Source: a bacterium | GTDB lineage: Bacteria; UBA8248 | Length of the DNA stretch: 64,000 nt | Reading direction: 5' to 3' | NCBI GenBank assembly: GCA_963692865.2 | Contig: OY843592.1 | Location: 2,112,001 to 2,176,000 of the forward strand | Shown here: one piece after another, positions 1 to 64,000 of the stretch | Layout of the letters: the number at the start of each line of letters is the position of its first letter | Numbering within the stretch: position 1 is the stretch's first letter | Program-made: the position numbers and the translations under genes | The notes under the pieces: generated by a model | The model's database searches: none | Seen by the model: only the letters and a program-made list of their open reading frames with translations | Told to the model about the DNA's origin: nothing

Positions 1-549
1 GAAAGTTCCGGCCTTGAAATGCCACCAGGCCTTTCTTTTCCCCGCCACGCAGCCGAAGAGGTTCTTGACCGCGCCCGTCATGTAAAGCTGGCAATGCGTC
101 TTGAGCTTCGGCAGGTTGACGATTCCGCCCGCATCCATGGCCTCTTTCGCCATGGTGAGGTGCGCGTAGACGACTCCCTCTGGGTTGGGAACCTTCACGC
201 CTTTCCGGAAGGCAACGAGGGGAAGCCCGAGTTCCTCGCATATCCTCGCCAAACCGGCTTCTCTGGCGCATGAGGCGAGGCTTCCCCAGGCGGGGCTGTC
301 GCCCATGGATATTTTCCGCGGCGGCGCCGATTTTTGGAAATGCTGCGCCACCGCCCGGAGTATTTCGGGGTGCGTCGTGAGCGCGCTCTCGGGCGACGCG
401 CCTTTGAGGATGTTGGGTTTCAGCAGTATCTTTTCGGTTGCAGAGGCGAATTGTGACGCGCCGCCCAGCGCTTCCAGAGCCTCGGCGACGGCGTCGTTTA
501 CGCGCGCTTTCTCATAGTCTTCGCAACGGACAATCGCTACGCGGCTCAT
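1..549 (-). CDS. DUF362 domain protein (Fe-S associated), 3' end runs off the window
   Basis: Not in the ORF track. Manual translation from ATG at 549 gives MSRVAIVRCEDY...ILLKPNILKG...LTTHPE...GDSPAWG...VNLPKLKTHCQLYMTGAVKNLFGCVAG, which has the hallmark DUF362 motifs. Confidence 0.85.
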   Translation of the reverse strand, partial: MSRVAIVRCEDYEKARVNDAVAEALEALGGASQFASATEKILLKPNILKGASPESALTTHPEILRAVAQHFQKSAPPRKISMGDSPAWGSLASCAREAGLARICEELGLPLVAFRKGVKVPNPEGVVYAHLTMAKEAMDAGGIVNLPKLKTHCQLYMTGAVKNLFGCVAGKRKAWWHFKAGTF

Positions 550-555
550 GTGCGT

Positions 556-885
556 TTAACTTTCCTTTTTTATGGCGTCTATCTTTTCGTCGCGCTCCGC
601 CTCGAGCGCCTCGCGCTCGCTCCTGAATTTCTGGCGGAAGGCGTTCAGCGCGTCTCTGGCCTCGGGTTCGAGTTGCGCTTCGACGGCTTCGGGGGGAGCG
701 CCTCCCGTCATTTTCATCAGTTCCTGCTGATGAAGGACGTCTTTTTCTGCGATTTTCCCCTCGTATACCTTTTTGATCTCCTCAATCTTGTCCCTTTGCT
801 CAGGAGTGAGTTTTTCCAGCTCCTGGCGCGCTTGCTCGCCGATGGCGGAAGTTTTCTCCATCGCTATTTCCAGGGCGCTTTTCAT
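556..885 (-). CDS. Hypothetical coiled-coil protein (MKSALEIAMEKT...)
   Basis: ATG at 885 preceded by GGAGG; charged helical sequence; lies directly upstream of the DUF362 gene. Confidence 0.7.
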   Translation of the reverse strand: MKSALEIAMEKTSAIGEQARQELEKLTPEQRDKIEEIKKVYEGKIAEKDVLHQQELMKMTGGAPPEAVEAQLEPEARDALNAFRQKFRSEREALEAERDEKIDAIKKES

Positions 886-1137
886 AGTAAACCTCCACGG
901 CAGTATGATGACTTGTGTGGGCAAGGGCATTCTAGGTTGCGCGATAAAGGGGGTCAACATCCGCGTCCTTGAACGAGATTCAGGCGGACACCGCATTCTT
1001 CCGCGTCGCGTAATGAGGGCCTAATGTACAGGTTTTCAGGCGGATAGCGCAGACACCCGTTTTCTCGCATTGCGAGCACTCTATGGGATATAAATTTTGA
1101 TATAAGAAGATGTGATACGCCCACCACTGGAGGAACC

Positions 1138-2106
1138 ATGCGCGAGCCTGTGTTTGATGATGTTCTGGAGGCGCGAAAACGCATCGCCGGCTACTTGCAG
1201 CCCACGCCCTTTCACGAAATTCCCGTGCTCTCAGAACGGCTCGGGTGCCGGTACTTCCTGAAATTCGAGTCCATGCAGCCCGTCGGCGCGTTCAAAGTGC
1301 GCGGCGGCGTGAACCTCGTCTCCAGGCTCGGGCCGGAGGAGAAGCAAGCGGGCCTTATCACGGCCTCGACCGGCAACCACGGTCAATCCATCGCCTATGC
1401 CGCGCGGATTTTCGGAGTCAGAGCGTTAATCGCGGCGCCGAATGGGGCGAATCCGGATAAAATCTCGGCCATCGAGAGGCTGGGGGCGGAAGTCGCGTTC
1501 GCGGGGGAGGATTTCGATGACGCCAGGGTGTGGTGCGAGGAGCAATGTGAAGCACGAGGGATGCGTTATGTTCACTCGGCCAACGAGCCGCACCTCATCG
1601 CGGGCGTAGCGACCCAGACGCTGGAGATCATGGAATCCGAGCCGGATATCGAAGTCGTCATCGTGCCCCTCGGCGGGGGAAGCGGGGTGTGCGGCGCGGG
1701 CCTCGTCGCCAAACACATCAACCCCAAGGTCCACGTGGTGGGGGTCCAGGCGGCAAACGCCCCTGCCTTCTACAAGAGTTTCTACGCGGGGGAATTGCAA
1801 CCCCAGCCTTCGGCGGGCACCTTTGCGGACGGACTCGCCACACGGGTGCCCTTTGAACTCACTTTCTCGATGATTCGTAGATACGTGGATGAAATCGTGA
1901 CGGTCAGCGAGGAGGAGATGTGCGACGCCATCCGGCTGCTCGCCTCTGACGTGCACGTTATCGCCGAGGGCGCGGGCGCCGCCCCGACGGCGGCCGCCAT
2001 GAAGATGGATTTGAAGGGAAAGCGTGTCGCCGGAATCCTGAGCGGTCGGAATCTCACAAGCGAGCATCTCAATATCATCCTCAGCGGCGGGACGCCTCGT
2101 CCGTGA
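1138..2106 (+). CDS. PLP-dependent threonine/serine dehydratase (no ACT domain)
   Basis: GAFKVRG PLP-lysine motif, ASTGNHG, PLGGGSG, SGRN; GGAGG RBS. Confidence 0.9.
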   Translation: MREPVFDDVLEARKRIAGYLQPTPFHEIPVLSERLGCRYFLKFESMQPVGAFKVRGGVNLVSRLGPEEKQAGLITASTGNHGQSIAYAARIFGVRALIAAPNGANPDKISAIERLGAEVAFAGEDFDDARVWCEEQCEARGMRYVHSANEPHLIAGVATQTLEIMESEPDIEVVIVPLGGGSGVCGAGLVAKHINPKVHVVGVQAANAPAFYKSFYAGELQPQPSAGTFADGLATRVPFELTFSMIRRYVDEIVTVSEEEMCDAIRLLASDVHVIAEGAGAAPTAAAMKMDLKGKRVAGILSGRNLTSEHLNIILSGGTPRP

Positions 2107-4676
2107 AATACGTCATCAAAAAAGAGGCCCCGAAGGCGCATGAATCGGGCGGCATGTATGTCGAAGTCGCGCTCAGCGTCCCGCAACTGAGAACGTTGAC
2201 CTACCGGGTGGAACCTGAATTCGTGGGCCGACTTGCGCCCGGGCAGCGTGTGCTGGCGCCGCTGGGCAGGCGGAAGGTGACGGGATACGTCGTCCACCCG
2301 CCGGGAGAGAACCCGCCCCCCGATGTCGAGCCTGCGTCCATCAAACCCGTTCTCGAAATTCTGGACGATGAGCCGCTGCTCACGCCGGAGCTTTTGGAAC
2401 TCACCCGTTGGGTAGCGGAATATTATTGTTGCGGCTGGGGGGAGGCTCTCAAGTACGCGCTTCCGTCTCACAAGGAGAAAAAAACCATTGAGCGCTACCG
2501 CCTGACTGAATCAGGAAGGCGAGAAGCCGCGCTCGAAGAAGGCGGCCTCGGCCTGCCCGGTCTCGGAACCCCGCAGGGAGAAGGCAGTCACAAGACGCGC
2601 CTTCTGGTTGCGCTTCGCAAGGGTCCGAGAACCATCGGTTCGCTTGCGGCGGCGTTCGGGCGCGGGACGCGCCCGGAGCTCATTCGTCTCGTCGATGCGG
2701 GTTTCGTGGAGAAAATCGTTGATGCCGTGGGTGGCTCGAAGCCCCGCAAAGCCAAGTATGTGCGCCTATCCAAGAAACCCTCGGGGGATGACATCGAGTC
2801 CCTCGCGATCCGCGCGAAGTTGCAGGCGGAAATCCTGCGCCTCTTGGAGCAGACTGAAGATGGACGTTTGTGGCTGGCGGAGCTGGAAACCTTCTCGAAA
2901 AGCGCCCGCGCCGCCTGCGCGGCGCTGGAGAAAAAAGGATGGGTCGAAGTGGTGGAAGACATCCATCCTCATGAAGGGAATGTGAACGAATCGCATACAA
3001 AGCCCGGCGCGCCCTCGAAGGCCCTGACGGATGAGCAGAGAGAATCGTTCGAGCTGGTGAAGGCGGATATCGAGGAAAAGAATTTTTCGGTCACGCTTCT
3101 TCACGGCGTTACCGGAAGCGGGAAGACGGAAGTCTACATCCGGCTTGCGCAAACAGCCTTGGAAAACGGACTGGGCGCGCTGATTCTGGTGCCGGAAATC
3201 GGCCTGACCCCCCAGCTCTTGGGACGTTTTCAGGAGCGTTTCGGTCATCGGGTGGCCTGTCTGCACAGCGCGTATTCGGACAAAAAACGCATCTCGGAAT
3301 GGCGGCGGATCAAGAACGGGGATGCGCCCATCGTCGTGGGCACGAGGTCCGCCGTCTTTGCCCCGATTCCGAACCTGGGGATGATTGGAGTGGACGAGGA
3401 GCACGACGCCTCCTACAAACAGGAGGAATCCCCCCGCTACCACGCGCGGGACACGGGCATCGTGCGCGCCAGGAATCTGGAGATTCCGGTCGTGCTGGGT
3501 TCGGCGACGCCGTCGATTGAAAGCTATACGAACGCCAGGAGCGGCCGCTACCGCCTGCGTTCGTTGTCGCATCGCCCCACGGGGGGAGCCTTGCCACAGG
3601 TGCGCCTGATGGATTTGAGAAAAGAGATCGGCTCCGACCCCAAGACGCCGGAGCTTCTCACGAGCGAATTGGCGGCGGCCATCGGCGATCGTTTGGAGCG
3701 AGGCGAGCAGACGCTGTTGTTCCTGAACCGGCGCGGATTTTCCTCGGTCATCTTGTGCCATGATTGCGGCGAGGCGCTCCAGTGCCCTCACTGCTCCGTC
3801 CCGCTCACGTTTCACCGAGAAGGCGGGGGCAGGGCGCAATGCCACTGGTGCGATTACAGCGCCGATCCGCCGAGCAAATGCCCCTCCTGTCACAGTGTGC
3901 GCGTGGGAAATTTTGGCGTGGGGACGGAGCGCGTAGAGCAGGCGGTGAGGGCGCGATTTTCCGGCGCGCGCGTCCAACGCCTGGATCGCGACGCGGTGCG
4001 CCGCTCGGGCGCGTACGAGAGCATATTCGGGGCCATGCGCAGTGGGGAGATCGATATCCTCATCGGGACGCAGATGGTGGCGAAAGGCCATGATTTTCCG
4101 AAACTCACTCTTGTGGGCGTCGTGGTGGCCGACGTCGGGCTTCATCTGCCCGATTTCCGGGCGAGCGAGCGTACTTTCCAGCTATTGACGCAGGTAGCTG
4201 GCCGGGCGGGCCGCGCCGATTTGCCCGGAGAGGTCATCATTCAGACGTTCAGGCCGGATCATTTCGCGGTTCAGTGCGCGCGGACGCATGATTACGCCGG
4301 GTTTTACAAGAGAGAAGCCCTGGCGAGGGAGCGGATGGGCTACCCCCCATATCGGCGGCTGGCCAGGCTCCGTTTCGAGTCCAAGGACAAGCACCTCGCC
4401 GCGAAAGCCGGTGAATGGACGGCGTCTTACTTGCGCAGGCATGGCGCCCCGGCGGCCGGACGCGCCGCCGATGGGAGCGGGGTCGAATATCTGGGTCCTG
4501 CGCCTGCGCCTCTCGTGAGAATTCGGGGGGTATGGCGATATCACATGATCTTGAAGGCCAAAGGGTCGAAGCGCCTGGGTGAAGCGGTCAATTCGCTGAC
4601 AGCGGAATTTGACGGGCAAGCGGCTTTTTCTTCCGTTCGTCTGGCGGTGGACGTGGACCCGTTGAGTCTGATGTAA
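2103..4676 (+). CDS. priA: Primosomal protein N' (replication restart helicase)
   Basis: GVTGSGKT, DEEH, SATPS, LNRRG, four CxxC zinc motifs, GTQMVAKGHDF, QVAGRAGR, DVDP. Confidence 0.97.
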   Translation: MKYVIKKEAPKAHESGGMYVEVALSVPQLRTLTYRVEPEFVGRLAPGQRVLAPLGRRKVTGYVVHPPGENPPPDVEPASIKPVLEILDDEPLLTPELLELTRWVAEYYCCGWGEALKYALPSHKEKKTIERYRLTESGRREAALEEGGLGLPGLGTPQGEGSHKTRLLVALRKGPRTIGSLAAAFGRGTRPELIRLVDAGFVEKIVDAVGGSKPRKAKYVRLSKKPSGDDIESLAIRAKLQAEILRLLEQTEDGRLWLAELETFSKSARAACAALEKKGWVEVVEDIHPHEGNVNESHTKPGAPSKALTDEQRESFELVKADIEEKNFSVTLLHGVTGSGKTEVYIRLAQTALENGLGALILVPEIGLTPQLLGRFQERFGHRVACLHSAYSDKKRISEWRRIKNGDAPIVVGTRSAVFAPIPNLGMIGVDEEHDASYKQEESPRYHARDTGIVRARNLEIPVVLGSATPSIESYTNARSGRYRLRSLSHRPTGGALPQVRLMDLRKEIGSDPKTPELLTSELAAAIGDRLERGEQTLLFLNRRGFSSVILCHDCGEALQCPHCSVPLTFHREGGGRAQCHWCDYSADPPSKCPSCHSVRVGNFGVGTERVEQAVRARFSGARVQRLDRDAVRRSGAYESIFGAMRSGEIDILIGTQMVAKGHDFPKLTLVGVVVADVGLHLPDFRASERTFQLLTQVAGRAGRADLPGEVIIQTFRPDHFAVQCARTHDYAGFYKREALARERMGYPPYRRLARLRFESKDKHLAAKAGEWTASYLRRHGAPAAGRAADGSGVEYLGPAPAPLVRIRGVWRYHMILKAKGSKRLGEAVNSLTAEFDGQAAFSSVRLAVDVDPLSLM

Positions 4677-4734
4677 GGGGATTATCCTCAAAGGAGTTTT
4701 TCTCAAGAATCAGGTTTTTGATCGAGGAGGTTGT

Positions 4735-5787
4735 ATGTCTCAGGAAAATTTCAGAACGGCCCTCGTAGGACTCGGGTGGTGGGCGACGCCGATAGGCGAC
4801 GCACTTCGCAGAAGTAAGAAGATAGACCTGGTCGCCTGCTACACGCGCAACGAGGAAAAGCGATCATCCTTCGCGGAGGAGCATGGGTGCGAAGCGGCGT
4901 CCGGCTATGAGGCGATACTGGAGAATCCCGATGTGGAGGGGGTCCTGCTCACCACGCCGAACAAGGTGCATGCCGCCCAAATCATCGCCGCGCTCGAGGC
5001 GGGCAAGCACGTCTGGGTGGAAAAACCGATAACGAACGTATTGGCCGAAGCGCCCGAGGTGCTGAAAGCCTGGCGAGCGTCCGGCAAGACCCTGGCGGTG
5101 GGGCACTGCTACCGGCGCGCGGCGGGACACCGGAAAATCCGTGAATTGATAGAAGACGGCGCCATCGGCCAGCCGCTTTGGGCGGAGGCCGTGTTTTCAA
5201 ACCACATGGGTCAGTTTTTCACACCCGACAGGTGGCGATATTTCAGGGACGAGTGCCCGGGCGGCCCCCTCATGCAGATGGGGATCCACCACTGCGATAC
5301 GCTGAACTACCTGCTGGGCGACCCCGTGAGCGTTACGGGAGTTCACAAAAAGCTGGCCACGCCTGCAGAAATCGACGACGTGACGATGACGATCACCGAG
5401 CACGCGGGCGGCCCCGTCTCGACCCTGATGACGAGTTTCGTGACGCCGGGCGTGTTCACGCTCAAGCTGCACGGCACCCAGGCGGTCGTTTCTCTCGAAA
5501 TGATCAGGGAAAATATCACTCTGGCGCACCGAACGAATGATGAGACCACGCTGGCGATTCAAAAGGCGGGCGAAGCCGGCTGGACGGACGTGCCCGTGCC
5601 CGAAATGGCGGACATGATAATCGATGAGGTGGAGGAATTCGCCGATTGCGCGCGAACAGGCGCAACGCCTGAAACCGGCCCACGAGAGGCCGTCCATGCC
5701 TTGGCGCAGGTGGAGGGTTCGTGCCGCTCGGCGGAAGCGGGAAGAAAGATACAGATGACAGAACTTCTGGAAGGAATCGATGTCTAG
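4735..5787 (+). CDS. Gfo/Idh/MocA family oxidoreductase
   Basis: GLGWW Rossmann motif, GKHVWVEKP, GIH motif. Confidence 0.9.
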   Translation: MSQENFRTALVGLGWWATPIGDALRRSKKIDLVACYTRNEEKRSSFAEEHGCEAASGYEAILENPDVEGVLLTTPNKVHAAQIIAALEAGKHVWVEKPITNVLAEAPEVLKAWRASGKTLAVGHCYRRAAGHRKIRELIEDGAIGQPLWAEAVFSNHMGQFFTPDRWRYFRDECPGGPLMQMGIHHCDTLNYLLGDPVSVTGVHKKLATPAEIDDVTMTITEHAGGPVSTLMTSFVTPGVFTLKLHGTQAVVSLEMIRENITLAHRTNDETTLAIQKAGEAGWTDVPVPEMADMIIDEVEEFADCARTGATPETGPREAVHALAQVEGSCRSAEAGRKIQMTELLEGIDV

Positions 5788-5826
5788 GAGCCCGTGTTAT
5801 CTGTTGAGCTCCGAGCGAAATTATAA

Positions 5827-5901
5827 TGGTGGGCCGTACTGGATTTGAACCAGTGACTTCTGCCGTGTGAAGGCAGCGCTCTGCCACTGAGCTAACGGCC
5901 C
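5827..5901 (-). tRNA. tRNA-Val (CAC)
   Basis: Reverse complement GGGCCGTTAGCTCAGTGGCAGAGCGCTGCCTT-CAC-ACGGCAGAAGTCACTGGTTCAAATCCAGTACGGCCCACCA folds as a cloverleaf with encoded CCA. Confidence 0.97.
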
Positions 5902-6060
5902 AGAATTTTGCGTTTATCATAGGCCCCATACGGGGTCAAGAACGGATGCGTTCGATGCCGCCTCCAAACTTTACGCGGGTTCAAGCCATCGGCTATGATA
6001 GCGGGAGTTGAAACCTTCATCGTCCAATATTCGCCAGTGAGCTTGAAAGGATAATCTTAG

Positions 6061-6285
6061 ATGAATCAACTGACGAACAATGGGGTGACATACAACCTCG
6101 AGACCCGCGAACATGACCTGTACGGGTTCGGCGTCGACGTCTATATGCTCGATCAGGAGGGCGCCCAGCCCAGGGAGCCCATCGCGTTCATTCCCGGAAA
6201 AGATGAGAACGCCGCGACCATTCTGACGCAGCAATGGCTCAAAATCGCTTTTCCGGCCGAATTACCCAAAGGCAAGAAAAAATAG
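6061..6285 (+). CDS. Small hypothetical protein
   Basis: 74-aa ORF with AAGGA RBS and protein-like composition; fills the gap after the tRNA. Confidence 0.6.
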   Translation: MNQLTNNGVTYNLETREHDLYGFGVDVYMLDQEGAQPREPIAFIPGKDENAATILTQQWLKIAFPAELPKGKKK

Positions 6286-6350
6286 CGCCGCCACACGGCG
6301 AAAAAGCCGAGCCGACGGCCTTTTCCCTGTTTTCCAACCGGGGGGACGCC

Positions 6351-6752
6351 TTGGAGTCGCCTCAAACCATTCAGACAGACCAGGCACCATCGCCCACCGG
6401 GACCTTCGTCCAGGCGCGCCGCGTGGGGAACCTCTTGTTCATTGCCGGCCAGCGCGGCATCGACCCCGACTCGGGGGAACTCGTCGAGAGATCCATAGAG
6501 GCGCGCGCCAGAAGGACTTTCGAGAACCTGAAAGCCATTGCGGAGGCGGCAGGCGGGTCGCTCGCCACGTTCGTTTCCACCGTCGTCTACGTGAGGGATA
6601 TGGATACCCACCGCCCGGCCATCAACCGGCTTTTTGAGGAATACTTCGGGCCGAACCTGCCCACGCGCACCATCGTGGAGGTAAGCCGGTTGAATCAGGA
6701 CGACATCGTGGAAATCGAGGCGGTGGTGATGATCCCCGGCGCGGAGGCTTAG
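6351..6752 (+). CDS. RidA/YjgF family protein
   Basis: APSPTGTFVQA, LFIAGQ, PTRT, VEIEAV motifs; TTG start chosen by family length. Confidence 0.88.
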   Translation: MESPQTIQTDQAPSPTGTFVQARRVGNLLFIAGQRGIDPDSGELVERSIEARARRTFENLKAIAEAAGGSLATFVSTVVYVRDMDTHRPAINRLFEEYFGPNLPTRTIVEVSRLNQDDIVEIEAVVMIPGAEA

Positions 6753-8341
6753 CCTGCGGACGCCGCGGGCGCTGGAAGCGGCTCCCACCATTTTTCGACG
6801 CCCAAATCATCCGCGATCACGCCGGCGGCGTTGTAGCCGGGCGCTCCGTTCAAACCGCCCCCCTGGCAACTCGAACTGCACAGATAGAAGCCCTCCAGAG
6901 GCGTCCGCATCCCGGAGAGCAGGGGATGGGGCCTGTTGATGCCCAACTGTTCGGGAATATACGCCCCCATGCGCACGCCGCCGCGGATCATGTTCTTGTT
7001 CCCGCGTTCCACGTCGAGCGGTGTGTAGAGCTTCGCCGCGCGGACGTTGTCCGGCGTGAGGTTCGGAGCGTAGCCCCGCCAAACGTCGACCAGGCGTTCG
7101 GTGTACGCCTCTTTTACTTCATCCCACTTCCGGGGGCCGCCGTCTTTGAGTTCATAGGGCGCGCCGGGCCACCAGAAGGCGACGTGGCCGCCTTGTGGCG
7201 CATAGGAGGGGTCGTGCTGGCTGTTGCATGAGCCGTTGCCCATCGGGCGAGACGGGATGAGGCCGTTTCTGCGCTCTTCGGTGTTTTCGGCCATCTCCTC
7301 GCCGGAATCCGCGCCGAATATGATGTTGTACGCCCTGCTTACGTCCGGGTCGAAATCCGCTGCGCTATACCGAGGGGGTTCGGCCAGGGCGAGATGCAGC
7401 GTACTAAGCGAATGGAAGCCCCAGTCCCAGTTTCGCACCTTTTCGTTCACCTCATCGGGAAACGCGTCTTCTCCCGCCATTTTAATGGATGCCGGCGCAT
7501 TGAGGCTCGAAGCGACGAATTGCGCCGCCATCATCTTCTCTCCGCCTTCGAGCATGACGCCCGTCGCGCGCCCGTTATCCCGTATCACTTCGCGCACGTG
7601 GCTGTTTCTCAGGACGACGCCTCCGTTCTGGATGACGATTCGCTCCAGCGCCAGAGGCAGTTGGATCGCTCCTCCCACCGGAAGACCGAGCGTCGTGTGG
7701 GTGGAAAACAGGCTCGGCAGGAAAATACCCGTACCCGGCGCGTTCTCCACCGTGATGGCGTGAGAGAACAAGAAAAACAAGGCCCGCATTTTGGGATGCT
7801 CGAAATGCGATTCGATGGCCTCGAAAATCGACATTTTCGCAAAGCTCAGGATCTCCCGTCCCGCATCGCTGTCCATCCTGGAGACGATTTCCTCAGGAGG
7901 CAGGGGCGGATGAAACAGGAAACTGCGCAGGAGCGGGGCGTGTTCCACGGCGAATCGTCGGTGAAGGTAAACGTATGATTCGGCGTCTTTTTGCGAAAAT
8001 TTCGAAATCGACGCCGCGCTTTTCTCAGCGTCGCGGTGAAGCAGAATGGCCGTGCCGTCCCGATAGAGCGTGGCGTGCTGCACGTCCGGCGTAAGCCACT
8101 TGAATCCGTATTTGTTCAGTTCCAGGTCCTTGACGATTGGAAAATCATCGAGGCCGATGAAGAAATTCGCGTGCATGTTCGATTGGTAGCCGGGCAGCAG
8201 GAATTCTTTGGTGCTCGATCCGCCTCCGATTTCAGGTTCACAGTCTAAAACGGCGATTTTCAGTCCAGCACGAGCGAGATACGCCGCGCATACCAAGCCG
8301 TTATGCCCCGCACCGATCACAACCCCGTCGAATTGCGCCAT
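6749..8341 (-). CDS. Phytoene dehydrogenase-like NAD(P)/FAD oxidoreductase
   Basis: IGAGHNGLVCAAYLARAG, TPLD, GLNGAPGYNAA motifs. Confidence 0.88.
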   Translation of the reverse strand: MAQFDGVVIGAGHNGLVCAAYLARAGLKIAVLDCEPEIGGGSSTKEFLLPGYQSNMHANFFIGLDDFPIVKDLELNKYGFKWLTPDVQHATLYRDGTAILLHRDAEKSAASISKFSQKDAESYVYLHRRFAVEHAPLLRSFLFHPPLPPEEIVSRMDSDAGREILSFAKMSIFEAIESHFEHPKMRALFFLFSHAITVENAPGTGIFLPSLFSTHTTLGLPVGGAIQLPLALERIVIQNGGVVLRNSHVREVIRDNGRATGVMLEGGEKMMAAQFVASSLNAPASIKMAGEDAFPDEVNEKVRNWDWGFHSLSTLHLALAEPPRYSAADFDPDVSRAYNIIFGADSGEEMAENTEERRNGLIPSRPMGNGSCNSQHDPSYAPQGGHVAFWWPGAPYELKDGGPRKWDEVKEAYTERLVDVWRGYAPNLTPDNVRAAKLYTPLDVERGNKNMIRGGVRMGAYIPEQLGINRPHPLLSGMRTPLEGFYLCSSSCQGGGLNGAPGYNAAGVIADDLGVEKWWEPLPAPAASAG

Positions 8342-8417
8342 CGGATTCTCTCCTCAATATGTTGGAAGCAGAATACCCAGCTTAGCGAATCCGGGATGAA
8401 AGGGCAAAAAGGCGCAC

Positions 8418-8458
8418 AAAAAAACACCCTGCCCAAAGAGCAGGGTGTTTCATTTTTC
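8418..8458. terminator. Intrinsic terminator downstream of the DsbA-like gene
   Basis: AAACACCCTGC-ccaaaga-GCAGGGTGTTT perfect stem flanked by A and T tracts. Confidence 0.75.
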
Positions 8459-8490
8459 CTGGTGAGTGAAAGAGCCACCTGATATTCGGC

Positions 8491-9123
8491 TTAACTCTCT
8501 TCTTTTTCCTTCTCGATGCGTTGTCGCTTCACGCGCGCAACCTCGTTCTTCACGTCGTCGATGACGTCTTTGCCCCAAAAGAGCTTTCCCTCCACCACGA
8601 ACGTGGGGATTCCGTAAATTCCCAACCCTTTTCCCTGGGCGCGCTGGCTGTGGAGTGCGCCGATGTAGCGTCCCTCGGCGATGACGGCCTTGATTTCCTC
8701 TCCGTCGAGTCCTACATCCTCACCGAGCCCGGCGATGACGTCCAAATCCTCGAGATTCAGGTCGTCCTCCCAGCGCGCCTTGTAGCAGCGATTCCGGAAT
8801 TCCTTGAACTTCCCCTTGTCCCGAGCGTAATAGGTGGCCATGTGGAGGTTGGTGGTGCGGTAATCGCCTCCCGCCACCCGGATGGGCACGTTGTATTTCT
8901 CGGCGAGAGGTTTATGGTTCGTTTCGTAACTTTCCTGTTTCTGCTCCGGCGAGTAGCCGGCGAACTCCTGGCCGGGGGGTCTCCCTTCCCAACTGACCCA
9001 CTCGACGACGACGTCGGGGTCTTCTTCTATTACGGGCGTGCCACCCACGGTGGCGACATAGCAAAATGGTCATGTGTAATCCGAGTATTTCACCACAACG
9101 ATTGGTTCTTTCAACTCACTCAT
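8491..9123 (-). CDS. DsbA/FrnE-like thioredoxin-fold selenoprotein (UPFC)
   Basis: ATG 9123 with GGAGG RBS gives MSELKEPIVVVKYSDYT-TGA(9070-9072)-PFCYVATVGG, continuing in frame into the track ORF (GIYGIPTFVV...FWG). The TGA occupies the first Cys of the D-x-x-C-P-x-C motif. Confidence 0.88.
9040..9054 (-). promoter_or_regulatory. Putative bacterial SECIS hairpin
   Basis: GCCAC-CGTGG-GTGGC stem-loop starting 15 nt after the UGA. Confidence 0.65.
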
Positions 9124-9200
9124 GGCGTTGCCTCCGTCAGGTTTGCAATGAATCTCTTGAGAATACCGTTGAATATGTATCCAGGCAGCAACTTTTTGGT

Positions 9201-10637
9201 TTATACCACTTCGGCGCGGTCGTGGTCGATGGCGTCATGCCCCCCGGGGTCGATCCACACCCCCATATTGCGCAGTTCCGTGACCGCTTGCGCGATTTCC
9301 TCCTCGTCGCCGTCGAATTCGCATACCTGCCAGCCCGATTGGGCATCCAGCTCACTCCTCATGATGCTGATGGAAAACGAGTATTTTCTTCCTAATTCCC
9401 ACAAAATGGGTTTCTGAACGAGATGACCCGGCACGGAGAGGACCAGCCGCTTGCAGCCTTGGGGTATGGGAGCGGCATTTATGCCGATCGGGCCGCCGTT
9501 TTCGAGTCTTTTGAGAAAGCCGCCGACAATTTCGGTGAGCTTGTCGTATTGCACCAGAAAGGCATCGTGCCCGTAGGTGGACTCCACAGTGTGCAACTCC
9601 AGTTCACGGCCCAGTTTTTGGAGAACTTGGGCGATCTCCATGCTTCTCTCCGGCGGGAAGAGCCAATCGGATATGAAGCATACGAGCAGGCATTTGGTTT
9701 TCAGCCGGGACAACGACGCCTCGAGGCTCTCGAAACCCAGGGAGGCGTCATAGAGGTCCATCATGCGGGAGATATACAGATACGAATTGGCGTCGAAGCG
9801 ATCGACGAATTTATCCCCTTGATGATCGAGATAGCTCTCCACCTCGAACCGCGAGGCGATGTCATTGAGCATCTTGTTCTTGTCTCTGATCTCGCGGCCG
9901 AATTTCTCCCACATGATTCCTTTGCTCAGATAGGTGATGTGGGCCAGCATGCGCGCCGCGCTCAGGCCCTTGCGCGGCCCTTCTCCGGCGGCGTAGTCGC
10001 CGTCGTTCCAATCGCCGTCCGCCGTGATGGCCCTGCGGGCGATTTTGTCCCATGCAATTCCCATCGGGTCCAGGCGCGCGGCTCCCGCGACCGGGATGAC
10101 GGAGTCGCAAAAATCGCTGTAGCGCAGGCCCCATTCCAGGGTTTGCATCCCGGCGAGCGAGCCGCCGATGACCGTTTTGAGGCGTTTTACGCCCAGATGA
10201 TCGAGAAGCAGTTTTTGGACGCGAACTGTGTCCTCCACCGTGGTGACGGGAAAATTGGTGTTGTAGGCTCTGCCCGTAGCGGGATTGATCGAAGTGGGCC
10301 CCGTGGTGCCTGAGCATCCCCCCAAGTTATTCGAGGAGACGACGAAATATTTTCGGGTATCGATGGCCTTGCCGGGGCCGATCATCGGGTCCCACCAGCC
10401 CGGGCGCGGGTCGTCCGGGTTGTGGAAGCCGGCTGCGTGCGCGTCGCCTGTGAGCGCGTGGATGACCAAAACGGCGTTGTCGGCACTTGGAGAGAGGTCG
10501 CCGTACGTCTCATATGCCACCTGGACTTCGGGCAATATGTCGCCCGAATCGGTCTTAAACGGTTCGGGAAGGGTGATGGTCCGTGTTTCCGTAAGGCCGA
10601 CCGAACCGGGGTCTTGCGGAGAATTTTCTTGACTCAT
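9201..10637 (-). CDS. metX: Homoserine O-acyltransferase MetX with C-terminal NIL-like domain
   Basis: HALTGDAH, NNLGGCSGT, GGSLAGMQ, SDWLFPP, GHDAFL; extra ~90-aa C-terminus (QKPILWELGRKY...ELDAQSGWQVCEFDG...ELRNMGV) typical of NIL domains. Confidence 0.92.
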   Translation of the reverse strand: MSQENSPQDPGSVGLTETRTITLPEPFKTDSGDILPEVQVAYETYGDLSPSADNAVLVIHALTGDAHAAGFHNPDDPRPGWWDPMIGPGKAIDTRKYFVVSSNNLGGCSGTTGPTSINPATGRAYNTNFPVTTVEDTVRVQKLLLDHLGVKRLKTVIGGSLAGMQTLEWGLRYSDFCDSVIPVAGAARLDPMGIAWDKIARRAITADGDWNDGDYAAGEGPRKGLSAARMLAHITYLSKGIMWEKFGREIRDKNKMLNDIASRFEVESYLDHQGDKFVDRFDANSYLYISRMMDLYDASLGFESLEASLSRLKTKCLLVCFISDWLFPPERSMEIAQVLQKLGRELELHTVESTYGHDAFLVQYDKLTEIVGGFLKRLENGGPIGINAAPIPQGCKRLVLSVPGHLVQKPILWELGRKYSFSISIMRSELDAQSGWQVCEFDGDEEEIAQAVTELRNMGVWIDPGGHDAIDHDRAEVV

Positions 10638-10868
10638 GATTTGGCGCGATTTCCTTATCTCCAGAACAAGAATATATACTGGTTTGTAGCAAAATTATGT
10701 GTTTTGCACACGCTTGTTCAAGTGGATGTCGCGTTTGCTCGTTTTTTCTTGTTTGCCGCCATGGTGGTTGTTACATTTTTCATGAGCGAAATAGAATCCT
10801 TTTGGGGTCATGGAATCAGAAAGTCGCCGGATTGAGCATTTATTTTCCGCCGTTTTTTGGTGTCTCAA

Positions 10869-11666
10869 ATGATAGTTTGTCCGCGGGATAAACATGTTCG
10901 TCTCATCTGTCAGCATGACCATGCCCGGGCCGCCGGTACGATTGCGCGAAATTGGACGGGTATCGAATCGCTTCCCTCTCCGCCGAATGAACTCAGAGAG
11001 AAAGTTTTGTTCGCCATCGACAACCACGACGTTGGATGGTGCCGCCCGGATGCTACCCCGAGATGGGATGAAATGACGAAACTGCCTTATAGTTTTTTCG
11101 GCATAACGGCGGACAAGGCGGTTGAAATATGGTCGGAAGGCATTGATTCCTGCGCGTCTTTTCATCCGTTTTCGGGTTGTCTTGTCAGCCTTCACTTCTC
11201 TTCGCTCGCCGCAGGAGGAAGGAGGGGCGCGCCATTTGAGGTGTCCAAGGTACTTAACGGGTTCATTCACGCTGAATCAAAAAGGCAGGAAAAGTTGGAC
11301 GCCCTCATCGAGCCGCGACACAAAGACGCGATTGAAAACTCCGTGTCTTTGCTCAGGGTTTGCGATACGTTGTCCCTGTTGGCATGTCGGGCGCCGGAAA
11401 TCACCCCGCCCGATGACGCCATCCATCCTTTGACGCAGAGTGGGTTGAACGTGAAAACCGCAAACACCGATGATCTGGAGATATCTCCATGGCCGTTCTC
11501 GGAGGATTCGATCGAGTTGCGGATGCCGGGGTTGGTCCTGCCGGGTGAGTATTTTGCGGATGAAAAAGAACTGGCTGAAGCGGTTCCTATGGCGGAACCC
11601 ATTGTATTTTCAAGCGTTCTTAGGCCGATTATCGGAGAGGCGGAAAACGAAGATGCGCGGAATTGA
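10869..11666 (+). CDS. DUF3891 family protein
   Basis: QHDHA, HDVGW, LVSLH, DTLSL, PWPF motifs. Confidence 0.8.
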   Translation: MIVCPRDKHVRLICQHDHARAAGTIARNWTGIESLPSPPNELREKVLFAIDNHDVGWCRPDATPRWDEMTKLPYSFFGITADKAVEIWSEGIDSCASFHPFSGCLVSLHFSSLAAGGRRGAPFEVSKVLNGFIHAESKRQEKLDALIEPRHKDAIENSVSLLRVCDTLSLLACRAPEITPPDDAIHPLTQSGLNVKTANTDDLEISPWPFSEDSIELRMPGLVLPGEYFADEKELAEAVPMAEPIVFSSVLRPIIGEAENEDARN

Positions 11667-11681
11667 AATCTTGGAGACGGA

Positions 11682-13841
11682 ATGAAGAGCGAAGTCGCCG
11701 CTTTGGAGTTGAACGTCGCTGCGGGGATTGTCCGGCATGAGGGCCGCATTCTCATTTGTCAGCGCCCTGCGGGCGGTCACATGGCAGGTTTCTGGGAGTT
11801 TCCCGGTGGTAAAATAGAGGATGGGGAGACACCCCAGGAAGCCCTGCGCAGGGAAATTTACGAGGAGCTCGGGGTCGAAGTACGCGTGGGTCGTCTTCAT
11901 TGGGAGACCCGGCATCGGTATCCCGATAGAGACGTTCACCTGCGCTTTTATGATTGTGAATGGGAGAGCGGAGTGGCGAAGAATGAAGAGGTGGCCAAGC
12001 ACGAATGGGTTCATCCTTCCTCATTGGGAGATTTTGATTTCCTGCCTGCGGATGCGCGGTTGGTAGAATCTCTCATGAATGGCGAGGAAATACGGGATTC
12101 GGGTGAAGAGGCGAAATCCGTCTCGGAGGCTGATGTAAGCGCCGCTTACGATACCTGCATGAAAATCGTAGTTGGCCACTACGAAAATTTTCCCGTTGCT
12201 TCGAAGTTGTTGTCGGCGAAGATAAGGCCGCACGTCACTGCGGTATACGCTTTCGCCAGAGGCGCCGATGATATCGCGGATACGGCCGGGCCCGTCGATG
12301 AGCGCCTCGCACGTCTTGATGAATGGGAAGAAAAGCTCATTTTGGCCCACAAGGGAGTTGCGGAAACGGACGTTTTCATTGCGCTGTCCGACACGATTCA
12401 AAAATTCGATTTGCCTTTGCAGCCTTTTCGGAATCTGCTCTCGGCGTTCAAACAAGACGTCACGATTCTCCGGTATCCGAACTATGAAGCCTTGCTTGAT
12501 TACTGCCGCCGATCGGCGGATCCCGTCGGGCGAATCGTTCTCATGCTGCATGGGGTACGCGATGAAGAGGCCCTTCGCGCCTCGGACGCCATTTGCACGG
12601 CCTTGCAGATTGCGAATCACTTACAAGACGTGAAAGAAGACGCCGAGCGGGGCATCGTCTACATGCCGCAGGATGAGATGAAACGATTCGCCGTTTCCGA
12701 GGATGATTTGCTTGCAGATGTGGCGACGCCTCAATTGCGCGCGTTCCTGGTCTTTCAGATAAAGAGGACAAAGCATCTCTTCAGGCAGGGCCTGCCTCTT
12801 TTGTACCGCACCCGTGGCGCATTGGGACGTGAACTTCGTGCGATTTGGCGCGGAGGCGTCGCGGCGCTTGACGCAATTTCCCGTGCGGAATGGAACGTCT
12901 GCGCGGGTTCGCCGCTTTTGAATGGTTGGGATAAAGCCAGGTCGTTGTTCGCGGCGTTTCGCCCGGTCTATCGGCTCGAATCCAACGTGGACCTACATGC
13001 GGAGGAGGAGTTGGAGCGCGCCTATTGTCGCTGGTTCATTCGCGCGAGCCGGTCGAATTTTTATCTCTCTTTTTTCAGTCTGCCTGCGGAGAAAAGGCGC
13101 GCCATCATGGCGGTTTACGCGTATTGCCGCATGGCCGACGACATCGCCGATGAGCCGGGCGAGATATCCGGCAAAAAAACTTCGTTGCGCGAATGGAAAG
13201 AGGCGTTAAATCAATTGAGCGATGAGGGCCCACCTCACCCGATAATTGGAGAGCTTGCGCGGGCGGCGCGAAAATACGACTTGCCGCAGGAGTATTTCCG
13301 GGCGATTTGCGACGGCGTGGCGATGGATTTGGAAGAGAGGCGATTTGAAGATTTTGCCGAACTGGAAAATTACTGTGACAAAGTGGCTTCAGCGGTGGGG
13401 TTGGCGTGCCTTGGCATCTTTGAGGCGAAATCCGAATTTGCGAAAGACTACGCCGTTTGTTTGGGAAGAGCACTTCAGATGACGAACATTTTGAGAGACG
13501 TTTGGGAGGATGCTGAACAAGGGCGTATTTATATTCCGCGAAGTGAAATGGAGAAATATGGCGTAACGGCCTCCGATTTAAGAGACAAAAAAGATACTTC
13601 CCAAGTCTTGAGTCTTCTTGGGTTTGTGGCGCATCGCGCACGAGGATATTACGAGGGAGCGAATGAAGCCTTGCGCCATGAGGCAAAAGAGAACCTTCTT
13701 CCGGCGAGAATTATGGGCCGAATCTACAAAAGGCTTCTAAGTGAAATGGATGGGAATCAATTTCGACACATGGATTATCGCCCCTCTTTGAAGTCCAAGG
13801 ATAAACTGCAAGAAGCGCTTCGCTGTTTTCTGGAATCATAA
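11682..13841 (+). CDS. Fusion: MutT-like NUDIX + squalene synthase HpnC + HpnD
   Basis: NUDIX box WEFPGGKIEDGETPQEALRREIYEELG; HpnC HYENFPVAS...YCRRSADPVGR...NHLQD; HpnD SNFY...YAYCRMADD...YCDKVASAVG...QMTNILRD, all in one uninterrupted frame. Confidence 0.88.
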   Translation: MKSEVAALELNVAAGIVRHEGRILICQRPAGGHMAGFWEFPGGKIEDGETPQEALRREIYEELGVEVRVGRLHWETRHRYPDRDVHLRFYDCEWESGVAKNEEVAKHEWVHPSSLGDFDFLPADARLVESLMNGEEIRDSGEEAKSVSEADVSAAYDTCMKIVVGHYENFPVASKLLSAKIRPHVTAVYAFARGADDIADTAGPVDERLARLDEWEEKLILAHKGVAETDVFIALSDTIQKFDLPLQPFRNLLSAFKQDVTILRYPNYEALLDYCRRSADPVGRIVLMLHGVRDEEALRASDAICTALQIANHLQDVKEDAERGIVYMPQDEMKRFAVSEDDLLADVATPQLRAFLVFQIKRTKHLFRQGLPLLYRTRGALGRELRAIWRGGVAALDAISRAEWNVCAGSPLLNGWDKARSLFAAFRPVYRLESNVDLHAEEELERAYCRWFIRASRSNFYLSFFSLPAEKRRAIMAVYAYCRMADDIADEPGEISGKKTSLREWKEALNQLSDEGPPHPIIGELARAARKYDLPQEYFRAICDGVAMDLEERRFEDFAELENYCDKVASAVGLACLGIFEAKSEFAKDYAVCLGRALQMTNILRDVWEDAEQGRIYIPRSEMEKYGVTASDLRDKKDTSQVLSLLGFVAHRARGYYEGANEALRHEAKENLLPARIMGRIYKRLLSEMDGNQFRHMDYRPSLKSKDKLQEALRCFLES

Positions 13842-15197
13842 ATGTCTGAGCCTGGCGGATCCGAACGGCCGGTCATCATTATCGGAGCTGGCGCAGCGGG
13901 CCTGTCTGCTGCCTTACGCCTTGCCGAGTCGGGTATCAAGGTTGTGGTTCTCGAAGCGGGGAAGTTGCTCGGAGGCCGGGCTCGTAGTTTCATGCACCCT
14001 TCAACGGGTTTGGAGTTGGACTGGGGCCCACATTTGTTTATGGCGGCCAACCCGGCATTGCGTTCATTGTTGGAAAGGGTGGACGCCGCCGATGATGTTT
14101 TTTTCTCTCCTTCTCTGGAGGTCAGTTACCGTATTCGGAAAGCGGGGTCGGCCAGACAGACGCAATTGTCGTTTCCAGAGACCGGAGGGGTTTTTGCGCA
14201 ACTCCGGGGTTTGCTCAAATGGCAAGGTCCCCGCCTTTGGGAGAAAGTAAATCTTCTGAAAGGTCTTTCTGGGATTATTTCGAAATCGAGTGATGGGAAT
14301 CCGAATGAATCTATGGATGAAATGCTCAAGCGTCTTGGCCAGAGAGGTGAGGCGGTGCGCTGGTTTTGGGAGCCGTTTGCGCGCGCGGTGTTGAACTTGC
14401 CCCTGGAGCAGGGAAGTGCGGAACTGTTCAAGGCGGTGATTCGGGAAGCCTTTGCCCATGGGCCGAAAGGGGCCGCCTTGGGGGTGCCGATGAAGGCTTT
14501 GGGTGCATTATGGGCGAACCGGGCGGCTCAACGCATCCGGCACCTTGGCGGAGAGGTGAGACTTCAACAGCCTGCACTTGGTTTTGATGTCAAAAATTCA
14601 AAAATAAGCGGCGTGATGCTGAAAGAACGCGAGACCTTGTATGCTGCCGCAGTCATTTCCGCTGTGCCGCCCGACGCACTTGGCAGACTGCTGGGTGGAG
14701 AACTCGGTGAAGAGGCGCCTTTTTCGAGTCTGGGAAAATTGCGCCCTGGGCCTATCGCCAGCGCGTATTGCTGGCTTGAGGAACCGGATGAGGGACCTCC
14801 TTTCGAAGCGATTGTAAACGAGGAATGGGATTGGCTGTTTCGCCCGGAAGTCGGTAGAAAAGGCGTGAGAAACCTGGTGTGTCTGTTGGCCGGGGCGGAG
14901 GATTCCATCGCATCCGCGAAGAGGGCGACCATCGAGTCGTCTGCCGGAGATTGCCTGAAACGCATGATTCCCCTTAACCGTATTCGGGATATATTGGTAG
15001 TGCGGGAGCGCGCCGCGACCTGGGCGAACGGAGTGGCGGAGCAAAATTACCGGATAGATACGAAAACTCCGATAGAGGGCTTTTTTCTGGCAGGAGACTG
15101 GACTCGCACGGGTTTGCCGGCCACTGTAGAGGGTGCGGTGAGAAGCGGGGAAAATGCTGCACAGGCGGTTTTAGAGTATACCGAGGCCAGCTTGTAG
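13842..15197 (+). CDS. hpnE: Hydroxysqualene dehydroxylase HpnE (FAD oxidoreductase)
   Basis: IIGAGAAGL, GGRARSF, LAGDWTRTGLPATVEGAVRSG; directly follows hpnCD. Confidence 0.85.
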   Translation: MSEPGGSERPVIIIGAGAAGLSAALRLAESGIKVVVLEAGKLLGGRARSFMHPSTGLELDWGPHLFMAANPALRSLLERVDAADDVFFSPSLEVSYRIRKAGSARQTQLSFPETGGVFAQLRGLLKWQGPRLWEKVNLLKGLSGIISKSSDGNPNESMDEMLKRLGQRGEAVRWFWEPFARAVLNLPLEQGSAELFKAVIREAFAHGPKGAALGVPMKALGALWANRAAQRIRHLGGEVRLQQPALGFDVKNSKISGVMLKERETLYAAAVISAVPPDALGRLLGGELGEEAPFSSLGKLRPGPIASAYCWLEEPDEGPPFEAIVNEEWDWLFRPEVGRKGVRNLVCLLAGAEDSIASAKRATIESSAGDCLKRMIPLNRIRDILVVRERAATWANGVAEQNYRIDTKTPIEGFFLAGDWTRTGLPATVEGAVRSGENAAQAVLEYTEASL

Positions 15198-15235
15198 CTT
15201 TTACCCGATGAGATGTACGGTGATAGGGAGGAAAG

Positions 15236-15442
15236 TTATTCTTCTTGTTTGGTTACATTCGCCGCCTGAAGTCCTTTGGGACCTTGGGTGATCTCGAATG
15301 TGACCTTTTCACCTTCTTTCAGTGATTTGAATCCATCCGCAACGATGGCTGAGAAGTGAACGAAGATGTCGTCGCCATCTTCCCGTGAAATGAAGCCATA
15401 CCCCTTTTTGTCGCTAAACCACTTTACTGTTCCTTCTGGCAC
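15236..15442 (-). CDS. cspA: Cold-shock protein
   Basis: [31 protein letters not shown]. Confidence 0.97.
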
Positions 15443-15561
15443 CTACAATCCTCCCGCGCGAGACCCTGAATAAGGTTGAGGGCGAAGCCTCAACCCGCCT
15501 GGACACCTTGATTCACGGGGAAATGCCTACTCTCCTAAGTTAAACAAAAGAGATATTAGAT

Positions 15562-15590
15562 AAGATGCGTTGTTGAGAGGTTTGTGTCAA
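15562..15590 (-). promoter_or_regulatory. Putative sigma70 promoter of the csp gene (long 5' UTR)
   Basis: TTGACA-17 nt-CATCTT on the minus strand with an AT-rich upstream tract. Confidence 0.55.
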
Positions 15591-15604
15591 GAAAAAAATT
15601 TTCA

Positions 15605-17230
15605 TTATTCCGCGCGAACGTCTTTTGAAGCCACATAGCCGTCAGGATTGATGACGGCGTCGATGACCCAGGGTTTGTCGGATGCAAATGCGTGTCCCAG
15701 CGACTTTCTCAATTCCTCTTCGGAAGTAACCCTTTCTCCCTCGCAACCCAAGCCTTTCGCTACGGATGCGTAATCGGAATCGCGAAATTCAGTGCCTAGG
15801 CGCGGGAAAGAGCGGTTGTCTTGTTTGATTTTGATCAGATTCAGATAGCGATCGTTGAATACAACGGTGACGAACGGGATATCTTCTCGAACGGCGACTT
15901 CCATGTCGCCGATTCGCATGAGAAAACCACCATCCCCGGTAAGGCAAACAACGGGCGTATCCGGTTCGGTTAATTTGGCAGCCATGGCGGCTGGGGTGGC
16001 GACGGCCATCGAACCCAGCCCGCTGGAGGTCAAGTAACCAAGAGGACGTCTCGTCTCCCAGATGTCGTTGGCCAGGACTTTGTGGCTTCCCGCGTCCGCG
16101 GTCATGATGCCGTTATCGGGGAGGCATTCCCGTGCAATCCGAATCACGGCGCCGGGCATCAGGCCCTCTCCGGTAGGGAACAATGCGGATTGCCTCATTT
16201 TCTTATAGGAATCCATCTCCTCGGTGTTCCAGGCATGGTTGGCTGAGACGGAGGCGCTCAATTCCCTGAGGATGTCTGCGAGATTGGAGACGACTTCGAC
16301 TTCCGGTCGAATCAAGTCATCAAGGTGCGGCACTTCGTCCAGGTTGATTACCCGTTGGGGGTAGTCCCAATGTCCGGGAGCGAATACTTCTACCGTATCA
16401 AAGCCCACCAGAATGAAAAGGTCCGATTTGTCTATCAACTCCCGTTCTGATGGGGCGCCTCGGAAGGTGCCCATGGCGAGGGGATGTTGTTCCGGCAGCA
16501 CACCCTTCGCCGAGGGTGCGGCGAGAACGGGCGCCCCGAGTTTCTCCGCAAAAGAGACGAATTCTCTTTCCGCCTCTCGTCCCGAACGGTTCACCTGAAG
16601 ACCTGCTATCACTACCGGGTTGTTCGACTCCGAGATAGCGTCGAGTGCCGCGCGAATGCCCGGATGGGCTGACCCGATGCGTCCGATGAATTTTTGGAGT
16701 TTCTCGCCGGGCGGAAAATCGTCTTCTCCGGCGCTCGCCAGCATGACGTCGTAGGGGAGGTCCACGTGTACGGGCCCCGGTCTTCCTTCCATTGCCAGAG
16801 CCAGCGCCCGCCGGATGGCGACCGCCGCGTTATCCTTCGCGAGCTTGAAGGTGCCTTTGGTGATGGGGCGAAACAACCGGTTCTGGTCGAGTCTTTGCCT
16901 GCCCTGGCGGCGAAATTGCTCGTCGGAGAAGCGGTCGGTCAATATGAGGCATGGGGCGCGTTCGAGGAAATTGTTCGCCACACCGTGGAGGACGGCGGCC
17001 GCCCCGGGGCCGACCCCCGTACTCACGACTCCCGGCCGCCCCGTCATGATGCCGTACGTTCCCGCCTTCACGGCCGCGCTGCTCTCGTTGCTGCAGAGGA
17101 TGTAGCGTACGCCGCGCTTTCTCGCGGCTTCGATGAGCTCGACGGAACTCAAGCTTCCGGGCACTCCAAAGATGAATTCGATGCCCGCGTCTTGAAGAAC
17201 GTCCGCCACCACATCGGCATACGTCGACAT
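15605..17230 (-). CDS. Thiamine-diphosphate-binding protein (acetolactate synthase large-subunit-like)
   Basis: IFGVPG, GPG, GRPGPVHVDLP, GDGG...FND ThDP motif; start at MSTYADVV. Confidence 0.9.
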   Translation of the reverse strand: MSTYADVVADVLQDAGIEFIFGVPGSLSSVELIEAARKRGVRYILCSNESSAAVKAGTYGIMTGRPGVVSTGVGPGAAAVLHGVANNFLERAPCLILTDRFSDEQFRRQGRQRLDQNRLFRPITKGTFKLAKDNAAVAIRRALALAMEGRPGPVHVDLPYDVMLASAGEDDFPPGEKLQKFIGRIGSAHPGIRAALDAISESNNPVVIAGLQVNRSGREAEREFVSFAEKLGAPVLAAPSAKGVLPEQHPLAMGTFRGAPSERELIDKSDLFILVGFDTVEVFAPGHWDYPQRVINLDEVPHLDDLIRPEVEVVSNLADILRELSASVSANHAWNTEEMDSYKKMRQSALFPTGEGLMPGAVIRIARECLPDNGIMTADAGSHKVLANDIWETRRPLGYLTSSGLGSMAVATPAAMAAKLTEPDTPVVCLTGDGGFLMRIGDMEVAVREDIPFVTVVFNDRYLNLIKIKQDNRSFPRLGTEFRDSDYASVAKGLGCEGERVTSEEELRKSLGHAFASDKPWVIDAVINPDGYVASKDVRAE

Positions 17231-17335
17231 TCGATCCCTCCCGGCATGCGCGAATTGTGGATAAGTCCGAATGATAATACCATAATTCAGTGGCGGTACC
17301 AGGAGACGGGCGACTATGAATGAAGGAGCGCCATT

Positions 17336-18181
17336 TTGTCGTTGAGTGACTCGCAATTAGAGGCCGTCTGTCATTTGTTGAGTGATGGTTCACCGGGTGT
17401 GACGACGGCATTGGACCGCCAGGTTTCCGGATTCTCGACCGACGAGCAGCTAAGACTTCTGGACATGATGAAGAAACGTGTGGCGAATAATGAGGTGGTA
17501 TTGCCGTCATCGCTGCTGGAATTCCATTACAATCAAATCGAAATCGCTTTTTCGGACTGGTCTCTTTCCCCGGTAGAAGATGCGGACCTGGAAGATGCGT
17601 GTTTCTTGTTGGCGTCCTTCGGCCATCCGCTCGAAGACATGGAGATGAAAAAAAACGAACTGCTGGGCATGGAAAATGATTTGCGTGACCGTTTGGAGGG
17701 CTTGAGCCAGGCTGATGCCATGGTCGATGAAGTCGTGGAATACCTGCACGGAGAGCTTCGCTTCGATGGCGCTCGCAATAATTACTATGATGCGCAGAAC
17801 AGCTTTATGAATCGTGTGCTGGAACGCAGGCGGGGCATTCCCATATCGCTTTCCGCTTTGTATTTGATTCTTGGCGAACGACTGGACCTTCCCTTTCACG
17901 GAGTCGGGATGCCGGGCCACTTTATCGTCAAATACCAGGGTGATGAGAAACCCATTTTTTTGGACCCTTTCGAGAGGGGAAAACGCCTGAGCGTGGGGGA
18001 TTGTGCGGCGATTGTGCGTGGGCTCGGGTATCATTTCGACATGCGGTTTTTACAGGAAACCCCTCCTCGCCGCATCGTGGAGAGAATGATCAATAATCTG
18101 CTTGGGATTTATAAGCGTGATGGGGAAGATGAAAAGGTAACCTGCCTGCTTCGGTGTCGGGAACTGGCGCAGCGGGTGTAA
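17336..18181 (+). CDS. SirB1/transglutaminase-like domain protein
   Basis: NYYDAQNSFMNRVLERRRGIPISL, GVGMPGHF, DPF, RMINNL. Confidence 0.88.
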   Translation: MSLSDSQLEAVCHLLSDGSPGVTTALDRQVSGFSTDEQLRLLDMMKKRVANNEVVLPSSLLEFHYNQIEIAFSDWSLSPVEDADLEDACFLLASFGHPLEDMEMKKNELLGMENDLRDRLEGLSQADAMVDEVVEYLHGELRFDGARNNYYDAQNSFMNRVLERRRGIPISLSALYLILGERLDLPFHGVGMPGHFIVKYQGDEKPIFLDPFERGKRLSVGDCAAIVRGLGYHFDMRFLQETPPRRIVERMINNLLGIYKRDGEDEKVTCLLRCRELAQRV

Positions 18182-18205
18182 AGACTACCAAAGAGGAAAA
18201 AGCGC

Positions 18206-18670
18206 ATGGAATACTTCGAACTGGCCGAAAATCTCGTGTTCGGCAGACAACCGGGCCGCAAGGATATGGAGGCTTTGGCGGACAAGGGGATAAGAACCCT
18301 GGTGAATGTTCGTATGGCTGATGAAGAAGAGCCGGAATTGCCGCCCGATGCAGAGAGAGAAGCGGCGTATGAGTTGGGTATGAACTTCGTGCATATTCCC
18401 GTGAACGCTGCCTCTATGAACGATGCATTGTCGCGAGAAATTCATGAAGCGCTACGTGAGGCCAGGAAAGACGGCCCGGTGTACGTTCACTGAAAAGGCT
18501 TGGGGCGAGCCGGGATTTGCTCGCTGATTCATCTGGCCGAAGAAGAAGACCTGAACGGAGACGAAGTGCTGCAAAAAGCGCGCGACGTCGATTTCGATTG
18601 GGAGACTTCCTCTATTGCGGGGTATTTCGAAGATTTCGCGAACAACAGAAAGAAAACCGGCGCATCATAG
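18206..18670 (+). CDS. DUF442/Blh-like sulfurtransferase-phosphatase fold selenoprotein (H-U-K-G-L-G-R)
   Basis: Track ORF (QP..., GIRTLVNVRMADEE, LGMNFVHIPV) ends at GPVYVH-TGA(18491-18493). The frame continues KGLGRAGICSLIHLAEEE...KARDVDFDW... to TAG 18668-18670. The TGA replaces the catalytic Cys of HCxxxxR. Confidence 0.85.
18505..18524 (+). promoter_or_regulatory. Putative bacterial SECIS hairpin
   Basis: GCGAGC-CGGGATTT-GCTCGC starting 11 nt after the UGA. Confidence 0.65.
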
Positions 18671-18682
18671 ACGGGCGCCGCA

Positions 18683-18731
18683 GCCACAAAAAAAAAGAGG
18701 GGAGTCGTTCGCTCCCCTCTTTTTTTGTGGC
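18683..18731. terminator. Bidirectional intrinsic terminator
   Basis: GCCAC-A(n)-GAGGGGAG...CTCCCCTC-T(n)-GTGGC inverted repeat between two convergent genes. Confidence 0.85.
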
Positions 18732-18737
18732 CAACCT

Positions 18738-20429
18738 CTATTCGTCCGTCACGCATCCCTCAGAAGCCGAAGATACGCATTTGGCGTATTTATAGAGCGT
18801 GCCTTTCGTAAATTTCAGCGGGGGCGCGCTCCAGTTCAAACGCCGCCGCTCAATCTCCTCTTCTGGCACCTTGAGTTCCATGACGCGTTGTTGGGCGTCG
18901 ATCAGAACGGAGTCGCCGTCCTCGACGAGCGCGAGGAGCCCGCCGCTTTGGGCTTCGGGCGTGACGTGCCCGACGACGAAACCGTGCGTGCCGCCCGAGA
19001 ACCTCCCGTCCGTGATGAGGGCGAGGTCGTCCCCGAGGCCGGCCCCCATGATGGCGGACGTGACCGTGAGCATTTCCCGCATGCCCGGGCCGCCCCTGGG
19101 GCCTTCAAACCGGATGATGACGACGTCTCCCTTTTGAACCCTGTTTTCCTCCAACCCTTTGAGGGCGTCTTCCTCGGAATCGAAACAGCGCGCAGGACCC
19201 TCGAAACGCTCCCCTTCTTTTCCCGTGATCTTGGCGACAGCGCCCTCGCTCGCAAGGTTCCCGTAGAGAATCTGGAGGTGTCCCGTCTTCTTGATGGGAG
19301 AGGAAAGCGGCACGATGACTTTCTGGCCGGCGTGAAGGTCTGGCAAGGCCTCGATGTTCTCGCCGAGCGTCTTGCCCGTGACGGTAAGACAATCGCCATG
19401 GAGCAGGCCTTCTTTTAAGAGAAGTTTCTGAACGGCTGGAACGCCGCCCACGTCGTGTAAGTCTTCCATGACGAATTTCCCGCTGGGCTTCAAATCCGCA
19501 ACGTAGGGCGTTCTATCGCTGATTTCCTGAAAGTCGCCAATCGTGAGCTCCACCCCGACCGCCTTGGCGATGGCGATGTAGTGCAGAACAGCGTTCGTCG
19601 AGCCGCCGAGCGCCATGATGATCGTAATGGCGTTCTCAAACGCTTCTCTCGTCATGATGTCGCTGGGCTTGATGTCGTTTTCGAGCAGGTGATAAACGGC
19701 TTTCCCCACGTCGAGACACTCGTTTTTCTTGTCCTCGCTCATAGCGGGATTCGATGAACTGTATGGCAGGCTCATGCCCAGCGTCTCGATGGATGAGGAC
19801 ATCGTGTTCGCCGTATACATGCCCCCGCAAGCGCCGCCGCTCGGGCAGGCGTGCCGGATGACCGACTGAAAGCGTTCCTCGTCGATTTTTTCGGAAAAAT
19901 ACTCTCCATAGGCCTGGAAGGCGGAAACCACGTCCAGCTTCTCTCCATTGAGAAACCCCGGGCTGATGGTGCCGCCATAGACCATGAGGCTGGGCCGGTT
20001 GAGCCGCGCCATGGCGATGATGGATCCGGGCATGTTCTTGTCGCATCCGGGGAGTGTGACCAGGGCGTCATACCACTGCGCGCCGACGACGGTCTCGATT
20101 GAATCGGCGATGAGGTCTCGAGATTGCAAAGAGTATTTCATGCCCTCCGTGCCCATGGAGATGCCGTCACTCACGCCGATGGTGTTGAAAATGAGGCCGA
20201 CCATTTTCTTTTCGGCGTTCACGCTTTGCTTGATGTATTCGGCGAGCCGGTTGAGGTGGAAATTGCAGGAATTCCCCTCCCACCACATGCTGGCAATGCC
20301 GACCTGGGGGTTTTTCATATCGATTTCATCCAGACCCGCGCCGTAGAGCATGGCCTGTGAGGCGGCCTGTGAGGGCGGCTGGGTGATGCGCCGGCTGAAT
20401 CGGTTGAGTGCCGTTTTCTGCTCCGTCAT
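18738..20429 (-). CDS. ilvD: Dihydroxy-acid dehydratase
   Basis: [52 protein letters not shown]. Confidence 0.97.
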
Positions 20430-20585
20430 GTTCTTTTCTCCTGTCCTCTCCTTGTCCTACGCATCAAAACGATGCGAATCGAGGTGCGGTGGTTGTCGGT
20501 TAGCGAGCCGATGGCATCCATAATGAATGGCCGAACTGTTTCCGGCATGTCTACCGAATATCAACTAGGAACGTCATGAATGACT

Positions 20586-21875
20586 CTACCACAACCTCAG
20601 GAAAATCGAGGAGGGGAATTCCTCATTCGCAGGAGGAAAACTCTTTTTCTTCGCAGGCTCCGGTGATTGGAGAATCGATGGAGCCTCGACGGGTTTTTCC
20701 GGTTTTTCGGGGTTTTGCGCGAGAGAAACTCCAAGAGGAGCGTGAATCTGTAGTTCTTCGCGGTTCGCCTTGGCTGGGTTTTCCTGAAAATTCGCTTTCA
20801 CCGTTTCGTGTCGCTCCGCTTGCGGCGGTTCCTTGACGGGCGTTTCGGTGTGATTCGCGTTGGCTTGATGGAGGGCGGAACCGTCATTCGCCGCATTGTC
20901 CGAAGAAATCTCCGAATGATCCTTGCGGGTTCGGGTCGCCTTAATTTTTCGTTCAGGATGATCGCCGTTGCGGGTGAGCGACGGTTTCGGCTTTTCTGGC
21001 TCGAACTTCGCTTTTTCGATCTTTCGGGACCGATTTCGGGGCGCCGGGGAAGTGGGTTTCGTTTTCGATTTAGGGGCCTTGGTTATTCTTTTTTGGTCCG
21101 GGATTTGTTTCGTCTTGGGCGCAGGCGCCGGAGTTCGTTCTTCCGGTGTATGAACTTGGGCCGGTTTGGCGTGAGTTCGTTTCGGTCCGCATTCGCGCAG
21201 GCGGTCGATATATTGCGCGTTCAGTGGCTGCGAACACGCATCGCGCGCGTTCGAGCGGTGAGCGATTTCGATGCCGTCGATGAATCCGTCTCCGTCGCTA
21301 TCGGTGAGCAGCGGATTCAAGCCGCGCGCTATTTCGTCTCCATCGTCAAGCAGGTCGCCATCCGTATCCGCCTTGAGCGGGTCGGTTCGGTATCGGCGGA
21401 TTTCCAGTGCGTCGGAAACCTTATCCCCATCGGTGTCGGCGTTGTCGGGCTTGGTTTTGTATTTGCGGTATTCCGCAAGGTCGGTGAGTCCATCCCCGTC
21501 CTGATCGACGCACTGTTTTTTCTCCATCTTTTCTTCCGCACGATTGATTGCCGTGCGCGCCCTCATGATGAACCGGGTCAGTTGCGCCATGGTGGCGGTT
21601 CTTTTCTCCTCCACCGCCTGGTAGACGGCGAAGCGCGCTACGCCGAAGCGCAGGGGAGCGCAAAGCTCCAGGTCGCCCGTTTGGTCGAGCTTGTCGAATT
21701 CACGGGTCAATTCGTTGAATTCCACATCAATGGCGTTTTTCAGGATTTTGACGGAGCTTTCTTTCACTTTGGGGTGAAGGGAATCGGCGCAACCAGACAG
21801 GCTTGCCCCGAAAACAAGCAGAGCCAAGAGCGTTGCAAATCTGAAAAAGTGTTTTTTCGCTTCAGACAATTTCAT
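20586..21875 (-). CDS. Lipoprotein with bacterial TSP3-like Ca-binding repeats and a Pro/Lys-rich tail
   Basis: Signal peptide with lipobox LSGC; four DxDGDG-type repeats (DQDGDGLTD, DTDGDKVSD, DTDGDLLDD, DSDGDGFID). Confidence 0.75.
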   Translation of the reverse strand: MKLSEAKKHFFRFATLLALLVFGASLSGCADSLHPKVKESSVKILKNAIDVEFNELTREFDKLDQTGDLELCAPLRFGVARFAVYQAVEEKRTATMAQLTRFIMRARTAINRAEEKMEKKQCVDQDGDGLTDLAEYRKYKTKPDNADTDGDKVSDALEIRRYRTDPLKADTDGDLLDDGDEIARGLNPLLTDSDGDGFIDGIEIAHRSNARDACSQPLNAQYIDRLRECGPKRTHAKPAQVHTPEERTPAPAPKTKQIPDQKRITKAPKSKTKPTSPAPRNRSRKIEKAKFEPEKPKPSLTRNGDHPERKIKATRTRKDHSEISSDNAANDGSALHQANANHTETPVKEPPQAERHETVKANFQENPAKANREELQIHAPLGVSLAQNPEKPEKPVEAPSILQSPEPAKKKSFPPANEEFPSSIFLRLW

Positions 21876-21978
21876 ATCCCCACGAGTCGTCACTTCTTGT
21901 TTGCACATGCTCTATTCTTGCGTACCATACATCAATTAGCGGCTGAATTTCACATCTTCTTGTTGTCATTGCCATGAT

Positions 21979-22776
21979 TTGCGTTTGTCCCGGGGAACAA
22001 GATTGAGCGATTCCCAGCAAAAACTCATCGAGAAAGCGGCGGCATGGCTTATGAAATCCCGCTCCACGGTGTGCCTTACGGGCGCAGGCATAAGCACTGA
22101 AAGCGGCATTCCCGATTTCAGGTCCAAAGGCGGAATCTGGGATCGATTCGATCCGAAAGATTTCGAAATTCGTCGCTGGCTCGCTTCTGAGGATATACAA
22201 AGGCGCTATTGGGAAGTGGCGCAGGAGGGATACAACCTGGTTCGAAACGCCTCTCCTTCCAGTGGGCATTTCTCCTTGGCGAGGTTGTCTCGACACGGTC
22301 GACTGAAATTGCTTGTCACGCAGAATACGGACGGTCTTCACCAGAAGGCGGGTCATGATCCAGGCAAGATGGTAGAAATACACGGAACGAGTCATTCGTG
22401 TGTTTGTGTGGGGTGCGGCTCCAAATCGCCTCGCCCTGAAATACATGCCCGGGTTCAGGGAGGCGAAGCGGTGCCGAGATGCAAGGACTGCGGGAGCCTT
22501 CTGAAGCCGAATGCCGTTTTTTTCGGAGAGGGATTGCACCCTGAAAAATTGTCCCGCGCCGTTGAGGCGTCCCAAGAAGCCGAGGTTTTCCTGGTCGCCG
22601 GTTCCTCTTTGTCGGTAAGGCCGGCGGGCGGCTTGCCTGAGCGGGCAAGAAGGGCAGGAGCGCGCCTCATCATCATAAACGAGGGACCCACGCGTTTCGA
22701 CGCCAAAGCAGACATACGGATTGAAGGGAAAACCGGCGACGTGTTGCCGGCGCTCGTGAAGGTGGTTCTCGAGTGA
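21979..22776 (+). CDS. cobB: Sir2 family NAD-dependent deacylase
   Basis: TGAGISTESGIPDFR, TQN.DGLH, HG, two CxxC, KP..VFFGE, GSSL; start uncertain. Confidence 0.92.
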   Translation: MRLSRGTRLSDSQQKLIEKAAAWLMKSRSTVCLTGAGISTESGIPDFRSKGGIWDRFDPKDFEIRRWLASEDIQRRYWEVAQEGYNLVRNASPSSGHFSLARLSRHGRLKLLVTQNTDGLHQKAGHDPGKMVEIHGTSHSCVCVGCGSKSPRPEIHARVQGGEAVPRCKDCGSLLKPNAVFFGEGLHPEKLSRAVEASQEAEVFLVAGSSLSVRPAGGLPERARRAGARLIIINEGPTRFDAKADIRIEGKTGDVLPALVKVVLE

Positions 22777-22938
22777 GCTTGGTTTGGATTTTTGATCTTC
22801 AAGGTCCTGGATGATAGAGTCCACGGCGAATCCTGAAAATATCAACGGATGCTCATCGACCGGGGATTCAACTGACGCCTGACGATATCCTTCCAGGATA
22901 TTATTTGCGCCTTGGTTATGAAAAATGGAGGAGTTCTT

Positions 22939-23874
22939 GTGGCCACGCATGAACTGGATACCACCGTCGATACCTGCCATTGGGGCTATTATGACTCTGA
23001 TCTCACTCCCGTCATGACGATTGCTTCCGGCGATACGCTCGTCGTGAAGACCGAATCCGGACGCAAGGATTTTCTGAAAATACATCCCGAAAGAATCTCG
23101 GATAATCTAAGGCGAATCCTGGAGACGATGGAGCAGGGTCCCGGGGCGCACATCATGACGGGTCCGGTGGCAATCGAAGGCGCCGAACCCGGCGATGTGC
23201 TGGAGATCAAGATTCGGGAAATCAGGCCCCGCTATGACTGGGGCTACAACGGCTTCAGACCCTTGGTGGGCGGCCTGCCGGAGGATTTCCCTTATATGAG
23301 AGTGGTGATTGTCGAGGTGGACGAGGAGAGCGGAACCGGGGACTGGGGCGCAGGAGTCAAGGTGCCGCTCGGGCCATTTTTCGGAAACTTCGGGGTAGCG
23401 CCCGCTCCGGCGCTCGGGCGCGTCGCGTCGTCTCCTCCGGGAGAGTGGGGAGGAAACACGGATTGCAAGGAATTCACGGCCGGCGCGACCATCTACCTGC
23501 CGGTTTTCAACGAGGGCGCCTTGTTCTCCGTCGGCGACGGGCATGGTTGCCAGGGAGATGGGGAGGCGAACATCAACGGAATCGAGATGGGCCTCATCGG
23601 CGCTTTCGAGATGAACGTCCGCAAGGACATGAGCATCAAGACCCCGCGCGCGGAAACGGAATCCCACTACATTTTGATGGGTTTTGATCCGATTCTCGAC
23701 AACGCGGCCAAAATGGCGCTGCGCGAGACGATACAGTTTTTGGGTGAACTTCGGGGCATGAGCCCGGATGATGCGTACAGGTTGTGCAGCCTGGCGGTCG
23801 ATTTGCGCGTCACCCAAATCGTGAACGGCACCAAGGGCGTGCACGCCATGGTGCCCAAATCTTTGTTCGAATGA
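22939..23874 (+). CDS. Acetamidase/formamidase family protein (copy 1)
   Basis: HIMTGPVAIEGAEPGD, GGN.D, GDGHGCQGDGE, AY.LCSLAVDL. Confidence 0.92.
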   Translation: MATHELDTTVDTCHWGYYDSDLTPVMTIASGDTLVVKTESGRKDFLKIHPERISDNLRRILETMEQGPGAHIMTGPVAIEGAEPGDVLEIKIREIRPRYDWGYNGFRPLVGGLPEDFPYMRVVIVEVDEESGTGDWGAGVKVPLGPFFGNFGVAPAPALGRVASSPPGEWGGNTDCKEFTAGATIYLPVFNEGALFSVGDGHGCQGDGEANINGIEMGLIGAFEMNVRKDMSIKTPRAETESHYILMGFDPILDNAAKMALRETIQFLGELRGMSPDDAYRLCSLAVDLRVTQIVNGTKGVHAMVPKSLFE

Positions 23875-23899
23875 ATTTCATTTTTCGAAAGGGCCGACG

Positions 23900-24847
23900 T
23901 TGGCCGAACATGTGATCGCGCAAAACCCCGACAACATCCAGTGGGGTTATTATGACGCCGGGCTTTCTCCGGTTCTCACCGTGGCTTCGGGGGATGTGCT
24001 CGAAATTCACACCGAACCGGGGATACGGACCCTCGAATCTCCGATTCGGGAAAGAGCATCTGAAAGCCTGCGGGACATCGCCGAGCGTGGAAAGAGAGAC
24101 CTGGGAGGCCATATCCTCACGGGCCCCATCGCGGTGGAAGGGGCCGTCGGAGGAGACGGCCTGGAGGTGCGGTTTCTGGATGTCTGGCCGCGCTATGACT
24201 GGGGTTTTAACGTCATCCGCCCCTTGGCGGGTGGCTTGCCCGAGGATTTTCCGTATTCGAGAACGGTAATCGTGGAGATCGACAAGGAGGCGAATACCGG
24301 GGATTGGGGCGCTGGCGTGAAGGTGCCCTTGAGGCCGTATTTCGGTAATTTTGGCGTGGCTCCACCCAGTGATTTCGGCCGTGTTCCATCCACTCCGCCG
24401 GGAATCTGGGGCGGAAACATGGACAACAAGGAACTCATCGCGGGCTCTCGCGCCTATCTTCCCGTATTCCAGGATGGCGCTTTGTTCGCGATTGGGGACG
24501 GGCACGGTTGCCAGGGAGACGGGGAGAGTTGCCTCTCGGCACTGGAGTGCGGCATGTCCGCAAGGGTCGAACTCATCGTCCGCAAGGATTGGAGCTTGAA
24601 GATGCCCCGGGCAGAGACGCCCACGCACTATATCCTCATGGGCTTCGACCCGATTCTCGATAACGCGGCCAAGATGGCGCTCAGGGAAACGATAAATTTT
24701 CTCGGCGAGTTGCGAGGCATGAGCAGAGATGACGCATATACGCTGTGCAGCCTGGCGGTGGATTTGCGCATCACGCAGATTGTAAACGGAGTCAAAGGCG
24801 TTCACGCGATGCTGCCGAAGAGTATTTTTGATGAAGGAGTGTGTTGA
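23900..24847 (+). CDS. Acetamidase/formamidase family protein (copy 2)
   Basis: Same motifs as copy 1 (HILTGP, GGNMD, GDGHGCQGDGE). Confidence 0.92.
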   Translation: MAEHVIAQNPDNIQWGYYDAGLSPVLTVASGDVLEIHTEPGIRTLESPIRERASESLRDIAERGKRDLGGHILTGPIAVEGAVGGDGLEVRFLDVWPRYDWGFNVIRPLAGGLPEDFPYSRTVIVEIDKEANTGDWGAGVKVPLRPYFGNFGVAPPSDFGRVPSTPPGIWGGNMDNKELIAGSRAYLPVFQDGALFAIGDGHGCQGDGESCLSALECGMSARVELIVRKDWSLKMPRAETPTHYILMGFDPILDNAAKMALRETINFLGELRGMSRDDAYTLCSLAVDLRITQIVNGVKGVHAMLPKSIFDEGVC

Positions 24848-25782
24848 TGGCGACTCATGAATTGATTGCGAAACCGGATACCGTTCATTGGGGTTTTTAC
24901 GACGCCTCTCTGGAGCCGGTGATGCGCATTCGCTCCGGCGATACGCTGGAGGTTCATACCGAATCGGGCCGGGATGAATATCTGGCGGAACTCGGTGGCC
25001 GGGCATCCCAGAATTTGAGAGACATCATCGCGCAGGTTCCCCAGGAACTTGGCCCCCATATCATGACGGGTCCTGTCGCCGTAGAGGACGCGCGACCCGG
25101 AGACGTGCTCGAAGTCCGCATTCATGAAGTCAAGACGCGCTATGACTGGGGCTACAACGCCATCCGGCCGATGATGGGCGGATTGCCCGAGGATTTCCCG
25201 TATACGCGCGCCGTCATCGTGGACCTCGATCTGGAAGCGCAGACGGGGGACTGGGGCGCGGGCGTCAAGGTGCCCCTCAGGCCTTATTTCGGGAATTTCG
25301 GGGTGGCGCCCCCGCCTTCCGTGGGCCGTGTGGGGAGTTATCCCCCAAGCGCTTGGGGCGGGAATCTGGACAACAAGGAACTCATATCTGGCTCCATCGC
25401 CTATTTCCCGATTTTCAACGATGGCGCGTTGTTCTCCGTAGGCGATGGACACGGTTGCCAGGGAGACGGGGAGGCCTGCTTGACGGCCATCGAGACGGGT
25501 CTCTCGGGGACGATGGAAATTATTCTCAGAAAAGACTTGCACCTCGAAAATCCCCGCGCGGAAACCGACACGCATCATATCCTGATGGGGTTTGACCCCA
25601 TCCTTGATAACGCGGCCAAAATGGCGCTGCGCGAGACGATACGTTTTCTGGGCGAGTTGCGAGGCATGAGCCGGGATGACGCCTATACGCTTTGCAGTCT
25701 TGCCGTGGATTTACGAGTGACTCAAATCGTAAATGGGGTAAAAGGAGTTCACGCCATGTTGCCGAAATCATTATTTACGTGA
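24847..25782 (+). CDS. Acetamidase/formamidase family protein (copy 3)
   Basis: Same motifs (HIMTGP, GGNLD, GDGHGCQGDGE); TGATG stop/start overlap with copy 2. Confidence 0.92.
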   Translation: MATHELIAKPDTVHWGFYDASLEPVMRIRSGDTLEVHTESGRDEYLAELGGRASQNLRDIIAQVPQELGPHIMTGPVAVEDARPGDVLEVRIHEVKTRYDWGYNAIRPMMGGLPEDFPYTRAVIVDLDLEAQTGDWGAGVKVPLRPYFGNFGVAPPPSVGRVGSYPPSAWGGNLDNKELISGSIAYFPIFNDGALFSVGDGHGCQGDGEACLTAIETGLSGTMEIILRKDLHLENPRAETDTHHILMGFDPILDNAAKMALRETIRFLGELRGMSRDDAYTLCSLAVDLRVTQIVNGVKGVHAMLPKSLFT

Positions 25783-25817
25783 TTTACGTGTTTGTTATCT
25801 CATAGGAGGGTCGGAAA

Positions 25818-26180
25818 ATGAGCGAAAATGCTACAGGAAGCAGGCCTCCATATATTCCGGGAACCCCCGAGGAACTGGACGCCGTAATCGCGGCTCCCGA
25901 CAATCACGAAATTGTTTTTGAAAACGAGCGGGTTCGCGTTTTGCGCGTGACGATTCAGCCGGGCGAACTGGAAAAAGAACACACGCACAAATGGGAGAGC
26001 GTGTTCACCATTATGAGTTTTCCGAAACTCACCTATTACAACGAGAAGGGCGAGGCCTGCGCCATCAGCGAAGATCGCAAAGAAGGTGTTCCTTTCTGGT
26101 TGGGAAGAGAGGGTCTGCATGCCGTCGAGAATCACGGGGACAAACCCCTCGAAGCAATTCGCGTCGAAATCAAAGACTAG
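25818..26180 (+). CDS. Cupin domain protein
   Basis: AAPDNH...FENERVRVL, HTH, H.VEN. Confidence 0.8.
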   Translation: MSENATGSRPPYIPGTPEELDAVIAAPDNHEIVFENERVRVLRVTIQPGELEKEHTHKWESVFTIMSFPKLTYYNEKGEACAISEDRKEGVPFWLGREGLHAVENHGDKPLEAIRVEIKD

Positions 26181-26291
26181 TTTTGGGCATTTTAGCGATT
26201 TTATGCACTTGGTTTGATTACCCGCTGAGAAGGGAAATCAGTCCGGTTCAAGACTCAAAATAATTCCATCGTACATATCAGGGAGTAATGA

Positions 26292-27413
26292 ATGAACACG
26301 GAAAATGGAAAAAGAGCGCCCATCGGATTGGCTATTGTAGGTTGTGGGACGATTGGTAAAATCCGCGCTGAATTTGCCCGTGATTATCCGGGCGTCGAGT
26401 GGCTGGGTCTTTGCGACATCAATCAGCAAGTGGGCAGAAAACTCGCCGATGAAACAAAAGCCGATTTTTTCACCACGGACTTCAAGGAACTCCTGGCTCG
26501 TCCCGAGGTGACGGCATCCATCATCGCCACCGAGGAGAACGAGCACGTAGGCCCCATATTGGCTTCTGTCGAACACGGCCACGCCCTGTTCATCGAAAAG
26601 CCGCTGGCTACGAATGCGGCCGATTCGGCCCGGGTTCTCAAAGCCATCGAAGACGCCGGACTCGATGCGGTCGTCGGCTATACGCAGCGTTTCAGAAGGC
26701 GGTTTCTGGTCGCGAAAGAAAAGATTCGCACCGGCCAGCTTGGCGATGTCACCACGGTCGTCACGAGAGCTTTCATGAACCGTCTGGTACCCATCGCCAC
26801 GGTGGAGAAAACGGAATACCGCGGCATACTCACGCCGATGGTCGTCTCGGGGACGCACAGCCTCGATATCTGCATGTGGTTGATGGAAGGGAAAACGCCC
26901 GTCGAAATATACGCGCGCTCCATGGACAAGGCGCTCGGCGCATCCTATGGCACCAAGGACGCGACTTTAGGCATCTTCACCTTTGATGACGGCACGATAT
27001 GGAGCATGAACATCTCATGGGCGCTGCCGACGGTTTGGCCCGGTTCCGTCTATAGCCTGGAAATCGGCATCGTGGGCACGGAGGGCGTTCTCACCATCGA
27101 CGACACGCATCGGGATCTCGTTCTCGCCAGTGAGAACGCGCAACCCGCAGGCTACACGCCCGATGTGAAGCGAAACGTGGATTTTCTCACGAGTTATCCG
27201 CCTGGAGACGTTGTTTTCGAACAACTTTGGGGTCCGATGCGGGAAGAGACCAACGCCTGGTTCGGGCGCGTGTACACTGGGCTGGACACGCCGCACGCCA
27301 CCGTGCAGGACGGACACCGGAATCTGCTGCTCACCATGGCGATGGACGTTTCCGCGAAACGAAAAGAGCCGGTTCCGTTGCCCATGCCTATCAGTGAGTA
27401 CGAGGAATCATAG
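26292..27413 (+). CDS. Gfo/Idh/MocA family oxidoreductase
   Basis: VGCGTIG, IEKP, GYTQRF, GTH..D. Confidence 0.9.
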   Translation: MNTENGKRAPIGLAIVGCGTIGKIRAEFARDYPGVEWLGLCDINQQVGRKLADETKADFFTTDFKELLARPEVTASIIATEENEHVGPILASVEHGHALFIEKPLATNAADSARVLKAIEDAGLDAVVGYTQRFRRRFLVAKEKIRTGQLGDVTTVVTRAFMNRLVPIATVEKTEYRGILTPMVVSGTHSLDICMWLMEGKTPVEIYARSMDKALGASYGTKDATLGIFTFDDGTIWSMNISWALPTVWPGSVYSLEIGIVGTEGVLTIDDTHRDLVLASENAQPAGYTPDVKRNVDFLTSYPPGDVVFEQLWGPMREETNAWFGRVYTGLDTPHATVQDGHRNLLLTMAMDVSAKRKEPVPLPMPISEYEES

Positions 27414-27441
27414 GTCTTCCAACGAACGGAGAGGAATACGC

Positions 27442-27822
27442 ATGCCTTTTTATGAAATTGAAGGGATGAAGGAGAGCAACAGCAAGACGAATCCCAAATT
27501 CAGGGCGAAAAGCGTTGAGGGCGAATTCATGAAGGTCGGTATAGTCACTAAGCCGGAAGGAGAGGATCCTCCGCTTCATATGCACCCGGACGAAGAGCAG
27601 TTTACGCTGATTCTGGATGGCAAGCTGCACTATATACTTGGTGAAGAAGATAAGATTGTTGAGCGTGGCGATTTGATTCACATTCCCAGGTATACGAACC
27701 ACAGCAGCCGAGCCGTTGATGGGGAAGCCACTTACTACACCGTGAAGTTTCAGGCTGGAACGGGAGACCTGGATGAGGATTACAACAAGGCAAAAGGGGC
27801 CGAGGAAGCAGAGAAGAAATAA
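27442..27822 (+). CDS. Cupin domain protein
   Basis: HMHPDEEQ, GDLIHIP...H; ATG after GAGG. Confidence 0.8.
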   Translation: MPFYEIEGMKESNSKTNPKFRAKSVEGEFMKVGIVTKPEGEDPPLHMHPDEEQFTLILDGKLHYILGEEDKIVERGDLIHIPRYTNHSSRAVDGEATYYTVKFQAGTGDLDEDYNKAKGAEEAEKK

Positions 27823-27857
27823 CCAGGAACCTCGGTTTCACATGGGATTGGATAATC

Positions 27858-28322
27858 GTGTCTATGGAAGAAAAATACTTTGAGGATTTCAGGGTTGGGG
27901 AGAAGTTTCATACAAAAGAGAAAACGCTCTCGACCGAAGAAATCATAGAATTCGCCGAGTTGTACGACCCGCAGCCGTTCCATGTTGACGAGAAAGCGGC
28001 GGCCGAGTCTGCATACGGCGGCATCATCGCCAGCGGGTTCCATACGATCGGGACTTCGTTTCGTCTGTTTATCGATACGGGCGTTATCGGGACCACGGGC
28101 ATGGGCTCTCCCGGCATGGATTCCATCCGCTGGCTGAAGCCTGTTCGCCCCGGAGACACCTTGCGGGTCGAAGCGGAGGTCATGGAGACAAGAGCCTCCC
28201 GCTCGGAACCCGGGCGCGGGATTGTCCTCATGGAATTCAGGACATTCAACCAGGAAAACGAACTGGTGCTTTCGATGCGGTCCGTGAATTTGGTGCGCAG
28301 ACGAGACAGCGGAAATATATAG
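27858..28322 (+). CDS. MaoC family dehydratase
   Basis: YFEDF, DPQPFH, IASGFHT, PVRPGDTL. Confidence 0.92.
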   Translation: MSMEEKYFEDFRVGEKFHTKEKTLSTEEIIEFAELYDPQPFHVDEKAAAESAYGGIIASGFHTIGTSFRLFIDTGVIGTTGMGSPGMDSIRWLKPVRPGDTLRVEAEVMETRASRSEPGRGIVLMEFRTFNQENELVLSMRSVNLVRRRDSGNI

Positions 28323-28455
28323 GCAAAAGTCATGTGGTACGTTCACACAGGACGCTTGCAATTAAGGCAAAGAGGAGAGCCTTTTCCTCATCGACCGTCT
28401 ATGAATGGAAACTGCTGATGCTCTTCACCTCCAGGGTGTTCAAAATCCCTGATTC

Positions 28456-29109
28456 TTAGTGGTGGGCATGCGTCATCGCCGCCATGATTGCCTGCTCGAT
28501 TTCCTGGATCGCCCCACTGACTTCACGTCCGATGAGGTCCAGCTTGCGTATCTGATCGATACGGGGACGGATCCGATTGATCTCCTTGCCGGAAAACACA
28601 TCACGCAGAATGTTGCATGCGTCGGCAAGGCAGATAATCGCAACATCTTTGGGATCCGGCGTTTCATCCGATAGCAACACGCCGGTGATGCGCAGCTTCA
28701 CTTCGCGCTCGGCGCGGCCATCGATCGTCGGATATCTCCGCGCCCGGAAGACCCACAGGAACTTTTCCTCCTGGGATTCCAGAATGCCGGTATCGACCAA
28801 ACTGGCAAGGGACTGCTCGCGGATTTCACTGGCCTCCCGTGAAATAGTTTCAATCCAGGCTTTTGTATCCTTGGTTTCTGCGGAAGCCGCTATATTTTCG
28901 AGAATCCGATCATGCGCCGGGTGGCCAAGCGGGGTATTGTCCAGAACCATCAACTGTCCGGGGTCGGTATCGATGCGGTTTGCAAACGCCAGATCCATCA
29001 AGACAGCGCCTGCAAGCACATACCCCATCGTACTTTCGCGAATGGGCAGGAACGAACCTTTCTCGTCATCCAGCATCAGCAACAAGATTTCATCGACGAA
29101 TGTCAGCAT
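28456..29109 (-). CDS. GPP34/GOLPH3-VPS74 family protein
   Basis: DEILLL.LDD, LAGAVL.DL, KFLWVF..RRYP motifs. Confidence 0.85.
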   Translation of the reverse strand: MLTFVDEILLLMLDDEKGSFLPIRESTMGYVLAGAVLMDLAFANRIDTDPGQLMVLDNTPLGHPAHDRILENIAASAETKDTKAWIETISREASEIREQSLASLVDTGILESQEEKFLWVFRARRYPTIDGRAEREVKLRITGVLLSDETPDPKDVAIICLADACNILRDVFSGKEINRIRPRIDQIRKLDLIGREVSGAIQEIEQAIMAAMTHAHH

Positions 29110-29120
29110 GGAGCGCTCCT

Positions 29121-29459
29121 TTATGAAATCGCCGCGAGGGCTGCTTCACGGGTGTCGTGGCAATCGATTACGGTATGGAAACCGCTGGTTTCTATCACCG
29201 CCTTGCAGTCGGGTTGTAGCGCGCAGATCATCAATTTGCCGCCGCTTTGCTGGCACGCTCTGGCGCCTGTGAGAAATATGCGCAGGCCGGCGCTGCTGAC
29301 GTATGACATTGCTGCGCAATCAAGCAGAACATGCGCATCACCACGGTCGACGATTTCTGAAATCCGGTTTTCCAGTTCCGGCGCGGTGGTGCCGTCGACA
29401 CGCCCTTCAATGGTAATGACGACTGCGGAATCCGCTTTTTCTTCCCTGATGTTCATCAT
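29121..29459 (-). CDS. STAS-domain anti-sigma-factor antagonist
   Basis: GRVD, YVSSAGLR, SGF. Confidence 0.9.
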   Translation of the reverse strand: MMNIREEKADSAVVITIEGRVDGTTAPELENRISEIVDRGDAHVLLDCAAMSYVSSAGLRIFLTGARACQQSGGKLMICALQPDCKAVIETSGFHTVIDCHDTREAALAAIS

Positions 29460-29584
29460 GGCGTGATGTTCTCCTGAATGGCTAATGCAATTTAGGGTTC
29501 ATTCCAAATGTAGTCCAACGTCTGATTGCTTGCAACTTATTTTTCCCCTCTGGAACATTGAGCAATCATTGATGTCGAAATGTC

Positions 29585-30481
29585 TTACTCGTTGAGAATC
29601 AGAATAACCGTTCCGAGGAAAATGGTGCCTGCACCCGCCATGACGCGCCAGTTCATTCTCTCTTCCGATTGAAGAAAAGCCCATGATATCGCTATGGCGA
29701 ACAAAGGCCTTGATTGCGAGATGGGAAAAGCGTAGACGACGGGCGCATTCGCCAGCGCGAGATATAAGAAGGTGACGCCGAGGCTGGCTGAAAGCCCAGC
29801 CAGAACGAGAAACCCCCAGTTGCCGGGAGTCCAGTTCTTGATTTCACCGATTTTCCCTCTGCGAAAGAGAAAGGGCATAAAGGCCCCTACCGCGAAGATA
29901 TTGGAATAGAAGTTCGCCTCGTTCGGGGAGGTGAAAAACCCCACCGCCGGTCGCACAAGCACTGCGGCCGCTCCGAAAGCCAGCGCGCATCCGAGAGCCA
30001 ATCCCATTCCGACGTACGGATTTTTGCGGGATTCTCCCTTCTTCTGATTGGTGTGACTCCTGGCGATGAAGATATATCCGGCAAAAACCAGGAGGGCGCC
30101 GGTCCCGATATTGAACGTGAGCGCCTCTCCCAGAAAAGCGATGCCGAAGAATACGGCGAATATCAGATTCGTGGCGACAATGGTGCTCGTGCGCGCGGAG
30201 CCGATGTGTTGGGTGGCGGCAAAGAGCATGGTGCGGGCGAAGCAGACCCTGAAAATCCCCGCGATGGCGATGAAAGTAAGAGGCCAGCCGAAGCCCGGCC
30301 AGGGGTCTGAATAATCTCCTCTCAAAACAGAGACAATCCAGAGAACGGGCAGGCCGATGATGGCCGTGAACGCCGTGCCGGTGATGGGGTCTATGTCACG
30401 AACCGCGAAGCGACCGAAGATATCCCTTAGCGCAAGCAAAATTGCTGATATGAGCGCGTATACGGCGGCTGTCTCAAACAC
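29585..30481 (-). CDS. EamA/DMT family transporter
   Basis: About 10 hydrophobic segments in two repeats, FLGE motif; GTG start inferred. Confidence 0.85.
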   Translation of the reverse strand: MFETAAVYALISAILLALRDIFGRFAVRDIDPITGTAFTAIIGLPVLWIVSVLRGDYSDPWPGFGWPLTFIAIAGIFRVCFARTMLFAATQHIGSARTSTIVATNLIFAVFFGIAFLGEALTFNIGTGALLVFAGYIFIARSHTNQKKGESRKNPYVGMGLALGCALAFGAAAVLVRPAVGFFTSPNEANFYSNIFAVGAFMPFLFRRGKIGEIKNWTPGNWGFLVLAGLSASLGVTFLYLALANAPVVYAFPISQSRPLFAIAISWAFLQSEERMNWRVMAGAGTIFLGTVILILNE

Positions 30482-30537
30482 CCCCGCATTATAAGAAAAG
30501 TAAGTAGGCGCATCAAAGCGTTTTTGTGGCTTGAACG

Positions 30538-31512
30538 TTAAATACTTACCGCAGGGACAGGGTGCTGTGCGCGCTCGAGAATGAAATCGGCCATCAACGG
30601 CCAAGGGTCGAATCCGATCACATTCTGCGCATCGTCCACGAAATTGGAGAGCGCATTGATGTCGTAATAATATATTTCTCCATCCTTATCGCTGACCAGA
30701 TATTCGACGCCGCCGACTTCTATCCCGGCTGTTTGCATGATCTTCTCAACCGTCTCTATCACCTCTTGCGGGGGTGTGACCTTCTCAATCAATGCGTTCC
30801 TGCCGTTTACCCCGCATGCGACCTCTTCGTTGCGGCGGCAATAACTGCCAGGACAGAGATTGAAGGAATTCGGATCCACCAAAGCCAATTGAATCGCGTA
30901 AAGAAACTCACCGTTCAAAACTTCGACTCGGACAATTTGCTCTCCGCGCGGCGGGATGTATTCCTGAACGAGCGCCACACTGTCGATGCCGAAATCAATA
31001 CTCGCTGCATTCGCTGCTCGCTGGAGTTCTTCGGGCGTATCGTATTTTTGTATGCCAGCTCCACTCCCGCCGATGTTCGCCTTGGTGATGACGGGAAAGC
31101 TGAATCCCTCGGCTGCAGCCGGAGCCTGGGAGGGATGGTTTATCACCCGCGATTTCGGATGGTTGGCGCCCAAGTTCTTGAGCAGACGGGTTTGGCGTAC
31201 TTTTGAGAATTCATGAAGATAGGCTTCGTAGCCGTTGATAACGTTGGCGCCGATCGCCTTGAGATGCGCGCAATACTCGAGCGTGTAGGGAATCGCGTGG
31301 GTATGCCCACGCGCCCAGGCAGATGGACTCATGCGGTTTACAATCACAGAATAAGGCGATTGTGTTTCCGCGGGGTCGAAGCGGTGGTTGTGGGCTTCTA
31401 TTTTTTGATATGCGATATCCCGCCGGTCGAGTTCATCGAAAAGTTTTTTGAACCACTCGGGGTGTTCATAATAAATGGCGATCGGGCGGGCGGATCCGTT
31501 TTGGTCACTCAT
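30538..31512 (-). CDS. ATP-grasp ligase (RimK/glutathione synthetase-like)
   Basis: FPVITKANIGGSGAGI, LVQEYIP, YYYDINALSNF. Confidence 0.85.
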   Translation of the reverse strand: MSDQNGSARPIAIYYEHPEWFKKLFDELDRRDIAYQKIEAHNHRFDPAETQSPYSVIVNRMSPSAWARGHTHAIPYTLEYCAHLKAIGANVINGYEAYLHEFSKVRQTRLLKNLGANHPKSRVINHPSQAPAAAEGFSFPVITKANIGGSGAGIQKYDTPEELQRAANAASIDFGIDSVALVQEYIPPRGEQIVRVEVLNGEFLYAIQLALVDPNSFNLCPGSYCRRNEEVACGVNGRNALIEKVTPPQEVIETVEKIMQTAGIEVGGVEYLVSDKDGEIYYYDINALSNFVDDAQNVIGFDPWPLMADFILERAQHPVPAVSI

Positions 31513-31961
31513 GGGAGCGCATTCTCCTCGAATTTTAGGGTATCGAGCACTTGCTGGATTCGTTCGTCGACAATCTCGATCATCTTGGGATGAAAGCCGA
31601 GGTGCGGACCCAAAATGATGTCGATAGCCGGATATTTCCTCCTGCCTTCTTTAATGAAGACGGGCAAGTCTACGGCCACGTGGTTGCCCCTGAAGAGGAA
31701 ATAGGGAATGACGATGATTCTTTCGGTCCCTTCATCTACGCACGAATCGATTCCCTCGGGTATGGAGGGATGGCTGATCTCCAGAAACGCGGCCTTCAAA
31801 ATGCGATGCGGCCAAGCCTTTTGAAAATGCTCTACGACGCGGAAAAGCGCATCGTTGGCGTTTCGGGCGCGGCTGCCGTGCCCGACGAGCAAGACCGCCG
31901 TTTTTACCTGATCCCTGAGAGTCTCCTCCAGAAATTCCAATTGTTTTTCTAGGCCAGGCAT
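31509..31961 (-). CDS. Sirohydrochlorin chelatase (CbiX/SirB short form)
   Basis: VGHGSR, AFLE, PYFLF.GNH, HLG.HP. Confidence 0.9.
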   Translation of the reverse strand: MPGLEKQLEFLEETLRDQVKTAVLLVGHGSRARNANDALFRVVEHFQKAWPHRILKAAFLEISHPSIPEGIDSCVDEGTERIIVIPYFLFRGNHVAVDLPVFIKEGRRKYPAIDIILGPHLGFHPKMIEIVDERIQQVLDTLKFEENALP

Positions 31962-33754
31962 TCGCCTTCTCCTCTCTCCAGCACGTATTGCCTGTTCTGA
32001 CTCCAGTCGATGAACAGATCGGAATTGGGCTCACCATTGAATTGACCTGCAAGATGAAACTCTCCCAACAATTCTTCGAAGGAAGCGTTGCCCACGCGGC
32101 CCAAAAACTCATTGAAACGCTCGCCCTCGTTTCTGTGTTCCTGATAGTGAGACAACATCTTCTTGAGCGCAGTGGGAACGCGCTTTGCAGGAATCCGAAC
32201 CTGGATGCGCTTGCCGATACGGATCTCTCCATCAGTGGTTTCGTATTGCCCGCCGAGGAAAATTTCATAAGCCGGCAACATCGCGCCGTTCGCCCTGAGC
32301 GTTCCCCCGTGAAAGCCGATGTTCGCGATGTGATGCTGGCCGCATGAATTCGGGCAACCGCTCATCTTGATGTGCATCTCCCGCGTGAGCGGGTCCTGAT
32401 CGACCTCTTGGAGTGTTTCACGAATGGCGTTCGCCAGACCCATGGAGGAGGTGATGCCGAGCTTGCAAGAATCCGTTCCCGGGCAGGAGACCACGTCGGA
32501 TATCTCACGAGCGCCATTTTCGGCGAGTCCGATGCGCTGGAGTTCTTTCCAGAGAGGATAAAGTTCTCCTTCACGCACCCACCGGAGCACGAGGTTTTGC
32601 TCGAAGCTCGTTCTTGCGCGTCCTCTCGCGAATCGTCGGGCGAGGTCGGCCAGGGCGAAGAACTGATCTGTTTGGATATTCCCCAGTGGGAGTTTCACCT
32701 CGACAGCGAAATAGCCTTCTTGCTTCTGTGGGGAGACGTTCGTTTTTCTCCAGGCGTTATAATCGGCCGAGTCGCCATTCGGGCTCGCGCCCGCTCCGTT
32801 CAAGGTGTTCAAGACGGGTGGAGCGTCGGCTTCTTCATCGTCTTTCCAAAGATAGGGTTCGGGGTTCACGGGTTCTTTAGCCCAGTCTTTTTTGAGTTCC
32901 TCTTCGACGCGTTCGCGCAGTCCGTCTATTCCAATCCAACTCACGAGGAACTTGATGCGCGCCTTGAAGCGGGATTTCCTGAGTTCAGCGGCCTGATCGA
33001 ATACCCGAATAAGGGCTTCACTCACCCTGAGGAAATCGGACACAGGCACGAACTCGTAAAGCACCTCGGCTGTACGCGCGAAAGTGGCGAGTCCGCCCCC
33101 GACGAGCACCTTGAAGCCATGCACGGAAATCCCTTCCATCTCCTTGATGACCGGGATGAAACCGATGTCGTGAATTCCGCCGACCACGCAGTCCGAAGCG
33201 CAACTGGAGAACGCCACTTTGAATTTGCGCGGCAAATCCTGGGTAAAGTCCTTCCGAACGAAGTAACGCGCGAATGCGCCCGCGTAGGGGGTGGCGTCGA
33301 AAACCTGATCCTTGCAAACGCCCGCATAGGGACATCCCGTGACGTTTCTCACGCAATTTCCGCATGCTTCCCGCGTCGTAAGTCCCACTTCACCCAGAAG
33401 TCTCAAGACATCGGCTGCCTGGTCGAGAGGGACGAAGTGAAACTGCACGTTTTCCCGTGTCGTTACATGGCCTTTCCCCAGTGGGGCATAATCGCGAGAT
33501 ACGCGCCCGAGAGCTTCGAGTTGAGAAGCGCTCAGACCCCCAAAAGGCATTTTCACGCGCACCATCTGCACGTCCGCTTGGCGCTGGCCGTATACGCCGC
33601 GCCTTAAGCGGTAAGGGAGGAACTCGCCGTTATCGAGTTCACCCTTTCGGAATCTGGTGGCTTGTGTTTCAAAATCATCGAATTCTTCGGGAATCACCGG
33701 AATGACGCCCAATGTTTCCCGAGACAGTGGTTTTCGTGATTCTTCGTGCATCAC
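31949..33754 (-). CDS. Ferredoxin-dependent sulfite/nitrite reductase (siroheme-[4Fe-4S])
   Basis: GVYGQRQ, HVTTRENVQFH, LPRKFK, CPGTDSC and SGCPNSCGQH ligands. Confidence 0.92.
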   Translation of the reverse strand: MMHEESRKPLSRETLGVIPVIPEEFDDFETQATRFRKGELDNGEFLPYRLRRGVYGQRQADVQMVRVKMPFGGLSASQLEALGRVSRDYAPLGKGHVTTRENVQFHFVPLDQAADVLRLLGEVGLTTREACGNCVRNVTGCPYAGVCKDQVFDATPYAGAFARYFVRKDFTQDLPRKFKVAFSSCASDCVVGGIHDIGFIPVIKEMEGISVHGFKVLVGGGLATFARTAEVLYEFVPVSDFLRVSEALIRVFDQAAELRKSRFKARIKFLVSWIGIDGLRERVEEELKKDWAKEPVNPEPYLWKDDEEADAPPVLNTLNGAGASPNGDSADYNAWRKTNVSPQKQEGYFAVEVKLPLGNIQTDQFFALADLARRFARGRARTSFEQNLVLRWVREGELYPLWKELQRIGLAENGAREISDVVSCPGTDSCKLGITSSMGLANAIRETLQEVDQDPLTREMHIKMSGCPNSCGQHHIANIGFHGGTLRANGAMLPAYEIFLGGQYETTDGEIRIGKRIQVRIPAKRVPTALKKMLSHYQEHRNEGERFNEFLGRVGNASFEELLGEFHLAGQFNGEPNSDLFIDWSQNRQYVLERGEGECLA

Positions 33755-33823
33755 ATGCTCCTCATGTGAATTGTTCTATATACATATCGGATGATGAACA
33801 GGGGCCGGACCGAAACCCGGCAT

Positions 33824-34633
33824 TTACGAAATGACTTGGTTCAAGAATGCTTCCGGCAAACAGCGCCAGGAGATTTCCTGGCTCTCATCGGCCTCGAACC
33901 AGACGAGCTCTTCAAGATCGGCGACGGGGCCCACGAGAAAAACGGCGGGTGGGGATATTTCTTCGCGTTGTGCAAGGCTTGATGCTTCCGCCAAAAGGCA
34001 GCGGTAGGCTGATTGCCTGTTCGTGGTTCCGTTTTCAATGATGGCGGTGGGCGTGTCTTTCGCCATGCCGTTTTCGATAAGTGCGGCTGATATACGCCCA
34101 ATAGAGCGTGCGCCCATTAGAAATACAAGCGTTCCTCTGTCTTTCGCCAAATGCGCGTAGTTTACCTGTGTTTCCGGTTTGCTGGGGTCTTCGTGGGCCG
34201 TTACGACCGTGAACGATGAGGCGAGATTTCGGTGTGTGACGGGTATTCCTGCATAGGCGGGCACGGCCAATGCGGAACTGACGCCCGGTATGATCTCGAA
34301 TTGAACACCGGCTTCGACCAGAGCTTGCGCTTCTTCGCCCCCACGCCCGAATACGAAAGGGTCTCCGCCTTTCAGACGCACCACCTGAAAACCGCTAAGT
34401 GCGAAATGGACGAGAGATTCATTGATGTCGCCTTGGTTCATGGTATGGCGGCCGCTGGATTTTCCCGCATCAATGAATTGACAGCTTTCCGGACAAAGCG
34501 CAAGAATCTCGGGATTTACGAGGCGATCGTATATCACCACGTCCGCGTTTGATAAAGCTTTCGCCGCCTTGAGTGTGAGCAAGTCCGGGTCACCGGGGCC
34601 TGCACCCACGATCTGCACTTTTCCTTGATACAT
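33824..34633 (-). CDS. cobA: Uroporphyrinogen-III C-methyltransferase
   Basis: VGAGPGDPDLLT, RLKGGDPFVFGRGGEE, AGIPVTHR. Confidence 0.95.
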   Translation of the reverse strand: MYQGKVQIVGAGPGDPDLLTLKAAKALSNADVVIYDRLVNPEILALCPESCQFIDAGKSSGRHTMNQGDINESLVHFALSGFQVVRLKGGDPFVFGRGGEEAQALVEAGVQFEIIPGVSSALAVPAYAGIPVTHRNLASSFTVVTAHEDPSKPETQVNYAHLAKDRGTLVFLMGARSIGRISAALIENGMAKDTPTAIIENGTTNRQSAYRCLLAEASSLAQREEISPPAVFLVGPVADLEELVWFEADESQEISWRCLPEAFLNQVIS

Positions 34634-34807
34634 GAGATATTCCTGCCTTAAGAAATAGTTTTCCTTTTATTGTTAAGTAAATTACTTGACTATTTTGGAA
34701 AATATTCCGATTTCATACTTTTGTCAACCCGAAGCGGCGTATATTCTTGAGAAGTTTTGCTTTGGAATGATTTCAGGGTGTCCAACACTACAAAGAAGGT
34801 GCTGATC

Positions 34808-35407
34808 ATGAGTGAAAGCTCCAACCGTTTTGAAGATGCCTTGCGCCTCATCGATGAAGCGAATTCCGAGGATCCGAATACCGAGAAATTCGAGGGCGGG
34901 AACTACCCCAAAGAGCTTTTGTATTCGATGAGAATGACGAAATGGCTCGAAACCATAGAGCCCGACGCCTCAGAAGCCCTTCGTCTGGCGGTGCGGAGCC
35001 AACACATACGCCGGTGGGAAATTCCTCGCTCGAGTTATTCTCTGGATCGGAAGGGGTATCATCAATGGCGCACCCGCCTGTACGACTATCATGGGGAGAA
35101 GGCCGCCGAGATACTTGGGAAGGCGGGTTACGATGAGGAGACGATAGCCCGCGTGCGGATGCTGCTGAAAAAACAGGGTTTGAAGACCAACCCGGAAACC
35201 CGGACGCTCGAGGACGTCGCCTGCCTGGTGTTTCTGGAGAGCTATTTCTGGGATTTCTCACGCCTGCATGACGAGGAGAAAATCATCGACATCTTGCGGA
35301 AGACTTGGGCAAAAATGTCCCCGCGCGGGCAAGAAGCCGCCAGGGAGATTTCGCTGAACGCGGGCGCGGAGGCGCTGCTGAACCAGGCGCTCGCGCCTGA
35401 AAACTAG
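34808..35407 (+). CDS. DUF4202 domain protein
   Basis: IDEANSEDP, ELLYS.RM, QHIRRWEIPR, LEDVACLVFLE, KTWAKMS. Confidence 0.88.
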   Translation: MSESSNRFEDALRLIDEANSEDPNTEKFEGGNYPKELLYSMRMTKWLETIEPDASEALRLAVRSQHIRRWEIPRSSYSLDRKGYHQWRTRLYDYHGEKAAEILGKAGYDEETIARVRMLLKKQGLKTNPETRTLEDVACLVFLESYFWDFSRLHDEEKIIDILRKTWAKMSPRGQEAAREISLNAGAEALLNQALAPEN

Positions 35408-35516
35408 CGGAAAACGGCTGTTTTCAAGTAGCCCTGCGCTGCTTTTTCATCTGCTTTCTTGTGGTGTATGATTGGCGCGCAATGTTTCTTTTGGACTCAT
35501 TATCAGGGAGAAAATC

Positions 35517-36176
35517 ATGAACCTCACCATGTGGAACTGCTACGTCTGACCCTACGCCTACAGAGCCATGGAGTGGCTCGTTCGCCTTCAGGAGAAAAGA
35601 AGCGATCTGAAAGTGGACTACAAGGCCTTCGTGCTCGAGCAGGCGAATTTCGGCCCGGCGCGCGGCGAGGACTGGAGGGCCTGGGAGGACAAGACCTTCC
35701 CGAGCCGGGATCTCCCCCCGCATCAGGCGGCCAAGTGCGCGGCTCTTCAGGGCGAGACGCAGTTCGACAAGTACCACGTGGCGCTCCACCGGGCGAGGCA
35801 CAGGGACGGCAAGGACATCACCAGCGAACTGGTCCTGCGCGATATCGCCGTGGAAGTCGGCCTCGACGTCGCCCGCTGGGAGGAGGACATGAAGAGCGGC
35901 GCCACGATTCCCCTCATCGCGCAGGAGCATGAGGACGCGGCGGAGCAGGGCGTCTTCGGCGTTCCCACGCTCGATTTCGGGGAGGGCAAGCCCGTTTTCG
36001 TGAAGCTCGAAGAGGGCGACTGGGAGAACGAGGGCGACGAGCAGGGCCTCCTGGACGCCGTGCGGGCCACATCGGCCGAGCGGCCCTGGCTGCTGGAACT
36101 CAAGACGCCCGAATCCGCCAAGCGCAGTTCCGCCTCGGCGAAAAAGTACGAGAAATACGGCGTGAAGTCGAGGTAA
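35517..36176 (+). CDS. DsbA-like thioredoxin-fold selenoprotein (WNCYV-U-PYAY)
   Basis: ATG 35517 after GGGAG gives MNLTMWNCYV-TGA(35547-35549)-PYAYRAMEWL, in frame with the track ORF (GVFGVPTL). The TGA aligns with the Cys of the family CP motif. Confidence 0.85.
35563..35579 (+). promoter_or_regulatory. Putative bacterial SECIS hairpin
   Basis: GAGCCAT-GGA-GTGGCTC starting 13 nt after the UGA. Confidence 0.65.
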
Positions 36177-36203
36177 CCGCCGCAAACGAGAGGTTTCCGC
36201 CTC

Positions 36204-36557
36204 ATGAGCGCCATGAAAGACAAGGCCCACCCCGTCGACCTCACGGTGGACAAGCCCGCCCGCGAGTTTCGCGTCGAGTGGGCGAGCGGGGAGAAGAGCG
36301 CCTACGGCTTCGATTATCTGGCCGCTCTCTGCCCGTGCGCGAATTGCAAGGAGGAGCGCAAGGCGCGCGAGAAGAACCCCCTCGCCGTCCTCTCGGGGCC
36401 GAGTGGGCCGACTGAGCTTGAAAACGTGGAGATGGTGGGACGCTACGCCCTCAACTTCATCTGGCGGGGCGGGTGCGGCGCCGGCATCTATTCGTTCGAT
36501 TATCTCTACGAAATCGCCCCCGGGCGCGCCGAAAGTTCAGGGGAAGGAGAGGGCTGA
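36204..36557 (+). CDS. DUF971 (gamma-butyrobetaine hydroxylase N-terminal-like) protein
   Basis: LCPCANC, VGRYAL...W, GIYSFDYL. Confidence 0.88.
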   Translation: MSAMKDKAHPVDLTVDKPAREFRVEWASGEKSAYGFDYLAALCPCANCKEERKAREKNPLAVLSGPSGPTELENVEMVGRYALNFIWRGGCGAGIYSFDYLYEIAPGRAESSGEGEG

Positions 36558-36560
36558 ACC

Positions 36561-36704
36561 TTGGAGACCGATGCGCCGAAGCCGATGGATGAAAAGCATG
36601 AAACCCCGCCGGCGCAGGCCGCCTGCCCCACGTGAGTGAGCGGGTGGTTCCACGCCGTGGCGCGGGTTTTGGGCTGGATGAAGAGGAAGGTTCTGAAACC
36701 CTGA
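36561..36704 (+). CDS. Putative micro-selenoprotein with CPTU (CxxU) motif
   Basis: GAAGGAG RBS then TTG 36561 (or ATG 36585): METDAPKPMDEKHETPPAQAACPT-TGA(36633-36635)-VSGWFHAVARVLGWMKRKVLKP-TGA; hairpin CCACGC-CGTG-GCGCGG at 36650-36665. Confidence 0.55.
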
Positions 36705-36707
36705 AAC

Positions 36708-37070
36708 CTAGCGGTTGATGAGCAGGTTGGCGCCCGCGGCTATCACCGCCACGCCCACGATTCTCTTGAGCGTCAGCGCCGGGAAGTTCTGGAGCAGATG
36801 GGCCCCGACGGCGCCGCCGACGATGGCCCCGACGCTCAGGTACGCCGCATGGTTCCAGACGATGAGCCCGCCCCGCAAGTTCTCGAACGAGGCGACCAGC
36901 GAGTTGAACAGGTAGGCGAGAATCGAGACCGCCACCGCCTGCTGCGGCGTGAGCGCGGGGATGAGGAACAGCGTCGGCACCACGATGATGCCCCAGCCCA
37001 CGCCGGTGGCCGCGTTCAAGGTGCCCGCGATGGCGCCCAGAATCAAAAGTCCCGCCCCCATCCAGTCCAA
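36708..37070 (-). CDS. Half-length TauE/SafE (TSUP) family membrane protein
   Basis: GAIAGTLNAATGVGWGIIVVP, AVAVS, GAIVGGAVGA; AAGGAGG RBS before TTG 37070. Confidence 0.78.
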   Translation of the reverse strand: MDWMGAGLLILGAIAGTLNAATGVGWGIIVVPTLFLIPALTPQQAVAVSILAYLFNSLVASFENLRGGLIVWNHAAYLSVGAIVGGAVGAHLLQNFPALTLKRIVGVAVIAAGANLLINR

Positions 37071-37547
37071 AACAGCCTCCTTTTCAGATAACGCCTTTAT
37101 TTTCAATCAGTTGAATTTTCAGAAATTTATCGAAAAACGTCGTGAATTTATACATATTTATCCAATTTTTCAGGAATTCCGCTGGGCTGCCTGGCGCTCG
37201 CGGGCTTCGCCCGGAACCCCCCGCCGGGCGCTTCCTCGTCCGCTCCTGACGCCTTCCCGAGAGCGCCGCCGCGGAAACCCCTCTCCGGAACGCCCGGCGC
37301 GGATGCTCCCCGCGGGCGTCCTCGTATTCTCGCCGCTTCGCCTCATCACCCGTCCTCCCGATGCTCTCCCGAAAACGCCCCCGCCCGCAAGCCCGGAACC
37401 CGGCCCGGACGGCGGGCCCCGGCAGACAGGGTAGCGAACCCCGCCCCCCGCGCCAAACGCGCAAATGCGGGGAAATGCGCGGGCGGTGGGGCCGAGCCCC
37501 GGCGATGGGCGAGCGTTTACCAGAGGGGAAGAGGAGGAATCCGTCAT

Positions 37548-38869
37548 GCAAATCGCAATGAACCCGCAGGGGCCGTTCGCGAACGGCCCTCCCCGGTGGA
37601 GAAACGGGCGCTTCACGAAGCGCCCCTACGGTCGTCTTTCAAGAGGATACTGTAGGGGTCGCATATCATGCGACCCGGCTTTTTCGTCCCTCCGGCGATG
37701 GGCCGCATGATATGTCAGACATATATGTCTGACCTACGGCGGGATCCCGACCGGCCTGCGAGGGTTTTTTCAACAACCCCGTATGCGGCCCCTGCACACC
37801 CCCTCGCCTGCCTACCGTAGGGGCGGACCCGTGTGTCCGCCCGTCGGTCCGATACAGGACAGGCGCGGAGGCCTCGGACAGGCGCAGGAGCGCCTGTCTC
37901 TACAAAACCTCGCAAATCGCAATGAACCCGCAGGGGCCGTTCGCGAACGGCCCTCCCCGGTGGAGAAACGGGCGCTTCACGAAGCGCCCCTACGGTCGTC
38001 TTTCAAGGGGATACTGTAGGGGTCGCATATCATGCGGCCCTCATATCGAACGGCGATGGGCCGCATATTATGTCAGACATATATGTCTGACATACGGCGG
38101 GATCCCGACCGGGCCTGCGAGGGTTTTTTCAACAACCCCGTATGCGGCCCCTGCACACCCCCTCGCCTGCCTACCGTAGGGGCGGACCCGTGTGTCCGCC
38201 CGTCGGTCCGATACAGGACAGGCGCGGAGATCTCGGACAGGCGCAGGAGCGCCTGTCTCTACAAAGCCTCGCAAATCGCAATGAACCCGCAGGGGCCGTT
38301 CGCGAACGGTCCTCCCCGGTGGAGAAACGGGCGCTTCACGAAGCGCCCCTACGGTCGTCTTTCAAGAGGATACTGTAGGGGTCGCATATCATGCGACCCG
38401 GCTTTTTCGTCCCTCCGGCGATGGGCCGCATGGTATGTCAGACATATATGTCTGACATACGGCGGGATCCCGACCGGGCCTGCGAGGGTTTTTTCAACAA
38501 CCCCGTATGCGGCCCCTGCACACCCCTCGCCTGCCTACTGTAGGGGCGGACCCGTGTGTCCGCCCGTCGGTCCGATACAGGGCAGGCGCGGAGGCCTCGG
38601 ACAGGCGCAGGAGCGCCTGTCTCTACAAAGCCTCGCAAATCGTAATGAAACCGCAGGGGCCGTTCGCGAACGGCCCTCCCCGGTGGAGAAACGGGCGCTT
38701 CACGAAGCGCCCCTACAGTCGTCTTTCAAGAGGATACTGTAGGGGTCGCATATCATGCGGCCCTCATATCGAACGGCGATGGGCCGCATGATATGTCAGA
38801 CATATATGTCTGACCTACGGCGGGATCCCGACCGGGCCTGCGAGGGTTTTTTCAACAACCCCGTATGCG
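37548..38869. repeat. Tandem array of ~360-bp REP-rich units (A-B-A-B, 723-bp higher-order period)
   Basis: Units start at 37548, 37912, 38271 and 38635 (GCAAATCGCAATGAACCCGCAGGGG...); near-identical; each carries several GTAG-type palindromes. Confidence 0.95.
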
Positions 38870-38967
38870 CCCCTTCCAACTCGCTCTTGCTTGACCGGCC
38901 CGCTTAGAGCCGCGCCGGAAAATGTGCGATATTCTCATCCTTCATTCCATTGCCGGGGAGAGACGAC

Positions 38968-39516
38968 ATGACCGAAACCGGAAAAACGCCGGGGCCTGAG
39001 TCGCTGGAGGCGCGGCTGCGCGACGTCGAGGACAGGCTCGAAATCTACAACCTCATCGCCTCGCACCCGCCGAGCGCGGACACCGGCGCGGACGATTACA
39101 CCCGCGCCGTCTTCACCGAAGACGGCGTCTTCGACCGGGGCGAGAGCCTCGACTTCACCGTCGGCAATGAGGCCATCGCCGCCATCGCCTTGAGATCCGA
39201 GCATCAGGAGGCGATCCGCGGCGGCCTCGCCCACTTCGCCGGGCTGCCGCACGTCGAGATCGACGGCGATTCGGCCTGGGTCACCTCCTACCTGCAGCTC
39301 GTCCACCCCGACGCCGAGGGCGCCGAGCGGGAACTGCCGAACCACGGCGTCTCGACCGGCTACCGCATCCACCGCGTCCTCGCCAACCGCTGGGAGCTTG
39401 TGCGCGCGCCGGAGGGCTGGAAGATCAGGAGCCGCAAGCTGCGCCCGCTCGACGGCTCTGCGCCCGCGCGCGACATCCTCTCCCGCGCCCTGGCGCGCCG
39501 CCGCTCCGCCGGGTGA
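38968..39516 (+). CDS. SnoaL-like/NTF2 family protein
   Basis: ARLRDVEDRLEIYNLIASHPPSAD, FTEDG, GWKIRSR. Confidence 0.85.
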   Translation: MTETGKTPGPESLEARLRDVEDRLEIYNLIASHPPSADTGADDYTRAVFTEDGVFDRGESLDFTVGNEAIAAIALRSEHQEAIRGGLAHFAGLPHVEIDGDSAWVTSYLQLVHPDAEGAERELPNHGVSTGYRIHRVLANRWELVRAPEGWKIRSRKLRPLDGSAPARDILSRALARRRSAG

Positions 39517-39587
39517 CGCGCAAAGCTCGCAGCCGCGCTTGCTGATGTGAGGGTGAGTGGGATGGAAGCGGATAAAGCCCCGCTCGC

Positions 39588-39953
39588 TCAACCGTTGCGC
39601 GAGTCGGGCGGAGCGGAGGTTCGGCGGATGAGTTCCCGGAGCGCCTCCATGTTTTCCCGATGCAGTTCGCTTTGCGCCTCGCGTTGGGCGTTCAGCGCCG
39701 CCATGGTTTCCTGGTGCCGGCTGTCCAGCGCCTTCATGGTTTCCCGGTGCTGGGCGTCACGGTGTTTCGCGGCCTGGCGCATGATGTAGAGGCCGCACGC
39801 GATCAAGGCGCATTGCGCGGCCCCGACGAGGGCGGCGACCCATACGGCGGCTCGCTGGACTGCAAGCGAGGCTTGTTGAAGGGCGAGGGTGGATTGCTGC
39901 AGCGTGAGCATGTCTTGCTGCACGGCGAGGCTTGCGGCTTCGTATTCCGTCAT
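39588..39953 (-). CDS. Hypothetical single-TM coiled-coil protein (MTEYE...ALRELIRRTS)
   Basis: GGAG RBS; one hydrophobic helix, 11-aa HxETMxAL repeats; similar to 42825-43286. Confidence 0.7.
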   Translation of the reverse strand: MTEYEAASLAVQQDMLTLQQSTLALQQASLAVQRAAVWVAALVGAAQCALIACGLYIMRQAAKHRDAQHRETMKALDSRHQETMAALNAQREAQSELHRENMEALRELIRRTSAPPDSRNG

Positions 39954-40045
39954 TCGCTTTTCTCCAGTCTGCCTCGTGGGGAAGCCAGTTCGGTCAGTTT
40001 CGCCCGCGGCGGAGGATAAGTCAAAAGGTCGAACCCGACCGGGGA

Positions 40046-40242
40046 GGGGGTGTTGAAAAAGCCGGAGAGAGACAATTTGTTTGTAGGTGACAACCTCTCC
40101 CTGGGGTTGTCCCACACATACCATGCGACCCTGATTTTCGTCCCTCCACAACGGGCCGCATGATATGCGGCCCCTACATACAAAAACCGTTCCTCCCCGG
40201 TCGCGTAAAACACTCGTTCATCAGGACTTTTTCAACAGCCCC
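40046..40242. mobile_element. MITE-like element with 16-bp TIRs and GGGGA target duplication, carrying REP hairpins
   Basis: GGGGGTGTTGAAAAAG ... CTTTTTCAACAGCCCC (15/16 inverted match); GGGGA on both sides (40041-40045, 40243-40247). Confidence 0.7.
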
Positions 40243-40269
40243 GGGGAATGAGGGTTCGACGCGAGCGGG

Positions 40270-40680
40270 GGTGGTTGTTGAAAAACCCTGATTTCGCGAT
40301 TCGGCGAATGCAACCGACCGGGGAAGGGGGGTTCGACGGTTTTGATCGTCATTCCGGTGTCGGAGCCGACCGCGGAGGGAGGGTTCGACGGAATCCAGAG
40401 CCGATGTGAATTTCGAGCCGCAGGACGACCATAAAAAACAAGAATGCGAAAAGCCAAATTCAAAAGCAAAGTCCCTGGATTCCGGCTTTCGCCGGAATGA
40501 CGGCGTGCAATCTCGATTGCAGGGGCCGTTCGAGAACGGCCCTTGTCCGGAGAAGAAACGGGCGCTTCCCGAAGCGCCCCTACATTTCGTTTTTGTATGT
40601 CAGACATATATGTCCGACATACCATGCGACCCTGATTTTCGTCCCTCCACAACGGGCCGCATGATATGCGGCCCCTACGG
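40270..40680. repeat. Cluster of CGTC-type and GTAG-type REP hairpins with one MITE-like end
   Basis: CGTCATTCCG...CGGAATCCAG / CTGGATTCCGGCTTTCGCCGGAATGACG pair; GGGGCCGTTCGAGAACGGCCC; a ~62-bp stretch at 40617-40678 identical to 40116-40177. Confidence 0.85.
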
Positions 40681-40869
40681 ATCCCCCTGTTCCCGGCCCG
40701 AAACCAACCCCCCCCCCCCCGCGTGGGGAACGATCAGAACCAACCGGGCGCGCCGCTTTTCCTTTTTTCACCGCGAAACCCGGCTCCCTCAAACTTTCCG
40801 CGCCCTCGGTTTTTGGTGTATACAAGAGCTTTGCGTTCCCTGTATGAAAGATTCGCCAAGGAGAACACC

Positions 40870-42126
40870 GTGGGCCGGACGATGGCGGAGAAAATCCTCT
40901 CCGCGCATTCAGGATGCGAGGCGCGGGCGGGCGACCTGGTAATCGCGGAGCTCGACTACGTCATGGCGGGCGACGCCAAGGGGCCGAAGGCGGTCGACAT
41001 CTTCCGCGAGGCGGGCTTCGCGTTCCGGCTGGACCCTGAGAAGACCGATTTCGTCATCGACCATTTCGTGCCCGCCCAGGACGTTCTCTGGGCGAACCAC
41101 CACAGGAAGCTGCGAATCTTCGGCGCCGAATACGGCGTGAAGGTCTTCGAGCCGGGCGCGGGCGTGTGCCACACCGTGGTGACGGAAGAAGGCCGCGTGG
41201 GGCCGGGCGCGCTCGCCGTCGGCGGCGACAGCCACGTCTGCACCTACGGGGCGCTGGGCGCGATGGGCGTGGCCGTCGAGAGCGTGGAGATTGCCTCGGC
41301 CTACGCCACCGGGAAGCTGTGGTTCAAGACGCCCGAGAGCGTCCGCGTGGAGTTCACCGGCGCGCTCGCGCGCGGGGTGTTCTCGAAGGACATGGAGCTC
41401 GTCCTCGCGCGCGAGATGGGCGAAAACGGCGCGAACTACATGGCGGTGGAATACGGCGGAGAGGCGCTTGCCGATCTCTCGATGGACGCGCGCTTCACGG
41501 TCGCGAACATGTCGGTCGACATGGGGGCGAAGACGGGAATCATGGAGGTGGACGATAAGGCGCTTGAATGGGCGCGGGCGCGCGGCGCGCCGGTCGAGGG
41601 GGCGGTGGCGCCGGACCCCGACGCCGTCTACGCGCGGAGAATCCATCTCGACGTCTCCTCGCTCACGCCCGTCGTGGCCGCTCCGCCCGCCACGGGGAAC
41701 GCGCACCCGGTCGAGGACTACGCGGGCCTGCCCGTCCAGCAGGCGTTCGTGGGCACGTGCACGAACGGGCGGCTGGAAGACCTCGAGATTGCGGCGAAGG
41801 TCGTGCGCGGGAAGAAGACAGCGCCCGGCGTGCGCTTCTACGTCGCGCCCACGAGCAAGCGGATCTACGAGGCCGCCTTGGCGAGCGGGGCCATCGGCGC
41901 CCTGGCCGAAGCGGGGGCCGCCGTGCTCACCGCCGCGTGCGGGCCGTGCGCCTCGATGACGGGGAACGGCTGCCTCGCCGACGGGGAGCGCGCCATATCC
42001 TCCGCCAACCGGAATTTTCCGGGCAGGCTCGGGAGCAAGGAGGCCGAGATATTCCTGGGCTCCCCCGCCACGGTGGCGGCGAGCGCGCTGACGGGCCGCA
42101 TCACCGACCCCAGGGAATTTCTGTAG
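40870..42126 (+). CDS. leuC: 3-isopropylmalate dehydratase/homoaconitase large subunit (LeuC/HacA type)
   Basis: TMAEKIL, IDH, GVCH, DSH.CTYGA, GTCTNGR, CGPC, NRNFPGR, SPAT.AASA. Confidence 0.85.
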   Translation: MGRTMAEKILSAHSGCEARAGDLVIAELDYVMAGDAKGPKAVDIFREAGFAFRLDPEKTDFVIDHFVPAQDVLWANHHRKLRIFGAEYGVKVFEPGAGVCHTVVTEEGRVGPGALAVGGDSHVCTYGALGAMGVAVESVEIASAYATGKLWFKTPESVRVEFTGALARGVFSKDMELVLAREMGENGANYMAVEYGGEALADLSMDARFTVANMSVDMGAKTGIMEVDDKALEWARARGAPVEGAVAPDPDAVYARRIHLDVSSLTPVVAAPPATGNAHPVEDYAGLPVQQAFVGTCTNGRLEDLEIAAKVVRGKKTAPGVRFYVAPTSKRIYEAALASGAIGALAEAGAAVLTAACGPCASMTGNGCLADGERAISSANRNFPGRLGSKEAEIFLGSPATVAASALTGRITDPREFL

Positions 42127-42166
42127 GCGTGGCGGGTGCGGCGAATACGGGAAGGAGGATGACGTT

Positions 42167-42652
42167 TTGGCGATGAGGGGACGCGTCCACCGCTTCGGGG
42201 ACGACATCAGCACCGACGTGCATCTGTCGGTCAAATACCGCCCGCCGGGCACGACGCTGGAGGAACTCAAGCGCGACGCCTTCAAGGAGATCGATCCCGA
42301 TTTCTCCACCAACGTGCGGCCCGGCGACGTGGTGGCGGCCGGGGAGAACTTCGGCCTCGTCAGCAGCCGGCAGGACGCCGCCGTCGTGCTCCGGGAGCTC
42401 GGCGTGAGTTGCGTGCTCGCCAGGAGTTTCGGGCACATGTTCTACCGAAACGCCATCAACTCAGGGCTGCCCGTCATCGCCTGCGACACCGGCGCCGTCC
42501 GGGCGGGCGACGAGATAGAGGTCGACCCGGTGGCCGGCGAAGCCCGCGTCGGCGATGAGACGATCACCTTCGCGCCTTTTCCCGACGGCCTGTGGGCGAT
42601 GATCGAGGCGGGCGGCCTCGTGCCCTACCTCCAGGAGAAAGGCGACTTCTAG
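42167..42652 (+). CDS. leuD: 3-isopropylmalate dehydratase small subunit (LeuD/HacB type)
   Basis: FGDDISTD, AGENFG..SSR, SF..MFYRNAIN.GLP, AGGL. Confidence 0.85.
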   Translation: MAMRGRVHRFGDDISTDVHLSVKYRPPGTTLEELKRDAFKEIDPDFSTNVRPGDVVAAGENFGLVSSRQDAAVVLRELGVSCVLARSFGHMFYRNAINSGLPVIACDTGAVRAGDEIEVDPVAGEARVGDETITFAPFPDGLWAMIEAGGLVPYLQEKGDF

Positions 42653-42824
42653 GGCGCGCTGATTGCCCTCGGCTTCAGGCATTTTTTGAGCTTAAGTTTC
42701 GTATTGTATTCGTTTCATGTTGTATTTCTTGGCGACCCACCTGAAAAAATGAGGACCCATCCGAGACGAGACGCGTTGCCGGCGTCTCTCATATAGTTTT
42801 GTTGCTTGGGGCGGGAGAAAGGAA

Positions 42825-43286
42825 TTGACGGAATTCCAGCAGGCGACATTGCTCGTGGGATGGGTTCAGGCCGGCGTGGCCCTGTTCGTGGGCATGGTGA
42901 AATCCTCCCTGATTATTTACGGCATCGAGCGGATGAGCGACGCCTCCGAGAGGCGCGCCCTCCAGACGGACAGGCAGATCGACGCCATGGTGAGGCAGGT
43001 CGACCTCATGGCCGACGCTTTCGCCAGGCAGCACGAAGAATCCATGAAGCGGACCGACGCGCTGGTAAGGCTGCAGGAAGAGTCCATGAAACGGACGGAG
43101 ATCATGGCGGATAGCATGGCCAGGCAGCACGAGGAATCCATGAAGCGGACGGATGCGCTGATCCAGTTGCAGGAAGATTCCACGAGGCGGACGGACGCGC
43201 TGCTCAAGCAAAGCGAAATGACGATGAAGCAGAGCGAGACGGCGATGCTGGCCTTGCGCCGGCTGCTCGATAGGACCGCCGACTGA
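42825..43286 (+). CDS. Hypothetical single-TM coiled-coil protein with an internal 32-aa duplication
   Basis: GGGAG RBS; TM helix, then MADxxARQHEESMKRTDAL repeated at 43008 and 43104 (96-nt period); ends ALRRLLDRTAD. Confidence 0.72.
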   Translation: MTEFQQATLLVGWVQAGVALFVGMVKSSLIIYGIERMSDASERRALQTDRQIDAMVRQVDLMADAFARQHEESMKRTDALVRLQEESMKRTEIMADSMARQHEESMKRTDALIQLQEDSTRRTDALLKQSEMTMKQSETAMLALRRLLDRTAD

Positions 43287-43315
43287 CGGCAGGTAAACAG
43301 GCGGCATTTCAAGTA

Positions 43316-43689
43316 GCTGCTGAATAAGTCCCCCAAAGGGGTTGTGACCCCCACCAATCGAGAATGTTCACCGTCATTCCGGCGTCATTGCTGTTTCCGT
43401 TGTAGGGGTCGCATATCATGCGACCCTGCCTTTCGCTCATGCCGGTTACGGGCCGCATGATATGCGGCCCCTACACCTCGAATACGGAATGAAGAAACAC
43501 GGCAATCGCCCGGAGCGGTACCGCGCGTCTGTTTCATATGATACGAGCACCTTTGTAGAGCGACTGTCGGGGCCGTTCGCGAACGGCCCCGACAAACGGA
43601 ATTCCGACCGAGGGCGATTTTTTCAACAGGCCCCTCAAGGGGGGAGTGAAATTCGGTGCGCTCCTTCTGTGGACTTTTCCAACAGCCCC
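43316..43689. mobile_element. Degenerate MITE-like element filled with REP hairpins
   Basis: GCTGCTGAATAAGTCC ... GGACTTTTCCAACAGC ends; internal GTAGGGGTCGCATATCATGCGACCC / GGGCCGCATGATATGCGGCCCCTAC pair; extra end motif at ~43618-43633. Confidence 0.6.
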
Positions 43690-43690
43690 A

Positions 43691-44158
43691 TTAGGAAAAG
43701 CCTTCCCCCAGAACGCCCTCCAGAACCTCCATCGGCAGGCCGAAATCCCGGTATCCCCGCCTGAGCGTCTCGACGTAGTGCGCCGCCGGGCGCGCAGGCT
43801 TCAAGGGATGCCGCATGACGTAGAGCATGGCTTGGAGCGGGCCGTCCGCCGTGATGATCTCCACCTCTTGCCGGTCGTAGAGCGACGGGTAGTCCTCGAA
43901 GTGATCGAGCGCGGGCAGGTCGTCGGCGTGGAGGCGGAACAGCGCGCCGGGCGTCTCGGCGCCCTTCTCGGGCGTCACGGTGGCCCAGCCGGGCCGGTTC
44001 CCGGGCGACGCTGCGGGCAGGGCGATGGCGAGGCGGTAGTCCTTGAGGCGCGCCGGACATGCGGGCGCGCTCTTCGGACACAGGGATTTCATTTGCGCGA
44101 CGTGCAGGTTCGCGCCGTAGGCGAAGTAGTTGGACTCAGGCGTAGCCGAGGTTGTCGT
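43691..44158 (-). CDS. Gamma-glutamylcyclotransferase (AIG2-like); start codon unclear
   Basis: YFAYGANL, LDHFE.YP..Y, Y motif; no canonical start near the domain boundary. Confidence 0.8.
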   Translation of the reverse strand, partial: TTTSATPESNYFAYGANLHVAQMKSLCPKSAPACPARLKDYRLAIALPAASPGNRPGWATVTPEKGAETPGALFRLHADDLPALDHFEDYPSLYDRQEVEIITADGPLQAMLYVMRHPLKPARPAAHYVETLRRGYRDFGLPMEVLEGVLGEGFS

Positions 44159-44531
44159 CCTCCTCGTCGCCCTCCCAGTCGAGGTCGATGACCGGCGGAT
44201 CGCTCCCGTCGTTCGGGAAGGCGAGCAGGAGCTTCGCCTTCTCCTCTCCAATCTGGGCGGCGCTGTGGATCGCCTCCTCGCGGATGGTGATCACCTCGCC
44301 CTGCCGGACGAGGACGAGTTCTTCCTCGACGTTGAACTGCATCTGGCCCTCGATGACGATGACGGCTTCTTCTTCATCGTGCGTGTGGTAGGGCACGAAG
44401 GCTCCGGCGGGCTGCTCGACTTCGAAAATGCGGTAGTCGCGCTCGGCCAGAGCGGAGATGATTTCCTCCTGCTCGGGTTCGCACTGGTACGCCGTGGCGA
44501 CGTCTTCTAGGCGATAGGCCGGCTTTTTCAT
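44136..44531 (-). CDS. Cupin domain protein with acidic tail
   Basis: HTH.EEE and HSA cupin motifs; AGGAGG RBS. Confidence 0.8.
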   Translation of the reverse strand: MKKPAYRLEDVATAYQCEPEQEEIISALAERDYRIFEVEQPAGAFVPYHTHDEEEAVIVIEGQMQFNVEEELVLVRQGEVITIREEAIHSAAQIGEEKAKLLLAFPNDGSDPPVIDLDWEGDEEDDNLGYA

Positions 44532-44550
44532 TTGGAGACCTCCTTCTTCC

Positions 44551-45000
44551 CTATGTGCCCAGGAGTTTCCGGACCGCCTGGGAAATCCGGGCGCCCGCGG
44601 CGCGCCCGGCCAGTTGACTCGTCAAGATTCCCATTACCCTGCCCATGTCCTTCATCGTGGAGGCTCCGGTTTCCTCGATGACCGCCCGGGCGGCGGCTTC
44701 GATTTCCGCGTCCTCCATCTGCGCGGGGAGATAGCCCCGGATGATCCGTATCTCATCACGTTCCTGCAGGGCCATGTCCTCGCGGCCGGCGGCCGCGTAC
44801 TGCTCGGCGGCTTCCTCCCGTTTCTTTACCATACTTTGGAGCAGTTTGAGAATATCTTCTTCCGATGTTTCTTCACCGCTCTCCTTGTCCTTGTTCAATA
44901 TCTCGGCGCGCGCCATCCGGATGGTGGAGAGCCTGAGCGTCTCCTTGGCGCGCATGGCGGTCTTCATGTCTTCCGAGAGCGCTTCCCGTATGCCGGACAC
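44551..45000 (-). CDS. GatB/YqeY domain protein
   Basis: DMKTAMRAK, VKKREE, YLPAQ, MKDMGRVMG. Confidence 0.93.
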   Translation of the reverse strand: MSGIREALSEDMKTAMRAKETLRLSTIRMARAEILNKDKESGEETSEEDILKLLQSMVKKREEAAEQYAAAGREDMALQERDEIRIIRGYLPAQMEDAEIEAAARAVIEETGASTMKDMGRVMGILTSQLAGRAAGARISQAVRKLLGT

Positions 45001-45018
45001 GTTTGTTTCCTCCTGGGC

Positions 45019-45405
45019 CTAAGCCGCTGCGCGGGGTCTCGCCTTCTCGCGGTGGAGGCGCCACAAGACGGCGGCCCCGCCGCCCGCGGCGTCCGCCGCC
45101 AGGTCTCCCCACGCCGCCGCCCTGTGGGGGAGAAAAAGCTGGTGCAACTCGTCGCCCAAGCCGTTCAGGGCGGTGAGCGCAAAGACGAACAGGGCGGTCC
45201 TCCCCTCGGGCCAGCGGGGACAAGTTTCCCGCCAGGGCCGCCAGAGCAGCCCGGCGAGAAGCCCAAACTCGCAGAGGTGTATGATTTTGTCCACCCCGAC
45301 AGGCAGGGGGGACGCGGGATTGCGTCCGCCCGCCGCCGTCAGGAGGTGAATCCCCGCCATGTAGGCGAGCGCGAGCGCCCAGCGCAGGGTGGTTTTTCCG
45401 CTCAC
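45019..45405 (-). CDS. VanZ family protein
   Basis: DKIIH..EF, DELHQLFLPHR, DLAAD. Confidence 0.85.
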   Translation of the reverse strand: MSGKTTLRWALALAYMAGIHLLTAAGGRNPASPLPVGVDKIIHLCEFGLLAGLLWRPWRETCPRWPEGRTALFVFALTALNGLGDELHQLFLPHRAAAWGDLAADAAGGGAAVLWRLHREKARPRAAA

Positions 45406-45417
45406 CGCCTCGTTCCC

Positions 45418-45819
45418 TTATCCGGGCAGGGGGACGACCGCCTCGACCTCGACCAGAAAGCCCGGGTCGGCCAGGCTCGAAATCACCAGGAACGTGCTCA
45501 CCGGCGGGTCGTCGGGAAAGAACTCGGCCCGCACCCTGCCGACGGCGGCCCTGTAGTCGAGGCTCGTCACGAAGACCTGAATCTTGGCCGTATCCGCCAT
45601 GCGCCCGCCCGCCGCCTCCACCACCTTCTGGATGTTCCGGTAGCACTGGCGCGCCTGTCCCTCCGGGTCGCCCGGGCAGACGAGGTTGCCCTGCTCATCG
45701 AGCGGCGTCTGGCCCGCCACGTAGAGCGTGCGTCCGCCCTCGGTGATGACCCCGTGCGAGAAATGCCCGGCGGGCGCGGCCAGCGCCTCTGGAGTAACAG
45801 TTTCGCGCTTCATCTTCAT
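45418..45819 (-). CDS. RidA/YjgF family protein
   Basis: FSHG, LYVAGQ, PPVST, LVEVEAV. Confidence 0.9.
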   Translation of the reverse strand: MKMKRETVTPEALAAPAGHFSHGVITEGGRTLYVAGQTPLDEQGNLVCPGDPEGQARQCYRNIQKVVEAAGGRMADTAKIQVFVTSLDYRAAVGRVRAEFFPDDPPVSTFLVISSLADPGFLVEVEAVVPLPG

Positions 45820-45842
45820 TTCTCCTCATCCGCCCGCGTGGT

Positions 45843-47171
45843 TCAATAGGCCGGCTTCGCCTCGCCGAGGTTCCCCACAATCGCGAGGGTGGACTCGTCG
45901 AGCCTGATGTGTTTTCTCGCCGCCGCCCGGATTTGCTCCTTTGTGACGGCGCGGATTTTTTTGAGGTATTCATCCGCGTAACCCGGCGAGAAGCCCAGAA
46001 TCTCCACCGCGAGGATGTAGTTCGCGATGCGGCCCGATGAGCCGAAGCGCGTGGCGAAGTTCCCGGTGATGAAATCCTTGGCGCCCTGGAGTTCCTCCTC
46101 GCTCACGCCCTTCGCCTGGATGCGCTTCACCTCCCCGATCGCCTCCTCGATGGCCTCGTTCGCGGTCTTGTTCTTCGTCTGGAGCATGAGCCGCCAGTGG
46201 CCCGCGTGACGGCCCGCGGCGAAATAGCTGTAGACGCTGTAGACGAGGCCCTTGTCTTCTCTCAGGTTGTTCATGATCCTGCTGGAAAACCCACCCCCGC
46301 CCAGGATGTAGTTCATCACGCGCGCGGCGTAGAAATCAGGATGCGTGCGCTTGAGCGAGCGGTTGCCCAGAATAACGGTGGTCTGGGTGAGGGGGCGGTC
46401 GATCTTGACCACCTGCATCTTCCTGGGCGTCCCGGGCGGCGCGGCCTCGGGGATTTTCCCTCCCTCCGCCCGCCAGCCCTTGAAGCGGGCCAGAACGAGT
46501 TCTCGGGCGCGATCGAGCGAAACGTCGCCCACGAAGACGAAGACCGCCCCCTTCATGCCGTACCATTTCCTGTGGAAGCGGACGAGGTCCTCCCGGCCCA
46601 GTTTCTTGATCGACGCCTCCGTCCCCTCGACCAGGCGGCCATACGGCGTTTTCCCGAAGAGGCTTTTCCGGAGCGCCTTGTTCGCCAGATGGCCGGGGCG
46701 CTCGCGCTGCCTGCGCAAGCCGCCCACGATGCGCCGCTTCGTCTTCCCGATCTCCTCCGCCGGGAAGACGGGGTTTCTGAGAACGTCGCTCAACAGGGAG
46801 AGGCCCTCTTCCATATCCCGCGTGAGCACGCGCATCGAAGCCTCCGCGCGCGCGCGGCCGGCCTCGACGCCCACGCCGCCGCCCAGCGCGTCGTTCGTCT
46901 TCTCGACCTCGGATGCGCTTCTCGTTTTCGTGCCCCGGGTGAGGAGGGCGGCGGTCAGATTCGCGAGCCCCGCCTGTTTGGGCGCCTCGTGGCGCGCGCC
47001 CGCCGGAATCGAGACGGCGACCCGCACCATGGGCAGTTGTTTGCTTTGTTTGACGAGCAATACGCCGCCGCCGGGCAACTCCGCGCGCTCGTAGGTGATG
47101 ACGGCGGCGCCCGCCATGGCGGGAAGCAGGAGTGCGGCGGCCAGTGTCCAGAGAATGCGGTGGAGTCTCAT
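45843..47171 (-). CDS. M16 family peptidase, non-catalytic subunit (secreted)
   Basis: Signal peptide; GLANLTA..L.RGT replaces HxxEH; LGGGGFSSR...REDKGLVY. Confidence 0.9.
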   Translation of the reverse strand: MRLHRILWTLAAALLLPAMAGAAVITYERAELPGGGVLLVKQSKQLPMVRVAVSIPAGARHEAPKQAGLANLTAALLTRGTKTRSASEVEKTNDALGGGVGVEAGRARAEASMRVLTRDMEEGLSLLSDVLRNPVFPAEEIGKTKRRIVGGLRRQRERPGHLANKALRKSLFGKTPYGRLVEGTEASIKKLGREDLVRFHRKWYGMKGAVFVFVGDVSLDRARELVLARFKGWRAEGGKIPEAAPPGTPRKMQVVKIDRPLTQTTVILGNRSLKRTHPDFYAARVMNYILGGGGFSSRIMNNLREDKGLVYSVYSYFAAGRHAGHWRLMLQTKNKTANEAIEEAIGEVKRIQAKGVSEEELQGAKDFITGNFATRFGSSGRIANYILAVEILGFSPGYADEYLKKIRAVTKEQIRAAARKHIRLDESTLAIVGNLGEAKPAY

Positions 47172-47172
47172 G

Positions 47173-48570
47173 CTAGCTTCCTCCCCGGCTTTTGGCGGCG
47201 CTCTTGCGGCGTCTCTTCTTTGTCGGTATGAGTTCGGCGGTGGTCTTGTTCCTGTTGCTCAGGTATTTCCTGGCGACGCGGGCCACGTCGGCGGGCGTCA
47301 CCTTCCTGAGGGCGGGCAGGTAGCCTTCAAGCAGCCGCCAGTCGCCCGAGATCGCCGCCGAGCCGAGGAGCCTCGCCCGGTAGTAATGCGAGTCCATCGC
47401 GAAAACCGTGTTCGCCTCGATGTTCCTGAGCGCGCGGCGGAACTCCTCTTCGCCCACGCCCTTTTCGATGAGTTTCTCCACCTCCTCGAGCAGGGCCTTC
47501 TCCGCGTCGGCGGCCTTCTTGCCGGGCGCGACCCTCGCGTAGAGATAGAAGATCATCGGGTCCACCGATATGTAGGTGTAATCCGAACCCGCTCCGAGCG
47601 CGAGCGTGTCCTTGCGCACGAGCCTCTGGTGGAGGCGCGAGGTCTCCCCCCCGCCCAGGATGGCCTCGAGCATCACGAGGGCGGGCGCGTCCCCGCTCTT
47701 CCAGTTGGGGGCATGGTAGCCGATGGCCACGTAAGGAAGCTGCGCCTCCGCGCGCACGTACACCCGGCGCTCGGACTTTTGGGGAAACTCGGCGAGTTTG
47801 GGTCTTTTGCGGAAGGTGGGGGACTTGGGGATTTTCCCGAAATGTTTTTCGAGCAGCGCGACCGCTTCATCGACCTTGAAATCGCCCACCAGGACGGCGA
47901 CGGCGTTCTCAGGTGTGTAATAGCGCCTGTAGAACGCCTCCATGTCCTCGATGGTGATGGCGTCTATGTCTTCGGGCCAGCCGATGATCGGGTTCTTGTA
48001 GGGGTGGTTCGTGTAGGCGACGGCGCGAAGCTGCTCCCAGAACTTGCCCGTCGGCCTGTCGCTCCGGGTGCGCCTCTCCTCGTGCACCACGTCTTTCTCG
48101 GCGTCGAAGGCCTTCTTCCGGAGCAGCATGTTCACCATGCGGTCGGCCTCGAGCTCGATGATTAGTTCGAGCCTGTCCGAGGCGATGCGCTCGTAGTACG
48201 CGGTGTAGTCGAAACTCGTGAACGCGTTGTGGGAGCCGCCGTTTTTCTTGATGATTTCGTCGAAGACCTTTGGGCCGTATTTCTTCGTGCCGCGGAACAT
48301 CATGTGCTCGAGAAAATGCGCCATGCCCGTGAGGCCGGGCTGCTCGTCGCGGCTGCCGACGGCGTACCAGACCTTCATGACCACCATGGGCGCGCTGCGG
48401 TCGGGCAGCAGCAGGGCGCGCATGCCGTTTTTCATCCTGTGCCCGGTCACGTTCCAGGGAACGCGCAGGGCGGTATCCTCCTTGATATCTGCGGCGATGG
48501 CTCCTCCGGTGAAGAGAAAGAGGAGGGGGGCGCCGATCAGCAGCGCGCGCAGCTTGTTTGTTTTCCGCAT
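47173..48570 (-). CDS. M16 family zinc peptidase, catalytic subunit (secreted)
   Basis: Signal peptide from MRKTNK; GMAHFLEHMMF, NAFTS.D.T.Y, EER. Confidence 0.93.
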   Translation of the reverse strand: MRKTNKLRALLIGAPLLFLFTGGAIAADIKEDTALRVPWNVTGHRMKNGMRALLLPDRSAPMVVMKVWYAVGSRDEQPGLTGMAHFLEHMMFRGTKKYGPKVFDEIIKKNGGSHNAFTSFDYTAYYERIASDRLELIIELEADRMVNMLLRKKAFDAEKDVVHEERRTRSDRPTGKFWEQLRAVAYTNHPYKNPIIGWPEDIDAITIEDMEAFYRRYYTPENAVAVLVGDFKVDEAVALLEKHFGKIPKSPTFRKRPKLAEFPQKSERRVYVRAEAQLPYVAIGYHAPNWKSGDAPALVMLEAILGGGETSRLHQRLVRKDTLALGAGSDYTYISVDPMIFYLYARVAPGKKAADAEKALLEEVEKLIEKGVGEEEFRRALRNIEANTVFAMDSHYYRARLLGSAAISGDWRLLEGYLPALRKVTPADVARVARKYLSNRNKTTAELIPTKKRRRKSAAKSRGGS

Positions 48571-48643
48571 GGATTCTTCCTCGTGGCGGCGGCGATATTT
48601 ATGATTCTTCAGCGGCGGCTCGGAGAGATGACGACGATTCACT

Positions 48644-49657
48644 CTAGTCCCTGATGCCCGCTTTTTCCAGCGCCTCGGGGTTCAGCAGGCCCGCCGGGCG
48701 CTTTCCGGCGATGACGTCGAGCGCGGCGGCGACGGCGAACTCGAGCGACTGCTCACACGCGTCCTCGCCCAGACCCGCGATGTGCGGGGTGAGAATAACG
48801 TTGTCGAGCGAGAAGATGCGGTGGCGGTGATCGGCCGGCTCGTTCGGGAAAACGTCCAGCGCGGCGCCCTGGATGATGCCGCGCTCGAGCGCCGTGGCCG
48901 CGGCGTCCAGGTCCACAACCGGGCCGCGCGAGGTGTTGACGAGATAGGCGCCCGGCTTCATCGAGGAGAGGAATTTCTCGTCCACCATGCCGCGCGTCGA
49001 ATCGTTCAGCGGCACGTGGCAGGTGATGAAATCGGCCCGGCGCGTCACCTCATCAAGGGGCTCGAAGAAAACGCCCACCTCTGCGGCGAAGCGCTCGTCG
49101 CGCACGACGTCGTGCGCGATGACCTCCATGCCGAAGGCGGCGGCGCGCCGCGCCACGCGCTTGCCGATGTTGCCCAGCCCGATGACCCCCAGCGTCTTAC
49201 GCCTGAGCGGCGATATGGGGACTCTCAAATCCGCCCATTCGCCCGCGCGCATCTTCTTGTCGGAGAGGGCGATATTTCGCGCGATGCAAAGCATGAGGCC
49301 GACCGCGTGCTCGGCGACGGAGTCGGAGTTCTGGCCCGGCGCGTTGGTTACGACCACCCCGTGGCGCGTGGCGGCGTCCAGGTCAACGGAGTTGAAGCCC
49401 ACCCCCGTTCTGGCGACGTGCTTCAGGTGCGTCGCCGCCGCCAGGGTGCGCTCGTTGTAGGGGTCGTTGCTCGGGAAGGAGACGACCACGCCGGGGAGCG
49501 AGGCGATGAGTTCTTCTTCGGTCTTGTCCACGCCGTTCGATTCGATTCTGACTTCGAGGCCCGCCTCGGTTTCGAGCCGTTTGAAGTGGCGCATCGGGTC
49601 TTCGAGGCCGCTCAGCCAGCTCGTGGTGACCCAGGCGATTCCTTTCGACATTTTCAT
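48644..49657 (-). CDS. D-isomer-specific 2-hydroxyacid dehydrogenase (SerA-like)
   Basis: GVGFN, SVAEH, GLGNIG, NTSRG, LDVF..EP, TPHIAG. Confidence 0.92.
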   Translation of the reverse strand: MKMSKGIAWVTTSWLSGLEDPMRHFKRLETEAGLEVRIESNGVDKTEEELIASLPGVVVSFPSNDPYNERTLAAATHLKHVARTGVGFNSVDLDAATRHGVVVTNAPGQNSDSVAEHAVGLMLCIARNIALSDKKMRAGEWADLRVPISPLRRKTLGVIGLGNIGKRVARRAAAFGMEVIAHDVVRDERFAAEVGVFFEPLDEVTRRADFITCHVPLNDSTRGMVDEKFLSSMKPGAYLVNTSRGPVVDLDAAATALERGIIQGAALDVFPNEPADHRHRIFSLDNVILTPHIAGLGEDACEQSLEFAVAAALDVIAGKRPAGLLNPEALEKAGIRD

Positions 49658-49697
49658 CCTCTCGTCGGTGGTTCGGTTCGAATTTCAGGGGGTTTTG

Positions 49698-50381
49698 CTA
49701 GAAAACCTCGTCTTCGGGGTTGTGCACCTCGCCCATGCGCTTCAAGGTGGGAAGCGGCAGCCCCTCGTAGAGTTTGCCCAACTCCTCGTTCGTCTCGGCG
49801 AGCGCCATCTGGTAGAGGCTGTTGCCGCGGGCGTCGCATTCCACGAGGAAGGGACCGAAACCCTTCACCTCGAACACCCACATCGCCTGGGCAATGCCGA
49901 GCTCGTCGAGCCAGTAAACGTCCTTCACGCCCGTGATGCCGCGCCCGTACTGCGCGCCGATGCCGTAGCCCACCGTGTTCAGGAACACCGCGCCCAGCCG
50001 CTTGAAGTGATCCTCGTAGAATTGTTGCGCCATGCCGCCCTTGCCGATGACGCAGCGCACCCCGTGCCCGTCCAGCAGGAGGGGGAGATGCTTCTCGAAG
50101 CGGAAACTCGCCGTGGCCGTGACGGCGGCCACCTCCCACTCGCCGGCTTCGTTTTTCCCCACGGCGGGCGAGCAGTGGAACGTCACGTTCGTGAGCGAGG
50201 CGATGTCCACCGGCGGCGGCGCTTTTTCATCGAAGAGTTTCTTGTAGAGGCCGATTCTGCCCGTGAAGATCAGCCCGTCGAAATAGACGACGTCGCCCAG
50301 TTCGAGTTTCGCCAGGTCTTCCGGCGTGGCCGGCGTCGTGAGGTGGTGTTCCTTCATCTCCAGGTCTGCGGTGCCGCTCAT
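49698..50381 (-). CDS. Class I fumarate hydratase/tartrate dehydratase beta subunit
   Basis: TATASFR, IGKGGM, FGP..V..D..GNSLY. Confidence 0.88.
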   Translation of the reverse strand: MSGTADLEMKEHHLTTPATPEDLAKLELGDVVYFDGLIFTGRIGLYKKLFDEKAPPPVDIASLTNVTFHCSPAVGKNEAGEWEVAAVTATASFRFEKHLPLLLDGHGVRCVIGKGGMAQQFYEDHFKRLGAVFLNTVGYGIGAQYGRGITGVKDVYWLDELGIAQAMWVFEVKGFGPFLVECDARGNSLYQMALAETNEELGKLYEGLPLPTLKRMGEVHNPEDEVF

Positions 50382-50403
50382 ATCGTGAAATCTCCCAAGC
50401 CGC

Positions 50404-51354
50404 TTATGCGACGCTGTCGCGGCGGTAATAGTCGGTGAACCAGTGCGGGTTTTCGCGGTATTCCACCCGGCCGTCGGGGTGGATGCGCGCGGTGGCGCGC
50501 CTGAGCGCGAAGCACTGGTGGTGGATCGATATGGGCATCCCGCCCGTGTGGGTGTAGGCCACCTCGATGTGGGTGTCCATCACCGCGCCCTCGCCCTTGA
50601 AGCCCATGGGGCCGAGGCTCGTTCTCCGGCCCAGGTCGTTCAGGTCTTCTTCGAGTTTCGCGATCTGGGGATCGGGGTTCCTGTCCCCCACCACGCGCAG
50701 ACACGCCGCCTCCTTGGCGAGGCGCACGCAGGTATCCTTGGTGCCGCCGATGCCGATTCCCACGATGGCGGGCTGGCACGAGAGGCCGCGCTTGAAGAAC
50801 TCGCTGATCACGTCCAGGAAGAAGCGCTTGATGCCGTCGATGCCGTCGGTGGGGAAGAGCATCCGGTAGTCCCCGCCGAAGAGGCCTCCCTTGTGGAAGC
50901 TCGTGAGCTCTATCCAGTCGACGTCCGGCTCCCAGGAGTAATCCACCGTGGGGGCGTGGATGCCGACGTTGTTGTTGTAATCGTGCCGGGTGATGGGGTG
51001 CACGCGGTTGGGGCGCAGGGGCACGCGCTCGGTGGCGTCCGCCGTTCCCTGGCGGACGGAGCGCTCCAGCGCCACGAAGCCGCCCTCGACCGCGGCGTCG
51101 TTCCCGATTTTCGCGTAAAAGCGCGGAAGCCCGGTGTCGGCGCACATGGGGCGCTGCTCGTCCACGGCGACCTTGTAGTTGTTGACGATTTCCAAGAGCA
51201 CGAACTTCGAGAGCTTCTGGGTCTCGCGCTCGGCCATGTCGGCGATGGAATCGCCCACGTCCTTGGGTATCCCGATGGCGGCGCGGCGGTTGAGCTCGAA
51301 GGCCACCTCTCTGAGCAGTTCGCTGCTGATGGCTTGCGTTTCAACGGTCGGCAT
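50404..51354 (-). CDS. Class I fumarate hydratase/tartrate dehydratase alpha subunit
   Basis: PMCADTG, PLRPN, SCQP..VGIGIGG, LGPMG, QC..LRR. Confidence 0.9.
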   Translation of the reverse strand: MPTVETQAISSELLREVAFELNRRAAIGIPKDVGDSIADMAERETQKLSKFVLLEIVNNYKVAVDEQRPMCADTGLPRFYAKIGNDAAVEGGFVALERSVRQGTADATERVPLRPNRVHPITRHDYNNNVGIHAPTVDYSWEPDVDWIELTSFHKGGLFGGDYRMLFPTDGIDGIKRFFLDVISEFFKRGLSCQPAIVGIGIGGTKDTCVRLAKEAACLRVVGDRNPDPQIAKLEEDLNDLGRRTSLGPMGFKGEGAVMDTHIEVAYTHTGGMPISIHHQCFALRRATARIHPDGRVEYRENPHWFTDYYRRDSVA

Positions 51355-51373
51355 TTGGATGTCCTCCCCGCTC

Positions 51374-52225
51374 TCATGCGCCGGGCGCGCGGCCCCGGAA
51401 GATGGATGCGGCGAATTGTCTGACGCCGCCCGCAGCGGCGCGGCGCTTGAGTCCCTTGATGGCGCCCGTGGGGCTGATGCCCTTGGGGCAGCTCTCCGTG
51501 CAGTTGTATTGCGAGTGGCAGCGCCAGGCGCCGTCCTCCCCGCAAACTTCCAGAAGCCTCTCCAATCCCAGGGCGTCCCGGCTGTCGTTCACGAGCGTGT
51601 AGGCGCGGTTCAGCGCCGCGGGCCCCAGGTAATCGCTATCATGCCCTACAATGGAGCAGGATGCATAGCAGATGCCGCACGTAATGCACTCGATGTGCGG
51701 CTCGATGCGCTTGCGCTCGCGCGAATTCGGCGCGATGAGCGCGGGGGCCTTCTCCGCCGCCTTGTTCGGCTCCAGCCAGCCGCGGGCGCGTTTCATCTTT
51801 TCGAAGAACGCGGACATATCGACCGCCAGATCGCTCAAGACCGGGAAATTGGAGAGCGGTTCGAGCGTGATTTCTTCACCCAGACCGTCCAGAAGCGTCC
51901 GGCACGCCCAGGCGGGGCGTCCGTTCACCTTCAGGGCGCAGGTGCCGCACATGCCCACCCGGCAGGAGTAGCGGAACGAGAGCGTGGCGTCCTGCGCGCT
52001 CTGCACGGCGACCAGCGCGTCGAGCACCGTCATGCGCGGGCCGGTCTCGACCTGGAACGCATCGAAGCGCTCGCCCGGATCGTCCGCAGCGCCGCCCCGG
52101 CGGATTCTGACGCGCACCGTGGGGCGTTTTACCGGCTTTTCTTCCGGCGCGTCTTTTTCCGGCGCCGGTTCTTCCTGCGCCCCTGTTTCCGGCGCTCCTT
52201 CGCTCAATTGCGCCTCTTCGTTCAC
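51374..52225 (-). CDS. Succinate dehydrogenase/fumarate reductase iron-sulfur subunit
   Basis: CRVGMCGTC..AC [2Fe-2S]; CITCGICYASC; CHSQYNCTESCP. Confidence 0.93.
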   Translation of the reverse strand: MNEEAQLSEGAPETGAQEEPAPEKDAPEEKPVKRPTVRVRIRRGGAADDPGERFDAFQVETGPRMTVLDALVAVQSAQDATLSFRYSCRVGMCGTCALKVNGRPAWACRTLLDGLGEEITLEPLSNFPVLSDLAVDMSAFFEKMKRARGWLEPNKAAEKAPALIAPNSRERKRIEPHIECITCGICYASCSIVGHDSDYLGPAALNRAYTLVNDSRDALGLERLLEVCGEDGAWRCHSQYNCTESCPKGISPTGAIKGLKRRAAAGGVRQFAASIFRGRAPGA

Positions 52226-52575
52226 GCCATGAACCTCCAGTATTCAGTGTGCATGTAGGCCAGCCAGAAAAACGCGGCCACGCCCACGACGCACAGCACC
52301 CACAAGAGTTTCCGCTGGTGGCGGTCGGGGAAGCCGAAATCGGTCAGGATCACCTTGATCCCGTGCATGGCGTGCCAGACGACGAGGAGGAGCATGGTGA
52401 TCCGCACCGAATCGATGTAGGGGTTCATCACGTGGATCGGGAACAGGACGATGAGCGCAAGGGCCGATAGCCTTTGCAGCACCCACGACCACATGCCCGG
52501 ATACATCGAGCGCCATGCGCCGATCTTCCAGGCGGGAGGTTTATTTGTGGTCGTCGGTTCTTTCACGCTCGTCAT
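52222..52575 (-). CDS. Sdh/Frd membrane anchor (cytochrome b, SdhC/D-like)
   Basis: GMWSWVLQRLS, PIH, WHAMHGIK...DF; three TM helices. Confidence 0.82.
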   Translation of the reverse strand: MTSVKEPTTTNKPPAWKIGAWRSMYPGMWSWVLQRLSALALIVLFPIHVMNPYIDSVRITMLLLVVWHAMHGIKVILTDFGFPDRHQRKLLWVLCVVGVAAFFWLAYMHTEYWRFMA

Positions 52576-52600
52576 TGCTGGTCTTCGCTCCGTTGCTGTG

Positions 52601-54325
52601 TCAGTCGATGAAATTGGGTTCCGGCGCCGTCTGCGCGGCGGTCTCCGCCCCGGGATGCAGGCGGCTGAACGCGACGGGTTTCCGCTCGATGACGGCCGCA
52701 TCGCCCTCTTTTTTGATATAGACGTTGTAGAGGTACTCATCCTGAGTCTCGGGGCAATCATCCCTGTAGTGGCTGCCCCGGCTCTCGTCGCGCTCAAGGG
52801 CTGAGAAGGCTATCAGTTCGGCGACGCAGACCTGGTTCCGCACGTCGAGCGCGTGCTGCCAGGCGAGGTTGTAGGCGCGCCCGCCTTCCGCGCGGGCCTC
52901 CGCCGCGCGTCGCTTCAAATCGTGGAGCATACGGATGCCGCTCTGGATATCGGCGCCGTTTCGTCTCAAGCCCACCTTGTTCCACATGGTTTCCTTGAGT
53001 TCTTCCCTCATGGGGTAGGGGGATTCGCCTTCGCCCAGCGCGTCCAGCGTTTTCTCCTCGGCAACCGCGAGCGCCTCCGCGTCGTAGGGGAGGAGGGGGG
53101 AGTCCGCCGCTTCTTCGGCCATCGCCTCGCCCGCTATCTCGCCGAACACCGTGGCGTTCGCCACCCCGTTTCCGCCCAGGCGGTTTGCGCCGTGCGTGCC
53201 GCCCGCGTCCTCGCCCGCGGCGTAAAGCCCCGCTAAATTCGTGCGGCATGCGGTGTCAATCTTCGCGCCGCCCATCATGTAGTGCGCGGTGGGGGTCACC
53301 TCCACGGGGCCGCCTGCGAGGTCGTAGCCCAGATCGGCGCAGCGCTCGACCATGCCCTTGAAGTTCTTGCGCACGAAGGATTTTCCGAGATGACTCACGT
53401 CGATGAACACGCCGCCGCGCTCCGTTCCCCGGCCCTCGATGATCTCGGTGTAGCCCGCCCGCGAGACCACGTCGCGCGTGGCGCGCTCCATGCGCTCGGG
53501 GTCGTAGCGCTCCATGTAGCGCTCCCCCGCCGCGTTCTTCAAGTGCCCACCCGCGCCGCGCAGCCCTTCTTCGAGCAGCGTGCCGGTTATCTGGAGGCCG
53601 TCTCCCGTGAGGATGCCCGTGGGGTGGAACTGCACCATCTCCATGTCGCAGAACGATGCGCCCGCCTCCCATGCGATCGCCATGCCGTCGGTGGCGAGTT
53701 CCTGCGCGCATGCGGATATCTTATAGAGCGTGGGGCCGCCGCCCGTGGCGAGGAGCGCGCATTTGGCGTTCACGGCGATGAACTCCCCGCTCCTGATGTC
53801 GAGCAAAAGCGCGCCCGCGACGCGCTCCGGCTCGCGTCTGGCGGGCAGGAGCGCCACCGCGCGCGTTTCCTCCAGCACGTCCACCCCGCGCCTTGCGAGC
53901 TGCTCGGAGACGCGGTTGGTGATCTCGATGCCCGTCAGGTCGCCCTTGTGCACCGTTCTGTCGAAGCTCTGGCCCGCGAAGGCTTTCTGGTGGATGGTGC
54001 CGTCCTCGTTTCGGTCGAAGAAGCATCCGCACACGGTTTCGAGCCGCTCCACGCAGCCGGGCGCGCGGCTCACGAGGGTCCAGGCGAGTTCCTGATCGTT
54101 GATCCAAGCGCCGCCCTGCAAGGTGTCGAGAAAGTGGTTCTCCACCGAGTCGGTTTCCGCCAGCGCGACGTTGTAGCCGCCCTGCACCATGCGCGTGCAG
54201 CCGCTCTTCCCGAACAGACCCTTGACCGCCACGGTGACGTCGAGGGCGGGGTTTTGCGTGTGGGCGGCGAGCGCGGCGAGCAGGCCCGCGCCGCCCGAGC
54301 CCAGGATCAGGATGTCCGTTTTCAT
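52601..54325 (-). CDS. Succinate dehydrogenase/fumarate reductase flavoprotein subunit
   Basis: GSGGAG, QFHPTG, EGLRG, RDVVSRA, HYMMGG, HGANRLGGN, ESRGSH; start may be 54352. Confidence 0.93.
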   Translation of the reverse strand: MKTDILILGSGGAGLLAALAAHTQNPALDVTVAVKGLFGKSGCTRMVQGGYNVALAETDSVENHFLDTLQGGAWINDQELAWTLVSRAPGCVERLETVCGCFFDRNEDGTIHQKAFAGQSFDRTVHKGDLTGIEITNRVSEQLARRGVDVLEETRAVALLPARREPERVAGALLLDIRSGEFIAVNAKCALLATGGGPTLYKISACAQELATDGMAIAWEAGASFCDMEMVQFHPTGILTGDGLQITGTLLEEGLRGAGGHLKNAAGERYMERYDPERMERATRDVVSRAGYTEIIEGRGTERGGVFIDVSHLGKSFVRKNFKGMVERCADLGYDLAGGPVEVTPTAHYMMGGAKIDTACRTNLAGLYAAGEDAGGTHGANRLGGNGVANATVFGEIAGEAMAEEAADSPLLPYDAEALAVAEEKTLDALGEGESPYPMREELKETMWNKVGLRRNGADIQSGIRMLHDLKRRAAEARAEGGRAYNLAWQHALDVRNQVCVAELIAFSALERDESRGSHYRDDCPETQDEYLYNVYIKKEGDAAVIERKPVAFSRLHPGAETAAQTAPEPNFID

Positions 54326-54471
54326 CGTGCGCAAGAGAGCGTTTCCCCACATGAATCAGGCGTTTGCTTCACGCGCCAAGAATGCCACAGCGCATGGGCG
54401 CGAACAAGCAATCTTGAAAACAGGGGGACGTGAGCGGGGCTATTGAAATTCTTATCTCACACGGCGGATTC

Positions 54472-54737
54472 GGGTTTGTTGAAAAAGTCCCCGAGGCGGT
54501 GGGGGTGCGATGATTTTGTAGGGGCGGACCTGCGTGTCCGCCCTTTGCGTTCGCCGTGTTTTATCATCGCGTTATCGTTATAAGACGGATGCCTGAAGGC
54601 GGGCGGACACGCAGGTCCGCCCCTACGGTCGTCATTCGAATGGTTGTGCAGGGGTCGCATATGGCCTGTTGAATAACCTCCTCGCCGGGGGGGTGTCCGT
54701 TTTTACCCCCTTATCAGGGTACTTTTTCACCACCCCC
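54472..54737. mobile_element. MITE-like element with an internal GTAG REP pair
   Basis: GGGTTTGTTGAAAAAGT ... ACTTTTTCACCACCCC ends; GTAGGGGCGGACCTGCGTGTCCGCCC and its inverted copy inside. Confidence 0.6.
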
Positions 54738-54751
54738 GTGGGTGCGCCGTA

Positions 54752-55435
54752 TTACAATTTCTCCAGAATGACGACGCGGCGCTCATCCGTCCAGCGGCGC
54801 GCGAAGCCGAAACGCTCCTGAATCCACGCGAAAGTTTCCAGCCTGTAGAAGCAAAGATGGGTAAAATCTCGCCTGTAGTGCCAGTTGTTCTTGAACCGCG
54901 CCTCCTCCCAGAACGCCGTCATGACGCCGAGAAGACCGCCCGGTTTCAGGTTCTCATGAATCCGCCCGATCTCCTCCCTCGGGCGCCTTAAATGCTCGAA
55001 CGTCTCGCTCGCGGCGATGAAATCAAAAGGGCCATCCGGCATTTCGGGGAAAAAGTACGGATCGTAGGGCAGGCATTTGATTCCTTTCGCCTTGAACAGC
55101 TCACATAGAACGGGGTGTCCGTCCGACGCCGGCCCCGCGCCGAAATCGAGCCCCCGCGCGCCCTGGGGCAGCATCGCAGCCAGGGGCTCGCTCAACTGCT
55201 TGAGAAAGGCGAGGTAGCCTTCATCGGAGGCGGAATTCCGGTGTTGCTCGTACCTCGCTTTTTCTTGATCGGGCGCGGGCCGGAATTCGGGCGGCACGAA
55301 GATGAGCCGGCAGACCGGGCAGTGCGCGTAGTCGCGCCCATCGGCCTGGAGGTACGGCGCCGCCTCGCCCGACCCGCACAGGGGGCAGATTTCATGCTGT
55401 TCATGTATCGGGATATGACCTTTTGTGTCGGGCAT
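54752..55435 (-). CDS. Class I SAM-dependent methyltransferase with N-terminal Zn motif
   Basis: CPLC...CPVC, LDFGAGP, YDPYF, ETFEH, HYRRD.TH. Confidence 0.88.
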   Translation of the reverse strand: MPDTKGHIPIHEQHEICPLCGSGEAAPYLQADGRDYAHCPVCRLIFVPPEFRPAPDQEKARYEQHRNSASDEGYLAFLKQLSEPLAAMLPQGARGLDFGAGPASDGHPVLCELFKAKGIKCLPYDPYFFPEMPDGPFDFIAASETFEHLRRPREEIGRIHENLKPGGLLGVMTAFWEEARFKNNWHYRRDFTHLCFYRLETFAWIQERFGFARRWTDERRVVILEKL

Positions 55436-55560
55436 TCGAACGGCCCACCTAAGGCGGTGAAAGCGAGGGCGGCGATGGACGCAGGCAGATCGGGAAGAGT
55501 TTAATCTTTATGTATGCCCTCAACAACGGGGTTGTTACTCCCTCCATTGAGTATTTTCAC

Positions 55561-55975
55561 CGTCATTCCGGCGAAAGCCGGAATCCATTTTCAACCGCCG
55601 ATGGAATCGACCAAGCGCCGCCATTCCCTCCGCACGGATACCGCATTCAGGCGTTGCGCGGCAACGAAGCCGTGGCCGCTCCGCCCGGTGAAAAGTCAAA
55701 ATGGATTCCGGCTTTCGCCGGAATGACGATCAAAAGCAAAAGAACGCCCCCGACGAGGGGGGGGCAACAGCCTCCGGTATGGGCGGTTCGCAAATCGCCA
55801 ACGCCTCTTTCCTCACCTTGAGTAGCCGCCGGAGGTCAAACGCGACTGAGAAAGGAGCGTTTGTATCGAAGGGCGAGGGGACTCGAACGCCTCGCGCCGG
55901 GGCGAGAGGGCATCCTTCGATACGCGGCTTCGCCGCTACTCTGGATGAGGCAGAGAGGACTTTTCAACAAACCCG
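55561..55975. repeat. Two REPIN-like inverted pairs plus one MITE-like end
   Basis: CGTCATTCCGGCGAAAGCCGGAATCCA (55561) and its exact inverse ending 55729; TGAGTAG...GTATCGAAGG / CCTTCGATAC...CTACTC pair; ACTTTTCAACAAACCC at ~55959. Confidence 0.85.
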
Positions 55976-56031
55976 CTACGGGAAGCATCCCACCATGCCC
56001 CCGCCTCGGGTCGAAACATCGGCCCGTCATA

Positions 56032-56060
56032 TTGACACCCCATGCGCCATCCCCTAGCTT
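56032..56060 (+). promoter_or_regulatory. Putative sigma70 promoter of the SDR-HAD-def genes
   Basis: TTGACA-17 nt-TAGCTT. Confidence 0.55.
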
Positions 56061-56125
56061 GGGGCGCTTTTGTGCGTGCGGCGCGAATGCCTTTTCTCGT
56101 TTCATAATCACCGAGAGGTGCGGTC

Positions 56126-56890
56126 TTGATACTCGACAAGTTTCGTTTGGACGGCAGGGCGGCCCTGGTGACGGGCGCGGGCACGGGCCTGGGCGCGGCG
56201 ATGGCGCTGGGGCTGGCGGAAGCGGGCGCGGACGTGGCCGTTCTCGGCAGGCGGGAGAATCTCGTGGAAGAGACCGCGCGCAGAATCGAATCCCTGGGCC
56301 GCCGCGCGCTCGCCATCGGGGCGGACGTAACGAATGCGGAAGACGCGGCCCGCGCCGTTGCGCGGACGGAAGAGGCGCTCGGAGCGGTGGACATACTTGT
56401 AAACGGAGCGGGCGTGATAAACGCCGACCCGAGCGCCGACGTGAGTCCTGAGGATTTCCGCTTCGTCCTCGACGTGAACCTGACGGGCGCTTTTCTTTGC
56501 GCGCAGGCCGCAGGTCGCGGGATGCTCGCGCGCGGTTCGGGCAGCATCGTGAACATCGGCACGTTTCTGGGGGAGCGGGGCCACAGGCCCGCGCGCGCGG
56601 CGTACAACGCGAGCAAATACGGCGTGGTGGGACTCACGAAATCGCTCGCGATGGAGTGGGGCGGGCGCGGCGTCCGCGTGAACTGCATCTGCCCGGGCGT
56701 GCACCGCACGCCGATGGTCGCAAAAGCGCTCAAATACCCTACCGACGAGGAGTGGCTCAAGGAGAAGACGATACTCGGCCGCATGGGCGAACCGGAGGAC
56801 ATCGTGGGTCTCGCGGTTTTTCTCGCGTCCGACGCCTCGGCCTACATCACGGGCGAGAGCATCTTCGAAGACGGGGGAGGGTGGCTGTAA
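56126..56890 (+). CDS. SDR family oxidoreductase
   Basis: TGAGTGLG, VNGAG, YNASK, VN.ICPG, DGG. Confidence 0.93.
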   Translation: MILDKFRLDGRAALVTGAGTGLGAAMALGLAEAGADVAVLGRRENLVEETARRIESLGRRALAIGADVTNAEDAARAVARTEEALGAVDILVNGAGVINADPSADVSPEDFRFVLDVNLTGAFLCAQAAGRGMLARGSGSIVNIGTFLGERGHRPARAAYNASKYGVVGLTKSLAMEWGGRGVRVNCICPGVHRTPMVAKALKYPTDEEWLKEKTILGRMGEPEDIVGLAVFLASDASAYITGESIFEDGGGWL

Positions 56891-56948
56891 GGCCGCGACG
56901 AAACGACGGCGGCCGGCGGCGAGGCCGCAATGGATACGGGGAGAGGGA

Positions 56949-57662
56949 ATGCCGGAATTAAGAGCGATAATCTTCGATTTCGACGGCACCATCGCGGACA
57001 GCGAGCCGCTACACCTGGCGGCGTTCCAGGCGGTGCTGTCTGAAGAGCTGGACCTGGACTTGACGGAAGAGGAATACGCCGAGCGCTACCTCGCCTTCGA
57101 CGACAGGCTGCTGTTCACCCACGTGCTCAGCGACCGCGGCGTGGCCGTCGAGGCCGACCGCTTCGAGCAGCTTCTGGAGATGAAAGAGGCGCGCTACCAG
57201 GAAATCGCCCTTGCCCCGCAGATTCTCCCCGGCGCCTCGGAGATGATTCGCGCCGCCGCCGCGCACTGGCCCCTCGCCATCGCGAGCGGGGCGCTGGGGC
57301 GCGAAGTGCGGCCCGTGCTGGAGCGGGTGGGGCTCGTCGATTGTTTCCCGATCATCGTGACGGCGGAGATGGTGAGCCGGGGGAAACCCGATCCCGAGAG
57401 TTTCCTGACGGCGCTTGCGCAGATAAACGAGGGTCTTGGCACACCGATTCCGGGCGCATCGTGCCTCGTGGTGGAGGATTCCGTCGCGGGCGTGCGCTCG
57501 GGGGGCGCCGCAGGCATGAGGACGCTCGCGGTGACGACGAGCTATCCCGCCGAAAAACTCACCGAGGCCGACCGCGTGGTGGACTCGCTGGAGGAGACGG
57601 TCGACCCCGGCGGTCTCGCGGCCTGGTTCGCCGCCCTGCCGCCCGCCTCGTCCCCGAGATAG
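56949..57662 (+). CDS. HAD family phosphatase
   Basis: FDFDGT, KPDP, EDS..G. Confidence 0.92.
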   Translation: MPELRAIIFDFDGTIADSEPLHLAAFQAVLSEELDLDLTEEEYAERYLAFDDRLLFTHVLSDRGVAVEADRFEQLLEMKEARYQEIALAPQILPGASEMIRAAAAHWPLAIASGALGREVRPVLERVGLVDCFPIIVTAEMVSRGKPDPESFLTALAQINEGLGTPIPGASCLVVEDSVAGVRSGGAAGMRTLAVTTSYPAEKLTEADRVVDSLEETVDPGGLAAWFAALPPASSPR

Positions 57663-57671
57663 GAGAGGGAG

Positions 57672-58199
57672 ATGGTCATAATGAAAGTCGCCCGCATGGG
57701 TCATCCCGTCCTGCGGGAGAAGGCGCGCGAAATCACGACCGAGGAACTCGGGAGCCCCGGCCTTCCTGACCTCATCGAGGACATGTTCGAGACGATGGTG
57801 GAATATGCGGGCGTGGGCCTCGCCGCTCCGCAGGTGCACTACGGGCTGAGGGTGTTCGTCACGCAGATCGACCCCGACGATGAGGAGACGCTGCGTTATG
57901 CCGTGAACCCGAAGCTCACGCCCTTGGGGAGCGAGGGTTGGGAGGACTGGGAGGGATGTCTCAGCGTCCCGGACATCCATGGCCGCGTGCCGCGCAACGA
58001 CCGCGTGCGCCTGGAAGCCCAGGACCTGGAGGGACGCGCCTGGGCCGAGGAGCTGGAAGGCTTCGCCGCGCGCGTCTGCCAGCACGAGTACGACCATCTG
58101 GACGGACTTATCTTTATCGACAGGATGCGCGATTTCTCGACGCTCTGCTTCGGCGAGGAATACCGCAGGTACCACGCCCCGCGTCCCAAGGAGGGGTGA
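57672..58199 (+). CDS. def: Peptide deformylase
   Basis: GVGLAAPQ, EGCLS, QHEYDHLDG. Confidence 0.96.
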   Translation: MVIMKVARMGHPVLREKAREITTEELGSPGLPDLIEDMFETMVEYAGVGLAAPQVHYGLRVFVTQIDPDDEETLRYAVNPKLTPLGSEGWEDWEGCLSVPDIHGRVPRNDRVRLEAQDLEGRAWAEELEGFAARVCQHEYDHLDGLIFIDRMRDFSTLCFGEEYRRYHAPRPKEG

Positions 58200-58284
58200 G
58201 GGGGTTAATGGCACTCGTTCGTTATCGCTGATAAATTCTAGTGTTTTGTTATAACTTCAAGTTGTGGGGAGGGAGATTAGTTGA

Positions 58285-59142
58285 ATGAAGGTTTTCATTA
58301 GTTGGTCGGGAGAGCTTAGCCACAGAGTAGCAATTGTATTACGTGATTGGTTGCCTTCTGTGATTCAGTCGCTTGAACCGTATGTTTCCTCAGAGGACAT
58401 TGATAAAGGTACTCGTTGGAGCACGGACATCTCAAAAGAGTTAGAGGATTCGTCATATGGTGTCCTTTGCATTACCAAGGACAACCTTGATGCTCCGTGG
58501 CTGAATTTTGAGGCTGGCGCGTTATCCAAATCCGTTGATAAAAGTCGAGTCTCACCGTTCCTTTTCCGCGTGAAACGCTCAGAGATACGAGGTCCTATAC
58601 TTCAATTTCAGTCAACCACCTTTGATAAGGACGATGTCAAAAAACTAATCCATAGTCTCAACAGTGCAAATGATTCCCCCATGCTCGATGAAACTCGTGT
58701 CGATCCGATATTTGATGTTTGGTGGCCTAAACTTGAAGAAAATCTTAACGAAATAAAAATTTCGGAAACAGAAGTAGAAAAAGTAGTTTCTAATGCGAAA
58801 GGGCCGGATCCATCGTCAGAGATTCTTGAGGAAGTTTTGGAGCTTCTCCGCAGCCAACATCGTCTTCTTAATTCTCCAGGTGAACTCGTTCCTCGCGGTT
58901 ATCTTGAATCAGTGTTAAACACCCAAGGGGGAATTCCACATGACCATCCTGTTTTTCGAGACATTGAAAATGCTCGACGAGAATTCGACGTAGTACTTTC
59001 CTCTTTTGATGAAGAAGATTTCATGCCAACGGCGGTGATTAAAGACCTTTGGTCGAAACTTAGTAGTCCGTTAGAATTTATGCTGCGTCGTAATCGTTCT
59101 AGGCGACATCGAACATTGTTTGAGGATTCTAGAAATGATTAG
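58285..59142 (+). CDS. TIR domain-containing protein (AT-rich, probably acquired)
   Basis: MKVFISWSG, DIDKG.RW, PWLNFEAGA (catalytic Glu region); visibly lower GC than its neighbours. Confidence 0.9.
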   Translation: MKVFISWSGELSHRVAIVLRDWLPSVIQSLEPYVSSEDIDKGTRWSTDISKELEDSSYGVLCITKDNLDAPWLNFEAGALSKSVDKSRVSPFLFRVKRSEIRGPILQFQSTTFDKDDVKKLIHSLNSANDSPMLDETRVDPIFDVWWPKLEENLNEIKISETEVEKVVSNAKGPDPSSEILEEVLELLRSQHRLLNSPGELVPRGYLESVLNTQGGIPHDHPVFRDIENARREFDVVLSSFDEEDFMPTAVIKDLWSKLSSPLEFMLRRNRSRRHRTLFEDSRND

Positions 59143-59292
59143 TTTGCAAAAGGTCCTTGGACACGGCGTTTCAACGAAGTTTCGTCACTTTAGCTTGTCG
59201 ATACAACGAACGCTTGATTGAAAGTGAGCTGTCACCCGATTCGTAGACGTTTCATGACACATCAAAAAAGATGGAAAGGTATATATTTAGAA

Positions 59293-59874
59293 ATGAAAAC
59301 AATCGCAGCAATCAGCGCCCGGTGGCGGCGTTCAGGATTTGGCGGCCGTCTCGGTTATTTGGCTCTTCTCCTGCTGCTCGGCCTCCCGGCGGCGGCGCAT
59401 GCGGCGCCGCCCGACCTCAAGACTCCGGCGCCGGTCATCTACCTGGCGGACAATCTGGACGAGCAGGATGGGCTGGGCTGGTGCATCGACACCCGCGGAC
59501 GCGGGTTCAGCGATAGGTTGCACGCGCACTCGTGCAAGCCGCGCGGCGGCGACGTGCAGTTCCGCTACGATGAGGCGGCGCGGCGGATCGCTTCGGCCAC
59601 TTTTTCGGGGAAGTGCGCCGCGCTTTTGAAGCCTGCCGCCGCAGGCGTCACCCTGGGATTATTGGATTGCGCGAAAGACGCCGAGGGCCAGGTTTTCGAC
59701 TACGACGCCGCGTCGATGGAGTTCCGCCCCGGCGCGGACCCGACGCTTTGCCTCGCCGCCGGCGCCGCAAGCAGGTCGGCCGGGCCGTTCATGTCGCGCG
59801 ACCTCGCCCTCGCGCCGTGCGCGTCCGCCGGGGCCAAGTTCAAGCAGTGGCGCATCAAGAAAGCCAAGCCCTGA
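59293..59874 (+). CDS. Secreted ricin-B (beta-trefoil) lectin-like protein
   Basis: Signal peptide ending AHA; CID..., QF, C..L..C, QVF, LCL, QW repeat pattern. Confidence 0.72.
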   Translation: MKTIAAISARWRRSGFGGRLGYLALLLLLGLPAAAHAAPPDLKTPAPVIYLADNLDEQDGLGWCIDTRGRGFSDRLHAHSCKPRGGDVQFRYDEAARRIASATFSGKCAALLKPAAAGVTLGLLDCAKDAEGQVFDYDAASMEFRPGADPTLCLAAGAASRSAGPFMSRDLALAPCASAGAKFKQWRIKKAKP

Positions 59875-59914
59875 TGGGTTGAGACGAAAGTCAAAGAGGC
59901 ATTCGCCTGTTTTC

Positions 59915-59942
59915 TTGACATATCATGATATTTCATGATAAT
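59915..59942 (+). promoter_or_regulatory. TA operon promoter with tandem palindromic operators
   Basis: TTGACA followed by TATCATGATA and TTTCATGATA (10-bp period) overlapping GATAAT. Confidence 0.65.
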
Positions 59943-59967
59943 TATGGTCTCAGATTGGAGGTGTCCC

Positions 59968-60198
59968 ATGGCGGCTAAGCCGCGAGAAAAGTTCGCAACC
60001 CAGGTGAATTCGGAGATTCTGGCCGCCGTCCGCAGCCTTGCACAGAGCGAGGGGCGGCAGCTTCAGACCCTGATAGACGAGGCGCTGGCCGATCTGATCG
60101 AGAAGCGAAAGGGGAGCAAGCCACGCCCCCACGTCATGGCGGTCTACCAGGCGAGCCATGAGAGGTTCGCGCCGCTCTACAAAAAACTCGCTGAATGA
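59968..60198 (+). CDS. Type II antitoxin (RHH-like, Doc partner)
   Basis: KFATQV...EGRQLQ.L.DEAL...LYKKLAE; ATGA overlap with the toxin; GGAGG RBS. Confidence 0.85.
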   Translation: MAAKPREKFATQVNSEILAAVRSLAQSEGRQLQTLIDEALADLIEKRKGSKPRPHVMAVYQASHERFAPLYKKLAE

Positions 60199-60578
60199 CG
60201 GACTATCTTACCGTCGTCGAAGTTCTCGCAATTTATCAGGATCAAATCGAGCGATACGGCGGAACCGGAGGCGTGCGCGATGCGGGTCTGCTCGAAGCCG
60301 CCCTGTTTCGTCCCGAGACGGGCTACTACGCCGATCTGATTGAGGAGGCTGCCGCACTCTGGGAAAGCATGGAGAGCAATCACCCGTTCATCGACGGGAA
60401 CAAGCGAACGGCTTTCGCCGTCACATATACGTTTCTCGCAATCAACGGGGTATGGATTACGGCGGACGCCGAAAGCGCTTATGCCTTCATCATCGGCCTC
60501 CATGAAACCGATTCCTTCACCTTCGAGCGGCTGAGAGACTGGCTCCGCGTAAACGTGCGGATGGATGAACTGGAGTGA
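60195..60578 (+). CDS. doc: Death-on-curing (Doc/Fic) family toxin
   Basis: GVRDAGLLE.AL.RP, NHPFIDGNKRTA. Confidence 0.92.
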   Translation: MTDYLTVVEVLAIYQDQIERYGGTGGVRDAGLLEAALFRPETGYYADLIEEAAALWESMESNHPFIDGNKRTAFAVTYTFLAINGVWITADAESAYAFIIGLHETDSFTFERLRDWLRVNVRMDELE

Positions 60579-60696
60579 ATGCGATCATCTGCACAGGTCT
60601 ATCTTCTTGGACAGGATGCGGGATTTCTCCACGCTTTGTTTCGGCGGGGAATGCCAGGCATCAGGCTCTGCGGCCCTAGACGGGATAAGGGGTTAG
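60577..60696 (+). pseudogene. Decayed duplicate of the def 3' end
   Basis: Translates ECDHLHRSIFLDRMRDFSTLCFGGE versus def EYDHLDGLIFIDRMRDFSTLCFGEE (58086-58208); similarity continues past a 2-nt gap through the stop and into GGGGTTA. Confidence 0.85.
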
Positions 60697-60812
60697 GCGC
60701 GGTAGACCTGTTCGTTTTCCTGAATTTCCCTGACATTCATGATGTGGCGGGTGAGCGCTGGGGACGGGAGTGCGCTCGAAATGCGCGTGAGGAATAAGCC
60801 GAAAAATTTGAA

Positions 60813-60899
60813 TGGTGCCCAAGGCCGGACTCGAACCGACACGGGGTTGCCCCCACTAGCCCCTCAAGCTAGCGTGTCTACCAATTCCACCACTTGGGC
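60813..60899 (-). tRNA. tRNA-Leu (GAG)
   Basis: Reverse complement GCCCAAGTGGTGGAATTGGTAGACACGCTAGCTT-GAG-GGGCTAGTGGGGGCAACCCCGTGTCGGTTCGAGTCCGGCCTTGGGCACCA, with a long variable arm. Confidence 0.97.
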
Positions 60900-61072
60900 A
60901 TGTTGTCTGGCGTTTCTTTGGAGCAACGCTCAGGCCAAGAGGCTATATAGCGTCGCGCGCGCCGCGCTGTCAACGCTCTTTCATACCTGGGCTTGAGCGG
61001 CGTTTCGCGTCCGCTCGCCGAACCGGGTTCGAGGCGTTGCGCGATGGGCCGGCCACGCTCCCACCGATGATG

Positions 61073-62575
61073 TTAACGGGAATTCGCCCTCGGGTTCATG
61101 GCGTCGCGCAGGCCCTCGCCGAAGAGGTTGAAGGCGAGCATGACGACGAGTATCGCCGAGCCCGGGATGAAGGTGAGCCAGGGGGCGTCGAAGATGTATT
61201 TCTTGCCGTCCGAGAAGATGTTCCCCCAGCTCGCCTGGGGCGGCGGGACGCCGAAGCCCAGGAAGCTCAGGCTCGCCTCGGTCAGGATCGCGCCCGCGAT
61301 GCCGATGGTGGCGGAGACCAGCACGGGCGCGAGCGAGTTGGGGATGAGATAGCGGAAGATGATGAGCCCGTCCGAGCCCCCCGAGGCGCGCGCGGACTCG
61401 ACGAAGGGCTGCTCCCTCAGCGAGAGTATCTCCGCGCGCACGAAACGCGCGGGCCCCACCCAGCCGAGGACGCCGATGACCACCATGATGATCCAGATGT
61501 TGGGCGTCACGAGCGCGAGGATGGTCAGGAGCACGAAAAACGAGGGGAACGAAAGCTGCACGTCCACGACCGTGGTGTAGATGACGTCCACCTTGGGCAG
61601 GCGGAATCTTTGAAGCAGCGAGGCGGCCTCGAATCTCCGGTAGAGATAGACGCATGCTGCCGCGCCCCCGACGCTCGTCCAAAGATGCGCCGCATGGCCC
61701 GGGTAGGCGAGGTAGAGGCCTGCGAGGAACAAGAGGAAATAGACGAGGCCCCCGCCCGCCACCGCGCTTAAGATTACGCCGTCCGCCGCGCTTTCCTCCG
61801 CGTTCCGCCCCTGCGCCCCGCCGAAGGCGGCGAGCGTGATGAGAGTGGCCGCGCCCAGGAACCCCTCGCGCCAGTAGGGCGCGCGGACTGTAAGGCCGAG
61901 GTCGGAGGTGAAGCCGCTGAACCCGAACGGCTCGAACGGGCCCAGCGCAAGCCCCAAAAGCGCGCCGAAGACCATGCCCTCCAGGAACAGGGAGCGGCCG
62001 TCGCGGCGCACCAACAGCCCCAGACCTGCGCCCGTCATGGAAAACAGGAGAGCCAGAAATCCCAGCTCGTTCCATACGGCGTAGCCGGTGAGGCCCGCCC
62101 CGATGAAGCCGAAAAGCGGCGCGCCGCTCGGCTTGATCTCTCCGTAGAAACCGGCGATTCCGCCGATGGCGACGCCCAGCAGGGTGGCGATGCCGATGGC
62201 CACGAAGCCCACCGACATCGAGATGAACGTGCCCTCCAGCATCCTGGCGAACACGTCGCGGCCCAGATCGTCGGTGCCGAACACGTATATTCCCAGACGC
62301 GGGAGGTTTTCCCTGGGCACCTGCTCCTCGTTCGGAGCGGAGAGGGGGGCCATGAGCTTGTCCGGCAGGCGCACGACGTTCGCGTCGAACACCGGCTCGC
62401 TCATGAGGGCGGAGTTGACGAAGCCGACCGCCGCCAGGGCGAAGAAGACCACCAGCACGACGCCGCCCGCCATCGCCATGCGGTTTCGCTGCAGGTGCCG
62501 CCACACGCGCCGGCCGGGGGTGAGTTCCTCCCCCATCTCCTCGATCATCTCGCGCATTTCGTGGGTTTCGTTCAC
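61073..62575 (-). CDS. Peptide ABC transporter permease OppC/DppC with a large hydrophobic insertion
   Basis: FGTDDLGRDVFAR, ARFVRAEIL...FVESARASG, EASLSFLGFG, FNLFGEGLRDA; GTG start overlapping the oppB stop. Confidence 0.88.
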   Translation of the reverse strand: MNETHEMREMIEEMGEELTPGRRVWRHLQRNRMAMAGGVVLVVFFALAAVGFVNSALMSEPVFDANVVRLPDKLMAPLSAPNEEQVPRENLPRLGIYVFGTDDLGRDVFARMLEGTFISMSVGFVAIGIATLLGVAIGGIAGFYGEIKPSGAPLFGFIGAGLTGYAVWNELGFLALLFSMTGAGLGLLVRRDGRSLFLEGMVFGALLGLALGPFEPFGFSGFTSDLGLTVRAPYWREGFLGAATLITLAAFGGAQGRNAEESAADGVILSAVAGGGLVYFLLFLAGLYLAYPGHAAHLWTSVGGAAACVYLYRRFEAASLLQRFRLPKVDVIYTTVVDVQLSFPSFFVLLTILALVTPNIWIIMVVIGVLGWVGPARFVRAEILSLREQPFVESARASGGSDGLIIFRYLIPNSLAPVLVSATIGIAGAILTEASLSFLGFGVPPPQASWGNIFSDGKKYIFDAPWLTFIPGSAILVVMLAFNLFGEGLRDAMNPRANSR

Positions 62576-63567
62576 AGGCGTATCCTCGGGTCGACGACGA
62601 CGAGCAATATGTCGGAGACGAATGTGCCGATGACGACCAGGATGGCGGAGATGAAGTTGAGACTTAATATCACCGGGTAGTCCCGCGCCAGCACGGCCTC
62701 GAAGCCCAGCCGACCCATGCCGGGCCACGCGAAGATGTTCTCGATGATGACCGAGCCGCCGATCAGCCCCGGCAGGATGAGGCCGAACATGGTGACGAAG
62801 GGAAGGGCCGCGTTCCTCAAGACGTGCACGTAGTTCACGGTGTCCTCGTCCAGCCCCTTGGAGTGGGCCGTGCGGATGAAGTCCGAGTCCACCACCTCTA
62901 TCATCTGGCCGCGCACGTAGCGCGAGAGCACGGCGATTCCGCCGATGGCGCCCACGAGGCTCGGCAGCACGAGGTGCCAGACGCGGTCGTTGATCCGGAA
63001 CAGGGGAGAGACGTCGCCCCGGCCGAAGGTCTCGATCCCCAGGACGGAGACCTCGAGGCCCGGCACGCGGTAGTCCGTGAAGGGCAGCGCGAACCCCTGG
63101 ACGACGGCGATGATGAGGATGTAGGCCAGGAAGAAGCTCGGCATCGAGATCATGAGGTAGCTCATGAAGGTGGTGGAGCGGTCGAAGGCGCTGTAGCGGC
63201 GCAGCGCGCCCGCGATCCCCAGGGGAAACGAGAGGCACCAGGTGATGATGGCGCCCACGATGAAGAGCGGCAGGCTGATCAGGAAGCGCCGCCATATCTT
63301 CCCGAAAACGGGCTGGTTGTCCTTGAGACTCGTGAGTTCGCCCGTGAAGAATTTCTTGTAGAAGCGCCAGTACTGCACCGGAAGCGGTTTGTCGAGGTCG
63401 AAGGCGGCGCGGTAGCGCGCGAGGTCTTCCTTGGTGAAGCGCGGGTTCAGGGGGTCGATCTGGCTCGGCTCGCCGGGTGCTAAATGGATGATGAGGAAAC
63501 TCACGATCGAGATGATGAACAGCGTCGCGAGCTTGAACAGGCTCGTGCGGATAACGTAGGCGCCCAC
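62572..63567 (-). CDS. Peptide ABC transporter permease OppB/DppB
   Basis: LDKPLPVQY, HLVLP, DFIRTAHSKGL, IE.IFAWPGMG, RDYP, DPRI. Confidence 0.95.
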   Translation of the reverse strand: MGAYVIRTSLFKLATLFIISIVSFLIIHLAPGEPSQIDPLNPRFTKEDLARYRAAFDLDKPLPVQYWRFYKKFFTGELTSLKDNQPVFGKIWRRFLISLPLFIVGAIITWCLSFPLGIAGALRRYSAFDRSTTFMSYLMISMPSFFLAYILIIAVVQGFALPFTDYRVPGLEVSVLGIETFGRGDVSPLFRINDRVWHLVLPSLVGAIGGIAVLSRYVRGQMIEVVDSDFIRTAHSKGLDEDTVNYVHVLRNAALPFVTMFGLILPGLIGGSVIIENIFAWPGMGRLGFEAVLARDYPVILSLNFISAILVVIGTFVSDILLVVVDPRIRL

Positions 63568-63568
63568 G

Positions 63569-64000
63569 TTAGTTCTCGAACCGGGGGATGCGGGAGAATT
63601 TCAGCCACTCGTTGAAGTCGAACGAATAGCTGCCCGTGATGGTGGGGCGGATTTTTTCGGGTTTTATTTTGCCGCTCCTGAGGCGTCTGGCGATGGCGAT
63701 TTTCCTGTCGAGCAGCGCCGTCCACTTGCTGACGTAGAGAAACGTGTAGGGCTGATCCGCCGCGATGATGCGGTGGAGGTCGTGCGCGTAGCGGACCTGT
63801 TTCGCCAGGTCGTATTCCTGGCGGATCTTGATGATGAGGTCGTCGGCCTTGGGGTTCTTGTAGCCCACGAAATTGAGTTGTCCCTTGCCGGTCTGGCTCG
63901 AGTGCCATATCTGGTAGAGGTCCGGGTCGAGGCCCATGCTCCAGCCGAGGACGACCGCGTCGAAATTGAGCTGGTTGACGTATTTCCGGATGAACACGGC
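63569..64000 (-). CDS. Peptide ABC transporter substrate-binding protein, C-terminal part (5' end outside window)
   Basis: FDAVVLGW...DPD.YQIWHS, NFVGYKNP, DQPYTFL. Confidence 0.9.
   Translation of the reverse strand, partial: AVFIRKYVNQLNFDAVVLGWSMGLDPDLYQIWHSSQTGKGQLNFVGYKNPKADDLIIKIRQEYDLAKQVRYAHDLHRIIAADQPYTFLYVSKWTALLDRKIAIARRLRSGKIKPEKIRPTITGSYSFDFNEWLKFSRIPRFEN

Follow-up and report, generated by a model that had tools for sequence, protein, structure and literature searches.

The window analysed here, a stretch of 64,000 nucleotides of bacterial DNA, carries on its forward strand, at 18206..18670, a short gene of 154 codons and a terminal TAG whose reading frame contains an in-frame TGA at 18491..18493. 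A Shine-Dalgarno-like AGAGGA, read from the sequence at 18192..18197 (+), lies 8 nt 5' of the ATG. Upstream on the same strand, a transglutaminase-like gene (17336..18181; PF13369, E 1.8e-42) with a weak match to SirB1 ends 24 nt before that ATG, and the two genes are probably co-transcribed. On the other side, ilvD (18738-20429, minus strand, assigned by its ILVD_EDD domain match) converges on the gene, and the two have in common a bidirectional intrinsic terminator at 18683..18731, an A-run/hairpin/T-run lying twelve bases 3' of the TAG. A simple terminator scan missed this element and folding revealed it: each strand folds at about -34 to -35 kcal/mol, with z near -5, and the description of it as bidirectional in an earlier, sequence-only reading of this DNA is accurate.

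Read directly from the ATG at 18206, the frame arrives at ...RKDGPVYVH immediately before the TGA. When this codon is translated as selenocysteine (Sec, U) the frame runs on as KGLGRAGICSLIHLAEEEDL (KGLGRAGICSL...) for 58 codons until the TAG at 18668-18670, and the 154-residue product has U as its residue 96. The sequence-only reading had proposed an ORF ending exactly at PVYVH-TGA, an open frame from KGLGRA over 58 codons to a TAG near the terminator, and a GCGAGC-CGGGATTT-GCTCGC hairpin starting 11 nt after the TGA. Translation bears out the first two, and the hairpin is present at 18505-18524.

The read-through product (P0001) matches PF04273 (BLH_phosphatase/DUF442) in a Pfam scan at 35.5 bits against a gathering score of 26.1, over residues 6-101, so that the match spans the TGA; the DUF442 assignment made from the letters alone is thus upheld by the family model. 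The TIGR01244 sulfur-transferase model aligns over 5-132 of its 135 positions and scores 47.6, below its cut-off of 85.85, and the Blh model NF040641 aligns through its N-domain and scores 64.4, below its cut-off of 625. On these scores P0001 is best classed as a related subfamily outside both models. The Rhodanese Pfam model gives 13.7 bits (E 0.085), below its cut-off of 22.2, and the likeness to rhodanese would accordingly be called analogous, not homologous. Classical phosphatase profiles also stay below their cut-offs (PF00782, 17.5 versus 33.5; PF00102, 13.5 versus 20.9), the DSP-PTPase families PF22785, PF22741 and PF22784 score with E-values of 1e-7 to 1e-8, and the loop, which reads U-x4-R, differs from the classical PTP/DSP signature C-x5-R.

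An AlphaFold model built from an alignment of 87 sequences is a single compact domain (pLDDT 94.4, pTM 0.89). In this model a strand at 92-95 (VYVH) leads into a loop holding residue 96, and a short P-loop, U96-K-G-L-G-R101, sits at the N-terminus of a helix, which places Sec where relatives have the nucleophilic Cys. The part of the protein encoded after the TGA supplies this P-loop together with helices 100-113, 118-127 and 138-151. The top Foldseek matches are the DUF442 structures 3gxh, 2f46 and 3gxg (E 3e-8 to 9e-8, TM-score 0.70-0.72), followed by PTPs from archaea and bacteria and dual-specificity phosphatases from eukaryotes (Tk-PTP, TpbA, DUSPs) with TM-scores of 0.65-0.77. By sequence the best true relative in the PDB is 2f46 (E 0.0028); the nominally better match 6xr1 is a designed repeat protein and was rejected.

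A HMMER scan of 1.84 billion representative proteins returned 1186 relatives at E <=1e-3 and 98 at E <=1e-10. For alignment we took the 86 single-domain relatives (~138-165 aa) among the 149 matches listed, leaving out truncated, longer and fused forms. Among these listed matches the column under U96 holds Cys in 77 of the 86 relatives, Ser in five, Gly in two, Asp in one and a gap in one. Of the 87 rows, 85 retain His95 and 82 retain Arg101. The H-C-x4-R spacing given for DUF442/Blh domains in the sequence-only reading agrees with the relatives' motif, H-C-x-x-G-x-R-[AS], and the TGA/Cys pairing that it had suggested looking for among homologues is plain in the same column. The loop glycine stands at position 100 in P0001 and at 99 in the relatives. 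The closest relative among the matches listed, P0027, is a Cys form that is 44% identical and carries the subfamily's own loop, HCKAIGRAGVCSF.

Four representatives of 94-100 residues (P0019, P0071, P0093 and P0158) stop exactly at ...VH, P0126 is another truncated representative, and the 53-residue entry P0073 corresponds to the downstream piece; the fragments ending at VH and P0073 are what a gene caller would make of Sec forms. In a word-indexed database all 25 matches found were of 84-95 residues, covering at most 62% of the query, and one of these truncated entries bears the name 'sulfur transferase domain-containing protein [Nitrospinae bacterium]'. When P0093 was compared with genome contigs it found four loci, namely three Cys forms from cyanobacteria and one degenerate copy from Chthoniobacterales; against metagenome contigs it again found four, of which two were Cys forms and two were not recognisable homologues. 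A further short representative, P0028 (94 aa), has residues 1-56 fused in frame with its C-terminal part, so that the whole active site is gone; either a deletion allele or an artefact of assembly might explain this entry.

Comparison across the phylum provides a view of how the TGA and the frame beyond it have been kept. A search allowing read-through of stops matched 25 of 41 related genomes, including all 24 other sampled genomes of the window's family. Phylum-wide, 35 of 51 genomes match, all from the window's family, in which 34 of the 41 genomes other than the window's own have a match. These searches yield 58 matches, made up of 57 full-length copies and one fragment. The catalytic codon is TGA in 57/57 full-length copies (35 genomes) and TAA or TAG in none, the residue before it is His in 56 copies and Tyr in one, and the frame continues past it in all 57, down to about 36-46% protein identity. 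All 57 copies are kin, from one family of one phylum, so that these counts overstate the number of independent observations, as does the Fisher test given below. Two outcomes that the sequence-only reading had named as fatal to its proposal, a downstream frame that is not conserved and homologues that end at this position, are both contradicted by these copies and by the Cys-containing relatives.

The copies fall into two paralogue lines, with the motif HUKG[LVM][GR]RAGICSL in the window's line and HUKATGRAGICSL in the second. The genome from which the window comes (G000) has a second-line copy at G000:C1:268585-269046, and its two paralogues are 40% identical (38/95) before the TGA and 35% (20/57) after it, which means that conservation beyond the supposed stop is about equal to that ahead of it. 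In a FastTree phylogeny of the 57 Sec forms and 45 Cys relatives, rooted at the midpoint, the Sec forms and P0027 make up a single clade (support 0.993), with P0027 placed weakly (0.567) beside the window's line. With this choice of root, the tree suggests a single Cys-to-Sec change, then duplication and perhaps one reversion. A natural control is offered by the one decayed copy, which belongs to the window's line (L086; G009:C10:131447-131719): its Sec codon reads TGG, a TAA lies within it, and both the frame and the hairpin have broken down. Only the second paralogue is intact in that genome. In one orthologue (L036, on G010:C5) a second in-frame TGA replaces the Trp codon that every other copy has in DFDW; a sequencing error, a recent nonsense mutation or some other cause may lie behind it, and the contamination estimate of its genome is 9%.

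The SECIS-like hairpin at 18504..18525 (+) is formed by a 5' arm at 18504-18510 (GGCGAGC), a loop at 18511-18518 (CGGGAUUU) and a 3' arm at 18519-18525 (GCUCGCU), that is, GCGAGC/CGGGAUUU/GCUCGC at 18505-18524 and seven pairs when the closing G.U is counted. Folded as a single sequence it does not surpass shuffled versions (z -0.06 and -0.3). By itself, therefore, it proves nothing, and its support comes from comparison with other genomes. A consensus structure from 41 sequences has seven pairs, all of which are intact in 57/57 copies, and the string GGGCG[A/G]GCCGGGAUUUGCUCGCU is nearly invariant in both paralogue lines. Across 44 well-conserved degenerate codons in the 41 sequences, synonymous variation is zero at codons 100 and 102-106, which are six of the seven hairpin codons, compared with none of the 37 others (Fisher p about 1e-6, a value overstated owing to the kinship of the sequences and to the overlap between the hairpin and the conserved P-loop peptide); outside the hairpin, codon entropy at Gly90, Val94 and Ala111 is 1.4-1.7 bits. 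The lone variable hairpin codon, Arg101 (CGA/CGG, 18 versus 23), changes an A-U to a G-U pair, the other stem change, seen once, is from G-C to G-U, and both variable positions stay paired. Double compensatory changes occur at none of the seven pairs in the 41 sequences, so that classical covariation is absent, and part of the conservation is at the protein level, since the codons of the most conserved peptide, GRAGICSL, overlap with the hairpin. The loop varies even where the amino acid changes: it reads CGGGAUUU in 46 copies, CGGGGUCU in five, CGGGGUUU in four, and CGGGAUAU and CGGGCUUU in one copy each. In the bacterial SECIS consensus the apical loop starts about 16-37 nt after the UGA, with a G near the loop start; the 8-nt loop CGGGNUNU begins with CGGG 17 nt after the UGA and fits this consensus in both respects. 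A search of Rfam gave no match to a SECIS family, either at gathering thresholds or at E up to 10.

The window's genome possesses the full machinery for selenocysteine. SelB lies at G000 C1:1271291-1273177 (391.7 bits) with SelA adjoining it (567.2 bits), and SelD is encoded on the minus strand at G000:C1:65915-66877 (334.6 bits), all three above cut-off; the SelD gene itself has an in-frame TGA and its product is, as read from the gene, a Sec-containing SelD. A tRNA-Sec with anticodon TCA is found at both G000:C1:1207504-1207596 and G000:C4:29719-29811 (76.7 bits each, likewise above cut-off), and ARAGORN also finds tRNA-SeC. The presence of these two genes on different contigs may reflect a true duplication or a redundant contig, the contamination estimate of G000 being 6.69%. 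The absence of SelB and tRNA-Sec, which the sequence-only reading had considered a further way to be wrong, is therefore not what we find. SelB scores above cut-off in 48 of the 51 genomes of the phylum, and the three genomes without a match are fragmented assemblies of 67-91% completeness. TGA is also the commonest ordinary stop in G000, where 1983 open frames reach 400 codons or more and 1062 of them end in it, from which it follows that this codon has not been reassigned.

The two paralogue lines have different surroundings. In the window's line the order is a TPP-enzyme gene (-), the SirB1-like transglutaminase-fold gene (+), the DUF442-Sec gene (+) and ilvD (-), an arrangement kept in 21/21 loci of this line (clade A) and in two loci of another genus (L040, L056). 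In G000 the second paralogue begins 22 nt after the end of an OsmC-related selenoprotein gene (G000:C1:268000-268563; L059 4416-4979), which scores 166.5 bits against a cut-off of 95 with NF041052 and has an in-frame TGA (L059 4668-4670) in the context GF-U-LLT. An OsmC-like homologue stands beside the paralogue in 17 of the 20 second-line loci fetched (16 of 19 from other genomes, and G000's own), and its product is probably a functional partner of the second paralogue; the window's own copy has no such neighbour. Second-line loci also hold a divergent methylmalonyl-CoA-epimerase-like gene and, further up, a metallo-beta-lactamase resembling the flavorubredoxin N-domain. We considered the second-line locus as a split Blh, with dioxygenase and DUF442 encoded separately, and rejected it, as this metallo-beta-lactamase resembles flavorubredoxin and not persulfide dioxygenase. 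The context of the second paralogue is more suggestive of redox or stress chemistry than of a sulfide oxidation operon of the Blh type, and the neighbours of both lines, SirB1-like in one and OsmC-like in the other, do not point to sulfur oxidation.

Elsewhere in the window, 204 candidates for TGA read-through were listed, and a Pfam scan covered the 98 on the plus strand. Among them an ORF at 35517-36173 (+), with its TGA at 35547-35549, encodes a DsbA-like thioredoxin-fold protein (PF01323, E 6.6e-18) with the motif C-Y-V-U (CxxU); it is probably another selenoprotein gene, and perhaps the 'hidden selenoprotein 1' of the sequence-only reading. In frame translations peptide-like strings, ...GPFANGPPRWRNGRFTKRPY... 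among them, recur at about 37.5-38.0, 38.5-39.0, 40.2-40.8 and 43.5-43.8 kb of the window, which points to a repeated intergenic DNA element. Two adjacent paralogous genes of the formamidase/acetamidase family (PF03069) occupy 22912-23952 and 23768-24844 (+).

The high degree of conservation around the TGA has to be weighed against the possibility that there is no selenoprotein here. The codon would then be either a true stop, in which case the gene is split, decayed to a pseudogene or the source of a fragment of 95 residues, or a site at which an ordinary amino acid is inserted. Such a reading would agree with the 84-95-residue calls in all 25 database proteins, with the separate downstream product made by a gene caller and with the unexceptional folding energy of the hairpin. 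However, a plain stop would be expected to drift among TAA, TAG and TGA, and only TGA is found in the 57 copies; the downstream frame has been kept over deep divergence; and in the AlphaFold model the fold would be cut through the P-loop, leaving both pieces without a nucleophile. A truly decayed copy, as in G009, looks quite different, and the genome has both a complete Sec machinery and TGA as its main stop codon. We therefore consider the absence of a selenoprotein very improbable. That the DUF442-Sec gene encodes a genuine selenoprotein, cut at its Sec codon by annotation pipelines, is by contrast a conclusion that we hold with high confidence on comparative grounds, and the Sec version of the DUF442 fold first suggested by the sequence-only reading draws support from the conserved frame, the Sec/Cys pairing, the Sec machinery and the PF04273 match together.

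In our model for this protein, following the standard bacterial Sec pathway, a ribosome reaching the UGA at 18491-18493 would meet SelB carrying Sec-tRNA(Sec) bound to the hairpin 11 nt downstream, insert Sec and continue translation to the UAG at 18668. The resulting selenolate would lie where helix 100-113 begins, with Arg101 and the loop amides holding it in place, and there it could accept sulfane sulfur as an Se-S intermediate and pass the sulfur on, or take part in related thiol/selenol redox chemistry. In the rhodanese/Cdc25 superfamily the shorter C-x4-R loop goes with sulfur and not with phosphate. The acceptance of sulfane sulfur is proposed by analogy, from the short C-x4-R loop and from the DUF442 domain of Xylella Blh, which takes sulfane sulfur from thiosulfate and hands it to cyanide and GSH (PMC5823870). 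For sulfur or chalcogen transfer specifically, we put the chances at about even. It is possible, although we would lean against it, that the protein is instead a thiol/selenol oxidoreductase in which oxidation turns Sec96 into a selenenic acid or selenenylsulfide that Cys105 then resolves; the protein might work with the OsmC-like selenoprotein, as its partner or by recycling it, or might act on an oxyanion as the PTP-fold arsenate reductases do, by reducing it. Most known selenoproteins are redox enzymes, the second-line gene usually adjoins an OsmC_like_Se homologue, and Cys105 is present in 57/57 Sec forms and in P0027 as opposed to 3 of the 86 relatives among the matches listed. The codon of Cys105 (TGC), however, lies within the 3' arm of the hairpin and its invariance may reflect a constraint on the RNA, which makes this conservation signal ambiguous, and the OsmC neighbour is missing from the window's own copy. 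A third function, that of a phosphatase of the PTP or dual-specificity type with Sec as nucleophile and a seleno-phosphate intermediate, would account for the resemblance of the fold to many PTPs and DSPs and for the scores of the three DSP-PTPase families. We know of no natural Sec phosphatase, the C-x4-R loop is one residue short of the phosphatase C-x5-R, and PF00782 and PF00102 score below their cut-offs. Moreover, the DUF442 domain of Blh, which has been assayed, is a sulfur transferase (PMC5823870), and phosphate hydrolysis thus seems an unlikely role. Taking the gene product and its chemistry together, we are fairly confident in describing it as a genuine DUF442 selenoprotein whose function is sulfane-sulfur transfer or related redox chemistry.

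The lists of bacterial selenoproteins that we compared contain no equivalent. PF04273, COG3453, TIGR01244 and PTP-like proteins are absent from the accessible parts of the GOS survey family list (PMC2398784), of a 2022 review of prokaryotic selenoproteins (PMC9312934) and of the description of nine new deep-Sep families (PMC12013277), in agreement, as far as this partial coverage extends, with the impression of the sequence-only reading that the fold is not among the commonly listed families. Literature searches returned no paper linking selenoproteins to DUF442 and nothing relevant for COG3453, PF04273 or TIGR01244; those for selenoproteins or selenocysteine in Nitrospin* gave BSepDB and incidental papers only, and those for SECIS with tyrosine phosphatase and bacterial selenoproteins gave nothing relevant. 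Among the models of NCBIfam release 20, one is dedicated to the neighbouring OsmC selenoprotein and none to the DUF442-Sec protein. Whether the family is truly unlisted we put at about even odds, as it may be named in published lists beyond those compared. There is, in our estimation, an equal case for and against the fuller proposal that this protein is the founder of an unlisted family and the first natural PTP-fold enzyme with a Sec P-loop nucleophile, which would have arisen once in the phylum and been duplicated, with one copy wired to an OsmC-like selenoprotein in a two-selenoprotein module for reactive sulfur or peroxide.

As regards annotation, the gene is mis-called in 25/25 public records found; these end at the TGA, and the catalytic half of the enzyme is consequently missing from the databases. 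For chemistry, the protein would extend the use of selenocysteine to a PTP-like P-loop fold, and together with the Cys form P0027, at 44% identity, it offers a natural Sec/Cys pair for probing what selenium gains in sulfur-transfer or P-loop chemistry. Related lineages have been reported to encode about 50 selenoproteins (PMC13326102), and an extra selenoenzyme that is duplicated and strictly conserved, in a phylum where SelB is nearly universal, adds to this picture of heavy selenium dependence.

Four known systems stand closest to the protein. The DUF442 N-domain of Blh from Xylella fastidiosa and Agrobacterium belongs to the same PF04273 family and has the H-[C/U]-x4-R loop position in common with P0001. 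In Blh, however, DUF442 is fused to an ETHE1-type dioxygenase, whereas P0001 stands alone at 154 aa without a dioxygenase, its loop is U-K-x-x-G-R and not C-x-x-G-x-R, Sec replaces Cys, and there is the extra Cys105. The Shewanella proteins 3gxh and 3gxg and NMA1982 of Neisseria (2f46) are stand-alone DUF442 proteins of a size like that of P0001; they differ in being Cys enzymes of 18-23% identity, for which the depositors give the function only as 'putative phosphatase'. The OsmC-related selenoprotein of NF041052 is a known selenoprotein with an unrelated fold, and is a neighbour of the second paralogue rather than a relative. A further parallel is offered by the Sec rhodanese-type sulfurtransferases (COG0607, COG2897, pfam00581), which published lists already count among selenoproteins (PMC2398784; PMC9312934). 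As in the DUF442-Sec protein, Sec stands there at the catalytic Cys position of a short, C-x4-R-type sulfur-transfer loop, although the two belong to different folds and different families.

Follow-up and report, generated by a model that had tools for sequence, protein, structure and literature searches.

The question raised by this locus is whether three small, closely spaced genes on the same strand, two of which contain an in-frame TGA, encode a selenium-based redox system of a kind not yet described. A sequence-only reading of the window (the whole 64-kb stretch of DNA that was analyzed) had grouped a DsbA-like gene, a DUF971 gene and a short CxxU peptide gene, together with a convergent TauE gene, into such a system. 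The features relevant here are as follows.

31509-31961, minus strand: CbiX chelatase, siroheme operon
31949-33754, minus strand: NIR_SIR sulfite/nitrite reductase, siroheme operon
33824-34633, minus strand: CobA-type methylase, siroheme operon
34757-35407, plus strand: DUF4202 gene (E=1.6e-76)
35426-35444: terminator-like hairpin, 3' of the DUF4202 gene and before the promoter-like site
35444-35472, plus strand: promoter-like site, TTTTCA-17-TATGAT
35517-36176, plus strand: Sec-DsbA gene, ATG at 35517, stop TAA at 36174-36176, 219 aa
35547-35549, plus strand: Sec UGA of Sec-DsbA, codon 11
35563-35579, plus strand: SECIS-like hairpin 1
36204-36557, plus strand: DUF971 gene (Pfam GBBH-like_N, E=3e-17), 117 aa
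36561-36704, plus strand: putative selenopeptide gene, TTG start, TGA stop at 36702-36704, 47 aa
36633-36635, plus strand: Sec UGA of the peptide, codon 25
36651-36666, plus strand: SECIS-like hairpin 2
36708-37106, minus strand: TauE/TSUP gene (Pfam TauE, E=1.2e-20), 132 aa

The spacing originally described for the same-strand trio is correct, with 27 nt between the DsbA and DUF971 genes and 3 nt between the DUF971 and peptide genes. Equally correct is the distance of 3 nt between the end of the peptide ORF and the stop codon of the minus-strand TauE gene. The promoter-like site, a weak match found by consensus scan only, suggests that the DsbA, DUF971 and peptide genes may form a separate transcription unit. 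Related loci were gathered using a 10-sequence alignment, and 37 of them are close (50-95% identity). Both in-frame TGAs and the residues that flank them are kept in related genomes, which is more than expected by chance. The claim that two genes need UGA recoding now has comparative backing, which is strong for the DsbA gene and, for the peptide, good though not complete.

The protein encoded by the first gene matches the Pfam DSBA domain (PF01323; E=5.2e-18, 65.9 bits vs. a cutoff of 25.6), and no signal peptide was identified in it. The Sec codon falls within the motif C8-Y-V-U11-P-Y-A. All 37 close loci have this TGA together with the flanking residues (C-Y-[VI]-U-P-[YF]-A-Y-R), and the ATG located 10 codons 5' of it is conserved in them as well. 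Annotations of the relatives in databases begin only at M19, i.e., these entries are cut off at the TGA. U11 aligns with the single Cys of CPWA and CPYA homologues (e.g., DFLCPWAYRG) and of PDB 7DK9 (FLCPYAWRG). Position +3 is Ala and position -3 is Cys in each of the 37 loci, and the UxxC redox motif of form 1 DsbA-like selenoproteins is absent. By fold and by Sec position the protein fits the DsbA-like selenoproteins, among which it is a motif variant.

SECIS-like hairpin 1 has a 7-bp stem (GAGCCAU/GUGGCUC) with a GGA loop and starts 16 nt after the UGA. All seven pairs are retained in the 22 sequences compared (of 38 available), and the closing pair varies among them (CG in 13, UA in five and UG in four). 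An Rfam scan of positions 30000-42000 returned no SECIS family, only two sub-threshold chance matches. From its sequence and that of its relatives, we conclude that Sec-DsbA is almost certainly a real selenoprotein. Genes for tRNA-Sec or sel proteins were not found in the 64-kb window, where tRNA-Val and tRNA-Leu were the only tRNAs detected. One study reports the lineage to be selenoprotein-rich and gives a count of 54 selenoprotein genes for a related MAG (PMC13326102).

The DUF971 gene lies directly 3' of Sec-DsbA in 34 of the 37 close loci and in none of 26 other loci. Where the start could be cleanly called, the gap between the two genes is 12-40 nt. An HMM for the peptide matches the window and 25 loci, each time directly after the DUF971 gene, and has no match at any other site of the 60 loci or of the 64-kb window. 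Of the 33 DsbA-DUF971 loci that could be assessed, 25 have the peptide and eight lack it; thus, it is dispensable. Gene order had been named at the outset as a point on which the grouping could fail. When compared, the order proved to be conserved, and this objection falls away: as judged by the loci aligned here, the order, strand and short gaps of the DsbA-DUF971-peptide unit are kept across divergent genomes. All of the loci belong to one phylum-level group, so the conserved order is in part a matter of shared ancestry. The three-gene operon is restricted to Nitrospinota-type lineages. No DsbA-DUF971 fusion (Rosetta stone) is apparent, judging by length, among the best 150 DUF971 representatives, which are 92-195 aa long with the exception of one of 465 aa whose domain is C-terminal.

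DUF971 domains occur in bacteria, in plant HCF101 (as the C-terminal domain) and in human BBOX1 and TMLHE, which are enzymes of the carnitine pathway. BBOX1 binds Zn through a Cys3His site. We know of no biochemical activity for this widespread domain. The operon protein matches the sequence of PDB 3LUU (E=5.1e-9). Its AF2 model (pLDDT 75) resembles 3LUU, 2L6P and the N-terminal domain of BBOX1, with Foldseek TM values of 0.65/0.84 for 3LUU and 0.61 for BBOX1. The predicted structure confirms the DUF971 fold for the operon protein. The middle gene had been described as having CPCxxC plus a further Cys, and this holds (C43-P-C45-A-N-C48 and C91). Of the CxCxxC and His that define DUF971 (PF06155), CxCxxC is present and the fourth ligand is Cys, not His. 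A CCCH (Cys3His) site is found in 137 of the 150 family representatives. The all-Cys site (C43, C45, C48 and C91) is found in two of the 150 vs. 34 of 35 operon-linked copies. Just three representatives reach E<=1e-30, indicating that the Cys4 subfamily is narrow. We considered whether the Cys4 site is tied to the presence of the peptide, and rejected this; there is no correlation, and Cys4 also occurs in loci that lack the peptide.

A literature search returned no papers that join DUF971 with a selenoprotein. The connection of DUF971 to Fe-S assembly, given earlier as established, is supported by one mutant-fitness study that ties the domain to Fe-S maintenance and in which DUF971 mutants are sensitive to cobalt (bioRxiv 10.1101/072470). 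This connection comes from cofitness of CCCH-type forms in distant Proteobacteria and would extend to the Cys4 protein by analogy.

The third gene is preceded by AAGGAG at 36544-36549, 11 nt before the TTG. The predicted peptide has an acidic, Pro-rich N-terminus, the motif C22-P-T-U25 and a cationic amphipathic tail that ends in W-M-K-R-K (amphipathic moment 0.36-0.62, charge +4 to +6). Its length across loci is 46-71 aa. Measured from the DUF971 stop, the start codon falls between -4 and +12 nt in 25 of 26 cases, in frames that differ between loci (GTGA and ATGA overlaps, or spacings of +2 to +12). The frame is open across N-terminal parts of widely differing length. Codons that flank the UGA show only synonymous changes (TGC/TGT, CCC/CCG, ACC/ACG) or give C-S-T-U and C-H-F-U, and in one locus (L015) Trp replaces the Cys (W-P-T-U). 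Among 14 aligned orthologues W39 is invariant and the basic residue at position 42 is near-invariant. The count of 26 U in 26 sequences is partly built in, as only sequences with [CW]xxU could satisfy the pattern used for the search. Variable sites at the three codon positions number 8/9/11 for the core (of 25) and 14/14/20 for the N-terminus (of 20), compared with 25/12/110 for DsbA and 13/9/61 for DUF971 in the same test. Given codons without third-position bias, translation is likely rather than proven, and on these sequence features we regard the peptide as probably translated.

The peptide has no Pfam or NCBIfam match, including to the MerT, MerP and CopZ models. No Cys-form homologue was found among the 60 loci, and there are no paralogues in the 64-kb window. 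Fusion of DUF971 to the peptide by read-through of the DUF971 TGA was rejected, as TAA replaces this TGA in four of the 14 closest sequences and the frame differs in other lineages. A transmembrane anchor was also rejected, given that the best 19-residue Kyte-Doolittle mean is only 0.9-1.5 and that the tail is amphipathic.

SECIS-like hairpin 2 (CACGC arm, CGUGGC loop, GCGGG arm) lies 18-33 nt after the peptide UGA. In the window it is weak, with four pairs and an A-G mismatch, and the region overlaps coding constraint. When folded alone, the window sequence favors another hairpin, at +7 to +26 after the UGA. Across loci, 92.4% of cells in the five-pair consensus are paired, vs. 80.1% after shuffling (none of 500 shuffles reach the observed value) and 36-73% when the position is slid. 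Two pairs are altered on both sides between clades, as expected for compensatory changes. The stem sequence is wholly different between clades, and the hairpin, which has G/U in its loop, keeps a fixed distance from the UGA.

The TauE gene was originally counted as a defining partner, and this part of the proposal did not survive. Its Pfam match spans profile positions 1-110 of 237, indicating a half-size protein with a single 4-TMS repeat. Position 37070, given earlier as its end, marks an ATG inside the ORF, which extends as far as a TTG at 37106. The gene is convergent with the operon, so the two are not co-transcribed. Among the 24 loci that have the peptide and sufficient sequence beyond it, TauE is present at 17 and absent from seven (L013, L015, L020, L021, L022, L026 and L032); the genes found there instead include RidA and aconitase-family genes. 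In L010 it is reduced to a fragment. The 3-nt spacing is peculiar to the window; the corresponding distance is about 134 nt in close relatives (e.g., L001). By its distribution across these loci TauE is a frequent convergent neighbor and no core component. The Pfam match is shared with TSUP/TauE-SafE transporters, which are typically about 280 aa with 4+4 TMS according to one account of the family (PMC7176098), compared with 132 aa and one repeat here. The full architecture of 7-9 TMS (4+4) is thus not present in the window protein, which would need to pair with itself.

Upstream, the divergent siroheme operon (31509-34633, minus strand) is a conserved context, with the reductase nearby in 25 of the 37 close loci. 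DUF4202 is upstream in 23 of 37. It is a conserved same-strand neighbor whose membership in the module is uncertain, and a literature search returned no papers on it.

The reading that we prefer, at a probability of about 0.45, is that the operon encodes a cytoplasmic selenium-based redox module that acts on the DUF971 metal site or on Fe-S clients. The first protein would be a monothiol-type DsbA-like oxidoreductase in which Sec (U11) replaces the nucleophilic active-site Cys. U11 would attack an oxidized sulfur (disulfide, persulfide or sulfenate), and C8 would then resolve the adduct as an intramolecular Se-S bond. The second protein would contribute a Cys4 metal site in place of the Cys3His of the family. 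Sec-DsbA may keep this all-Cys site reduced or re-form it; alternatively, its target may be Cys ligands of Fe-S or siroheme clients served by DUF971. The peptide, which is translationally coupled to the second gene and whose C-x-x-U opens a cationic amphipathic helix, may bind DUF971 or DsbA and serve as a small redox partner or shuttle. The gene order, the two conserved UGAs, the hairpins, the identity of the domains and the unusual Cys4 site are observed. The protein contacts, the direction in which electrons flow and the Fe-S or metal-site target are inferred, as is the overall role that had been proposed for the genes, a thiol/selenol relay for Fe-S, metal or S/Se handling.

The alternatives differ from this mainly in which genes take part. 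The module may consist of Sec-DsbA and DUF971 only, with the third stretch an untranslated RNA element (a 3'-end hairpin, a weak terminator or a regulatory structure) in which the ORF and CPTU are incidental. The lack of third-position bias, the eight loci without the ORF, the absence of any family match and the built-in part of the U count are all compatible with this, and in the close group of the window hairpin 2 is followed by G-UUUU. However, in other clades the hairpin is not followed by a U-run, and a terminator scan is negative there. Nor would an incidental ORF be expected to have a start that adjoins the DUF971 stop or overlaps it, in differing frames and with an open N-terminal frame, to keep C and U with synonymous C, P and T codons while the middle residues vary (CPTU, CSTU, CHFU), or to retain W39 and the basic residue 42 across clades. 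We consider a peptide-free module to be rather doubtful. Somewhat less likely still is the strongest form of the opposite view, that the CPTU peptide founds a class of mini-selenoproteins, 46-71 residues long and coupled to DUF971, whose selenol cooperates with the Sec of a monothiol DsbA.

Other functions can be read from the neighborhood. An S/Se relay that works with TauE and the siroheme reductase, and that passes on or detoxifies species derived from sulfite, sulfide or selenite, would account for the convergent TauE genes. These occur in three sub-lineages and, in L018 and L019, are just 41-43% identical to that of the window. It would also account for the CobA, NIR_SIR, CbiX and DUF4202 genes upstream in most loci. 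We find such a relay improbable, given that TauE is on the opposite strand and is missing or fragmentary where listed above, and that L031-L033 have DsbA-DUF971 with neither reductase nor DUF4202 within 6 kb. Moreover, all of the loci are related and the synteny may be inherited rather than selected. Least probable by some distance is binding or detoxification of a soft metal or metalloid (Hg, Cu, Cd or As) by the peptide and Sec-DsbA, with CxxU as ligand and the Cys4 DUF971 as carrier. Several selenoproteins in the catalog of a 2026 review are metal handlers with CxxU-, UxxC- or UxxU-type motifs (PMC13188914), and the cobalt sensitivity of DUF971 mutants in the one study cited above (bioRxiv 10.1101/072470) points the same way. 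However, mer, cop, ars and czc genes were not seen among the scanned neighbors, and the peptide resembles none of MerT, MerP and CopZ.

To return to the question of novelty, and to the selenium-based redox module as preferred, we compared the genes with NCBIfam models and with the table of that review (PMC13188914). The operon and the peptide appear to be undescribed, as first proposed. This does not apply to the DsbA part, as DsbA-like selenoproteins have been cataloged since 2005 (PMC1088965; table in PMC13188914). Sec-DsbA shares with these the DSBA domain, Sec-Pro at the N-terminal active-site Cys and a nearby SECIS. The forms in the review table are UxxC (form 1) and DxxUP (form 2), in contrast to C-x-x-U-P-x-A here, and form 2 is described there as a crotonase-family fusion (PMC13188914), which Sec-DsbA is not. 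A second Sec-DsbA, UxxC-type and form-1-like (SDYTUPFC), is encoded in the same window at 8491-9123.

Among solved structures, the best sequence match to Sec-DsbA is 7DK9, a 'DSBA domain-containing protein' (E=8.9e-14), for which a literature search returned no descriptive paper. The two share a C-P-Y-A-type motif with a single Cys position and a conserved FGxPT loop. FrnE, a cytoplasmic disulfide isomerase, is a weak match (PDB 5CNW; E=0.005). Both 7DK9 and FrnE use Cys where Sec-DsbA has Sec. The second protein shares the Pfam match, predicted fold and CxCxxC with the DUF971 family (3LUU, 2L6P, BBOX1, HCF101), from which it differs in its fourth ligand and in belonging to a narrow subfamily that always adjoins Sec-DsbA. 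Like the peptide, glycine reductase selenoprotein A, SelW-like proteins, the CC/Se-motif family and KCU-star/DUF466 are short, and a Cys/Sec redox motif is the one functional feature that is obvious in them. Small CxxU selenoproteins often partner a larger enzyme, according to the review (PMC13188914). The peptide differs from them in being shorter, in matching no model, in having no predicted globular fold and in placing the motif where a cationic amphipathic helix begins.

If real, the peptide adds a family to the selenoprotein catalog. Genes of this type, which are very short and have Sec in mid-sequence, are systematically missed by gene callers and by Sec/Cys homology searches. The C-x-x-U-P-x-A motif, in which the resolving Cys has moved from +3 to -3, bears on the evolution of Sec active sites. 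The operon may also offer a first biochemical handle on the function of DUF971. A Cys4 DUF971 tied to two selenoproteins leads to the hypothesis that the metal/thiol site of the domain is an object of redox chemistry, which could be tested using three small recombinant proteins. Were the mini-selenoprotein reading to be true, the three genes would encode a two-selenium system dedicated to switching the redox state of the all-Cys metal site or to repairing it, and the operon would reveal the biochemical role of a domain found also in BBOX1, TMLHE and HCF101.

The three genes that the sequence-only reading had grouped as a candidate selenium-based redox module, and the TauE gene on which they converge, were recovered where it had placed them:

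35517-36176, + strand: Sec-DsbA gene, 219 aa, with TGA at 35547 read as selenocysteine (U); Pfam DSBA, E=5.2e-18
36204-36557, + strand: DUF971 / GBBH-like_N gene, 117 aa, E=3e-17, 27 nt past Sec-DsbA
36561-36704, + strand: peptide ORF, 47 codons, TTG start at 36561, in-frame TGA at 36633
36708-37106, - strand: TauE homologue, 132 aa, covering Pfam model positions 1-110 of 237

The TTG start of the peptide ORF lies 3 nt beyond the DUF971 TGA stop, with AAGGAG 11 nt upstream, and the peptide reads …AACPTU VSGWFHAVARVLGWMKRKVLKP around its UGA. The TauE stop is 3 nt past the end of the peptide ORF in the window. A DUF4202 gene precedes Sec-DsbA on the + strand, and a siroheme operon (CobA, NIR_SIR reductase and CbiX) diverges from it.

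Sec-DsbA begins MNLTMWNCYVUPYAYR, and no signal peptide was identified. A protein search with the UGA-read sequence returned 146 relatives. The closest (down to ~40% identity) all have annotations starting at M19, the result to be expected of gene callers that stop at the TGA; remoter homologues (~33-36% identity) are full-length, with the motif D-F-L-C-P-W-A-Y-R-G and a Cys aligned to U. One scan of species-representative genomes yielded 60 loci (L001 onwards), all from MAGs, the closest labelled Nitrospinota, Nitrospinaceae or Tectomicrobia. The TGA falls within C-Y-[VI]-U-P-[YF]-A-Y-R in all 37 close loci (50-95% identity), where the start 10 codons upstream is also conserved. A second clade, marked by the classical U-P-W-C motif, comprises the remaining 23; the motif is visible in 21, and in the other two the stretch starts just past it. 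A GGA-loop hairpin of 7 bp (hairpin 1) begins 16 nt past the Sec-DsbA UGA and is retained in 22 of 22 folded sequences (38 available), with a closing pair that is CG in 13, UA in 5 and UG in 4. Sec-DsbA is, as judged from these comparisons, a genuine selenoprotein of known DsbA-like kind. Its best solved-structure match, 7DK9 (E=8.9e-14), has a single-Cys F-L-C-P-Y-A motif, and FrnE matches weakly. The one structural novelty of Sec-DsbA is that Ala replaces the resolving Cys at +3 and an invariant Cys is present at -3. Existing catalogues divide DsbA-like selenoproteins into UxxC and DxxUP forms (PMC1088965; PMC13188914), and Sec-DsbA is a motif variant of this known family.

Another DsbA-like gene with an in-frame TGA was identified in the window:

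8491-9123, - strand: second DsbA-like gene, Pfam DSBA E=1.1e-26, TGA at 9072-9070, reading S-D-Y-T-U-P-F-C

This motif is of the classical UxxC type. A 6-bp hairpin (GCCACC-GUG-GGUGGC) occurs 18 nt past the UGA, and a code 11 reading recovers only a 185-aa ORF (8491-9048). No tRNA-Sec was found within the 64-kb window. The BSepDB paper credits a related MAG with 54 genes for selenoproteins, which places it among the richest bacteria (PMC13326102).

The proposed gene order, checked with TGA read-through, is conserved: tblastn and HMM searches place DUF971 directly 3' of Sec-DsbA in L001-L033 and L037, which are 34 of the 37 close loci, and found it neither in L034-L036 nor in any of the 23 UPWC-clade loci. 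The siroheme reductase operon is near 25 and DUF4202 near 23 of the 37 close loci (both are absent around L031-L033). The loci are all related to one another, which makes synteny by descent inseparable from selection. The window DUF971 carries C-P-C-A-N-C, and its fourth Cys is C91. A word-based search with it returned only 32 relatives, and an exhaustive profile search yielded 2477 members of the family, only 3 representatives of which reach E<=1e-30. By these comparisons, the Sec-DsbA-linked DUF971 proteins make up a narrow subfamily. Of the best 150 DUF971 representatives, 137 have CCCH at the metal site and 2 have CCCC; among Sec-DsbA-linked copies 34 of 35 have CCCC, the His being kept only in L032. 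The fold of an AF2 model (pLDDT 75) agrees with 3LUU, 2L6P and the BBOX1 N-terminal domain. The L032 protein (6686-7057) carries, in addition to the family His ligand, a C-terminal C-P-C-E-E-C, and the peptide motif at that locus is C-H-F-U.

Reading past DUF971 with TGA as U revealed a common peptide design that reaches far beyond tblastn matches: the N-terminus varies, being acidic or Pro-rich, and is followed by C-x-x-U, a hydrophobic run and W-x-[KRG]-[RK]. The core profile matches the window and 25 loci (L001-L013, L015-L024, L026 and L032), every match being directly 3' of DUF971, with no other match within the 60 loci or the 64-kb window. The peptide is missing in 8 of the 34 DUF971 loci (L014, L027-L031, L033 and L037); L025 is not judgeable, as its sequence ends 77 nt beyond the DUF971 stop. 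In L014 (7216-10005) and L037 (7076-9871), the peptide and TauE site is instead occupied by a ~930-aa methyltransferase-like ORF (a DNA methyltransferase by eye), suggesting an insertion hotspot after DUF971. Six divergent peptide orthologues have no Pfam or NCBIfam match at E<=10, the NCBIfam library including recent selenoprotein models named in a 2026 review table. A membrane-anchor role was rejected, given a best 19-residue hydropathy of 0.9-1.5 and an amphipathic tail with a charge of +4 to +6. The peptide ORF is, on this distribution, a CxxU mini-ORF coupled to DUF971.

We put the probability that it is translated as a selenopeptide at roughly 0.7. Several features favour translation. 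In 25 of 26 cases the first in-frame start falls between -4 and +12 nt relative to the DUF971 stop, in frames that vary with respect to DUF971 (GTGA and ATGA overlaps, +2, +3, +6, +10 and +12), and the frame is open through N-terminal parts of widely different length between lineages. Codons for Cys (TGC/TGT), Pro (CCC/CCG) and Thr (ACC/ACG) vary synonymously. C-P-T-U also changes to C-S-T-U and C-H-F-U with C and U retained. A second hairpin (hairpin 2) lies at an equal distance from the peptide UGA in all clades, but its stems are unrelated in sequence. The window group has CNCGC / GCGGG around the loop CGUGGC, L017-L020 and L023 have CUCCUUUC / GGAAGGGG around GGUCU, and L021, L022 and L026 have CCUUCUG / CAGAAGG around GUU. 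Counted over 21 of the 26 sequences, paired cells make up 92.4%; shuffles give 80.1%, with 0 of 500 attaining 92.4%, and sliding the hairpin gives 36-73%. Two pairs have changed on both sides. Other observations speak against translation. No third-position excess was detected in the peptide ORF among the 14 closest sequences: the numbers of variable sites at codon positions 1/2/3 are 8/9/11 in the core (25 codons) and 14/14/20 in the N-terminus (20 codons), compared with 25/12/110 for DsbA and 13/9/61 for DUF971. L015 has Trp instead of Cys. Hairpin 2 of the window itself contains an A-G mismatch, and the window sequence by itself folds preferentially into another stem. The pattern search demanded [CW]xxU, and the conserved-U count is therefore partly built in. 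In the window (36555-36563) and in 9 of the 13 closest relatives, DUF971 ends in a TGA that shares the reading frame of the peptide ORF. A DUF971-peptide read-through fusion is argued against by TAA in the other 4.

The TauE homologue is half-size, as had been suggested, and comprises one repeat unit; the norm for TSUP proteins is 4+4 TMS, with an average length of ~280 aa (PMC7176098). Convergence on TauE is seen in the window but is not general. A convergent TauE gene lies beyond the peptide in the window and in 16 loci (L001-L012, L016 (twice), L018, L019 and L024; in L010 only as fragments), that is, in 17 of 24 peptide-bearing sequences with >=600 nt downstream. Other genes, including RidA and aconitase-family genes, follow in 7 (L013, L015, L020-L022, L026 and L032). 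In L001 and like close relatives ~134 nt separate the peptide and TauE stops, and thus the 3-nt spacing is particular to the window. The two tandem TauE copies of L016 (7134-8479), which share 77% and 71% identity with the window copy, have duplicated-DUF971 fragments between them.

Elsewhere in the window is a palindrome-rich 364-bp unit in 3.7 tandem copies (37548-38874, 93% matches), with partial dispersed copies at 40117-40167, 40519-40668, 43401-43464 and 54600-54688, and only 29-nt traces in related loci. Also present are three consecutive ORFs of 313-320 aa each (22912-25782, + strand) matching the C-terminal part of acetamidase/formamidase (FmdA_AmdA, E=1e-32 to 1e-37), and a bacterial ORF (28456-29109, - strand) that strongly matches the GPP34 (Golgi phosphoprotein 3) family (E=3.3e-48).

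What the sequences show is a cytoplasmic Sec-DsbA of the monothiol type with an extra invariant Cys, a DUF971 neighbour with an all-Cys site and a coupled CxxU mini-ORF. In the mechanism proposed for them, U11 would serve as the nucleophile and C8 as the resolving residue; the substrate may be the Cys4 site of DUF971, or the Cys ligands of its Fe-S/siroheme clients, and the peptide may be a redox partner bound to DUF971 or DsbA. In the literature searched, no paper pairs DUF971 with a selenoprotein or describes the peptide, and the 119 families tabulated in the 2026 review (PMC13188914), as covered here, include neither DUF971 nor a peptide like this one. The suggestion of an undescribed system stands for the DUF971 pairing and the peptide, and falls for the DsbA part, which belongs to a known family. 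The operon as a whole is undescribed, is built from parts of known kinds, and probably includes one new small selenoprotein family.
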